The translations under genes were made by a program, and so were the position numbers. A DNA stretch of 64,000 nt. It comes from Balanoglossus misakiensis. Its lineage: Eukaryota; Animalia; Hemichordata. Shown in pieces: positions 1-64,000 of this stretch. The first letter of the stretch is position 1, and every line of letters begins with the position of its first letter. The stretch lies in assembly GCA_040954595.2 (NCBI GenBank), contig CM082597.2, forward strand, positions 6,783,849-6,847,848, written 5' to 3'. Under the pieces are notes generated by a model. That model saw only the letters and a list, made by a program, of their open reading frames with translations, searched no databases and was not told the DNA's origin.

Positions 1-750
1 GAAATGTCATAATTTCTACATTTTTTGACAGAACTCATGAGTTATAGCTCATGAAAATCATCCAAAAATGACAATTTTTCGACTTTGCGAGATATCAAAA
101 TTTCTTCATTTTTTTGAAAAAATCATGGGTTATAGCTCATGAAAATCATCCAAAAATGACAAATTTTCGACTTTGCGAAATATCAAAATTTCTTCATTTT
201 GTTGAAAAAACCATGGGTTAAAGCTCATGAAAATCATCCAAAAACGACAATTTTTCGACTTTGCGAAATATCAAAATTTCTTCATTTTTTTGAAAAAACC
301 ATGGGTTATAGCTCATGAAAATCATCCAAAAACGACAATTTTTCGACTTCGCGAAATTTCAAAATTTCTTCATTTTTTGACAAAAATCATGGGTTATAGC
401 TCATGGAAATCATCCAAAAATGACAATTTGCCGACTTTGCGAAATTTCAAAATTTCTTCATTTTTTGTCAAAAATCATGGGTTATAGCTCATGAAAATCA
501 TCCAAAAACGACAAATTTTCGACTTTGCGAAATTTCAAAATATCTTCATTTTTTGACAAAAATCATGGGTTATAGCTCGTGAAAATCATCCAAAAACGAC
601 AATTTTTCGACATTGCGAAATTTCAAAATTTCTTCATTTTTTGACAAAAATCATGGGTTATAGCTCATGAAAATCATCCAAAAATGACAATTTTTCGACT
701 TTGCGGAATTTCAAAATTTCTTCATTTTTTGACAAAAATCACGGGTTACA
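1..750. repeat. Tandem satellite/minisatellite, ~88-bp unit, ~8.5 copies (cut by the window edge)
   Basis: GTTATAGCTC recurs at about 41, 129, 217, 305, 393, 481, 569 and 657. Units are near-identical along their whole length. Confidence 0.95.
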
Positions 751-1295
751 GAAACGAGAGCAGTACGGTAAACAATTTTCATCTGCATATATTTCGTATA
801 TTTCACATCGTTATTTTTATTTCCGGGTTTACGAAGCTCTAAAAAGTTTAGGGTCGCTGGGTTAAAATGAGGGTAGGTCGCGCGGGTAATCGGAACAGCA
901 CATATTTTTTACTTTGGCCTAAGCTTCCACCTGAGCCCCGTTATTGTAAGGACTATGATGTTTTAAAAGATAGCCCAAATTTCCTCAAAACTTACCTTCT
1001 CTAAATAATGTTTAAAGACTGTTTTACATGTACAAGAATTTAGGTTTTAATCATGTTTTCCTTTTCTTTCATAATTGTTAATAGCTTGGTATATTATGCG
1101 ACTTGAGAGGTGATTTTTATATAGAAGGCGTTTTTAAATAAATATTATATTATTATGATTTTTATATTCGATAAACATGTACTGCCCCAACCTGATTAAA
1201 TTCAACCGATAGCGCAGACCCGATTTTCGTTTTCATTCTTTCTTTGATCGAGCGGTGACCGTATACCTTTAATGCGCCCACACCGGGCCGAGTAT

Positions 1296-1610
1296 ATTAT
1301 ACACATGATGACTGACAATGAGGGCAACAGTGTATTTTGATGTCCGAGGGCGCTGCTAGTCACAACTAAAACAGTCTTGTTTTGGTGTGACTGGTAGTCC
1401 CGAGGTCATCAAAAATACACTGTTGCCCGAATATGTCAGTCATCATGAGTTTTGTAACACACCAAACACGGAATTATATCAAGACGGGGCAACAGTACCG
1501 GGCAGAAACTGATCGAAATGATGCCCTAGGCAACAGTTCGAAATGACTAACGTCACGTGACGGCGTATTGACGAATCACGATCGAGGGTTCGCTGCATGG
1601 TGCATTACAA
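1296..1610. mobile_element. Palindromic non-autonomous element (Crypton-like), copy 1
   Basis: Internal inverted repeat ATGATGACTGACA..GGGCAACAGTGTATTTT / AAAATACACTGTTGCCC..TGTCAGTCATCAT. It is the reverse complement of 15855-16201. No TSD seen; the Crypton label is inference. Confidence 0.7.
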
Positions 1611-1989
1611 ACCCAAATGATTAATTGTTTTACGTAATACCCTGGTGTGAGTGGGGGTTACCGTGGTAGTGCGCATGCTCATAATATACCTACATTTCAA
1701 CGTTTAGCCTACGCACCTGTTGCAGGAACAGAATGTTAAGACTGACATTAAAAATACATCAACAAAATTGAACCATCATAGACAATCTTGCGACGAGACT
1801 TCTGTGGGTCAACCTTGGCAGACAGCCGGGTGATCTGGGGCAAATCCCGACAATGTCATGCCCCTCACACACCCCTCGCCTCCCCTCCCCAAGATTAGTA
1901 ATAGTCCCGCCTGTAAAAGTGAACGCGGAGAACGTAACAACATTGATTGAATATTGATTGGACCTTTTGTTAACGAATTACGCAAAACT

Positions 1990-2093
1990 CGCTTTTGCTA
2001 AAGGACTGCACGGGACGAAGACAATACAAGGCAATTGGAATACGTCATTGCCAAAAGTGACGGCACTTTCGTCGTGATAGCGATAGATTGGAG
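1990..2093 (+). other. Candidate non-coding first exon of the FGF-like gene
   Basis: Strong donor GAG|GTAAGA at 2093/2094 in a CpG-richer region upstream of the acceptor at 5093. The 5' boundary is a guess. Confidence 0.35.
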
Positions 2094-4602
2094 GTAAGAC
2101 TAACCAAGAACTTTTTGAAATGTTGTTTGTAGACATTATTGTAGCGAAACAGTATCGGTTTTAATACTCCTCATAGAGACGACACTAAGTGTGTGTGTTT
2201 TTTTGTTACGTTTTAATTTCGTCACTGTCCGACGTCCGAAGTCAGAACAAATTGATCATCTCGCTAGAAGGTCAACGTGACCAGCTCTGTAAAAGTCTTG
2301 GTGATGTTATGTACGTACGTACAGTGGCCATTGCTACTTGGATCATACAGTAGACAGTATAGTGAAGACGACATTGACATTAAACATATTTTTGTCCGCA
2401 CTTTCCCCTCTACTGTCTATGCTTGGACTGACATAGGCCTATTCTCCTATAAAGATTCCGTGACAGGATTGATCACGTAACGTGTAAATAAACAACTGTG
2501 ACGTAGGCCTATAGAAGTCAACAACATACTTGGGTTTACATATATTGTGGTTGATACGTGTACGTAATCGTATGGAAGACACCTGTCGATTTAGTTGCAA
2601 TGATTGTGGCGGGTGCTGCTAGGTTATCGATGATTGATCGCATCGCAGCACTACGAAAAGGCATCGTCAGACTATATTAGCACTCGCTACAATTATTGCA
2701 GCATTGAAATGTCGATTGTAAGATGTCGGCAAGACGGCGGATTCGGTGTGTGAAACGTTACACTACTACAGATCTCTCATCATACGCCACGGATAGAGAA
2801 GCATATAGATTAATACACCTGTCCTAAATTAACAGATACGATGTTCATCCATGGCCAATTAAGCCTTATTTAGCATATTCATCGATCCAAAAAGCTCGCT
2901 TAAGATCTGACTATGGACCTACCACAGACGTCTATGATCTGACACAGCGTAAGAAGAAAAATTTGAAAAGCGTTGCGATGTCTAACTATATACATCAGCC
3001 AGTATCCTGCAGCTGTTACCATAGTAACGCAAACATTGGACCACAAATGAATGACACTGAGACAGACACTGCGTTACTGAACCATGACTGTGTGTGAGCG
3101 AGGTTGGAAATACCCATTGCCCTAATGTCCAGACTAAAGTTGGTACATTTAGCATGATAAGTTTTCAGGAAAAAGAGTATTCCTGCGATCCTACAAAAAT
3201 ACACAAGCTTAGGTAATATTGGGCGTACTGAAAATATTCAGATACGATTATTTAATATTTTTGTACCAAAGGAAATTGTACAATGCTTCCTGTTGAGTGA
3301 ACTGTTGCGTAACGGTATTTTCTACATGCAAATCATTTGTATTGATGAAAAGATCTAGAACCTTCCTAGATCCTCTATTGTTGGTAGCGGGAGCTACCAT
3401 CAATTACTAGTATAGGACAGAAGCGAAGTCAACCCAGTGACGCTGTGTAAGGTATGCTGTCTGATTTGGATTTTTGGACAGTTTTGTTGTCCACTTCTGA
3501 AAATTAACGCCTAAATTAAAAGAAAAACAATTTCCCGTTGATGGAGCGGTCCAGAAAATGCTGGCCTTAAATTCGCAATTATTTTCTGTCATTCTATGGC
3601 GCGTCATCATTGTCTAACATGATGCAGTATGTGACTGAGTCTATCCAAGGCCTTGTTGTAATCTTTGTGAGTTCAGACTGCAGATCGACGCTCGTTCCTC
3701 GATGGTTTTATGGTCGGCCAAAAACAGGCCTGGAGTTATTTCTAGCACGGTGTGGAGGAGGGGTTCTAGTTTACGCCCGCATCACTTTATATAATTAAAA
3801 TCCTCCCTTTTCGGTCTTTCATGTTAGATTATTCGTTGCTTTAGATAGTTAATGGCGACTTTCGTGAAAAAGACGCATCGCGGACTCGCTTTTGAAGAAA
3901 AAAAAACCCTTGATCAGAAACAGCTCTTTTTATTTTGGGGGACAAATAATGTGATATCTTTTATTTCGTTTTGATTGACTCATTGACATGATTAATTGAC
4001 ATCATCCATTATTCAAATAATGACGTCACCCATTAATGCGCCACTGTATTAAACACGGAGAATTTGGCCAAATTTCACACTTTCCAGACAAGTTGATGTG
4101 TCGCATGTCAATTCTTACAGAAAACATGTCTCGGCGAAAAACTTTCAGTTCCCAGTCCACTAAGGACGATATAGGGGCGCACCTTTGTGATTAGTGTGAT
4201 ACCACAGACAAAGAGAAAGAAGAAAGAACTGTTCTTTCTCTTTGTCTGTAGTGATACGCTCAACTCTACATTTTGGTACAAGTCTATGTAGGGGATGTGA
4301 AAATTGCATAATAATATGGGCATATCATGAGGTATTCGAGGGGAACATTAAAATATTTGGTAAAATTAGTGAGGTATTATGACAACTTTGTGGGAAATAC
4401 GGAGATCGATTAATTTACTGGCTTCTTCTTATGTACTCTCAAGAAAATAATTTAGTTGGGACGGCGGCGACTACTTATTAAAGTTGTCCTGCGACACTTT
4501 AGGGTACAAGTGCCATTCCTTTTTTATTTCTTCCCACCCACACTGTTGTTTTTTACCAAATCTATTTCCTCAACGCAATGAATTGGTCTGCTCTCCGTAT
4601 CT

Positions 4603-4950
4603 TTAAGGGACAAAGTCTCTCTCTCGCTGCCCTTTTTCCATTAATTATGTTTGATACAAGACACCGTTTATGTTATTCTACATGTGGATATATAGTGAAT
4701 CAACGTTCAACCACACACAACTTCCATCTCGTTTGTAGGATATGAGAGTAAAAATCTCGCCAAAATGAATAAATGGTAAACACCGATTATTCACGTTTTG
4801 GCGAGTTTTTCACTCTCGTGTCTGCAAGTGGGATGGAAGTTGTGTGTGGTTGAACGTTGATTCACTATATATCCACATGTAGACTAAAATAATCGGTGTC
4901 TTGTATCAAACACAGAAAAATGGCCGTGGGAGAGAGACTTTGTCCTTTAA
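4603..4950. mobile_element. Foldback MITE family K1 (TTAA-AGGGAC...GTCCCT-TTAA, Kolobok-like)
   Basis: ~350-bp element that is almost entirely self-complementary, flanked by TTAA. 14 copies or fragments in the window. Confidence 0.9.
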
Positions 4951-5107
4951 GCCAATCGTGGCGGCAGTGAGCCTCCACGTGTGTGTGTGATGTGACTGGA
5001 CGATCGTATCAACCCCTTGAAGCAATGTAGAGCAAACGTGATTCATATACAGGAGATAACTTTCTTTTCTTGTTGTTTTGTCGCTGTTTTCAGAATAGCC
5101 AAGGAAC

Positions 5108-8100
5108 ATGGAGAAGTCGGGGAAGGATGCCAAAGGGATGTATGGCGATGAACTCCCGCCACCGTACACAGAGTATCCCGGTGGCCACCAGCAACAACCA
5201 CCACCACCACCACCAACATATCACCCACCACAACAAGAAAAGGTTTATAACACCAAGGATGCACCATTCCACCACCAACAAACCACCCATCCATTTCAGG
5301 TTAACAGTCCAACATTTTCCATCAAGACTGGTTTCAAAGCCAAGAATGAATCTTATGCAAATTTCTGATATCACATTGCCGCCGACATTTGCTCAAAATT
5401 ATACCTGTAATAAACATTGGACGAAATGGTAACTTAAGTGAAGCTAGTAAGACAACCGATCGAGAAGCATGAAAACTTTTAGTTGATAGGGGCGTATAGA
5501 ATATCCCCGACTGCGTACAGGATGCCTGCCTCTGCAGGCAAAGATGATTGTGAGGAGATCAATATTGATTATATATATCGCAATTGATTTTACTACATGT
5601 AGGCTACAAGCTGTTCTCTTTAGTTCAGCTAGCGACCTTGCTGTACGAGAATGCGTGATACAAGTATGCTTTAAATGCTCAAGGTACCCTAAATCTTCGT
5701 TTTTGGTTTTTAAAAAGGCAGAGATTACCTAGCAATTTGTCTTTAATTTACCAACCTTAATTTATGCTTTAAAAATATTGAAATCGTTTTTTTCCTTCTA
5801 TTTCCATAGCAACCTTTCTTTGCCAACCATTTTGGTGCTCATTATGGGGTGAGTTTTATTATCACAGTGCATCCTGTGTATTGTGTCATCAATCAATATT
5901 TGACCATCAACACTAATCTTCGCCTATCGCCAGGTGAAGGCTTTCAAACGCATCAATGTGATGAAGAAATTATTTTGATTTAAATATTAATTTTGCAATC
6001 GCACATTTTTGAAGAAATCAAGCCTTGTGGAAGTGATGGCTTTTGGCGAATCTGGAAGTCTGTTAATCTGGAATGGATATATCGAGCGCCCTCAAGTGTC
6101 AAGGAGCTAAAGTCCTTTCATGGTCCGGTGATGAGGGGACTGTGGTTTGTTGACACTTGAGGGCGCTCTCTTCGACCGTTGTTCAACACCATGTCATGAA
6201 ATTTATTGGAGTACAAAATGTACCTTTGTTTTATGTAAATAGCCTGTAGATATACTAAATACAAGTACATAGTTATGATTTTGTATATATCTTTCTTGTA
6301 GAAAAAAGCTGAAATTCCAGCTTGGTTGTGGATATTTTTTGTTTACCACTTCAACTCATTTCATCTTATTCCTTCCTTCCTTCTTTCAATTAAAGGAGCC
6401 ATCTTTACTGGATCTGGCCAATAATGTGACAGCCAGTGCCAATAGACTGGCAGCTGCAGCCAGTGCCACAGCTTTTCATGCATCCATGAATATGACTACT
6501 GGAATGCCAAATATGGCAATGCCACCAGGGGTGAGTCTATTACCGGAGGGGGGGGGGTACTCACATTATCATACAGGGGTGTGCAGCCCAAGCATACACA
6601 TTTAATTTTCACTGGAATATTTTTTTTTGCTGAAAACAGCATTGTGAATATCCTGCTGTCTAATTTTCGCATTTTCTTCTAAATATGTATGTAAAGAATG
6701 GGAAATAAGAATGTTTAATGGGATTTTATTTTAGCAGAAAATTGATCATTGAAAATTGTTCTCTGATTGTATTTAGCAGAAAATATGTATGTAAAGAATG
6801 GGAAAGAAGAATGTTTAATGGGATTTTATTTTAGCAGAAAATTGATCGGCCAGTGAAAATTTAGACTTTACTCAGTTATATTTCGGCTAACATTTACCTC
6901 ACAACAAACTTGATCATGTACTCGTGGATTCAGTGAAATTCAGTCAATCTTCATTGTTCTCTGATTGTATTTCCAGGGCCTCACCACCAACACCACCAAA
7001 GTGATTCAACTGATCTCTCCTGTGACAGGACGGGCATTGCGTGTTCTACCTGATGGCACGATTGATGCCATGGCAAAGCCCAATGAACCTGCAGGTAAAC
7101 CAAAGTCTCGCACTTTTCATCAACTCCCACCCAAGATGTAATTGTCACAATATTTACCTGTATGCAGTGACATACTCAAATTTACCAGTACATATATGGT
7201 ATAAATTTGCACGAAAAAATAGTGATACATGAACATGTCATGCATTGGTATATAGGGAGTGATGCTGTGGGGTGAATGACCCTAACCCTTAACCCCCACC
7301 CTACACATTGAATGTACTCTATCCCTAAACCTGTCAACAAACAAACGGACAAATAAACATGACCATATTTGTAAAAAAAACAAAAACATATTTTTATCAT
7401 ATTAATCTATAACAACAACAACACACACTAGTCTCGGTTACCCAGACCCCTCTGCTTCTTCCCTTGGGCACTCCAGAAAGAGGGTCTGGGGGAAATACTA
7501 TAGAAAAATCTCTGATCTGCTGAAACTGTCTACAAATTGAAGAGAGAGAGAGAGAAGTTTGGTAAATAGTTTTCTAATATCATCATATCATGATATCAAA
7601 TGACATAAATGTCGACCATCATGCACCTGGAGGGCAAAGGAAGAAACAGAGGAGTCTGGGTAACAGAGACTACACACACACTACAAAGAAGGAGGAAGAT
7701 CTCCCTGTACATGAATCAGTGCTATTGTTAATGATCAATGCAAAATATTCATTTGTACACAACAAAGCCAAACACTGCATTACATTGTACAAGTACAGTG
7801 AAACTTTGCTATTTAAAGGCAAGATTTCTCAAGAAAAAAGTTCTGGTTTGAATTAAAATGTTACCTGTCTACTGAGGACACCTCTCTATTGCAGACAATT
7901 TTTTTTTGTTCCTGAAGGCATCTTTACTGTAATAGATAAGTTTTACTGTACATTACTAATTATCGTTTTCTAATTGGATTGGCTGCAGCCCAATTCATCC
8001 AGCTGCAACAAGCCAACGATGTTGTCATCTTAAGAAATGCCGCCAAGCAAGAATACCATCTTGAAATTGTCAAAGATCAGTTAATCGGAAATGTAAGTAC

Positions 8101-10076
8101 ACATGTAATTATTTCAAGTTTGCACACACTGTTTGTAAATCTTTGTAGAAATACGCAAAGCTAGATTATAAAATTGTATTGTATCGTATTGTATTGTATT
8201 GTATTGTATTGTATTGTATTGTATTGTATTGTATTGTATTGTATTGTATTGTATTGTATTGTATTGTATTGTATTGTATTGTACATGTACATGCTGTTAT
8301 TTAAAATGAGTTCTAAAAATTTATCATTGATCACGAATTAATTGAAATAAAATTCTGACAAATATCACATAGGACACAGCTAGGTCTGAAATCTTGTACT
8401 TGGACATGTCTGGAGCTGAACAAAATTTGGAAATAGTCAGATTAATGTAGGATGATTACAGAAACACAATTATCAATCATGTACCATTATTGACCTGTAA
8501 TTCAGGTATTATATTAAAGCAGGAATCCATTCATATTTGTCTGTCATGTGTTGAAACACTGCTGAGTCAGCATTTTTTGGCCAATTGTCTTTCTATGACT
8601 GTATCTAAAATTAACCTGGAGTCATGTGAGTCCACTAGTGAAGTCCAGGTTTTAGATACATGCACTATATATAAGAACTCACTAATATTGAACACCTATT
8701 GCCTGGCCATTAGGGCCATAGCAGCCGTTTATTACACCCGAGGGGCTGTGAGTTACCAGAATCATATGCTATTTCCCGAGGCCGCAGGCCGATGGAAATA
8801 GCATATGATTCTGGTAACTCACAGTCACGAGGGGGTAAAAACGGCTGCTATGGCCCGAATATAGGCCAGGCCAGAGGTGTTTTATAATAAACATCATGCT
8901 AACATGAACTCACGTTGGTCACCAGACCAGTTTGTATTTTTCTGCTATTTCCCTAGGGATTCATAGTCGATTCTATTTTCCTATCACGTGACGGATTCTG
9001 GCGAATCACGACACAGTATTAGCATGAGGGATATTAAAATATTATTTATTTATTTATTTACAGGGCAGTGGTTCTGACTTCAATGCTCAGTTCCGTATTC
9101 ACATCGGCAAAGGTGGATTGGTTTGTTTTGAGTCCATGTCATCACCAGGTCAGAATATTGGTGTCAATTCTGACGGGACTGTTAAACTCACTCAGTCCAC
9201 ATCTGGAAATGATTCCTATTTCAATGTCAGAGTCTTGGTAAGTATATTACCCTGTCTTTAGAATTGTGTCTCTATCTTAAAACCTTTATTTTTATTTTTT
9301 TTAATTAAGGGAATGTCAATTTTGACTATTTTATCATACATCATTTTAATGGTAGATATTATTATTTTTTTGAGGCTTCATCTGTAAAAATACTTTTGTG
9401 ATTGTGATGTGGAAGTTTCAAGCAAAGCTTTCTATGTCATCTGTCAGGCTTCTGAAATTCAGCATAGTTTACCAAAAAACAATCATGATGCAAAAACTAC
9501 TGTTACAGCAATAACATGTAGTATCTATTTCAGACAAGTAAATCACATTTATTTGTTTGTTTGTTTGTTTGTTTGTTTCTGGACGAATTACTGGAGTGAT
9601 TGACAATTCACAGTCACTTTGAACACATGAAAAAAAATCATTACTTGGAGAGGAAATTTTAATTTATAAACGTTCTTGTATTCACATACAGACAGCAATA
9701 CTGTGAAAATACAGTGTCCTAGCAAGTAAATTTTGGAAAAAGATCTTATGAATTTTTAAATTCTCATCCAGAGGTTTTTGAGATTTGGTATTCACATCAA
9801 AGTACAGTGAAACCTGTCTATAAGGGACAGAAGAAATTGTTCAGTTTGCAGAGGTGTCCGATTTACAGAGGTTCTTTTATAATGTGGTTCTTTGTGATAG
9901 GGACAGGAAAATGTGTTTGGTATAGACAGGTTTCCAGATTAGACAGGGTTTGGTAAAGTCACGTTTACTGTATTACTGACAGGAATTTTTCTGTCATTTT
10001 ATTTCAGGCAACTAGCTCTGTACAGACCAGTCACCCAGCCACTACTTTTGTAACACAAGAATATCGCGTCAAGTAA
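5108..10076 (+). CDS. PPxY/Pro-rich protein with C-terminal FGF-like beta-trefoil domain, no signal peptide (276 aa, 7 coding exons)
   Basis: Exons 5108-5299, 5810-5848, 6396-6530, 6977-7094, 7989-8092, 9064-9237, 10008-10076. All GT-AG and in frame to TAA (first donor GTTAAC is weak). Domain reads VIQLISPVTGRALRVLPDGTIDAMAKPNEPA|AQFIQLQQANDVVILRNAAKQEYHLEIVKDQLIGN|GSGSDFNAQFRIHIGKGGLVCFESMSSPGQNIGVNSDGTVKLTQSTSGNDSYFNV. Confidence 0.85.
6680..6848. repeat. Local direct duplication of ~68 bp
   Basis: AAATATGTATGTAAAGAATGGGAAA...GAAAATTGATC occurs twice, about 100 bp apart. Confidence 0.8.
7429..7672. mobile_element. TAGTCT...AGACTA MITE (Academ-like, ~9-bp TSD)
   Basis: TIR TAGTCTCGGTTACCCAGAC / GTCTGGGTAACAGAGACTA, flanked by (A/C)ACACACAC. 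Confidence 0.8.
8174..8283. repeat. (TATTG)n microsatellite
   Basis: Near-pure pentamer run. Confidence 0.98.
8685..9030. mobile_element. Palindromic non-autonomous element (Crypton-like)
   Basis: Long hairpin GGGCCATAGCAGCCGTTT...GAGTTACCAGAATCATATGCTATTTCC / GGAAATAGCATATGATTCTGGTAACTC...AAACGGCTGCTATGGCCC with a GC-rich loop and a TCACGTGA tail. Confidence 0.65.
9803..9972. mobile_element. Tc1/mariner-type MITE (TA-CAGT...ACTG-TA)
   Basis: TACAGTGAAAC...GTTTACTGTA. Related pieces at ~7795-7951, ~20694 and ~30553. Confidence 0.65.
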
Positions 10077-10221
10077 AGAAGTATAAACCGCTCGTTCTAA
10101 TCAAGTTGGAACCATGGTAACCACCTTACACTAATGATGATGATGATTGAAATACCTGTATATATTCACCAGCCCATTAACCAAGAACAGAGTCATTTTG
10201 ACTTGAATTTTTCAGCATGAG

Positions 10222-10414
10222 TTAAAGGTATACGGTCACCTATGGAAAATTAGCTATAGTAACCATGGCAAAATGAGATCCAACCAATCACATATTTTCA
10301 GTGGGTGGCACACGCGAAAAAAAGAGCGCCACCATACGTTCTTCAGTACGCTCAAGTACGCCATTTCAGCCATATATGGGCGTATGTAAATTGGAGGTGA
10401 CTGTATACCTTTAA
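10222..10414. mobile_element. MITE family K2 (TTAA-AGGTATAC...GTATACCT-TTAA), copy 1
   Basis: TIR plus TTAA TSD. Near-identical copies at 25071-25263 and 56660-56853. Confidence 0.9.
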
Positions 10415-12229
10415 TTGGTTGTCAAAGTTATGTACAATAGCTTGTGTTTGTAATATGTCAAATGTTTTATATTTTCTCTGCTTCGACTTTTATCTGTTGA
10501 CTTGAAAAAATTTGAAAACAAATTAAACAGTGTGAAACAAAACGACTGGCTTTGCACGATATTCTCTGTATTTGTGATGATGTCATAGCTGTGATCCATC
10601 AAAGAAGACTGACAAAAATTTTGGTTTCTATATTGAAACAAAAATATGGAGGCACTGCGCCCTCTACGCCCATGATTGATGTTCCACGACTCGACAAACT
10701 CACTGGTGACTCAAAAAATTATCCACACTACATGCAAAGGTATAGGGCTGACTCGGAATTTGTTTTTTAGAAATCCTCAAATTGATTCAGAGCTTGTAAA
10801 CATTACGTTTGTTAGAGCTAGGGCACACTGTATTCAGGGTATGCATGTGTTCACAACAATTCTTCTTACTTTTAATATTTTGCTGTGAATTTTGTGGCAT
10901 TCTGAGAAATATTTACCCACAATCTTTGATTGTATCAATCAATAAATCACACTAACTACTGAACAAGCATGTCTGTTACTGTTACTCTGTTCAAACAGTG
11001 TCTATCCCACTTACACACAGCAAGGAGATATATTCTCTTCATAGATAGAAATGTCCTGATTGGGAGACGTTTTAAATTGCTATCTCAATTTATTGGCACC
11101 AGATTCTCCAAGATATCCAACAGATGAAGCATGCTAGCCTAGTACGCACTCAGTGCGCTCACCCTTTTATGTAAATAAGGCAACAATAAAAAATGGAAAA
11201 GGAAGAAACGAGACGAAGGAAAATTATCACTGATGTTTAATTAAAAACCTATTTTCAAAAACATGGCAGAATCAGTCGTCATTCAAGCGATGTCTCTGTG
11301 ATATTTCCTGTATATATTTTGATAAACACAGAGTAAATTTCAGGAAAAGAAATATCTCGATAGAAATAGAATCAGTAATTTTAAACTTCAAATTTTAATC
11401 AAAACATTTTGCACAATGTCTTGAATGCTGTCGGAAAGTTTTGTAATCAAAAAAACAATATTGAAACTTGTGAAATGGCGTCCTAGGCACATTTTGTAAA
11501 TCCAATCACTGCTTTCATGCTCACCGCCACATCAGCCTACCATCTCCTTCCAACAAATGATTTACTCGTCTAGAATCCAGACTCTTGGGTTTTTTCACTA
11601 TGTGTGTAGGTCGGCATAACAAAAAAAACACACCAATCTGGATTCTAGACTAAGATTTTCAGACATTATGTGATCAACATCAATAGATGATTTCCCACTA
11701 ACAGTGAGCTTCCACATAACTTGATTAATTACCGTAGCAACATGTTGCTAGCCAAGTAATACAAGTCAAACTTTGGATCTTGTGGAGTTCAGAAAATGTT
11801 TACAAGTCAATTTACAAGTTCAGAATATGTTCTATTCTCACAGTCTCTCAAACACTAAATGTTCATTCAAATACATCAACCCATTAAAAACAGTCTAGTT
11901 GTTTGAGAAATCTGTTTCTTTTTCTTGTTCTTCTCCCTTACATGACTAAAATAACACTACATGTACATTACACAGCCTTGTCAAGTCCATTCATTGCACC
12001 TTGAAGTCAGTCGTCAGTCAAAACTTCCCAAATTCAGATACATCCCTGGCAAAGCTTTTTAAAATTCTCTTCACTTGACAAGAAAAATTTTAACATAGGA
12101 AATGATTTCTATTCTGCAATGTTTTCAATAAAACAAAAGACTGGCAATGGAACAGAAAATTTGCTGCAACAGTGGCTTATCTACAAAAAATTGCCACTAT
12201 ACCCCAATCCCCCAGCCTCCCCCAGAAAT

Positions 12230-12604
12230 CAAATCTGGCTGCCTTAAATAGGTTTTCACTTTGCGCTAGGGGGTCAAATCACATTATAATAATTGCATTC
12301 TGGGTAAAAAGTCGACAACCCACTGTAGTAAGAGATAGCAGAAATGATATGTTTACTGCATTTCATGACTTCGTTTGGTCAAACATGTCTGTCTTTGTAG
12401 TTACCATATTAAAGTCATTAAACTTTTTTCACATTTTGTTATTTTTTCTGTTAAAAAGTTTCAGAATGACCCATCATCATTTAGCTTATGAACTCCCATT
12501 TCTTAATCATGGCAAAAATCGGCCATCTTGAAATTGTGTCGACCATTACGATATTTTCATCACTCACTTAGGTAGCTTAAAACCTATTTAAGGTAGGGAG
12601 AATT
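12230..12604. mobile_element. Interspersed repeat with imperfect TIR (CTGGCTGCCTTAAATAGG...CCTATTTAAGGTAGGGAG)
   Basis: Second full copy at 28306-28661 and a 5' fragment at 62080-62160. Confidence 0.8.
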
Positions 12605-13215
12605 GGCTTGCCCCTTATAAAATCCAGACAGCTTATAAGAATATCCTCCCTGTCTGGCATGGGAGCATAAAAAAACATTTAGACTGTCAGACAGCAATTT
12701 CTTTGATTTTTTGGCAAGTCATTGTCTTTATTGCTGCCCACCTCACATCTATCATTGAAAAGTTACCAACACAAATAATAATGCATAAATGAGTCTAATT
12801 TGATAAAATATGTATACATGTCACTCTGCAGTAGCTGAAAATGAAAAGCGTTATTCACACCAGAAATATTAAAAACTGAAAACTTAGTATTTTCAGAAAA
12901 GATTGAATGCACATACAACATATGAACTTCATGGGGAATACTGAAATTCAAAATAGACTTTTGTAATACTAAAATTGCTTTCTTTTATATGATGAATTTG
13001 ACAATTTTGAAATTCAAACCTGATCTCTCTGCTTGCCAGCAAGTCACATCAGTGGGATTATAACCCAGAAATAATGGCAGGTAATAACACTTTGTCATTT
13101 TCTTTCATATTCTTTATAAAATTTAAATATGTTTTTGACACCTTGAAATAACATTGTAATCAATTATAGTTTTAACATGGTTTAGGTATTTATTTTTGAT
13201 AATACCTTACAAGGA

Positions 13216-13420
13216 TACTGTAAAACGGGATATTTTCGCGAACGATAAATTTTCACAAACTACACAAGAGCAAAAAAAAATGCGACAATAAAAAGTCACC
13301 TCAAAATGTTTTTTTCAGAGATAACGATGCAGTGAAATACAAATGTATGAGAACGCGAAAATTACATCACATAACAGTTGTCTCTTTTGATGTCGCGAAA
13401 AATTTCCTGATTTACAGTAT
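13216..13420. mobile_element. TA-flanked MITE (TACTGTAAA...TTTACAGTA)
   Basis: Terminal inverted repeat and recurring TTTTCGCG motifs. A related longer element lies at ~49772-50178. Confidence 0.6.
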
Positions 13421-13655
13421 TTGAGAGATACATGTAAGTACCGTATACTAGCACACAGATACATCAAACAAATGAAATCTAATGCAACATCCCAGAAATT
13501 TGAAACAAGATTGTCCAGATATTTTCTGTTTGAGGCCAAAGCTCTTGTATTAAGGTGATCAAAGATCATCTAATACACTTCTTACAAGGAATGTTTTGAT
13601 AACATTCAAAATGGCAGTTCTTTCCATTTGAGGGACCGTATGGCTCTATCTCTAG

Positions 13656-13909
13656 TAGTCAAGTCCCCTGCCCCATTCCCACCGCTGGCTGCGCTACGCT
13701 AAAAGGAAAGGGGTCAGGTACGGGCCGCCATCTTGGCCTAAAACCTTGCCAGCATATTATAATGAAACAAAGACCAAGTGATCATAAACAAGATGAATGC
13801 CTCCAATGTCCGTACGCCAGTGAGAGCCATGTTTACAAAAGCCCGTGCCTGACCCTTTCCTTTTAGCGTAGCGCAGCCACCAGTGGGAATGGGGCAGGGG
13901 ACCAGACTA
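13656..13909. mobile_element. TAGTC...GACTA MITE with 9-bp TSD (Academ-like)
   Basis: TIRs with perfect TSD TATCTCTAG on both sides. Same family as 53636-55427 and 63180-63370. Confidence 0.9.
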
Positions 13910-14517
13910 TATCTCTAGGTGACAGAATTTTTGAAATACCCAGTTTTTGAATTGCTGACAGAGCCCCTTGCTCTCTCAATCACTCAAAAAATCAGCATGC
14001 TTAACTCAATGAAAATTATCACTGAGTAAGGCAATATCCTCAGTAAGCTAGGGTACCTGGTTGCACTTGCAGGTATATTAAACACCTCTCAGGTGACAAT
14101 TTGGTGGGAAATAAATAATTTATCATTCAGGGCCCAAGTCTTCTAATTGAAAATATAAACCCTGGCTTCAGCCAATCAGAAGGCTGGATTCAGCAAACGC
14201 ATACGTGTGTTCCAACTCGCAAAGATGATATTCAAAGCAAATGGATCGAAACCCATCAAATTTACAGTGATTGTCCCCTGAAGACTTCTCCTCAATGAAT
14301 TGTTTTTTATTTATTGTCTAGTAATGCAGCTCCACACAACAAAGTCATTGTGTGTAGTTGATGGGATTGACACAAATCTGAAGATTATTGGAGAGACACA
14401 ACACATAACTTTGTCTTCAGTCATGTAAATGCTTTAGGTAGTCCAACATTCAAAATAATATATGCTAGCTATTACTGTATTGAACGCGACATTATAACAA
14501 TGAAAACATGCAAAGAC

Positions 14518-14878
14518 TTAAAGAGACAAAGTCTCTCTCTCGTTGCCCCCTTTCCATTAATTATGTTTGATTCAAGACACCATTTATGTTATTCTGTCTA
14601 CATGTGGATATATAGTGAATCAACGTTCAACCACACACAACTTCTATCCTGTTTGTAAGATATGAGAGAAAAAATCTCGCTAAAATGAATAAATGGTAAA
14701 GACTGATTATTCATTTGGGCGAGTTTTTCACTCTTGTGTATACAAGTGGGATGGAAGTTGTGTGTTGTTGAACACTGATTGATTCACTACATATACACAT
14801 ATAGAATAACATAAACAGTGTCTTGTATCAAACATAATTAATGGAAAAAGGGCAGCGAGAAAGACTTTGTCCCTTTAA
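14518..14878. mobile_element. K1 foldback MITE
   Basis: TTAA-flanked, same sequence family as 4603-4950. Confidence 0.9.
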
Positions 14879-15239
14879 TGTTATCATAGTTTGAATAAAC
14901 ATCTTCTTGTTGGTGCTAAATAACAAAGGCTAGTGAAAAAATTGCTTGTCACAAGAATATGATATTTTCAAGACACAGACTTCTAGCTGTATAAATAATA
15001 TTTTCATGTCTATAATACAATATAATTGATCTACTAGCTTAGACTATTGCATTTGGCTAGACACTGTGAAACCCAGCTTAATAATCTTATACCTTTATTT
15101 TAATGTTTATATTTTATCAAGGCTAAGCACAGGTAGGTCCCATGACAACTACCTGTTGATCGGTGGATAATATTTTCAAGACATCCTGGCAAGATGTTTG
15201 GCAGCCTCACACAAGATGCAAGTCTCACATTGCAATTCT

Positions 15240-18200
15240 TCAAGACTTTGTGGGAGACGCTGTTATCTCAACATCAGATTTCTTATGTCCTGTGATGGTT
15301 ATCTGGGACAATCCTGAAATCAGTCAAAACAACTTGATTTTAGCCCTTGCAGTGTGCAAAGTAGCCTAGTCCTAGCCGTATTTTGTCCGCTTTGCTTCCA
15401 AAACTAACGCCTAGCCTCATTCAAGTAACTGGCCCAATAAAACCCTGTACCCCTTGCTGGGAATTGTGATGTAACTAGCGTCGCTGTGAAGTCAATCAGA
15501 GACTTTGTTTTTCCAATGATTGGACAAGGATATACATATGTGTAATTAAGGATGGGTAACATTTTAAATTCAAATTAGCCCTGCCTTCACTATAACCTTA
15601 CACCCAATCACAATCGTTTAGTTTATGTGAGTGACTTCAAGGGGACGCTAGTTACATCACAATTCCCAGCAAGGGGTATGGGGTTTTATTGGGCCAGTGG
15701 CATGAGTGAAGCTAGGTTGTTAGTTTTGGGAGTAAAGTGGACAAAATACAGCTAGGACTAGGCCACGTGCACAGTGGCTTGACCACATAATTTTCGCTGG
15801 CACGGATCAAACCAGACACTGAATTAACCCTAACGCTGCCAAGTCAGTTGAAATTATAACACACCATGCAGCGAACCCTCGATCGTGATTCGTCAATACA
15901 CCGTCACGTGACCTTAGTCATTTCGAACTGTTCCCTAGGGCATCAGTTCGAACGGTTTCTGCCCGGTACTGTTGCCTGGATGTGGTGTGCGTCGTGATTG
16001 GTGTGTTATAAAACACATGATGACTGACATATTCGGGCAACAGTGTATTTTTGATGACCTCGGGACTGCCAGTCACACCAAAACAGTCTGTTTTCCCTCG
16101 GGCTATGCCCTCGGGGAAACAAGACTGTTTTAGTTGTGACTAGCAGCGCCCTCGGTCATCAAAATACACTGTTGCCCTCATTGTCAGTCATCATGTGTAT
16201 ACTGTTATCAGCCTCACTTGCACGCCAATAGACCACGCCCTTAGCATCATTGATACATACAATCCATTCACTGACAGTGACACAACCCACTTACCCTCAT
16301 CTGATTTCGTCCGAACAATATGTGTGATAGACTGTTTCCTGGCTTTGCGTTTTCGACTTCCAGTTACCATAGTGATGGGTTTGGTCTCAGCAATGCCATC
16401 ACTGTTGTCATGGAAATGACCATCTGGATCAAGTCTAGTCATATGAGAGTCTGAAAATTTGCAAGAGACAATCTTGATCAAACTCATGGTACAAGACCCA
16501 ATGCTCAAAAACACTGCACTGCAGGTCATCAGATTCACAATGGGTGAATTCAACATATTGAGGGAAATATTCCAATCAAGCACCAGACATGGCTTGGAGT
16601 TGTCAACATGTCCATGGAGTGTTTTAACCTCAGGAGATAATTGGACCACAGCACAGATATTAAAACGGTGTGTCTTAAAGGGACAAAGTCTCTCTCTCTC
16701 GCTGCCCTTTTTCCATTAATTATGTTTGATACACGACACCGTTTATATTATTCTACATGTGGATATATAGTGAATCAACATTCAAAGACACACAACTTCC
16801 ATCCCGTTTGTAGGATATGAGAGTAAAAATCTCGCCAAAATGAGTTAGCAGTAGAGACTGATTATTCATTTTGGCGAGTTTCTTCAATTCTTTGTCTACA
16901 AACGAGACGGAAGTTGTGTGTGGTCGAACGCTGATTCACAATATATCCTCATGTAGAATAACATAAACAATGTCTTGTATCAAACATAATTAATGGAAAA
17001 AGGGCAGCGAGAGAGAGACTTTGTCCCTTTAATAATTCAAGACACTGTGAGAAATATTGCAAGCAATTTGTGATGCTTCACCTTTATAGTCCTCCATGTC
17101 AGACAGTTTCAAGCCTTTGCCAATAAACATGGCGTTCTTGTACATGTTGGTGGACTTCTTCTTGGTTTGCGATCGACTCTTTGGTTTAAACTGATCCAGA
17201 GTAAACTGTGGAAGACTATCTAGTTCAGCTTTAAAATCAAAGTCTGCATAGTCTCTGCAAATCAAGGGAAAAAACAATTAACCCTAACGCAGCCAAGTCA
17301 GTTGAAACTGGTTTGATTTCCAGGGTGCCTAGAATCCTGGCTCCCAGGCCTGTTAGACTGCCAAGTGTGTGTTAATCTGTAGGGCCTATACAAGACCCTC
17401 AGACCAATACAGTGCAAACCAGTGCGATTTGGTACATTTTACGGGGGGCTCAGACTGCCAAGTGTGTCTAAGTACGTATGAGAGCCATGTCAAGACAGTC
17501 AAAATACGTTTCAGAAGAAAAAGTGGCAAATACGTATTTTAAGGGACTTGACACTCTAAACAGGTATGACACCATTTAGCATTAGGGTAAAAGCAGAAGT
17601 AAGAAACTTCTCAATCTGATTAAATTAGATGTAGGGTAGAGTAACATCTTATACTTATGCGGTACAGTATTCTATGCTGTCGACTCACACTTCATCTGAC
17701 CAACTTCCATAGAAGGTGACAACAGCACATGGATACTGTACTGTGTAAGTAAAAGACGTCACCATGCATATATTAGAATTCACATCAAACTGGTGCCACG
17801 TACCAATCTGCAAAGCATGCAGATAAGATTGAAGTATTTTATTATTAAAAATATGCTCAAAGTGGCAGCTTAACCCTTTCACCGCCATGGTTCAGTCCAA
17901 ACCCATTGTTTTCCATGGTAATGTTGGACCTCTGAAGAGTGAAACGGGGGTTGAAAGGGTTAAAGTGCTGAGGGCTGTACGATTTACTTACAAGTTATCA
18001 ACATTATTGGAATCCGTACCACTAACAGACCCCTCAGCTCTGTCTCTGCAAATATTACTCTCACTCGCTCGCCGTCTCCTCATGGATGAAGCTCTCCTCC
18101 TTTTGGCTGCTTTGGTTTCCATGTCAACAGTCGGGTCGTCTTCATCACTGTAACTGATAAAGTCTCCCTTTCTGGTTTTCTTGCAGTTAAACGGTCGCTC

Positions 18201-19131
18201 TGTACACTGTAAATCGTTCAGCATTCCCCCAGACACGAACTGTTTGTACAATTTGCCCTTACACGACCGGCTGGATTTTCGACAATGCGTCTTCGACTTC
18301 TCCTTTCCACATTCTGTCTCGTCTCTCCGCGTTTCCATGGCAACATCGGCACATCCCTCACCGTTGCTGTTCATTTCACAATCACCTCCCACCACCTCTC
18401 TGTCCTTTCCAACTTTTGTCCTCCCGGTACTCACACATGTTGTCGGTACATCAGTAACAGTCCTCGTTTTGGATTTCCTCTTATTATCACTGCTGCCGTT
18501 TCTGACACAGTCCTCAACCTTGAGTTTCTCAAGTCCTTTCTTTGATGAAATTTTACGTCCAGATTGTCTTTTGTTGCTTGGCGCATCTTGGCTTTGTGGA
18601 CCGACAGTTGAGAATTCCGACTGAGTTGTATCACTTTGTTGTTCAAAGACTGGTTGTTCTGAACACATCTGTGGATTAAACAGACAAACAGTCTTTTAAA
18701 ACCTTTTCACCACCATGGTTTGGTTCATCTCTATTGTTTAATGTCAATGTTGGACCTCTTTACATGAAAATGGGGGTGAAAGGGTTATTAGCATTACGGA
18801 ATTGCAAAGTACAGCGTCCCATGAAACCTCCTTTCTCATCAATCCCCTCCCCCCCCCCTCAGATAAAACCCTGAATAAGTCATGTGACAGCACAACAAAC
18901 AAATGCACATGCTTTTCTTGTACCGTGATGCATTCGAATTCTGGGTATCATATTGATTCCACTATGCCGACTATCTCTACTCTACACGCAGACCAATAGA
19001 CACAGACAGACATACACAGATGCAGATATATACAGACATTACCGGTACAGACACAATATACAGATATACATGGACAGATAGACATACAATGTACATATAC
19101 ACTATACAGACAGACAGACAGACAGACAGAC

Positions 19132-19208
<77 letters not shown>

Positions 19209-22134
19209 CAGATACAGACATGCAGACACTGACAGATGATACAAAGATACATGTACAGTATGCATGGACAGACAGACAGACATGCATAGACAAAGAGAGA
19301 CAAAGAGACCCAAGTTACCTGTGCAAACTGAAACAAAGTGCTCTTGGATTCAGTTTTACACTGCTTTGTCTCAGGCTGTTCATTATTACAACTGTCAGTG
19401 TTTGGTGATACCTCTTCTTGTCTATCTTGACCCGTCGTCTCAGTATTCGAAGATTCTGTAGACAATGCCTGCTCTCCAACAGCAAGCAATAAATTTAAAC
19501 CACCCATGTCAGCTGGATCTGTAAAAGTATCAACGAATAAAATATACTTTGTGTTGTTTTCATAAAAGATTTCTTTTATAATAGCATTCTGGAAATCAGA
19601 AATGAAAACAGAAATTTCCTGTCAAGCAATTGATGTCAAGGATATGTATGTCCATTCTGAATGCTCCATAGTTGTTGTCTTTTCACAGGGTGTTCATTAT
19701 TTTTCAACCTTAAAGGGGCAAATTCTCTCTCTCGCTGCCCTTTTTCCAATAATTATGTTTGATACAAGACACTGTTTATATTATTCTACATGTGGATATA
19801 TAGTGAATCAATGTTGGACCACACACAACTTCCATCCTGCTTGTAGGATTTGAGAAAAAACACGCCCAAAATGAATAAATGGTAGAGACCGAGTTTTTCA
19901 CTCTTGTGTCTACAAGCGGGATGGAACTTGTATGTGGTTGAACTTTGAGTCACTATACCGGTATATCCACATGTACATTAACATAAACAGTGTCTTGTAT
20001 CAAACATAATTAATGGAAAAGGGGCAGCGAGAGAGAGAGACTTTGTCTCTTTAATTTGAATGCTCTTGAAGGAGCAAATACCTGCAAGTTTGCCTGGTGT
20101 AATGGATACATCTTTCCTCGCTCTGTCTTTGTATGTGACTGCATGCATCCTTCTTGTGGTCACAGAAGGACTTGTTGAACTGCAGCTTTGGGTCTTGTTG
20201 GTTCCACACCATTTGTAATCAGGATGAGCTTTCAGAAATGCCGCTTTACACTGCAATGCAGGAAATAGTAGACAATGTAATGTCAACTATTTATTGTCGC
20301 GCTGTACAGTGTTTTTCCTCATTTTAATATCTGTGGTCCAATATCAATACTGAGTTACAGTGTTTTGTAAATGGGTAGCAGAAATGTAAATACAACTGCA
20401 TGGTGATGCTTGTAAATCCATGATCTAATGGCCCGTTCCATTAATTAACCCTTTCACCACCATGGTTCAGTCAAAACCTATTGTTTTCCATGGTAAGGTT
20501 GGGCCGCTAAAGAGGGAATTGGGGGTGAAAAGTGTAAGGTCTGCTCTTGGGCGGAAATCTTTGCAAGTGGGGATGTGTATACTGTTAAATTTGTGGGTTC
20601 AAATCCTTGAACACTGGTGTTGTACTGTGACTATGAAGGTCAGAGGTCAGCAAGAGTGATAATTGGCATGATTGCCTCACTAAAACTTGAATATACAGTC
20701 AAAACCTGTCTTAACCGAACACCAAGGGACAAAGGCATTGTTCAGTTTGCAGAGGTGTTTGGTTCATAGAGGTTCTCTTAACATGTGGTTCAAACTTAGA
20801 CTGAACAATTCAAATTACTAAAAATAGCCAAAAGTTGGAGTTGCTGGGGTTTTAACCCTTCCACCACCATGGACCATGGTTTGGTCCAAATTCATTGTTT
20901 TCTGGGGTAAAGTTGGACCTCTATAGAGGGAACTGGGGGTGAAAGGGTTCAGGGGCACTGGTTGCGTAATTGCCATGGGGGGGGGGGGGCAAACAAGGTC
21001 AATCATCCTGTCCCCCCCCCCCCCAATCTGGATGAAACACCAAAAAATAATCTATGGTGCCCTAGCTAATGTTATAACCTGAAATTTAACAATGCGTTCC
21101 AATTCAGGTTATTGTCATGGACAAAGAACAGTGCATGAAAGGGACAAAGTCTCTCTCTCTCGCTGCCCTTTTTCCATTAATGATGTTTGATTCAAGATAC
21201 CGTTTATGTTATTCTACATGTGGATATAGAGTGAATCAACGTTCGACCACACACAACTTCCATCCAACTTGTAGACACAAGAGTGAAAAACTCGCTAAAA
21301 TGGATAATCGGCGTTTACCATTTATTCATTTTGACGAGATTTTTACTCTCATATCTTACAAACAGGATGGAAGTTGTGTGTGGTTGAACGTTGATTCACT
21401 ATATATCCACATGTAGAATAACATAAACGGTGTCTTGCATCAAACATAATTAATGGAAAAAGGGCAGCGAGAGAGAGACTTTGTCCCTTTATAAGCACAG
21501 TGCATGGAGTTACTATAAAACAACAATTATATTATACCAGTATATTGATGGTGTAAATCACGCTATTTTATTGGTCGAGACACGACACGTGACCGTCATA
21601 TACCACAGTCATATATCATAGTCAAAGAAAATACCTTTTTAAAATGTTTTATGCAAAGTTTCAATACACTGGCATAATATAATAGCAATGAAACACCCCC
21701 AGCCATGGTATACCACTCGATTTTGACCAGTTCAACTCCATATACGCATTCGCTATCGCTCGTGCGTATATGTCGTGAACTGGTCAAAATCTCGTGGTAT
21801 ACCATGGCTGGGGGTGTTTTATTGCTTAATTGTGTAACTAAGTGAGATTATTACTAACCTGTCTGGCCAATGCCAAGTATTTTTCCTTCTCATCACAATC
21901 CAGCACAGCCCACATATCAGCTAACATCTTCGTTGCTGATCTGTTGTCCAACCAAGGATGCCGATCTTTGACTAAACTGCGATGCCTTTTACAGAATAAA
22001 AGGAAAGCATTCATTGGTCGACGGATTGGACGGCCGCTATCATTCACACCTGCATCAGTGATGATGTCATCTTCTTGGCTGTCAACTGTTGTCATTATTT
22101 CTTCCTTAACAGCGGGAAAAACATCAGTTGCCAT
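15240..22134 (-). CDS. BBX: HMG-box transcription factor BBX (bobby sox) homolog, 574 aa, 7 coding exons
   Basis: Exons (minus) 22134-21859, 20250-20082, 19518-19319, 18668-17992, 17254-17082, 16450-16295, 15313-15240, phases consistent. HMG box RRPMNAFLLFCKRHRSLVKDRHPWLDNRSATKMLADMWAVLD..KAAFLKAHPDYKWC, plus BBX-typical motifs MGGLNLLL and GSRKRKARKQSITHIVR. Confidence 0.93.
15362..15765. mobile_element. TAG-terminated foldback MITE (Academ-like)
   Basis: Long IR TAGCCTAGTCCTAGC / GCTAGGACTAGGCCA. Second copy at 46859-47254. Confidence 0.85.
15855..16201. mobile_element. Palindromic non-autonomous element (Crypton-like), copy 2
   Basis: Reverse complement of 1296-1610. It retains the central CCCTCGGGCTATGCCCTCGGGG segment that copy 1 lacks. 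Confidence 0.7.
16675..17032. mobile_element. K1 foldback MITE
   Basis: TTAA TSD and full TIRs, in a BBX intron. Confidence 0.92.
17278..17590. mobile_element. piggyBac-like MITE (TTAA-CCCTAA...TTAGGG-T(T)AA)
   Basis: CCC/GGG termini with TTAA. Near-identical copy at 35242-35554 and a fragment at 15824-15853. Confidence 0.85.
17870..17963. mobile_element. ~90-bp piggyBac-like mini-MITE (TTAACCCTTTCACC...GAAAGGGTTAA)
   Basis: Further copies at ~18699-18787, 20445-20535, 20852-20950 and 22344-22440, all in BBX introns. Confidence 0.85.
19105..19210. repeat. (AGAC)n(AGAT)n microsatellite in low-complexity DNA
   Basis: Direct tetranucleotide runs. Confidence 0.97.
19710..20054. mobile_element. 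K1 foldback MITE
   Basis: TTAA-flanked family copy. Confidence 0.9.
21136..21492. mobile_element. K1 foldback MITE
   Basis: Family copy with degenerate TSD. Confidence 0.9.
21528..21830. mobile_element. Palindromic non-autonomous element (Crypton-like)
   Basis: Hairpin GCAATGAAACACCCCCAGCCATGGTATACCAC...GTGGTATACCATGGCTGGGGGTGTTTTATTGC plus an ATTGG..CACGTGAC tail. Confidence 0.65.
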
Positions 22135-24090
22135 CTTGGTGATCTATCTGATCAATGGAAGAAAAACAGACGAAAATACTTAAAGATCATGTAGTTGAAA
22201 TTGTGTTGTGCTAAATCTGACATACCTGCAACTTCCATAAATTGATAGTTTATGAACATTTTACTTTTTCATAAAACCCTACATTTTTTTCAGTGCAGAC
22301 AGCCAATATTATCTTTTATTTCCTTTTCGCATCATCCCACTTATAACCCCTTCACCACCATGGTTCAGTCCAAACCCATTGTTTTCTATGTTAAGATTGC
22401 ACTTGTCTTCTAAAGAGGGAACTAGGGGTGAAAGGGTTAATATTACTATGACAATGACATTGTCTGAAAAGATGGTAAGTGGAGTCTGAAGGGGTATTGT
22501 TTGTGGTGTGACCTTGACCTCGAGGACACACATGAGTGATGAAACCTAGCATCAGGACATCCTTCTTGAAGAGATCAATGCAGGTGCCTTTGTGAATGAT
22601 ACTCATACTGCTCTGACTATGCCCTGGTCTAACAAAAATATTTTTTAAAATCATTGAGTCAATTTGAGGATTTCTATCTAGAAAATTTTCTGGGTCATCC
22701 CTATCTATACCTTTGCATGTGGTGTGGATAATTTTCTTGAGTCACCGGTGAGTTTGTAGGAGATGTCTGAGGCTGGGGGTATGCTGGTAGATACTTATGG
22801 TCAGATGGGCTTATAGACTCGGGGACAGTCTGCAGTGCTCATATATGTACACCAGTGTGCCTGGGCTGTGGCTTGTCACAGAATGAAACAAAACAACCAA
22901 AACAAAAACAACCAAAACAACATAAAAACATTGCAACTCTTTGCCCTTTGAAAGCACTGGTCTCTTGACCAATGTGAATGGTGAACAAAGTTTACATCAT
23001 TTCAATCAATAAAACTGAATAAGACATAAAAACAAGTATAAATGGTCCGGTTCACATGTCCTAGTTTAAAGGGGTGAAACATCCCATTGAAAATGTATCA
23101 TTCTCAATTACTGATTTTGAAGATATTTGTCTGTCTAGTGCACTTCAAATGCAATGCTTGACACGGATCAGAATTGTTCAGAAGTCTTGTTGAAAACCAG
23201 AGACAGCAAACAAACCCATGTATGATTTGACCTTGCCCTCGTTTATGACGATCGCCACCATCATTGTCATGCGGTAGGACACCAGTTGTGAAATATCCAG
23301 TCGCAGCACTCGCTGAAGTCAAATTAAAAACCCGTTTGTAGAAGCTACATTCACTATCGATCAGTCAAGGCAGGCGCTCGATTTGTTAAAATGTAGCCAC
23401 AAAAAGTGGTGTTTTTTTAGACTACACAACCTCCATGCGCCATCCATATGTTAAAATACTGATCCTCCTACCAGGGCAGACATCTATCATTTGTCGTACA
23501 GAACTCATCAAAACAACTCGCATTTCTTAAGAAATCGCACTGACACATAGCATATATCGGAGAAGGGGTAAGACTAGCTGGTTCTACGCTTCAGTTAGAC
23601 TGTTTCAGTAAAACGAAACAGACATCCGTGTGCATCGAGTCAGGATTGGACTTCCCCCATTGCCAGTGCATGTACGTATCACAACACCACTTATGTCTAG
23701 GGGTCACTGGAGTTTCACGAAAACTAACTGAATCCCTCGGATAATCTCGAAATCACAGCCTTACCAATTCATGACAGTGATGCTGCTGTCGCAATTTGTT
23801 TGGATCGGGTGCTATCACGAGACTTTTCATTAACGAATTCGGAGGAAAACACTGGCGAAAAATAATGTTTTTACCTGCAGTGAATATCGACGTGCCTGCC
23901 TACACTGTCTGCTCATTACATATGCAGCATTTAAATATATAAAGACCCAGGACAATCTGTTGACGGTCAGTAAAGTGTCATGCATACATCCAAACTGAAT
24001 TATGCCTCCCCTCTTACCTATGACAAGGACCATCCATTCCTAGTCGTTCCGACGAAAAATATGTATTTTTTATTCAAAACATACAACTCA

Positions 24091-24230
24091 CCTTCGTATT
24101 CCCAACATGCTCTACGATAAGCGAAACATGGCGGAACTTTTGAAGTTCGAAAGTCCAAAGGCGAAACGCGATTAATATTATAAAAGTACGCCAAGGCATT
24201 TCGCTAGTCGGGTGACGTAGCTTGGATGAT
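24091..24230 (-). promoter_or_regulatory. Probable BBX promoter and non-coding first exon
   Basis: Minus-strand donor GAAG|GTGAGT near 24091, an AACATGGCG (YY1-like) motif, a TGACGT (CRE-like) site and local CpG enrichment. Confidence 0.45.
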
Positions 24231-25070
24231 GGATGGAATTAGTCTATGGTGAAAATCGTTCACATTTGCATCCGTAACTGATATCTCTTTCTAAGCTGCA
24301 GAGTGAGAAGGTCATTGACCCTGGCCATTGACCAACCACAGAGCCTTGTTTGTCAACCGTTTAATATTTTTCAAGACTTTTTCATCTTTATTTCTTTACA
24401 GATGGCTATATATGGTCAAAAAGGGCGTGTCTACGTCTTCGAATGACTAAGTGGTGGCGCAGGTTTTTTTTCCGCATGTGACACCCACTGAAAATCTTTG
24501 ATTGGATATCATATACATGTATATATTTTGTATTTCAATTTTCCATGACCTTTTAACACAGGGAGCTCTGGTATTGTGTTTGTTTGCTGTTATTGATTAA
24601 TATAATAAACAGAAAAAACACTTGTTTGTTTGTCACATTTGTTTGTTCGTTGACAGGTAAGGCTTAGGTTATATTCAGCGGTTAGGGTTAGGGGCGAGGG
24701 TTGGAGTTCATTTAGCCTGATATATAGAAATTCTACACTGTGTATAATTTCTATATATCTAAAACACACTGGCATGGGGCCAGGCTAGAGTTCATTCGAC
24801 TTCACTCCCTATATCATGTATATATAGACAGACAGGGGGTTAGTAGTGCAAATGTACACCCTATCCCTAATCATCCCAAATTATCAAAAATGCATGAAAA
24901 TTTCTGTCCCATATTTAATAAATACATGTGTATTGTGTGTACAGAAAATTTGATATTTTACAGCATTTTACTGGTTATAGAGTTGTCATTTGTGAACTGT
25001 TTATCCCAAGGTAGACAAAATGTTTACTAAGTATAAATATGGAAAGTTTTTGCATAATGAATCAAAGATG

Positions 25071-25263
25071 TTAAAGGTATACGGTCACCTATAGAAAATT
25101 AGCTATAGTTACCATGGCAAATTGAGATCTAGCCAATCACAGATTTTCAGTGGGTGGCACACGCGAAAAAAAGAGCGCCACCATATGTTCTTTAGAACGC
25201 TCAAATACGCTATTTCAGCCATATATGGGCGTATGTAAATTAGAGGTGACTGTATACCTTTAA
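25071..25263. mobile_element. K2 MITE copy 2
   Basis: TTAA-AGGTATACGGTCACC...GGTGACTGTATACCT-TTAA. Confidence 0.9.
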
Positions 25264-27928
25264 ACCACAGGGATCTCTTCCTCCCTGTGTGTAGTGTGTG
25301 TGTGCATGTGTTTGTTTGTTGTTATTCAAAGACAGAAACAAACATGACTATAATTGTAAACAAAACAAAAATATTTTTTTTTATTTCACATACATGTAGT
25401 TTTATTGTATTACTCAATAACAACACACACACACACTACAAATAATGAGGAAGAGCTCCCTGAAAATATTTTCTAAGACCTGAGACAACATTTGTAGACA
25501 TCAAATTATAACAAATTAGTGAAGATACAGCTTTGATGTGGTGGTGAATTGTATTGTAGCATGTAAGGTCATTTGGGGTCATCACCATGCATGCAGAACT
25601 GGTACAATTACATCATCAAGTTTTTGCTAATGATTATGTAATACAACTTGTATCAGGACTTTGACTTTAGAAAATAAACCAATCAAAGCATATGATTCAA
25701 AAAATGAATTGTATATTATGCTACCATCCGCCGTTCTCATTGGAATAGAGCTCATTCCAGCGTAAATACATAACAAGTGAACAAACGATAGTGTCCGATT
25801 GAGGGCGCTCCGCAATGAGAACTTATCCAAGAGAATTAAGAGTGTCCATGTTTGTTTATGCATATAGCATAATAAAGGATAATAATATAGGGTTCAATAA
25901 TAAAGAGTTCAACTGAACATATTTCGTTGCAGCCGTCATGGTTGGAAGATGGTCCAAAATATCTTAAACACTGGTTTGAGGGGTGGGAAGAAACCTTTAC
26001 CTCAAATCAACCACTATACTCCCGAAGATCCACCACTCATAGTTATTCAAACTCAATCCCATATTCAGCAAAAGTCTGCAACAGCTCAGCTTATTCATAT
26101 AATTGATACGGGCACACAAATTTTATTTCACAAAATATACACTTTTATTGACAGGAAAAAGTCACATTCAATTACAGTCTTTCAAAATTTTCCAATCAAT
26201 AATTTCTATAACACTGATTCCATTTTTAATAGTTTGAAAACATAGGCTTTGCCATTCCTAACATTTGAACATTATGTTTTACATACAAAAATATCCTCAA
26301 ATTAAATTTGAGAATTCACAGAATATATAATTCCTAGTCTTACCCCATAACACATGTTTAAAACACAGTAACCATGGCATACATTGGCTCACAAATGTAG
26401 TACTCTCATTCTCGCCCCACCAGACTACGGATTTCTTTCGTTTCACTATCAAAATCACGTACTCTGGTTAAAATGGAGTACCGCGCTGGTATTTGAACAT
26501 ATTGGTAATGCATATTCATGAGATGACATCATTATAATCTGGCCAATAAAAGCCCGTCTCTCAAGGAGAGCTGGGACAAGAGCCATGTTGTTTAGAATGA
26601 GATGTAATGAGATGCGTGAATGGGATGTAAAAAGCAATCTGATTGGTTGTTGGATGTACTGTGAAAGCGCCTAGACCAAATACTGAATACATGGCCGTAT
26701 TATACCACGGCCTTTTTGCGGGGAGCAGAGCGCTGCCGTAAAAGGGCCGTGGTTTGCGACGATGAGTACCTTATTCTCTGTTCCAATCATGGAGTTGCCA
26801 CAGTCTGACAGATTGTAGAAAGTAAACATTCACAACATAGAACGTGACTGTGAGTGAAATGAAGTTATTGCAATGTGTTATTGTGCAAAATTTGAATTTG
26901 AATCCCGACTAGAATTCATTTGTCAACAATAACAATTGTCGTTACACACATATTAGTTATGGTTACAAGCTGAGTACTGGGCCGGGTATATTGGCATTTT
27001 TGGAATAGAGCAAGAATAAAATTTGCTACGCAGATAACAAACTACGTGGAAATAAAGCCAAAAGTTGCAGCTAACGTTCCTTTAAACAGTTAAAATGGCT
27101 ATTCAGGTCAAAATCACTGAATATGGTTGGCTCTTACACAGTTTTGAATCAAAGAAATGAAAAAGATTCACATCAATGATGCAAGGATGGAAGGTCACAA
27201 AAGTGGCTTATTTGCCACAACCTGTCTGCTCAAACAAAAAGTCTTTGTAGCATTTACCTTGCTGCATTCAGGGTTTGACATATCAATTCTGCATGTCGGA
27301 ACTTACAAAAAAAATCATACTCATATTTTTTCCAGTTGTGTGCATTTGTTTTTCTAGGCAGAAAATGGCAGTTAAATTTGTAAGATTAGTCTTTACAAAA
27401 TCAAAAATATGATAGTATGCTGGTATCACCTACAAAATTGTAATAATTTTAAAAATTCGAAAAGTGTACCTTCACCAAAATGAAACATTCATGTTGCATG
27501 TAGTGTGATGTGAATCAGACCACACCCTCATCTATAACTTGAAAAGACAATTTTTCACTGTGAAATTGTAGTTGATACACAAAAGAAAAATACATGTCCT
27601 GGAAATTTTATCAACAGTTACATGTACTAGCTTATTTTGATGAAAGAAGTTTGAAATGCATCAGTCCTACAATCTAAAATACAAAAGTAAAAAAGCGTTA
27701 AAATCGAACCTTAGTACTGTATTTCTCCTGGTAAGAATTTTTACAGAAGAGGTTATATCCTGTCATAAACCCTGGCAGATTTTCAGCCAATAGAACTTTT
27801 TCTTAAAAAGGCATGAATTGCACCCCCCCCCCCCTCAATTTGGGGGAGGGGGTTGCATAAATCGATATTAAAAGGGGCAAAAGCAATTAAATAAACAGGA
27901 ATGACACCCCCAGTGAAAACACAACAGT

Positions 27929-28163
27929 CAAAAGGGACAAAGTCTCTCTCTCGCTGCCTCTTTTCCATTAATTATATTTGATACAAGACACCGTTCATGT
28001 TATTCTACTTGTGGATATATAGTGAATCAATGTTCGACCACACACAACTTCCATCCCGCTTGTAGACATGAAAGTGAAAAAACTCACCAAAATTAATAAT
28101 CTGTCTTGTATCAAACATAATTAATGAAAAAAAGGCAGCAAGAGAGAGACTTTGTCCCTTTAA
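27929..28163. mobile_element. K1 foldback MITE, internally deleted
   Basis: Both termini present, one arm shortened. Confidence 0.85.
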
Positions 28164-28305
28164 CCAGATATGGTCATGGCCTTTCAACAAAGAGAACTTT
28201 GAAATGTTGGGTAGAGGGAAATTTCCATTTTAGACAATCTTTCGACTGTATTAGACAGGTTTCACTTGTTACTCTCTAACAATATTCAAACATGGTGACA
28301 GCAAC

Positions 28306-28661
28306 AATTCTGGCTGCCTTAAATAGGTTTTCACTTTGCACTAGGGGGTCAAATCACATTGCATTCTGGGCGAAAAGTCGACAACCCACTGTAGTAAGAG
28401 ATAGAAGAAATGATATGTTTACTGTATTTCATGACTTCCTTTGGTCAAACATGTGTCTTTGTAGTTACCATATTAAACTCATTAAAACTTTTTTTCACAT
28501 TTTGTTATTTTTTCTGTTAAAAAGTTTCAGAGTGACCTATCATCACTTGAGCTTTGAACTCACATTTCTTAAACATGGCAAAAATCGGCCATCTTGAAAT
28601 TGAGTCGGCCATATGAGACTTTCATCACTCACTTAGGTACCTATTTAAGGTAGGGAGAATT
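28306..28661. mobile_element. Second copy of the 12230-12604 repeat, directly after the NHL stop codon
   Basis: Close similarity to 12230-12604; AATT at both ends. Confidence 0.8.
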
Positions 28662-28669
28662 GCATGTGA

Positions 28670-31600
28670 TTATGTATAAAGAACCTTTAGACAATTGCCC
28701 CCACTATCAGAGCATACAACTCGACCAGTGTCATCCACTGCTATGAAATTGGATGTGGTCAATGAATGCTTTACACTGGACACAAGCTGGTGATTGGCAT
28801 CAAAAAAGAATAATTTGCCTTGTGAACACACATAAGTATTATTCCATTTATCTGCGGCCAATCCCATTGGTCGTTCTAAGAGCCCCTCCCCAAATGTAGA
28901 CAAAACCTGAAGGTTTGTGGCCAGTACATAGATACAGTTGCACCCTGACACTAGAAGTACATTATTTCTGGTCAAAATCACAGAATGCGGTTGTGCGATC
29001 AGGCCCTCTTGGGTGTATGCGACTAGTCGGCCATCATCCGCGCGATATTTATTGACGCGGTTTGCTATGTAGTCTGCCACATAGACGAAGCCATCTTTGG
29101 AGACGCACAGACCAGTGGGCGACATTAACTGCCGGACACCCAACAGAGCCTGCACGCAACTTCTCTGATCGCAGACAATCACCTGTCGGTTGGCCCGGTC
29201 GGCGATGTAATACGTATCGTTCACAACCGCGACGTCTTGCGGTTTGACCTTGCGCCGAAAGCCGTAGAATTTGATGATACTCTTACATCGGTTGTTGGCG
29301 TCCAGCGTCTGTACCCTCCCGTTCCCAGAATCAGCTACTGCGAAGTCTCCGTTGTCTTTGATGGTGATGCCACAGGGATCGTTGTAGCTGCCAGGGAGCG
29401 ACCCTTGCCTTCCAAATAACCGCACTGTATCCTTCGGGGACAAACCTGAAATGATTCAATTGACAATTAATGCTTAAAGGGACAGTCTCTCCTTGCTGCG
29501 CCCTTTCTCATTAATTATGTTTGATACAAGACCCTGTTTACGTTAATGTACACGTGTATATGTAGTGAATGAACATTCAACCACACACAGCTTCCATCCC
29601 GCTTGTAGGATATGAATGTAATAATGTCGCCAAAATGAATAATCGGTGTTTACCATTTATTCATTTTGGTGGGATTTCTACTCTCATATCCTGAAAACGG
29701 GATGGAAGTTTTGTGTTCTTGAATGTTGATTCACTATATATCCACATGTAGAATAACATACATGGTGTCTTGTATCAAATATAATTAATAGAAAAAGGGC
29801 AGCGAGAGAGAGACTTTGTTCCTTTAATATATCACTTATACAAATTGCAACATACAGCTGCAGCCTCAATCTGGCGTCTCTAAGATGTTCATGTGTACCT
29901 AGCAGTAAGCTTATTAAGATGGACCAATCTTAAGTTGGAAAGTAATAACACGAAAATAATGCAATAAGTGGCAGCCTCTTGGGGCTTCAATCCAATCCTA
30001 TCTTCTCCCGAAGGAGTCAGAAAACAGATTGATTTGAGGTCTTTCATTTTCTTAGAAGACACTCAGTTAATGGCTGCAGTATTAGATAGTCTACTTACCT
30101 CGATCTAGTCGACTGAACGAAGACAGCAATTCACCAATCTCTTTCGTTCTCTTTTTCTCTTGTAGCGCCATCTGCACGGCATCCAGCTCTTGCATCTTTT
30201 GTCTCACACCCTTCATCAGTTGACCGAGATCGCCCGCGTCTCTGTTCCGTCGCAACCTGGTCTCTAACTCGGAACACGCGCGCCTCATTTCATCGATCTG
30301 CCGTTGACAAGAGGTGCCAGTGCCGAGCCAATCTGCATGCAAGGCGTCTCTGACACCCGCGTTCTCATGCACGGATTGGGAGAGTCGGATCACATGACTT
30401 GTCATCTGCTTCAGCTGCTCTTCCACCAATCCAATCTCATCGTTCAGCTGATTGACACTTCGTGTGTCACTCCCCTCTGCGCATGCATTCTGGGATGCCA
30501 ACTTGGCTTCTGTTCAAAAAACAGATAAAAGAGAACCTTAATGAAATCAATTTACAGTCAAACTTGTCTATAGTGGCCAGTCAAGGGACTTTCCTAAAAG
30601 TTGCCTTTAAAACTTGCAACTTGATTTGACTTGTTCAGCCCATAAGTGCTTCCCCCTTATTACAACTTGGGATATTTAAGAGTTACAGGTGCTTTAAGAC
30701 CAAATCTTGAAAATAATAATAATAATAGTGAGTTCTTATATAGCGCACGTATCCATAATGTTTCGTGATCAAGGCGCTTTACAACAATTATTACCCCTGG
30801 TCACTGGACTTAAATTAAATCCATTCAACTCCCTGGGGAGCAAACAACAGCTCACATGTGCAGCCATAAGCACAGCAGAGCTAAACACACACACATTGCA
30901 ATCTCTGTCCTACCAGGTACCCATTTCTCCTGAGTGGGGAGAAGCAATGAGAAGTAAAGTGCCTTGCCAAAAGAACACAATAAGACAGCAATGCCGCAGC
31001 TCGAACACATGATCCTGCGATCATGAGTCCGCAGCTATGAAAATATGATGGATGACTTGTCTTACTTCAAAATATAATCATCATATGGCTTCAGAAAATA
31101 TTAACAATTTACCGTATTCCTGCAATTCCTCCTTCAAGACACTGTACTCCTCATGTTCTATGATACACTCCAGTAGAAGAAATCGGGCCTTTATCTTCTG
31201 CAGACGTTTTCTGGTGATGAGAGACTCGTTGATGATGTCATCCAGTCGTCCTGTCGTATAGGCTTCCCACAATGCCTCTGCTGCCGCCATTGATTTGCAG
31301 GTCAGGATATATCTGTTGTTGCCCTCAACACATTCTGCAAAGATGTCTTGGTGGATGTTTGTCATTTGTTGGAAGATCTTTGTGAAGTCGTCCGTGAGGT
31401 CGTCTAGAGACAAGAACTTGTCGGCAATTCTGCCGACTGACTGCTCCCCATCAGGCACACCACTGCAGACTCGCTGTATGATACTTATTTGCACTGGGAA
31501 AAAATCATCAATTGTAAGTATGCAAGTAAACAAGACAAGTAAAAGACAAACAAAGAACTTGTGCATATTGTATTCCAAAAACATTGAAGATGAATTCCAA

Positions 31601-34600
31601 TCTGTATAATGTGTTCTCTATATCATGAGATCAAAATATATCCAAGGTATTTTTTAATTAAATCCATCCTTTCAAAAATTTATCCAGCTTCTAGTCTCAG
31701 AATACAACTGTATTACGCATTCTTGAAAAATTGATCTACTCTGCCATGAAGATGCGTTTTGAGATTCAACCATGTAATATTGCTTGCTATTAATTTTGAT
31801 TGCATTTAATTTTCTTTACATTTTATTTCGAGTTGAGCGTTCTTCTGTACTTTGCTTTGTATAATAACATATATATGTGATTCCTTAAAGAGCCTATCTT
31901 ACCTCGAAACACACTTTTGAGGATAAATAATAATTGGGCTTGTGTGTTAAATGCTGGTGTCCTTTTACTTATTTCATGTGGATAAATAAATGTTAAATTT
32001 AAAAATGTTCAGGGCCTGAGAAAAAAGTTCTGTTTTGGCCACGCCCATTTCCGTGACGTCACAAGAGGAACCATTTACGTTTGCAACAGACTTAGCACTG
32101 TACATTGCAGTGGTTGAATTGCAACCATACATGCCTGTGATCTAAACGGCTTTGCTGTGTCAGCCTGGGTACAACTCTGTATCCCCCGTACCCTTCAAAA
32201 TAAACGTACATATGTCTACCTTATCATCTAGGGGAGATGCGATTATGAAAAAAAAAACTCGGCCCGGTTAGGCTACGGCTTCGCATTGCAAGCAGTACAC
32301 AACATGCAATGGCAGCGGATGTGTATAGGCACCTTAAGCTTACACATACAATGATTGCTGCCTCGATTAAACCGTCGAATATTGCCCAGAGGTTTAGGTC
32401 TAGAGTGTTGGGACTAAATCTACTTATCTTGGACAATGTCAACTTATTGATAACTGATCGTGGTCTTTTTGGCGATTTTCAATGACTGCCTTAACAGACA
32501 AAATACGCGTGTGTTATTGTACAAGGTCAAGGGAACTCCATCAGCGCCGATCGGCAGCGATGACACATATCGCGCCGCGATGTATATTTACTACCAGCAC
32601 TAAAATTCTGTCTTTTGAATTACATGTAAGCTATGCCTTTTTGGTGATGACAAACAGAAACATTTATGACTTGTCGCTGTAATCATGGAAGTACCTTGAC
32701 ATGCTTCATACTGCATTATAACAAAATGAAACCATACAACCAACAGCAACAGGCGATCATGCCAGGCCGACCCACTCACGCTCACAAAGCATGAAACATT
32801 TTCATTGATACACACGAATATCTAAGTTTGGAAACAGTTTTCACTCACACGAGGCAAAATTTATTCAACATATTTTGTTTCAAAATTTGTACAGTGTGTT
32901 TTGGAGCCGATGAGTCGGACCTAGCGCGACGTAAAACTTGTAAACAAAGAAATTAGAAAAGAAAGATGGCGACCATTCAGCCGAAGCCATGCAAAGGTAC
33001 GACTGAAAAAAAACGTGAAATAGTAACGGTAATATTTTGAACGTTCAAGTTTTTACATCGATTGCTGTCAACCTTAATTATCGTAGTTTGCGGTCACTGG
33101 GTACCGGTTAGCCAGACGGAAGCGTGAATAATAATAAACAATCTCAACATGATGTCGGCCAACGCAAAATTGTGTTTACGCATCCTGCCAGTTCACCTAC
33201 TACTACTTGTCTACAGTACTGTGTAAATCGCAGTCGCTGGAACATTGTATGAACACCAATACCGGGCATAAACGATCTGTTGGTCGACCTCTCCTGCTGA
33301 CAGGCTTCTATTTTCCTGTATGGGTGGGGATTGTCTTCTCGTGATTCGAACCTGGCCGATTATCGTTCAACGGTCATGCATTGACAGTTACTGCCGCGGC
33401 CGTCACCGGCGCCGCGCCGGCTTCATATCCACCATACGATGTTGATGATCGTGGCATAGACTTTCATTGGTTTGGGGGGAACTCACACGGGTGACTCCCG
33501 TCTAGGTAATGTGTTGCTGCAACCACGGCAAACAACTCCTTTCCCCATTGTGGTATTACACAGAAAAGCACGAAAACACCGTATGACACCTGTGAGCATC
33601 GCTAAAGCTGGGCTACCTGACCGGTTCCTCTTGTGACGTCACGTCACGTGACCAAAATGCAGCAAATCTGAACTCGGACTTTTCAGGACAGGGTGGATTT
33701 TGAAGCATTTTATGAGAACAAAACAAATATTATAGAAATCGATACCCGAAAAATATTGTCACTTTTGGAAAATAGTATATTTCTTTTGAACATTTTTTAA
33801 CCTTCTGATAAGATTTAAAAAGGCAAGATATGCTCTTTAAAGGCAAGAGTCCTACAGTATCAAAATAAACACACGTTTCAATCTAAAATTACCTATTGGG
33901 TCAGTTTCAGGCAAGTAATACTGGTTCATCCCCCCAAATTACTGCAGGTCATGACCTTTACAGCTTTGTTCACTGCTACTAAATGATTACCAACATGATA
34001 TACTTACAAGGAATTCGATTTTCCAACACTCTATCCATTCCTTCACAAAGACTTGACTGTCTCTCCAGCTCACCTACATTTCCTTATAAGAATAAAAAAA
34101 TCGCAGTTATTTTTTGTTTACTTGACAAGTAAACTGAGTGTAATGTGGAGGAATGTACAGGTCTTGAAATTGCATCTGGGTCTATCAGTTTGCAGAAAGT
34201 GCAGTCTGGAACCTGAACCAGATTATGTTTTTTTGTTAAATCCAAACGACCAGACCTCTGCGCATTTCCCAGAAAACCGATACAAGACACCATTTATGTC
34301 ATTCTACATGTGGACATATGGTGAATTAATGTTCGACCACACACAACTTCCATCCTGTTTGTAGGATTTGAGAGAAAAAATCTCGCCAAAATGAATAAAT
34401 GGTAGAGACCGATTATTCATTTTGGCGAGATTTTCACTCTTGTGTCTACAAGATGGAAGTTGTGTGTGGTCGAATTTGGATTCACTATATATCCACATGT
34501 AGAATAACATAAACAGTGTCTTGTATCAAACATAGTTAATGGAAAAAGGGCAGCGAGAGAGAGACTTTGTCCCTTTAAATGAAACCTTAAAACTGACATA

Positions 34601-36819
34601 CCTGTCAATGTATTTCCTGTTAGGCCTTCTTCTGCCTGCAGTTCAGTTGTATCTCCTTCAACATTCTCAGTTGTATCTGCCTGTTGTTCCACAACCATTT
34701 CTCTCTGCACAACTGGCATAGCTTCTCGTTGGTCGTCTGTCTCGGTCCATGTGATTGGTTTTCTTGGTAAGCCCAAACAATCTGATTGGACAAATGAAAA
34801 TCATGCAAATCTATCAGAATCACATCAACCTCAGCCAAAATTGTGCTTGATGGACAAATTCTCGTGACGGAATTTCCATGGGGCTACACTAAATTACCTG
34901 ACAACCTCATACAGTAACAAATTTATGCACATTTTTGTCTAGTAACTGCAAAGTGTCTCTGTATACAGCGTTATCTATTGAGGCAGTGTGCACTCCAACA
35001 AAATAATTTTTTAAATCCTTGAGTCAATTTGAGGATTTCTAAAAAATTCTGAGTCAGCCGTATACCTTTGCATGTGGTGTGGATTATTTTCGTGAGTCAC
35101 CAGTGAGTTTGTTGTGTCAGTGGCACATCAATCATATGGGCGTAGAGGGCACTGTATTGAGGACAATATCTCTACCAAGATCTATTTATAGACTTCTCAG
35201 GGCAGTAACTGTGGATCTTTTTAGATTAAATTAGCAATTGATTAACCCTAACGCAGCCAAGTCAGTTGAAACTGGTTTGATTTCCAGGGTGCCTAGAATC
35301 CTGGCTCCCAGGCCTGTTAGACTGCCAAGTTTGTGTTACTCAGTAGGGTCTATACAAGACCCTCAGACCAATACAGTGCAAACCATTACAATTTGGTACA
35401 TTTTACAGGGGGCTCAGACTGCCAAGTGTGTCTAAGTACGTATGAGAGCCATGTCAAGACAGTCAAAATACGTTTCAGAAGAAAAAGTGGCAAACACGTA
35501 TTTTAAGGGACTTGACACTCTAAAGAGGTATGACACCCAGTAGCATTAGGGTTAATATGGCACTGCTAAATGCTATGGGGCTTTATCCTATAACGACATA
35601 CAATACCTGCACTGTGATTAGCACATTTCAGGAAATCTTTGTTGATATCTTGCATAGCTTCCCTCACTGTGTTCTGCATCTCAATCTTGACAGCTGATGC
35701 CATCTCTGCATAGAGACTGTAATTCTGAATAACGTCTTGTAATTTCTCCTGTAAGTATACGGGAGATCTTTGCATATCGACCACCATCTTGGACTCAAAG
35801 GATGGCAGAAACTTGCGGATGAAGTCATGGCTGTCGGATCGAGACGGAACGACGACGGGTTTCCCGGCTGCCAGGGCGGACAGAGTCAGGGAGAGATTAT
35901 TCACCGAGGACGGCGGGACCAGTACCACGGCCGATTTCCGGAGTTCCGTTTCCATGGTTGCGGTGTGACATCGTTGGAACGACAGAATCAAGGAGTCGCG
36001 CGGCTGGATGTTCTCGGAGACGGTCGCTTCTTGAGACACCGGGACGCCGAGAATTCTCCATGTCAGGATCTGCTGCGAGGGTCGATCCATGTTGTCGGCA
36101 GTCCAGTTGAGAGCTTTTGGCAGGACGCTGCGAACGCTTGTGAGATTGTGGATATCATTAGCGTCTAGTAGAGACAGGATGGTGAATTCATGTTGATCTG
36201 ACAAGGTGGGCGTTGCAGGAAGACTGAAGAACTTCTCATCGGGAATCGGCAAGATTTGATAATGTTTGATGTGGTTTACAAACTGTTGGTAATACATGCC
36301 GTAATTGCGGAAGGTCTGAAATCCCACTGAGAAGACGCTATTTGCCTTCTTGCTTTCCATGGCAACAGCATCAGAACAATACTGGAATTCATCGTCTTGG
36401 TAACCCACGGCAACAGCTGGTGTCTGACGGGAATACAAGTTGATGTGATGATAATGAGCATGAGGGTAAAGGTCGCTCTGGATCTTGACCGCCGCGTCTG
36501 ATGTAACCATACCAAAACCGATCACCATGGCAACATTACCGAGTCGACTTAACTCTGGAAAGTACCACTTGTGTGCTAGCAGCCACTGGGTACCCATTGG
36601 TTGCCGACGGAGACGTTCTGGTGGATCTGGATAAATTAATGTGACTCCCATCTTCTTGGCTTCAATCTGCATTGCCTCAGTTACACAGAACGCTGTACAG
36701 CAAACCTCAATGCCGAGGGATTTCAACATTTTACTCAGAAAGTTGACAGCAGAAGGAACACCACCACTCAATCCATCTCCCCAATCTGGACTCACAATTA
36801 ATGCTGTTGGTCTGTCCAT
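28670..36819 (-). CDS. Mosaic protein: GT-B (GT4-like) glycosyltransferase fold + linker + TRADD-N-like + coiled coil + NHL-repeat propeller, 1011 aa, 6 coding exons
   Basis: Exons (minus) 36819-35607, 34781-34602, 34082-34008, 31493-31113, 30509-30099, 29445-28670. All GT-AG, all introns phase 1, one continuous frame. GT motifs: ALIVSPDWGDGLSGGVPSAVNFLS and VVLVPPSS....LSALAAGKPVVV. TRADD-N-like: ILTCKSMAAAEALWEAYTTGRL..LECIIEHEEY. NHL: FGRQGSLPGSYNDPCGITIKDNGDFAVADSGNGRVQ. Confidence 0.88.
29474..29827. mobile_element. K1 foldback MITE
   Basis: TTAA-flanked family copy. Confidence 0.9.
30712..31035 (-). mobile_element. tRNA-derived SINE
   Basis: On the minus strand: B-box-like GTTCGAG, then GCAAGGCACTTTAC..AAATGGGTACC core, CTCCCCAGGGAGTTG, and a LINE-like tail AAGCGCCTTGA...GCGCTATATAAGAAC(TAT)n. 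Confidence 0.75.
31889..33836. mobile_element. ~1.95-kb non-autonomous Kolobok-like DNA transposon
   Basis: TTAA TSD (31885-31888 / 33837-33840), TIR AGAGCCTATCTTACCT / AGGCAAGATATGCTCT, subterminal IR TGACGTCACAAGAGGAACC / GGTTCCTCTTGTGACGTCA. No intact ORF. Confidence 0.8.
34281..34578. mobile_element. K1 foldback MITE, left end truncated
   Basis: Right TIR and TTAA intact. Confidence 0.85.
35242..35554. mobile_element. piggyBac-like MITE copy 2
   Basis: TTAACCCTAA...TTAGGGTTAA; matches 17278-17590. Confidence 0.88.
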
Positions 36820-38228
36820 CTTGCCACTAAAAGCAATAAATAAAATAATTCTTTACTATCAATCACGTGATCTGGGCATGTGACCCACGGCATTGTCATT
36901 TTCAGGTGACGGGCAAGCAATATTTCAGCATCCAGGGAGTTTTTCCGAGTATTATTTGACTTTAGAACCGCCAAACATGTAACATGTCAGCCCTATACCT
37001 TTGCTTGTGTGGATAATTTTCTTGAGTCACCAGTGAGTTTGTTGAGTTATTGGCGCATCAGTCATAGAGGGCGCACTGCTGGGAACCATATAAATTTGAT
37101 TGATTGATTGATTGATTGATTGACTGACTGACTGACCGACTGATTGATTGATTGATTGATTGGTGATAAAATATAGCCATATTTGAAATTGATCAAATTG
37201 ATTATGCATACCAATACGACCATGCATGCACTCACTGACTTACGCAGGTTTCCCTATATTACCACAGTGCACCACAGAAAGATTAATAAACGTGAATTAA
37301 CAAATTGTTTCGGCGGTGATTCGATCAATTTCAAAGCATGCAATGATATAAAACATAAACAAGATGGCGACAGTTATGTAAACAAACATTTACACAGGTA
37401 TGTGTCAGCGTGCAACAACGGTTTCCCTGAAGTAGGTCACGTGGTCCGTTTTCCTCGATCAGGCCGGCCATACCATTGTATTTGTTATTTTTTAGTGCGA
37501 CGTATTTTGGATATCAAGCTGTAGCTCTGCGTACAGGTCTGTGTGTTCCCGGCGTTACACGGCCTTCACACAGACCTGTACGCAGAGCTAATCAAGCTGC
37601 AGCGATCAATGGGGATTCGATCAACAGGGAGGCTAGGGAGCGTTAAAGCCTACACTCCCCCCATCACTGTAAACAGATCAAACTACCGAGTGTATATCCA
37701 CTCCACGATACTAACCTTGAAAGTGATTCGCATCTGGTTCACTCTGTCAACAGTCCAACGTGCGCATCTGCCACTGACGCGGGACACGAGTCTGTCTGCC
37801 TGCCCCAAGCTCTGCTCAACATTGAAAGACTGGTTAATCTTCAACTCAGAGGAACACATCGATGACCTCAAATGACCTTTGTGTACAGCGCAGCCAGCGG
37901 CCGAGTCCAGTCTTATCTTAGTTTGCCCCATTCCCACTGGAGAACGGGAGGGGGATCAAACTTGTTCGAGCTGCCGCAGGGAGCTCTTCCTCCTTGTTCG
38001 TAGTGTGTGCTTGTGTGTTTGTTTGTAAATATGGCCACGTTTGTTTGTTGACTACGTTACTGGTTAGGGTATATTCAACGATTCGTCTAGAGTTAGCGTA
38101 AGGGTTTATTTGCTCCATAAATATCACTCCCGTCTATGTGTATAGGCCTAGGGAGTGATGCTGTGGAGGAAATTTAACCCACATGTTGTTTACATGGACA
38201 ACACCGTCACGTAATCTTAACAGTGTTG

Positions 38229-41200
38229 TTAAAGGGACCAAGTCTCTCTCTCGCTGCCCATTTTCCATTAATTATGTTTGATACAAGACACTGTTTATGT
38301 TACTCTACATGTACATGTGGATATACAGTGAATCAGCATTCGACCACACACGAATTCCATTCCGTTTGTAGGATATGAGAGTAACAAAATGAATTAAAGC
38401 TGCAAGCAGCGTTGGCGGGGCACAAGCGGTTCCCATGGTGACCAGCAAATGCCACGGCTGTATCTGCTGGGGATACCAAGATACGGGAAAGTAGGTCAAA
38501 GGTCACCTGAGGTCACCCCAAATTTAGGCAAAAAAATTGGACCCCATACTAGTCTAGATCCAACAAAAAACCAGACCCCTAGCCCTATTGGTTCGCCTGC
38601 AATTAGGTATGCACATAATTAATGAGGTCTTGTGTAAGACTCCATTATGTGCTCAATCCCCATAAAAGCCAGGGCTCTAACTGCTCTGGATGCTGAGATA
38701 TGGGAAAGTAGATCAAAGGTCATCCAAGGTCACCCAAAATTTGGGCATAAAATTTTGAACCCAGAGTGGGCCATGTCCAACTAAAACCAGACCTCTAGCC
38801 CTATTGGTTAGCCTGGAATTAGATATGCAGAAAAATGATGTTTCAGAAATAGGTCAAGGGTCATTGCCAAAATTACCAAAAGATTTGTGTCATGTCCTGG
38901 CAGCATTGGTACCCATGTCCACAAAATTCATGACTGTGGTGCTTTGACAAGAGGAGGTATGGGGAATACGCATATATAATTAGTTGTTTTAAAACTGGGT
39001 CAAAGGTCATGTGCAAATTGCCCCGAAAAATTGTGACAACTTCCGGTCATATGACGACTCATATCCAAAAAAAGAATTTCCGTGCTGTCAACATTTTGGC
39101 TACAAAACGGAATTTTCACTTTTCAATGGTTTTCCGAAAATCCAACATGGCCGCCATAATGATCGACCAATCACAGTGCGCTTCGCAAACTTGATAGACA
39201 TAGGTTAGGTGACCACATCCCCCGAATCCCGTGACTCGGCAATCGCTGGTTCTGGAGAAGAAGATTTTTAAAGTTTTAAGCAGTTTTTCAGAAAAACAAT
39301 TGTAGCAAAAAAACTTTATGTGTGACGTCATGATTTCAATGGGGTAAAATGATGGACAGAAGATAGGCTACCTGCACACCAAATTTAAACTCGATCAGCC
39401 CAGTGGTTTTTGAGAAGGACTCGTTTAACGATTTTCAGGAAATCCAATATGGCCGCCAGGTCACGTGACTAATTAAATATTCATGAGCCACTGCACGTCT
39501 ACTCATTGGCCCCTATCACCCTACCAAGTTTCAGGCCCCTAGGTGCTGCCGTTTTCCAGATCTACCTGGCCGAATTTTGGAGAAGAAGAAGAAGAATAAG
39601 AAGAATTAAAGCTGCAAGCAGCATTGTCCGGGCCCAAGCTCTATTATCTGATCTGATTATTAGATATGCACATAATTAATGAGTAGAAACATAATGCTGT
39701 GTTTAGCAAATGAAATATCAAGGTTATATCTATGTTTGGTGCTGATATAGTGTTAAGTAGGTCAAAGGTCATCCAGAGGTCACCCACAATTTGGGCAGAA
39801 AATGTTGACCCATAGTGGTCCATGTCCATCAAAAACCAGACCTCTAGCCCTTTTGGTTAGCCCGGAATTAGGTATGCACATAAATAATGCGTAAAGCAGG
39901 TGTCACAGGTGAGCCAAAACTTTGGCTTTTCATTATGGCCCCATACCTCCAAATGCCCAGACTGTACCTGCTTTGGATGTCGAGATATGCAAAAGTAGGT
40001 CAAAGGTCATCTGAGGTCAACCAAAATTTGGGCAGAAAATTTTGACCCAAAGTAGTCCATGTCCAACAAAAACCAGACCTCTAGCCCTTTTGGTTAGCCC
40101 GGAATTAGGTATGCACATAAATAATGAGTTAAGCAGGTGTCACAGGTGACCCACAACTTTGGCTTTTCATTATGGCCCCATATCTCCAAACGCCAAGGCT
40201 GTATCTGCTGTGGATGTCGAGATATGCAAAAGTAGGTCAAAGGTCACCCGAGGTCACCCAACATTTGGGCAAAATATTTTGACCCCATACTGATCCATGT
40301 CCAAAAAAACCAAACCTCTAGGTCTATTGGTTCATCTGTAATTAGGTATGTGCCATTTAATGAGGTCAGCAGAGGTCAAAGGGGTCATGAAAAGTAGCAC
40401 AATTTTTTGATCACATACAAATCCACATACATCAAAAACCAAACTTATAGCCCTATTGGTTAGCCTGGAATTGGATATGCAGAAAAACGATGCGTCAAAA
40501 GTAGGTCAAAGGTCATTGCCAAAATTACCAAAATATTTATAGGTTATTCTTGTCATATGATGATTCATATCCATAAAAAGAATTTCTGTGCTATCAATTT
40601 TTAGGCTAGAAAGGGAATTTTTACTTTTTAATCGTTTTTCACAAAATCCAATATGGCCGCCATAATCTACGACCAATCACATTCTTCTTCGCAAACTTGA
40701 TAGACATCTATTTAATGACCACACACACTAAATCTTGTGACTCGGTTATCGCCGGTTTTTGAGAAGAAGATTTTTGAAGTTTTACTATGGTTTTTCGAAA
40801 ATCCAATATGGCCGCCATAATCTTCGACCAATCACAATGATCTTCGCAAACTTGATAGACATCAGTTAGGTGACCACATACCCCAAACGGCGTGACTCGG
40901 TTATCGCCGGTTCTGGAGAAGAAGATTTTTGAAATTTTGACCAGATTTCAGAAAAACAACTGTAGCAAAAAAACTGCAACATTGACAGCAAAATATCCAA
41001 TTACAAAAATGATGGGCATTAGGTATACTAGCCGTACACCAAATTTGAAGTCAATCTGACTTGTAGTTTCTGAGATCTGAGATTTGCATTTTTTCAGAAA
41101 ATCCAATATGGCCGCCAGGTCACGTGACTAATTAAAAATTCATGGGTTCAATGCACGACTACTCATTGACCTTGACCACTGTAGCAAGTTTGAAAACTGT

Positions 41201-44200
41201 ACCTGCAGTGGTGTCTGAGATCTAGAGCGACAAAGAATTGACATAAGAATAAAGAAAGAAAGAAAGAAAGAAAGAAAGACTGAAAAATACCAACGAAACC
41301 AATAGGGCCCAAGCCTGGCTTGGCTTGGGCCCTAAATATAGCTGCAAGCAGCAATAGCGGGCCCAAGCCAACATATCACATAGCACATAGCAACATAGCA
41401 ATAAGCATATCTGCTCTGGATGCCAAGATATGGTAAAGTAGGTCAAAGGTCACCTGAGGTCATGCAAAATTTGGGCAAGAAATTTTGACCCTATACTGGT
41501 CCATGTTCAACAAAAACCAAACCTATAGCCCTATTGGTTAGCCTGGAATTAGGTATGCACATAATTAATGAGGTAGGCAGGTGTCACAGGTGATCCCCAA
41601 TTTTGGCTTTTCAATTTTAGTCCCAACCCTCCAAACGCCAAGTCTGTACCTGCTCTGGATGCCAAGATCTGGTAAAGTAGGTCAAAGGTCAGCCGAGGTC
41701 AAGCAAAATTTGGGCAAGAAATTTTGAACCTATACTGGTCCATGTTCAACAAAAACCAAACCTATAGCCCTATTGGTTAGCCTGGAATTAGGTATGCACA
41801 TAATAAATGAGATATACAGGTGTCACAGGTGACCCCCATTTTGGCTTTTCAATTTTAGTCCCAACCCTCCAAACGCCAAGTCTGTACCTGGTCTGGATGC
41901 CGAGATATAGGAAAGTAGGTCAAAGGTCACCTGAGGTCACCCAAAATTTGGGCAAGAAATTTTGACCCTATACTGGTCCATGTCCCACAAGAACGAAACC
42001 TCGAGCCCTCTTAGTTAGCCCAGAATTAGGTATGCACATAATTAATGAGTTAAGCAGGTGTTACAGGTGAGCCTAAAATTTTGCCTTTTATTTTGGTGCC
42101 ATTGTGCTCACTGACCAATAGATAGTCACTGTACAAGACTATTGCACAGACCAGAATTCCACAATAAGACATGGACATAGCTTAACCATAGAGGTATAAG
42201 TAAAGGTATAAATTTAATAAAAAAATTAATATAAAAAAATCGGTCGATTTTTCATAGTATTTTTTTCCGCTTAAAATTATTGACAAATGCTAGGCTAGCT
42301 GCACACCAAAGTTGGAGATGATCGGCCTAACAGATTTTGAGATATGTATGCATATTTATCCAAAATAATATGTTGTCATAGCTTAACTATGTAAAGTATA
42401 GGCACATGGCTTGGGCGAAAAATATGAAAAATAATACTTAAAAATCTTCTTCTGAAAATTGACATGGCCTATGGCCTTGACATTTGGCATGTAGAACCCT
42501 GGCCATGTGGTCCACAAAGCATCTGAACAGAATTTTGATATTTCAATTCATATGCAAATTAGGCCGATTTGAAAAGTTTGCCCATATATGGTCATCAGGT
42601 CACATGACTTATTAAACATTCACAAGGGTACTGCACCAGCTCTCATTGGCCTGCACCATTGTGCTAAGTTTGAAATTGGTAGGTTCAGCCGTTCTCCAGA
42701 TCTACCTGGCCGAAAAAACTACACAAGAAGAAGTAGAAGAATTAAAGCTGCGAGCAGCATTGTCGGGCCCAAGCGCTGATCTCGAATTATATATGCACAG
42801 TATGAATGAGAAGAAACAGAATTTTCTATCGGGTGTATCTCATGACATAACAAGGACGTGTGTATTTTTGCTGCTGAAATAGGGTGAAGTATGCCAAAGG
42901 TCACTTGAGGTCACCCAACATTTGGGCAACTTTTTTTGACCGATACTGGTCCATGTCCAACAGAAACCAAAACTCTAGCTCTATTGGTTCGCCTGTAATT
43001 AGGAATGTGCATATTTAATGAGGTCAGCAGGTGTCACAGGTGACCCAAAAATGTGGCTTTACATTTTGGTCCCATCCTGCCAAATGCCATGGCTGTATCT
43101 GCTCTGGATGCTGAGATATGCGAAAGTAGGTCAAAGGTAACCAGAGGTCTTCCAAAATTTGGGCAAAAAATTTTGATCCCATACATGTCCATGTCCAACA
43201 AAAACCAAACCTCTAGCTCTATTGGTTCGCCTGTAATTAGCTATGCACATAATTAATGAGATCAGCAGAGGTCAAAGGGGTCATGAAAAGTAGCAAAATA
43301 TTTTGATCACACACTAATCCACATGCATCAAAAACCAAACGTCTAGCCCTATAGGTTAGCGTTGAATTAGATATGCAGAAATAATAATGCATGATAAGTA
43401 GGTCAAAGGTCATGTGAAAAATCGCCAAAAATTTGTAACATATTTTAGTCATATGACGAATGATATCCATGAAAAGAATTTGTATGCTATCAATTTTTAG
43501 ACTAGGAAAAGGAATTTCAATTTTTCACTGCTTTTTACGAAATCCAATATGGCCGCCATAATCTTCGACCAATCACAATGCTCGTTGCAAACTTGATAGA
43601 CATCAGTGTTGTGACCATACTCCCCGAATCTTGCGACTCAGTTATCGCCAGTTCTGGAGTAGAAGATTTTTGCAGTTTTACTATGGTTTTTCGAAAATCC
43701 AATATGGCCGCCATAATCTTCGACCAATCACAATGCTTCTTATCAAACTTGATAGACATCAGTTAGGTGACCACATACCCCAAACCGCGTCACTCGGTTA
43801 TCACCGGTTCTCGAGAAGAAGATTTTTGAAATTTAAGCCAGATTTCAGAAAAAAAATTGTAGCAAAAAAACTGCAACATTTACAGCAAAATATCCAATTA
43901 CAAAAATGATGGGTAGAAGGTAGACTACCTGCACACCAAATTTGAAGTCGATCTGACTTGTAGTTTCTGAGATCTAAGATTTGCATTTTTTCAGAAAATC
44001 CAATATGGCCGCCAGGTCACGTGACTAATTAAAAATTCAAGGGTTCAATGCACGACTACTCATTGACCTTGACCACTGTAGCAAGTTTGAAAACTGTACC
44101 TGCAGTGGTGTCTGAGATCTAGAGCGACAAAGAAGTGAACCAAGAATAAAGAAAGAAAGAAAGAAAGAAAGAAAAACCCCAACGAAACCAATAGGGCCCA

Positions 44201-44465
44201 AGCGCTGCTATGCGCTTGGGCCCTAAAAAAGCCAACAATACCAATAGGGCCCAAGCCTGCTTGGCTTGGGCCCTAAATATTCCAACAATAACAATGGGGG
44301 CACAAGCCGCCTGAGGGCGCTTGTGCCCCCAATAAAAGGGAAACACCCATTATTCGTTTTGGTAAGTTTTTCACTCTCGTGTCTGCAAGCAGGATAGAAG
44401 TTGTGTGTGGTCGAACATTGATTCCCTATATATCCACATGTAGAATAACATAAGCAGTGTCTTGT
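38229..44465. mobile_element. K1 MITE split by a ~5.9-kb nested insertion
   Basis: Left half 38229-38393; right half resumes at ~44331-44465 with its right terminus lost. Confidence 0.8.
38394..44333 (+). mobile_element. Nested stack of four Helentron/HINE-like non-autonomous elements
   Basis: Four heads AAGCTGC(A/G)AGCAGC or TAGCTGCAAGCAGC (~38394, 39604, 41336, 42740) and four hairpin tails (~41335, 44226, 44276, 44333). Internal ~240-bp tandem subrepeats and GAA/GAAA microsatellites. No TSD. Class is inference. Confidence 0.75.
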
Positions 44466-44523
44466 CGAGGTCACCTCAGTCGAAGGTCACCTTGACTCAC
44501 ACATTAAATATATTACATACAAG

Positions 44524-47500
44524 ATGGCGGCTTCGACGAGTAGTATGTCGAGGAAAGTAATAGTTCTATTTGTCATGAAGATGAGTGTCTGTTTAGGTAA
44601 GACGATATTTACAATTACCGGAAGGACATGCGATGGTGGCAATGTTGAAATGGTCTGAGACGGAAAACACACAGTGAAAGTCACAAGCACTGTTTCGTAG
44701 GTGACGCCCTTAATATATATTATAGACTAAGTGTATTGAACTCGCGTCGATCATTTGTGTGTAGGCCTATTATATTTCGGTATTATAGGTATCACCTAGT
44801 CTGCTACGGGTTCGTAGACTTACCACCCCACCCCGGCCCCCGCCCACGGCTACGGACCCGCACCGGGGTATCAAAGGCTAGATTAGAAGCAGTTTGCAGT
44901 TTTGTATTTGCAAATCTACGTCAGTACACGTAGGCCCGTAACTTGAAGAATGTCAGAGCACAATCAGATGTAGGGAACGGCGACGTGGTTTTTGTATAAA
45001 AAAAACACGTCGCCGTTCCCTACATCTGATTTTAATGAGATTGGTCAGAGCAGAGATAGAGGTTGAAGGACTGTGCAAAAGGGGTCATTGAGACTGAATT
45101 GATCAACGGGCATTTGTAATCTGCGGAATGCCAGTTAGGAATGTTATAAACAATCTCCATGATTGATACACAAAATTATAAGACAGAAATGTTTTTACAG
45201 CTACAGTCAGTGTAGGCCTAGGCCTATGCTTCGAAATAATTAGCACATTGGGCCTAATTAGGGAGCCTTCAGTAATTACGAGGGGGTGGGTGGGCCGGGG
45301 GAATCAGGGGTGGGTCACTTTTTACAATCCCACTTGGGGGGAGGGTCACTTTTTCCAGAAGCCGATTTTACAGTCAGATCTTGTTGGTGGATTGTGCATG
45401 TGATATTTCCTGAATACAGAGCAGGGATTAATTGATATTAAAAACAAAATGAATTGGGAAATTAATATGAAAATGATAATTTATGCAAATTATATGCAAT
45501 TTCTATACTTCTAAATTTTCAATTTATTAATATAAATATTGCTTAGGCTTCTGTGTGTAGGGGAGGGTCACATTTTAGAAGGGATGATAAGGGGGAGGGT
45601 CACATTTTAGAAGGGATGATAAGGGGGAGGGTCACATTTTACAGTTCAGGTGTACTCTGAATCCCCTCGCCCCCTCGTAATTATTGAAGGCTCCCTTATG
45701 CTATGGGTAGATCACCGACTTCCTCTTGTGATTGACATAAATCATACCGACGGCAGTTGATAGCATGTCCAACCCTACATGCAAAAGAGACAGTTGTATT
45801 ACAGGCCAAAATTAGTTGCACTTCACGTTGTGAACAAAAACAAAACAAAATGTTCTTTTTTTAGCTTAAAATTATTGCATTTTACAGCCCAAAGACCTAC
45901 CATTTGCCTCTTCACATGATTATATTCATGATTGTACATTCAAACGTAATAGACTGATACGTCAATAAGCTTACGGATGGGTATATACACAAAGGTATTA
46001 CTTGTACATCGTTAACTAGTACATGTACTAGTATCAGGCCGTGATTTTGGTTTTACGTTTAAAGGGACTAAGTCTCTCTCTCGCTGCCCTTTTTCCATTA
46101 ATAACTTGTAATGTACTTGTGGATATATAGTGAATCAACATACGACCACACACGATTCCATCTCGTTAATTTGTAGGATATGAGAGTAAAAATCTCGCCA
46201 AAATGAATAAATGAGTAAACACTTGTTTATTCATTTTGGCGAGTTTTTCACTCTCGTGTCTACAAGTGGGATGGAAGTTGTGTGTGGTCGAACGTTGATT
46301 CACTATATATACACATGTACATTAACATAAACGGTTAATTAATGGAAAGGGGGCAGCGAGAGAGACTTTGTCCCTTTAATATTTTGACCCCGAATCCCCG
46401 CCCAGTACTTAGCGGATGAAAACCCTAGCTGCTGACAATGATGGGAGCTGCACATCTTAAAATGAGCGATATAAATTCTTTAAAAAAAACACGATTCTGT
46501 GAAATGTTCAATTATTCCTATTCTCACAGGCTATGAGTATTGCAGCGGTTATTATGACGAAAATTCACATTGGCAAGATGGTTTCTATTGCGAGTCCTAC
46601 GAACCGTACTGCTGTGGCTCTTGGCAAGACAAGTACTGCTGTAGCACCGAAGGCTCTTACATGGTCGAGGCCGAGTACTGCGAAGGTTACACCGATAAGA
46701 ATGGAGATTGGGTGAGCGGTTTCCGTTGCGGCGGGGACGGTAGGAATATCTACTGCTGTGGCTCCAAGTGGAATGGAAAGTACTGTTGTGACTATGACTA
46801 CTACTACTTCGGCAAGGACGACGATGATTCTTTTGTATATAGCACGGGACCGTAAGTATAGTCTAGTATCTAGCCGTATTTTGTCCGCTTTGCTTCCAAA
46901 ACTAACGTCTAGCCTCACTCATGCCACTGACCCAATAAAACCCCTTACCCCTTGCTTGGCATTGTGATGTAACTAGCGTCTCCTTGAAGTCACTCACAAA
47001 AACTGAACAATGGTGATTGGGTGTAAGGTTGTAGTGAAGGCAGGGCTAATTTGAATTTAAAATGTTACCAATCCTTTTGTATATCCTTTGCCCAATCATT
47101 GGAAAAACAAAGTCTCTGATTGACTTCAGAGGGACGCTAGTTACATCACAATTCCCAGCAAAGGGTATGGGGTTTTATTGGGCCAGTGACTTGAATGAGG
47201 GTAGGCGTTAGTTTTGGAAGCAAAGCGGACAACATACAGATAGGTACTAGACTACCGAACGTAAGGCTTACATTGAATACTTGCACTTATTAGACTAATT
47301 TGACTTGATTCGTCTTATTAATTAAGATGTAGGTGAAACGTGGTTTAGCATTTAGCTGACCGTCATGACATGGTACAAATAAAAAAAAACCTACGTAGAG
47401 TGCCTGTCTTGGTGAAGGTGGATAATCGCAAGGCCACCCCGTTTAAACTTAGAGCGAAAAAAATCGTGCCCACTGTCTGACATCATCATCATCATCATCA

Positions 47501-47544
47501 TCATCACCATCACCATCACCATCACCACCACCATCACCATCATC

Positions 47545-47599
<55 letters not shown>

Positions 47600-47673
47600 C
47601 CATCACCATCACCACCATCATCATCATCATCACCACCACCGCCACCACCACCACCACCACCACCACCACCATC

Positions 47674-47738
<65 letters not shown>

Positions 47739-47793
47739 CATCATCACCATCACCATCATCATCATCATCATCATCACCACCACCGCCACCACC

Positions 47794-47841
<48 letters not shown>

Positions 47842-49221
47842 GCTTATGGTACTTCTACAATATATGCCATTATATTCATGAAAATAAAATAAAACCTCTC
47901 GTTTCTCTCTCCAGTCTATATATCATCCTTGCTGTGATAATCGGTTTAATGTTACTTGTTTTCATCGGCGTCATGATATGTTGCTGTGTGTGCACCGGGT
48001 GCCCAATCTACGCATCGAGAAGACGTCGGCGATCACGACAAACCAGTAAGTAAAACGTAGACTGTCTCACAGCCCCTCTCGTCGTCCACGCAGGCTTATG
48101 GACTGATTGCATGTGTGTCTGGCGAGAGGTTCACTACACAACACCGTATGGGGCTTCTCCTTTGCTAAACGGTTGAGTGCGCGTCAGTGAAGAGCCTTGT
48201 GGCGTGCCGTCGGCTGTGAGAGAGTCTAAGTAAAACGCCACCTGTATTTCATAACAGTTGTAATCGATTCCACAAATAAATATTTCGTATTTGATATTAA
48301 AGAACGAATGAGTATATTTAGGGTAGTACAGTAACATTCCACGCATTCCCGACGAAAATAACGATTTTATGTCAAGGGGACACCTAGAATCTACAATCGT
48401 GTGTGTTGAAATACATACCGTCCCCTCTGCAATGACTGGACCACGGGTGCTTGCGAATTGTCTTAACCGCCATCTTGGAAACAAGGTGCATTGTGGGATA
48501 GAATTGGAGGGTTTTGGACGGATAATTATGCAATTATTGCAGCTCATGTGCCTTTTAAGACCCCTTGCTATATGTTGAATGCACAAACAATACATTAATG
48601 TACTGTATATCATGGCACAAAATGTCCTAAAGTGGTTGGATGAGGGGGTCAGGCTTTACAATATCAGACAAGGGGGAATTGGAGGGTTTTGGAGGGATAA
48701 TTATGCAATTATCCCTCCAAAACCCTCCAATTCTATCCCACAACGCACCTTGTTTCCAAGATGGCGGTTAAGACAAACCTGGCCTAGGGCGGCCGTTCGA
48801 TGTCACCAGGGCCTATTCGCTGTTACCTGTGCTCTGGACATCTCCAGCTACATAAAGGACCCAGTGGACAACGGAAAACACACTGCTATGCAAGTGGAGG
48901 CTCTAATGTGTGTGATACGATCAACTACAGCTGCATGAAAGGAAATGTAACTGTTGAACTCTTTTTTTTTTGGTCTATCCTGCAGCTTCCACAGGAAGTA
49001 TGCCGATGTCGTCAGTGACTTTCCCGGCTGGTACATACCCTACTCAGTCTTATGCCGCAGGACCCAGCCCTCAGCAACAACCACCATACCAACCCGGGCA
49101 GGTCCCACCTGGACAGCGGCAGCCACCACAGTACCCATCGCCGCAGTACCCGGCCGCAGCCCAGCAGTACACGACACAGTATCCGTGTCCACATGCGTCT
49201 CCACCGCCCGAACATGTATAA
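44524..49221 (+). CDS. Shisa/WBP1/VOPP1-like single-pass membrane protein with two tandem Cys-rich domains, 253 aa, 4 exons
   Basis: Exons 44524-44596, 46530-46851, 47915-48045, 48986-49221 in frame. Signal-like MAASTSSMSRKVIVLFVMKMSVCLG; two EYCxGY-D----W--GFxC----YCCGS---KYCC repeats; TM LYIILAVIIGLMLLVFIGVMI; CCCVCTGCP; RRRRR; Pro/Tyr/Gln-rich tail. Confidence 0.9.
45259..45698. mobile_element. PIF/Harbinger-like MITE (TTA TSD)
   Basis: TTA-GGGAGCCTTCAGTAATTACGAGGGGG...CCCCCTCGTAATTATTGAAGGCTCCC-TTA. Confidence 0.85.
46059..46379. mobile_element. K1 foldback MITE
   Basis: TTAA-flanked family copy. Confidence 0.9.
46859..47254. mobile_element. TAG...CTA foldback MITE (Academ-like), copy 2
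   Basis: Same family as 15362-15765; 9-bp flanks CCGTAAGTA / CCGAACGTA. Confidence 0.85.
47481..47841. repeat. (CAT/CAC)n trinucleotide microsatellite, intronic
   Basis: ~120 triplets inside intron 2 of the Shisa-like gene. Confidence 0.97.
48459..48777. mobile_element. Inverted-repeat element (MITE-like)
   Basis: TGTCTTAACCGCCATCTTGGAAACAAGGTGC... / ...GCACCTTGTTTCCAAGATGGCGGTTAAGACA with an inner palindrome. Confidence 0.7.
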
Positions 49222-50796
49222 GTCTCCACTGTTGGATCGGACAGAAATTACAGGGGGGGGGGGTAGACCCGGGGGAGTCGATCACTGTTTTCTGTGGGGA
49301 GTGGCCGGGTCAGTCACTTTTACAAAGTGAAAGTACATTTTATTTTAATTCCACAGCCAGGTCTTCCGTGTGAAAACAACTGCTGTAGTATCATCCCCAA
49401 TGAAAACATGCACAAAATTCCACTGAAACTTTGTACACTGTGTGAGATTTAAGCTTTAAAATATTCAAGCGTGATTACTATGCATGAGAATAAATGTTAC
49501 ATTATGCCTTCTTTTTATAATCTGCGTTTCAATTAGCAAGACGTGTTTGGGAAACGCACGTTTGTACATTCGCTAGTTACAGTGAAAATACTTGGGGTGA
49601 ATATGCTGGCACGGTTATAGAAACTGATGTTGTTAGCTTCAATAAGTCGTTCACAATAGATATTTGCACCAACCATTATCAACTATTATTTACATCAATC
49701 ATTATTTAATTCGAGATAAAGCAATACGATAAAAAGTCTAGAGATAATACTACTGTACACGACACAAACACGAAAACATGTTATTTTCGCGAGTTCAAAC
49801 TTTTGCGATATTGAGAGAGGCCACTGTTACGCGAGTATTAATTTTCGCGTTCTCGTACTGCATCGTTATCTCCGAAGAACTACTATTGTACGCTTATTTG
49901 TCGCATTTGTAGCAAGATTCTTGGCCACAAACCATGATGTTCAAACAAATTGCATGATGTTGTAGCAAAATCATGAAACCGCAACCATTTTCATAAATTG
50001 CCTGCACTTTGAAACTGAAAACGTTTTGTTGCGTGTGTGTTTGACTATCGTTCTATTACTAGTATTTGCGACATTGTCGTTTCACAACTATATTTACGAG
50101 AGTCTTCATTTTCGCGGTTTTTTGAGCTCGCGTATTTCGCGCAATTTTTATGCTCGCGAAAATAACATGTTTTACAGATCAGGCATAAGTTTATGCATAT
50201 GCTAACGGTGTGAATGTTTACTTCAAAGAGACATATAAATCCAAAAGGCATATAGGCGATTGTTTGAGCCACCAGAAGTGTAATATCTACATTGTTTCAT
50301 GTATGTAAAACAGTTCTTGCAAATATCATACTTTTAAAACGGCAAACTCGGCCAATGAAAGTATGTGCCAAAAAACAAACATTAAAATGGTCGACGTAGT
50401 GAATATTTACGTTTATCTTAAAGGCACTCTAAATGAACACTTTAAAACCGGTCATAGTGCAAACTGCAAAATTCAATATCTATACAACTTACCATATGAA
50501 TAATAACACAAAGTTTGTAGTAGATTTTCCTACAAATTACGTGATCATTGATATGAGAACTGAATTTGAGAAGAAATCGTGACAATATATGATAACAAAA
50601 CAGTGACATTCCATTATTTGACTGCTACATGAATATTCATATGACGACTGTAATCATCTCAAAATTTACACTTAAATTCAGCGTCTGACTACAAGTAGAA
50701 AATTGTTACTTTTCAGAACATGCGAGATGACATTTCTTTCACTCGCGCTTTTCTGAGTTTAATAACACGTTTGTTTTGTGCCGTATTCCGCTGTTT

Positions 50797-51152
50797 TTAA
50801 AGGGACAAAGTCTCTCTCTTGCTGCCATTTTTCCATTAATTATGTTTGATACAAGACACCATTTATATTACTGTACATGTGAATATATATTGCATCAACG
50901 TTCAACGACACACACCTTCCATACCGCTTATAGACACGAGACTGAAAAAACTCACAAAAATGAATAATTGGTCTCTACCATTTATTCATTTTAAGCAATT
51001 TTTTACCATCATAATATACAAACGGGATGGAAGTTGTGTACGGTGAAACGTTGATTCACTATATATCCACATGTAGAATAACATGAACGGTGTCTTGTAT
51101 CAAACATAATTAATGGAAAAAGGGCAGTGAGACAGAGACTTTGTCCCTTTAA
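50797..51152. mobile_element. K1 foldback MITE
   Basis: TTAA-flanked family copy. Confidence 0.9.
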
Positions 51153-51453
51153 TCCTACATTGCATTACAGGGATACTTCCAACTCTATAGTCGACACCAT
51201 TTTCAATGTGTTGTCTCAATGTTTAGTCTCAACATTCTCAAAACTTAATGTTATAGATATATGAAAGTTTACATTATTGAATGTTTATGGTCAGTATTAC
51301 AATCACAATAATCATCAAATGAAGCAACATGCCATCTTCATGAAATCACCAGTGTGTGCACGTGTACATCGGTAGCGTTTGGATAACTTGTCCCAGAACA
51401 TGGAATAGTGGCGATTTAATTTAAGAGTGTGATATCACCCACCTCCTTTGTTT

Positions 51454-54400
51454 TTACAAAAATGCGTTCATTTCACAAACGAAGCCGATGCGCTGGCGGC
51501 AATTTGTTTCAATCCACGCTCCACCTGCAGACAAATCTATCAGGACACAGTCGTTACGCTCTCTCCATACGGCGTCGGGTAACCAGTTTTCATATGTTGG
51601 TGTGTCGCCGCTGTCCCAGGCAAAAACGCCTTCAGTGTCTCTATCATTGTAGCCTATAAAGCAGAACATTCACCGCTGCTAGATGTCAAAATGACAAAGT
51701 CTCGTTTCCCCATTTTCCACTTATTATGTTTGATACAAGACACTGTTTATGTTATTCTACATGTGGATATATAATATTGAATCACCTTTCGACCATAGAC
51801 AACTTCCATCCCACTTGTAGACACGAGAGTGAAAAACTCGCTAAAATGAATAAACGGTGTTTACCAATTATTCATTTTTGCGAGATTTTTACTCTCATAT
51901 CCTACAAACGGGGTGGAACGTGTGTGTGGTCGAACGTTGATTCACTATATATCCACAAATCATGTAGAATAACATAAAGGGTGTCTTGTATCAATATAAT
52001 TAATGGAAAAAGGGCAGTGAGAGAGAGACTTTGCCCCTTTAAGTAAACATTTGTAAGCCTTAGTAAAACTTCGAGAGTTTACACTCGAGAATAAAGCACA
52101 GTTAACGTATAGTCGCTTGGCGGTTGAGCATCATTGCGGTGATCATTTGGGTCCGTGGCTTATGACGGCCAAGTGAAATCCTTGTATATCTGGAATTGGA
52201 CGAAATCGTTTTTGCCGTGTTTTCATCTTTTGGTATGACATTTAATTCTGAAATTGAGTTTTTGTACTCATTATTCGGAATTGGTGGCGATTTTCGAATT
52301 TGGTTCGGTGGTTGTGATTTCAAATTTCAAAAATTCGATTTTTGAAAATTCAGAAACCACAATCGAGAAAACAGAAACGAACAACGTGAAATTTTAACTG
52401 GATGCGATTTCACTTGGCCGTCATTGGCGACAGACCATTTGTTTGAAAATGGTGTGTCTATACAGCGACCTGAAAAAAACCCCGAAGGATTGGATTAAAT
52501 TTTAAATGGTTACATTTGAAATTCAGGGATATTGGTACACTATACCTCATAAAAGACATATTTCAGTCTGTGTCTAATGTTCAAAAGAGCGTTTTAATTG
52601 CAATTTCATACAAATTGGCTGGTTTTTATCCAATTCTTTTCCATCAATCACGTGATCTGGCCACGTGACCCACGGCGTTGTCATTTCCAGGTGACGGGCA
52701 AACGATATTTCGGCATCCAGTAAAAGTTTTTCCTATACATGTTTTTACTTTAGAACCGCCAGACACGTAACATGTATCAGACATGGTGCCTCATCAGCCT
52801 CATGGAGTTTCGTCTGCACAGTCTTTGTCTGCACCACGTTGTTAAAGTTGCCCGTCATCTGGAAATTTGAATGCCAATGTAGGCCTAACTGCCGCCTGAG
52901 AGCGTCTGACGCCATTTGATATCGAAGAATACTACTCACCAATAAATGCATCGCAGAAGTCGCATGTAGCATTAATCAGGGACATCACGAATTGATTTTT
53001 CGAACTGTTCTCAATTGTTACCAGACTTCCTCCTGCCCTGAAAAATTATTTTTTTTAAAAAAAGGAGTGAGAGCACATAGACAGATTCACTGTATTTTTG
53101 TAAATGAATGAATGAATAAATAAATAAATAAATGAGTGAGTGAGTGGATGGGTGAGTGAGTGAATGAATCCGTTTGCTTTCCAGTGTATTACTTGCACAT
53201 TCTCAATGATAATCCAAAACATCTGACTTTTTTTATTAATATTAAAAAAAGGATAGCCATTTCATCACGTGTTGGGCATTCTTGTTAATAACGTGCTATT
53301 GGATCAAAGACAAGCACTCACGATCTGCATTTCGAACGGCTCACTTCAAAGTTGGATGACTGGTTGTCATATCGGTAACATTTCCCATCATTTCCAGACC
53401 ATCCTAAATTCAAAGAATTTCGAAGAAACCCGGTACATACGTTAACATATCGAAGCATGTTAAATAATTTACCACGACAACACTATAACCACATCTTTCT
53501 TCTTCAGTTGGCCATTGCACATTTTATTTTGCCACTCAGATAATTCAAGCATTTTTTGACACATCGAATTATTGTATATACCGCAAGTCTACTACGACCA
53601 TGAACAAAACAAGCATCAGCATTCGGGCATATGAATAGTCTGGTTGCCTGCCCCATTTCCAGCGCTGGCTGCGCTACGCTGAACGGAAAGGGGTCAGGTA
53701 CGACCCGCCATCTTGTCCAGAAACCTGCCCGCATATTATAATGAATCAAAGACCACGTGATCATAAACAAGATGGATGCCTCCAATGTCCGTACGCCAAT
53801 GAGAGCCATGTTTACAATAGTCTCGGTTACCCAGACGCCTTTGCTTCTTCCGATGCTCTCCAGAAAAGGGTCTGGGGAAATGCTATTGAAAGCTTTGTAA
53901 AACAAAATGGCCGATGTCAGGATTTTGATCATCGCCTGATTGGCTGAGCTGTCAGCATGACCCGGGTCACTGACTCTCGACAATGTGTGATTATTTGTCG
54001 TATCTTCATATCAAGAGACCGGTACTTGTTGGTTGATGCGAAAGGCAAAATGCGTCCTCTGTTAGCATTGTTGGAGAAATTATATGAAATATCTTTGGTA
54101 GACGATTGTCGAAACTATTGCAATGACCCGGGTCATACTGACAGCTCAGCCAATCAGGCGATGATCAAAATCCTGACATCGGCCATTTTGTTTTACAAAG
54201 CTTTCAATAGCATTTCCCCAGACCCTTTTCTGGAGAGCATCGGAAGAGCAAAGGCGTCTGGGTAACCGAGACTATGTTTACAATAGTCTCGGTTACCCAG
54301 ACGCCTTTGCTCTTCCGATGCTATCCAGAAAAGGGTCTGGGGAAATACTAGTCTCGGTTACCCAGAGCCCTCTGCTTCTTCCGTTGGGCACTCCAGAAAG

Positions 54401-57400
54401 AGGGTCTGGGATCACTGCACGTTAAATTTTCCGCGAACCGGAAGCATCTTTTAGTAATCGAGCGATGCACCCTGGATCCAATAACAAATCGCAGGGAATA
54501 GAGGAATGAATCGTGTTGTCGTTGTTTATGATGATAAAAACATTTAAAAAAATTAATGTGTCATTTCCTGCTACCGTAATCGTGGAAAACACGGCCTAGG
54601 TCGCCCGACGTCACTCGTGGAAAACATGACCTAGGTCGGCCAACGTCTACGATCACGTACACACGCACGTACGAGCGACGTCGGGCGACCTAGGCCGTGT
54701 TTTCCACGTTTACGGTAGCAGGAAATGACACATAATTTTTTTAAAATGTTTTTATCATCATAAACAACGACAACACGATTCATTCCTCTATTCCCTGCGA
54801 TTTGTTATTGGATCCAGGGTGCATCGCTCGATTACTAAAAGACGCTTCCGGTTCGCGGAAAATTTAACGTGCAGTGATCCCAGACTCTCTTTCTCGCACA
54901 GCGCCCTCTAGAGACGAGAGAAAGAGTAAGAGAGTCTGGGTAACCGAGACTAGGGAAATACTATTGAAAGCTTTGTAAAACAAAATGGCCGATGTCAGGA
55001 TTTTGATCATCGCCTGATTGGCTGAGCTTTCACTGTGACCCGGGTCACTGCAATAGTTTCGACAATCGTCTACTAAAGATATTTCGTATAATTTCTCCAA
55101 CAATGCTAACAGAGGACGCCTTTTGCCTTTCGCATCAACCAACAAGTACCGGTCTCTTGATATGAAGATACGACAAATAATCACACATTGTCGAGAATCA
55201 GTGACCCGGGTCATACTGACAGCTCAGCCAATCAGGCGATGATCAAAATCCTGACATCGGCCATTTTGTTTTACAAAGCTTTCAATAGTATTTCCCCAGA
55301 CCCTTTTCTGGAGAGCATCGGAAGAAGCAAAGGCGTCTGGGTAACCGAGACTATGTTTACAATAGCTTGTGCCCGACCCTTTAGCGTAGCGCAGCCAGCG
55401 GTGGGAATGGGACAGGGGACCAGACTAGCATATGAACTGCAATTATATGCAACAATCACCATCCCTCGTTTCTCCACGTCTTCTTTTTATGATGCTGTAA
55501 TAGCGTTTTAAATGCTTGTTTGACCTTCCTCAAAACGTCTTAAAATGACGTACTGTGAGTTTTATAATTGCAATAAAAAGACGCATCTAAAGAGTTAGTT
55601 GATAGACTTCACCGCTTGTCCCATTAAGCAAGTCAACTGAAAACATTACTTTTAAATATGGCATTATTATCTTATATCCCGACACATTGAAGGAAACTTA
55701 AAATAGCAAAGTTGAGCAACAGCTATACTAAAAAAAGAACTAACCATGAACACATCCGGTGTCGTTGTCGATGTCTTCAGATAGTAAATATTGTCAGAAA
55801 GAGGAAAGAAGAAAGACAAAAATGTAGGCATGCGCACCAACGAACAGTGTTTGATTGTCACTTCATTCCTCCAGTGCAGCATAACTGTTGGAATGTATTC
55901 ACTTGTTTTCAGGAAGATATTCAATAATAAACGACTTGTAAAGAGATTTCAATCATTGTCGCAGTGCACCACAATGAAAATGAAGTCAACGAGCAGAATT
56001 TCCGGGCATAAGGGTAACCGAGACATTCGAAATGATAGTGTGTGTTCAATTACTACCCGTGGTCACGTGACCTGAATGAATCCTGGCATTAAACTTGAGA
56101 GCAGGCAATGGCCGGTTCACATGTGTAGGCATAATTAGTGCATTCAAGCTGAGCACACCGATACCAATTTTACCACATCCCCTGTTTGCTTGGAGTGTGG
56201 GCTCTTGAAGCACACGAGGCATCAGAGCTATTTGCACTTAAAACTTGGTCCAGAGCGCCAACTTATTCTTCGCTATCAAATGACGTCAGACGCGCTCAGG
56301 CGGCAGTTACGTTGGCATTCAAATTTCCAGATGACGGGCAACTTCAGCAACGTGGACTTACGTGGTGCAGACAAAGACTGTGCAGACGAAATGCAATGAG
56401 GCTGATGAGGCAGCATACCTGATACATGTTACGTGTCTGGCGGTTCTAAAGTAAAAACAATACTCGGAAAAACTTTTACTGGATGCCGAAATATTGCTTG
56501 CCCGTCGTCTGGAAATGACAACGCCGTGTGACACATGGCCAGATCACGTGATTGATAGTAAAGAATAGAAGGAAACGGCACGAGGAAGAGACGGAGAGGC
56601 GCGTTAATCGAATATTCATGAAAACATCAAGAATGCAAACCTGTGACGCTGCGTGAGTGTTAAAGGTATACGGTCACCTATGGAAAATTAGCTACAGATA
56701 CCATGGCAAACTTGAGATCTAGCCAATCACAGATTTTCAGTGGGTGGCACACGCGAAAAAACGAGCGCCACCATATGCTCTTTAGAACGCTCAAATACGC
56801 CATTTCAGCCATATATGGGCGTATGTAAATTGGAGGTGACTGTATACCTTTAATTGTTCAATACAATCTCAATATAACCGTTCGTTGAAAAAGTGAACAA
56901 CAATGTGTCACAGGGGAGTAGATAACACGGCTTGACATGTGTATACGAAGAGAATTACTACAGCAATCGTACCTTCTTGACAAATAAAGTATTCTTTCCT
57001 TGTGCAGATATCAGTCTTCCACAGATAATTCAATTCACGAGTCATTTCTATAGGGTACGAAACACAAGCAACGCTTTTATATTGTTTACAGGTGCATGAT
57101 CAAGCCAACCTTCCGTTGACAAATTGACAAATTGAAATGCATCGCGTAAGTAATTAAACGTGAGAAATGTTTCGCACACACATACATACATACATACATA
57201 CATACATACATACATACATACATACATACATACATACATACATACATACATACATACATACATACATACATACATACATACATACATACATACATACATA
57301 CATACATACATACATACATACATACATACATACATACATACATACATACATACATACATACATACATACATACATACATACATACATACATACATACATA

Positions 57401-57474
57401 CATACATACATACATACATACATACATACATACATACATACATACATACATACATACATACATACATACATACA

Positions 57475-57506
<32 letters not shown>

Positions 57507-60500
57507 CATACATACATATAACTTACTGACACAGTCTGGTGTTAATTGTTCTTCTTTTGTAAACAAATCGAATTCACTTATAGAAGAGTTGTCCATAAAA
57601 ACGAAATCGTCTACATTTTCGTCATAGTGCAATCCGAACCACCAGTCATTGCTACCTTCAACCATTACACACTGTCGACGTATAAACCACTACAAAAGGC
57701 ACATTGTAAAAAATCAGATGCGTATAAAAATTGTCTGTTATAAGAAAAAAATGCATTCTCGGTACTTCAACAGCGAAATTTGTTACTATTGATTTAAATC
57801 AGTTTCAGTATGTACGAGTGATGGCTGTGGATTGATATACAACCCTTTCGACCAACTAGAACCCATACGGATAAACTAAAAATAACAGTTTGTTTAAGTT
57901 TTCTTCTGTCGTTAGGAATAGTTATGCCACGAAATACCACTATCGGTTAACCTGTCCCAAGGTGCGACTGTGAGAACCCAGTCACATCCGCCCTTCAAAG
58001 TGATTTCACCTCCTGCCCAGAAAGTATCTCTACATCATCTCAGAATAATTACAGTGTATATACAGCTCACACTGAAGCCTGGACTTTGTAGTTGGCACTG
58101 TTGTAATTGGTCAGCATGGCCGCTTAGAGCCGCCAAATTAGAATACTTAAAGGGACAATGTCTGTCTCTCTCGGTGCCCCTTTTTCATTAGTTATGTTTG
58201 ATACAAGACACCGTTAAGGCCAGAGAGAATAAAAATCTTGTTCATCGGATTTTTTGGACCTAGTTCCAGGAGCGGCGAGCGAATTTTTTTTTAAATTTTT
58301 TAGGCTGAAGGTAAATGCGGTTCTCTGGCATATTTGCTCAGATGCAGATAAGACGAGATAATTGTTTCCCTTTTTTACCAGAAATATCTCAGACAAAAAC
58401 ACTGATACATGTACTTGTAACTGAATTCAATATTATATTTCCCAACAATAACGTAGACTATTACATTTACAGTTGGTGTTTGCACAACTGGCCACCAGCG
58501 GCAGTACTAAGAATTGTGTAACCGTACGCGGAAGTAGAATTTGCCGAGATCCAAAAAATTCCAAATCAGCCAAAGTAGAAGCGGCGATTCCGATGAACAA
58601 TTTATTTTTTCTTCCTGGCCTAATGTTATTCTACATGTGGATATATAGTGAATCAATGTTCGACCACACACAAGTTCCACCCCGTTTGTAGGATATGAGA
58701 GTAAAAATCTCGCCAAAATGAATAATTGGTGTTTACCATTTATTCATTTGGGCGTGATTTTTACTCTCATATCCTACAAACGGGGAATCAAACAAAATTG
58801 ATGGAAAAATTGCAGCGAAAAAGAGACTTTGTCCCTTTAATAACATTAGGGCCTACGGGGAACTTGCCTGGGTACGCCTTGAAGCTATTGTCGCCAGTCT
58901 GGCACCAAAACTTGCACACATATAGTTCGCCATTGTCCATACCTGTTTCTGCGCTATCAGGAAATAGCAGACCCCGTTTAACTCTGTTCCAGCGTCGCTA
59001 ATCCCACAAGACTTTTCTGTTTCGCCTGCAACGTAAGACAAGTTGGAGACTATTTACTCTATATCAATTAGCAAACACTTTTCATAACGTCGTAATCTGT
59101 TTAAAGGAAATGTTCGGATCCGCCTAAAAACCCACATTGCATTGGTACCTAGTTAATTGTTGTCCTCATTTCTGAGCCAACATTTTGAAGTGCATTTGAA
59201 GTGCATTTCTTTATTTCACAGATATCGCCACTGAAAACCAGCCAGTTGTGAACAGGCCAAGCCCAGTTGTCTTTTAAAGGGACAAAGTCTATTTCTTGCT
59301 GCCCTTTTTTCCATTAATTATGTTTGAAACGAGACACCGTTTATATTAATGTACATGTGGATATATAGTGAATCAACGTTAGACCACACATAACTTCCAT
59401 CCCACTTGTAGACACAAGAGTGAAAAAACTCGCCAAAATGAATAATTGGTGTTTACCATTTATTCATTTGGGCGAGATTTTTACTGTCATATCCTACAAA
59501 CGGGATGGAAGTTGTGTGTGGTCGAATTTTGATTCACTATACATTGTATATCCACACGTAGAATAACATAAACGGTGTCTTGTATCAAACATAATTAATG
59601 GGAAAAGGGCAGCAAGAGAGAGACTTTGTCCCTTTAACTACATGCCTTTGATAGGGCCACTGGCGAGGCTTCAAAAGCGGGTGCGACCTCCTCTCACAAT
59701 ACTGGCATCACAATATACCATCAGAATAGAAATAGGTTTCCTTCACATACCTTCAATTGCGATCTGTTTGGAGCATACACGGTTCGCTTCCCTCTTGCAA
59801 CTTTTGACGTTCATTTTTAAGAAGTACATCGCACTCAAATCTAAAATTACAGGAATAAATTGTGCCTGATCAAGGCAGTGCAGTCATGTCTCCTAGAGGA
59901 ACTTGAATAGAAATGTGCACTTCTGAAGCAATCAGTCTTTCCACTTGGCATCTTTTTAAAACACTTCACGCCAATTCGCCGTGTAGCCAACACTCAAAAT
60001 GTGAATGAAACATGTTTATCTGACACATGCATACACCTACAACTTTGCACAATGGCGGGAGAGACTTTGACCAATATTTTTAATCAAAACCACTGGGCAA
60101 CGTCTATAGTCTGATACACAAACACACTTGGGTCGGTTCTGTTTGTTACAAATTGTTTGTACTGAATAATAAAACTAAAGTTGTAACTAAGGAGTTGCAC
60201 TGGACAATGGTCGAATTTTCTTAAGGTGTCCTTTCGGAATCGTTTGTCCCCAAATCGTCCAGACCGTCACTGATTATCAGAATATCAAATGGCCCACCCC
60301 TTTGTGGTTGCATTGAAGTCTGTTTGCATAATTACATATAGTTGCAGCCGTAACATTATGCCTTGAATAAGTTGGGGATTATGTTTACTTCATTTGCATT
60401 AGTTTGTAATACAACTCACCTACACAACGCTTTCCCATGCCATCTAGGTGGCCGGTCCAAAACATATCAGCAGAATAATCTAGCGCAGTGTTGTCTACGT

Positions 60501-63054
60501 CTGTATAGTGAAATTCTCTGTAATTTTCTCGGTCTGTCGCACCAACCCAGTAGGTACTCTCTGACATGCCGTACATTTCAAATATGTAGTAGACGACCAT
60601 TTCCTTAATACACAAAATAGTGTCAGTGAAACTGTGCCTCCATGTGATCAGAATTGATACCGGAAAAACTGACATACATCACGATACATATCAGTCATAT
60701 GTGGACGCGCGCTTATCGATAACACATGAATTTTATCAAATGTTGAGCTTTTCCTTAAAATGACGCGAATTTCTCCTGAAATATAAACCAGCTCATATAC
60801 ATATATACCAGTTCATTCATTCATTCATTCATTCATTCATTCATTCATTCATTCATTCATTCATTCATTCATTCATTCATTCATTCATTCATTCATTCAT
60901 TCAAATTACATACATACATACATACATACATGCATACATACATACATACATACATACATACATACATACATACATACATACATACATACATACATACATA
61001 CATACATACATACATACATACGCACGCACGCAGACAGACACTGCAGAAAGACACACAGACACACAGAGACAGACAGAGGGCACATGACGAACACACCCAT
61101 GCGTAGTGCTGTTATGTGACAACTGTCTGTCTGAGGCAAGGTGTCCATTAGAATGGTATCAAAATGCGAGTCCCGTTGCTAGTGCACTTACAAGTGTCGG
61201 TTTGTCGCCTATCACTGCCAGCTGCCCTCCTCGTAAAACACAGTCCCGTTCACTATCCATCCAAGACAAGACGCTGTCATTAGACATCCAGAAGCATTGG
61301 TTTTCGTACTGAGCACCAGGCTCGCCGGCAAAAGTACAATTCCCATACTTTGGATAGGCTGAAATTAAAATAGTTCTGCATCATTCGCAAAAGATCAGAA
61401 ATTGTTGTATTTAGCGGGTGGTCTCTTTCTCCGAGCTGGACGTGTCGGCGAATTTGCATTAATATGTGTGTAAAAAAACAGTCACCCATGGAATATTTTT
61501 TAAAGAAATACCTTTCATTAACATTTCTGTTTGATATGCAACGCATATTCAAGTTCGATCGGAAAATAATCAGCTTAAGATTGTCCGAAAGTTACAATTA
61601 CTAACAGTCTGGTCCCTTGACTTGTAAAGTGGCCTTCGTGCAGAATCTATGATAAAACATTGCGCCACTTACGTAATCCTGTGTAATACACAGCCTCCCC
61701 TTGGGGTCCGCCACACACTAGGTACTTGTTTCCAACACAGGGGGTATTACAAGACGACTCATCTAGAACATTATGCTTGTCGTACGAAAATTTGCAATAA
61801 CATTTCATCTTGCCTATTTCCCAGGCAAACAGAGTTGCAAACACAGTCCCATATTCATGACATGTTTTGACGCATACCGCTGGAGTCATGTGATCGGTGC
61901 TTAATCTCTGCCATCCTCCTCTGTCAAACTTGGAATACTTTTTATAGAAACATCCAATATACTTGCTCTCCGCTAAACTATCTGTCAGGAGAAAAGAGGA
62001 TAAATGTGTCATCTACATTACTTACAAGTTACACATCACCAGTTACACCTCCTCACCATATGCATAGGATGCAGATGATTTCTGGCTGCCTTAAATAGGT
62101 TTTCACTTTGGGCTAGGGGGTCAAATCACATTATAATAATTGCATTCTGGGTAAAAAGTCAAATATTACAAATCACAACGCTGTGAATAGGATGCGGATG
62201 AAGGTATTCGTGATTAAAGAAACGAATTGAAGTCGAGCATTTACACCCATGTAACAATTAGTCTAGTCAATCTACGAGATTTGGGCACCTAACCCACCAC
62301 AAATAGCAACATATTTTTTTCTTAAAATGCATTTTGGAGGTGTCTAGAACAACATATTAAAAATGCACCCGAATCCGCCTTGTGGAAATATGTCTAATTT
62401 GCATAAATCCAATATTGGAGATTTTTTGGCCATATATTAAGAAATAAACATGCTTTTTCGTGATTTTAAAGTTCAAAACTATTTCATGTGCATGAAGAAA
62501 GATTTTGAAATAATATTTGACATGGACACTTTTCATAATTTGCATAATTTCAATATGGCGGACAGTTTTCCTAGAAAAAAACATATTTGGGCAGTATATT
62601 GGTTACTAAGCAAGCTGTTTTAGTGTTTTTAATTCAATATTACGTCTATGACATTTGGAACAATTTTGAAAATATATATGGCATAGATTGAAAGGGGGGG
62701 GGAACCAGACTAGTATGCATGTGCGTATTGAGAAATGATATAGCTTCTATCACGGTGTGGAGTGACCGTGCTTCTATATACCTGCCGTACACAGTTCACC
62801 CGCCTTGCCGATTCCACAGTATTCAATTCCAGCAGCATTCCCGGTGTAGCACCATGTCATGTTGTCGTTGTTCGGGTTTCGACAATAGTTGTGATCTCCC
62901 AATCCTCCGCGCGGGTAGTTTGTCGGGGTCGTGTTGTGTTGGTTTGGCGTCTGTTCCAGCCAGTTCTGGCATTCGTGCCCGTGTACGGTCACGTTCACAA
63001 CGCCACGGTAGTCATTGCCGCGTGCTTCGAAGTAACATTCACTGTACCATTTAC
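51454..63054 (-). CDS. Kringle + WSC + three C-type lectin domain protein (5' end unresolved, probably secreted)
   Basis: Exons (minus): 63054-62782 kringle (CYFEARGNDYRG..ECQNW..HNYCRNPNNDNMTWCY); 61981-61673 WSC (YIGCF..MTPAVCVKTC..CYC..CNTPCVGN..CGG); CTLD1 61358-61192, 60603-60420, 59840-59751; CTLD2 59025-58868, 57689-57527, 57047-56973; possible 24-nt exon ~55635-55612; CTLD3 53403-53322, 53037-52940, 51653-51454 (stop). Phases consistent; no TM segment. Confidence 0.85.
51686..52042. mobile_element. K1 foldback MITE (degenerate left end)
   Basis: Family copy with right TIR and TTAA. Confidence 0.85.
52633..52930. repeat. Interspersed repeat; inverted copy at 56264-56567, fragment at 36848-36990
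   Basis: ATCAATCACGTGATCTGGCCA...CCTGAGAGCGTCTGACG is present in opposite orientations. Confidence 0.8.
53636..55427. mobile_element. Nested cluster of four TAG...CTA MITEs, each with a 9-bp TSD (Academ-like)
   Basis: Outer 53636-55427 (TSD GCATATGAA); inner 53818-54274 and 54284-55353 (TSD TGTTTACAA, present three times); innermost 54349-54952 (TSD GGGAAATAC). Confidence 0.92.
56660..56853. mobile_element. K2 MITE copy 3
   Basis: TTAA TSD plus TIR. Confidence 0.9.
57180..57518. repeat. (TACA)n microsatellite, ~80 units
   Basis: Near-pure tetranucleotide run starting just after a splice donor. Confidence 0.98.
58147..58840. mobile_element. K1 MITE interrupted by a PIF/Harbinger-like MITE (58218-58620, TAA TSD)
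   Basis: K1 left part ...ACACCGT-TAA, then GGCCAG...CTGGCC, then TAA-TGTTATTCTAC where K1 resumes. Confidence 0.88.
59274..59637. mobile_element. K1 foldback MITE
   Basis: TTAA-flanked family copy. Confidence 0.9.
60812..61021. repeat. (TTCA)n followed by (TACA)n microsatellites
   Basis: Direct tetranucleotide runs. Confidence 0.97.
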
Positions 63055-63179
63055 CTGACATATAAACAGAGACATTTTCCTTTATCTGTGTTGGCAATGT
63101 GCAGTCACGTGGGTTGCGTCAATTTGGCGTATGCTACAAACAAAGAGGAGTTAAATATCATGCAGTCAACAGATTGCCT

Positions 63180-63370
63180 GGTCTGGTCCCCTGCCCCATT
63201 CCCACCGCTGGCTGCGCTACGCTGAAGGGAAAGGGTCAGGCACGGACTTTAGTAAACACGGCTCTCATTGGCGTACGGACATTGGAGGCATCCATCTTGT
63301 TTATGATCACGTGGTCTTTGTTTCATTATAATTTGCTGGCCAGGTTTTTTGGCCAAGATAGCGGCCCGTT
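63180..63370. mobile_element. Truncated copy of the 13656-13909 MITE family
   Basis: GTCTGGTCCCCTGCCCCATTCCCACCGCTGGCTGCGCTACGCT...; second TIR absent. Confidence 0.75.
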
Positions 63371-64000
63371 GTGGGCGACAATCAATATTCCGCCATGTTT
63401 GTTGATGATCAAACACTGAATAATAATATAAAATTGTGATAACGGTTGTTGTTTATGTTTGCTCACTGCTATAAGTCCTAATATTACCCTACAGACTCTC
63501 CCATGGTCACGTGGTTGAATTTGCCACCAGTTACAGCAACGACTACTCGGCGAAGGAGGTGGTTTCTCGTCAACAACGACCTTCGTCAAGGTCACGTAAA
63601 CACATCCCACATCCTAGCCATTAGACTTGCTCCAAGTCTATAGGCTTCATTATGTGTAGGGAACGCGTAGGCCCATACGCTACCCGAAACCACAAGCTCA
63701 GTCCCAAATTCGAAACTCACCTCACTACCAAAAACACGCTCAAGGCAAGCATGCACGCAAAACAAGTATTGAAATTATTTATTAAGACAAAAAAACATCG
63801 AAAACACAACAAGTATTGAGATTTAAAAATCACCAAGCGATTAGTGGGCTAGTCTACCTAGCCATCTGTACCATCTCAGAAGACTGTATAACGAGGTTAT
63901 TATTTAAATCAGGATTTAAAGTACATCCCATAGAACAGCTAAAAAAATGCAAACAGGAATACGGCATTGACAGAAAAAAAGCGGGTACGGTTTTTTTCTG

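What the first reader, a model, noticed from the sequence alone, without database searches (positions are those of the whole stretch)
28670..36819. Glycosyltransferase-fold + TRADD-N-like + coiled coil + NHL fusion: candidate undescribed innate-immune sensor/effector
Seen: six exons splice into one 1011-aa frame joining a ~400-aa GT-B-like domain, an acidic linker, a ~125-aa domain with the pattern C-S-AAAEALWEAYTTGRL...I--EEY, a ~135-aa coiled coil and an NHL propeller. Known: coiled coil plus NHL is the C-terminal half of TRIM2/3/71-type proteins; GT4-like domains occur fused to NLR/death-domain proteins in corals and other marine invertebrates; TRADD-N-like domains are adaptor modules in animal and bacterial death/immunity systems. 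Inference: the RING/B-box of a TRIM-NHL-like scaffold is replaced by a GT-fold module and a TRADD-N adaptor. That would give an oligomerising cytosolic protein that senses with NHL (RNA or protein) and signals through the GT fold. I do not know of a characterised protein with this architecture.
Basis: partly seen in the sequence, partly recalled or inferred. Interest (0 to 1): 0.85.

Follow-up and report, generated by a model that had tools for sequence, protein, structure and literature searches.

The report
Dead sugar-transferase fused to NHL propeller
Six in-frame exons, matching an acorn-worm gene model end to end, are predicted to join a sugar-transferase domain that has lost its catalytic residues to an immune adaptor domain and a binding propeller; the domain order is already catalogued in amphioxus, but this likely enzyme-dead, expanded acorn-worm branch would act as a binding receptor rather than as the sugar-attaching weapon proposed for the family.

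Summary
The gene is real. It aligns end to end, 56% identical, with a Ptychodera flava gene model. Domains: GT4-conflict (Pfam 8e-19), acidic linker, DEDD2-clade TRADD-N, helical stalk, six-blade NHL.

The architecture is not undescribed. Kaur et al. 2021 describe GT4+TRADD-N proteins, and their supplement lists amphioxus XP_019644604.1 as GT4+TRADD-N+beta-propeller; I show that propeller is NHL.

It sits in a 42-member clade (support 100/99) in which none keeps them and the site has turned acidic, as in the inactive GT-B binders GtfB and Asp1. 32 of 150 relatives share the domain order, the identified ones being acorn-worm proteins apart from the one amphioxus entry. NHL tails are swapped between paralogues at the exon boundary and vary most on the binding face.

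Best reading: a likely enzyme-dead cytosolic receptor or scaffold, so 'signals through the GT fold' as an enzyme is unlikely. No expression or functional data. New variant of a known kind.

The parts
35607..36819 (-). Exon 1 (aa 1-404): GT4-conflict (GT-B) domain, predicted catalytically dead
   Evidence: Splice donor and frame; PF20706 E 8e-19 over aa 18-384; 58% identical to P0001; motif loss
36139..36165 (-). aa 219-227: site of the pyrophosphate-binding Arg and Lys of GT4 enzymes, here Asp and Thr
   Evidence: Alignment of 139 GT4 domains; roles from PMC8760489 passages
35878..35904 (-). aa 306-314: site of the EX7E motif, here Val and Ser in place of the two Glu
   Evidence: the intact motif of relative P0055 aligns to solved GT4 enzymes 2R60 and 2JJM
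34602..34781 (-). Exon 2: acidic linker, symmetric phase 1-1, skippable in frame; weakest exon
   Evidence: Splice signals; no clear match in P0001
34008..34073 (-). Exon 3: 66-nt linker exon
   Evidence: Splice signals; aligns to P0001 just before TRADD-N
31113..31493 (-). Exon 4 (aa 488-613): TRADD-N domain, DEDD2 clade; the hallmark Ser of the beta2-beta3 turn is Asn545 (31318-31320)
   Evidence: Atlas PF20694 clusters at 0.94; iterated profile finds the TRADDN-DEDD2 region of two Kaur-listed proteins; model pLDDT 96; TRADD-N 1F2H Z 5.8; Ser tally
30099..30509 (-). Exon 5 (aa 614-750): predicted helical or coiled-coil stalk
   Evidence: Only weak coiled-coil-type Pfam hits; heptad signal in aa 628-665 only; 50% identical to P0001
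28670..29445 (-). Exon 6 (aa 751-1008): six-blade NHL beta-propeller and stop codon
   Evidence: PF01436 E 7e-17; TRIM71/TRIM3/TRIM2/Thin structures at E 1e-20 to 1e-15; six blades aligned

Best explanation
The six exons are predicted to encode one cytosolic protein whose GT4 domain lacks the residues that bind the sugar donor, so it likely works as a binding receptor or scaffold of the acorn-worm innate immune repertoire rather than as a glycosyltransferase. Shown: the gene structure, the domain order, the motif loss across a 42-member clade, and NHL exchange between paralogues at the exon boundary. Inferred: the NHL top face binds the specific ligand (a protein or nucleic acid of an invader, or a guarded host protein). 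The stalk would oligomerise the protein. TRADD-N would act as the hinge that passes ligand binding to the front end, as Kaur et al. propose for this domain. The dead GT4, with an acidic cleft, would serve as a constant docking or glycan-binding module that recruits downstream partners. One exon per domain with phase 1-1 ends would let tails be swapped to renew specificity.
For: Gene and orthologue.

Motif loss: in the clade, 0 of 42 keep either Glu and none has the GR or KG motif. The Arg column is E 18, Q 12, D 8; aa 217-229 are net negative in 38 of 42, against 0 of 49 motif-intact domains. Two His columns not used to classify are also lost: aa 102 (His in 49 of 49 intact) and aa 128 (His in 41 of 49). 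The clade holds at 100/99 with motif columns removed (73 of 139 rows). Exon 1 finds no solved glycosyltransferase even at E 10, while an intact relative does. EX7E, Arg and Lys are needed for donor binding (PMC8760489 passages). The same losses and an acidic cleft mark inactive, carbohydrate-binding GtfB and Asp1 (bioRxiv 10.1101/219105 passages).

Family: 32 of 150 listed relatives have GT4, TRADD-N, NHL in order; 20 lack both Glu, 11 keep one, 1 keeps both.

Tail swapping: P0013 and P0003 are 34% (GT4), 33% (TRADD-N) and 78% (NHL) identical, the jump falling at the start of the NHL exon. NHLs of dead-clade proteins are rejected as one clade (AU p 0.001, 17 vs 12 rows). Putative top-face positions have mean entropy 3.0 bits, against 1.5 for core and 2.1 overall (28 NHLs). 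Immune context of GT4+TRADD-N: PMC8195603 sections 11 and 15.
Against: Nothing here shows expression, immune induction, a ligand or a partner, and the immune role of the whole family is itself a computational proposal. The window holds a single copy, not an array. It has one close relative at 56% and the rest at or below 38% over GT4, and keeps 16 of 24 top-face residues with that orthologue; this fits a fixed, possibly non-immune ligand. The TRADD-N switch Ser is Asn in this gene and its orthologue, while 24 of 29 NHL-bearing relatives keep Ser or Cys, which weakens the hinge step for this gene. Surface loops are more variable than cores in any propeller, so the entropy contrast is not proof of positive selection. 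The P0003/P0013 swap could be a chimeric gene model (P0003 has an aberrant end).
Confidence: 0.55

Rival explanations
1. The dead GT4 is a GtfB-like partner subunit. It pairs with an intact GT4 paralogue, and the NHL tail picks the target that the active partner glycosylates, so the pair is an effector although this chain is inactive.
For: GtfA/GtfB precedent: GtfA catalytic, GtfB substrate-binding. Acorn worms keep intact GT4-conflict proteins (P0047, Glandiceps). Aromatic residues are gained at aa 102 (F/Y 38 of 42) and aa 129 (W/Y/F 39 of 42) near the inferred acceptor side.
Against: No partner identified. Asp1, GtfA and GtfB carry an extended beta-sheet domain besides the two Rossmann folds; exon 1 is spanned by the two-Rossmann Pfam model alone. 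No intact GT4 gene lies in the window.
Confidence: 0.15
2. This particular gene has been domesticated. It is a single-copy orthologue with a fixed host ligand (RNA or protein, as in TRIM-NHL regulators) and a housekeeping or developmental role, although its paralogues are immune.
For: One-to-one pairing with P0001 in GT4 and NHL trees (100/100). Single copy between a BBX/HBP1-like HMG-box gene and a Shisa-like gene. Top-face residues 16 of 24 identical with the orthologue. Switch Ser lost.
Against: 56% identity between two acorn worms is low for a housekeeping regulator (inference). The basic pocket of LIN41/TRIM71 is not reproduced: 3 K/R in 24 top-face positions (PMC5908797 passages).
Confidence: 0.15
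3. The GT4 domain is still an enzyme, with a changed donor or chemistry, and glycosylates invader or host molecules as Kaur et al. propose for the family.
For: The fold core and N-terminal glycine loop are kept (G20 in 34 of 42). One Glu is dispensable in some GT4 enzymes. Asn127 is conserved in 39 of 42.
Against: Both Glu, Arg, Lys and two His are lost together. The replacing residues vary freely (13 different residues at the first Glu column), and no new invariant polar residue replaces them.
Confidence: 0.1
4. The six exons are not one transcript: the GT4 and NHL parts belong to separate genes.
Against: End-to-end colinearity with a P. flava model. 32 relatives have the same order. Paralogues have annotated isoforms that differ only in the linker (P0014/P0151-P0153, P0031/P0154, P0046/P0155). 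All-phase-1 GT-AG junctions.
Confidence: 0.04

Closest known systems
[quoted passage not shown]
   Same: Same domain order. That protein is hit by exon 1 (P0126), has the TRADD-N region by my profile and NHL repeats. TRADD-N lies between a constant front and a variable tail.
   Different: The amphioxus GT4 keeps both Glu and the Lys and falls among motif-intact domains, and its NHL is a long-branch outlier, so the fusion may be independent (not proven). The paper treats GT4 as an active effector (section 15), has no Ptychodera entry in the 12 supplements searched, and lists no GT4+TRADD-N+propeller for Saccoglossus (60 of 60 places).
Ptychodera flava XP_070548638.1 (P0001) and paralogues in P. 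flava and Glandiceps talaboti
   Same: Orthologue, 56% identical over the full length, with the same motif loss.
   Different: Database gene models named 'uncharacterized' or given an unrelated automatic name; shorter linker.
Inactive GT-B proteins GtfB and Asp1 of the streptococcal accessory Sec pathway
   Same: GT-B fold lacking two basic residues and the essential Glu, with an acidic cleft; they bind substrate or carbohydrate.
   Different: Bacterial export proteins with an extra beta-sheet domain; an analogy of mechanism, homology to them not tested.
TRIM-NHL proteins (TRIM2, TRIM3, TRIM71/LIN41, Thin, Brat)
   Same: Six-blade NHL at the C-terminus after a helical segment; the best natural PDB matches of the family profile are Thin, TRIM3, TRIM2 and TRIM71; Atlas models match at TM 0.64-0.69.
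   Different: No RING, B-box or filamin domain; no LIN41-type basic pocket.

Membership tests
GT4 + TRADDN-DEDD2 proteins (Kaur 2021) | GT4-conflict domain | tested here: met
   PF20706 68 bits against a cut-off of 26, E 8e-19
GT4 + TRADDN-DEDD2 proteins (Kaur 2021) | TRADD-N domain of the DEDD2 clade after the GT4 | tested here: met
   Iterated profile from exon 4 reaches the region in XP_019644604.1 (E 5e-14) and XP_019640446.1 (E 6e-13) at round 3, best reversed control E 0.08; Atlas PF20694 clusters 0.94 with 215-221 shared features. No direct Pfam hit for exon 4; 4 of 55 relatives hit PF20694 below its cut-off
TRADD-N superfamily | RRM-like alpha+beta sandwich with a four-stranded sheet | tested here: met
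   Model with 31-row alignment, pLDDT 96, four strands. TRADD-N 1F2H is rank 5 of 48,161, Z 5.8, rmsd 4.1, 101 aligned, but among generic ferredoxin-like hits (top Z 7.1, a transposase), so the fold alone is not specific
TRADD-N superfamily | uS motif (Ser, sometimes Cys) in the beta2-beta3 turn | tested here: not met
   Asn545 here and in P0001; S 19, C 5, N 4, G 1 among 29 aligned; motif described in PMC8195603
Active GT4 retaining glycosyltransferases | EX7E donor-binding motif | tested here: not met
   Val306 and Ser314; 0 of 42 clade members keep either Glu
Active GT4 retaining glycosyltransferases | Arg and Lys coordinating the pyrophosphate | tested here: not met
   Asp219 and Thr227; intact group R 43 of 49, K 49 of 49 (K was used to define that group)
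Active GT4 retaining glycosyltransferases | Sugar transfer from an NDP-sugar | not testable with these tools
   Needs an assay
TRIM-NHL (class VII TRIM) | RING and B-box at the N-terminus | tested here: not met
   No such Pfam hit in exons 1, 2, 4, 5, 6 or in P0001
TRIM-NHL (class VII TRIM) | C-terminal six-blade NHL propeller | tested here: met
TRIM-NHL (class VII TRIM) | Coiled coil homologous to the TRIM coiled coil, filamin domain before NHL | tested here: inconclusive
   No filamin hit and no room for one; the Atlas matches align about 280-300 residues, mostly the propeller; stalk homology neither shown nor excluded
LIN41/TRIM71-type RNA-binding NHL | Strongly basic top-face pocket | tested here: not met
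   3 K/R in 24 putative top-face positions, assigned by blade analogy and not on a 3D model; Brat-type or other RNA binding is not excluded

The most novel reading that the evidence does not exclude
Acorn worms turned a bacterially derived glycosyltransferase effector into a pseudoenzyme and built on it an expanded family of intracellular receptors, whose specificity is renewed by swapping single-exon tails (NHL here) and whose dead GT4 cleft itself reads a glycan or docks an active partner: an animal immune receptor class organised around a pseudo-glycosyltransferase instead of a NACHT or RING core.
Probability: 0.35. Interest if true: 0.78.

Novelty: new variant of a known kind. Interest (0 to 1): 0.48.

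Why it matters
The only paper my searches found that describes animal GT4-conflict domains proposes that they glycosylate invaders. A large acorn-worm clade that kept the fold but dropped the chemistry shows the domain has a second, non-enzymatic use, and gives a natural series (intact, one Glu, dead) for testing what these domains bind and do. The one-domain-per-exon, phase 1-1 layout with tail exchange offers a concrete route to receptor diversity in a deuterostome without adaptive immunity. For this single gene the gain is modest: it has a database orthologue, and the domain order is already listed for amphioxus.

Tried and rejected
No whole genome is held for this window, so copy number in its own genome was not counted. 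Sequencing runs: no RNA holder listed, so junctions and expression stay unchecked.

Single-sequence fold of exon 4 was poor (pLDDT 51) and was replaced by the alignment-based model. Foldseek on PDB gave no match at E 0.001 or better, only weak ferredoxin-like rows. The word-index search with exon 4 found nothing among 95 candidates. The word-index search with exon 6 returned the orthologue and then mostly microbial or unnamed NHL proteins, so it did not identify an animal donor of the tail. A PDB profile search with alignment A2 was swamped by NHL hits and said nothing on GT4 in the 60 rows shown. A complex prediction of GT4 with TRADD-N could not be run because the queue was full; the closed-state model is untested. 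The GT4 domain was not folded.

A second copy of the gene in the window was rejected (only a 28-nt match at 27102-27129). A crude scan for extra phase 1-1 exons gave two weak intronic candidates (34205-34122, 34181-34122) with poor donors and missed the real exon 3, so it is insensitive.

Literature: ten full-text searches turned up no paper on inactive GT4-conflict domains or on this acorn-worm family; the library lacks most subscription papers.
Full report
Observation. Reading the minus strand gave six exons: 36819-35607, 34781-34602, 34073-34008, 31493-31113, 30509-30099 and 29445-28670. All have AG/GT ends and all five introns are phase 1. Each globular domain sits on one exon. Pfam gives GT4-conflict PF20706 for exon 1 (E 8e-19) and NHL for exon 6 (E 7e-17), and nothing above cut-off for exons 2, 4 and 5 (exon 3 was not scanned). 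The best relative is P0001, P. flava XP_070548638.1, which carries both families and aligns over the whole length at 56%. That makes chance or a chimera of two genes very unlikely and places the window, by inference, in an acorn worm. Exon 2 lacks homology support. An acceptor-like site just before the start codon suggests an upstream exon, probably non-coding since P0001 starts at the same Met. No RNA evidence was obtained.

Middle domain. Exon 4 has no direct Pfam TRADD-like_N hit, but three lines agree. (a) Atlas neighbours carry PF20694 (46% and 54% of members) at score 0.94, and 10 of the ten best named hits share the family or clan. (b) A profile built from exon 4 and 30 relatives, iterated three times over 158 stored proteins, reaches the TRADD-N region of two proteins that Kaur et al. 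label TRADDN-DEDD2 (P0126 and P0044); reversed sequences score no better than E 0.08. (c) An alignment-based model has pLDDT 96 with four strands and matches TRADD-N 1F2H at Z 5.8, rank 5 of 48,161, though among generic ferredoxin-like folds; Foldseek gave nothing significant. The hallmark Ser of the beta2-beta3 turn is Asn here and in the orthologue, while 24 of 29 NHL-bearing relatives keep Ser or Cys.

Family. Exon 1 finds 211 representatives at E 0.001 or better; the best 150 were listed. Pfam on 55 of them found NHL in 19. By my own profiles, 32 of the 150 have GT4, TRADD-N and NHL in that order and 71 have TRADD-N. Of 22 proteins looked up, 13 are P. flava, 7 G. talaboti and 2 B. belcheri; the rest are unnamed. 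Annotated isoforms of three paralogues differ only between GT4 and TRADD-N, which suggests alternative linker exons.

The GT4 is predicted dead. I aligned 139 domains of at least 280 aa (shorter hits dropped). 49 keep both Glu and the Lys, 43 keep part, 45 keep neither Glu and 2 are incomplete. The window falls in a clade of 42 with neither Glu (FastTree 1.0). IQ-TREE on 73 of the 139 rows, with motif columns removed, gives it 100/99 (with motifs, 99). In that clade no member has the GR or KG motif. The Arg column is mostly Glu, Gln or Asp, and aa 217-229 are net negative in 38 of 42 against 0 of 49. His102 (49 of 49 in intact domains) becomes Phe or Tyr in 38 of 42, and His128 (41 of 49) is replaced in at least 40 of 42. 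That a His at this place serves catalysis in GT4 enzymes is recalled, not from a call. The intact motif anchors to solved GT4 enzymes; exon 1 finds none. PMC8760489 (passages) states that the two Glu bind the donor sugar and ribose, that one is dispensable in some enzymes, and that Arg and Lys hold the pyrophosphate; bioRxiv 2025.10.15.682550 (passages) agrees on EX7E. bioRxiv 219105 (passages) describes GtfB and Asp1 as inactive GT-B proteins with these losses and an acidic cleft that bind substrate. The 13 clade members I could name are all acorn-worm proteins; 28 are unnamed.

NHL is the exchangeable part. Over 406 pairs among 29 proteins (not independent), GT4 and TRADD-N identities correlate at 0.88, and each with NHL at 0.62-0.63. 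P0013 and P0003 are about 30% identical up to the NHL start and about 90% through most of the propeller, the jump lying where the window has its last phase-1 junction. NHLs attached to dead GT4s do not form one clade (AU p 0.001). Putative top-face positions are the most variable among paralogues (3.0 bits against 1.5 core), but 16 of 24 are shared with the orthologue. The propeller is TRIM2/3/71-like but lacks the basic pocket described for LIN41/TRIM71 (PMC5908797 and PMC9634614 passages). There is no RING, B-box or filamin.

Mechanism. Shown: gene, domains, motif loss, clade, tail incongruence. Inferred: NHL binds the ligand, the stalk oligomerises, TRADD-N relays, and the dead GT4 docks a partner or glycan (0.55). 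Rivals: partner subunit of an intact GT4 (0.15), a domesticated non-immune gene (0.15), altered chemistry (0.10), separate genes (0.04).

Comparison with what is known. Kaur et al. 2021 (PMC8195603; I read sections 11 and 15 whole and passages elsewhere) describe GT4 before TRADD-N in cephalochordates, hemichordates and cnidarians and treat GT4 as an active effector. Their Figure 4 source data lists XP_019644604.1 as GT4+TRADDN-DEDD2+beta-propeller, and TRADD-N plus propeller behind Death or FN3 domains. That amphioxus protein has true NHL repeats but an intact EX7E. Limits on what I saw: that file is cut in storage, I saw 30 of 176 GT4 places in it, 30 of 62 'propeller' places and 1 of 61 parts of the Figure 6 file, and one file was not searched; unseen rows could hold more such entries. 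So this gene is a member of a catalogued, untested class and is not a TRIM. The new points are the loss of activity, the acorn-worm expansion and the exon-boundary swap. Two earlier AI notes on other pieces of this genome report the same dead-GT4 front with other tails; they agree but are not independent evidence, and I had reached the reading before seeing them.

Verdict. Observation confirmed, interpretation partly supported, new variant of a known kind, interest 0.48.

Noticed in passing
window 29474-29830 (intron 5); copies at about 4602-4950, 14518-14878, 16675-17034, 19710-20055, 21135-21491, 34279-34578, 46059-46382, 50797-51153, 51709-52042, 59274-59637 and partial ones: A ~355-bp palindromic MITE with TTAA-like ends, present more than ten times in 64 kb at 75-86% identity; the ends recall Kolobok or piggyBac-type elements (recalled, untested).
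   Followed up: partly
window about 31885-33840 (intron 3): A ~1.95-kb insert bounded by imperfect inverted ends next to TTTAAA/TTAAA, with an inner ~20-nt inverted pair at about 32053 and 33623; single copy in the window; possibly a non-autonomous DNA transposon.
   Followed up: partly
window about 17990-22143, minus strand: Multi-exon HMG-box gene, BBX/HBP1-like by recalled motif; HMG_box E 4e-12 at 21838-22143.
   Followed up: partly
window 46484-49373, plus strand: Shisa-like gene: an exon with two Shisa_N stretches (E 1e-17), then a long CAT/CAC microsatellite at about 47450-47900 directly before a transmembrane, cysteine-rich exon.
   Followed up: no
window 57048-63118, minus strand: Exons of a kringle (62777-63118, E 9e-21) and WSC (61650-62012, E 8e-15) domain gene, with a possible C-type-lectin-like exon near 57600 that got no Pfam hit.
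   Followed up: no
P0038, P0039, P0043, P0048, P0062, P0064 and kin: A second GT4 group, acorn-worm where named (P0041, P0064, P0087, P0110, P0128, P0134), that keeps only the second Glu; many have an extra partial N-terminal GT4 half before the full domain, and 11 end in NHL: an intermediate state between intact and dead.
   Followed up: partly
P0004 (G. talaboti XP_077996817.1): DED + TRADD-N + dead GT4 + TRADD-N + NHL in one chain, a dead-clade member with its own death-fold output domain.
   Followed up: no
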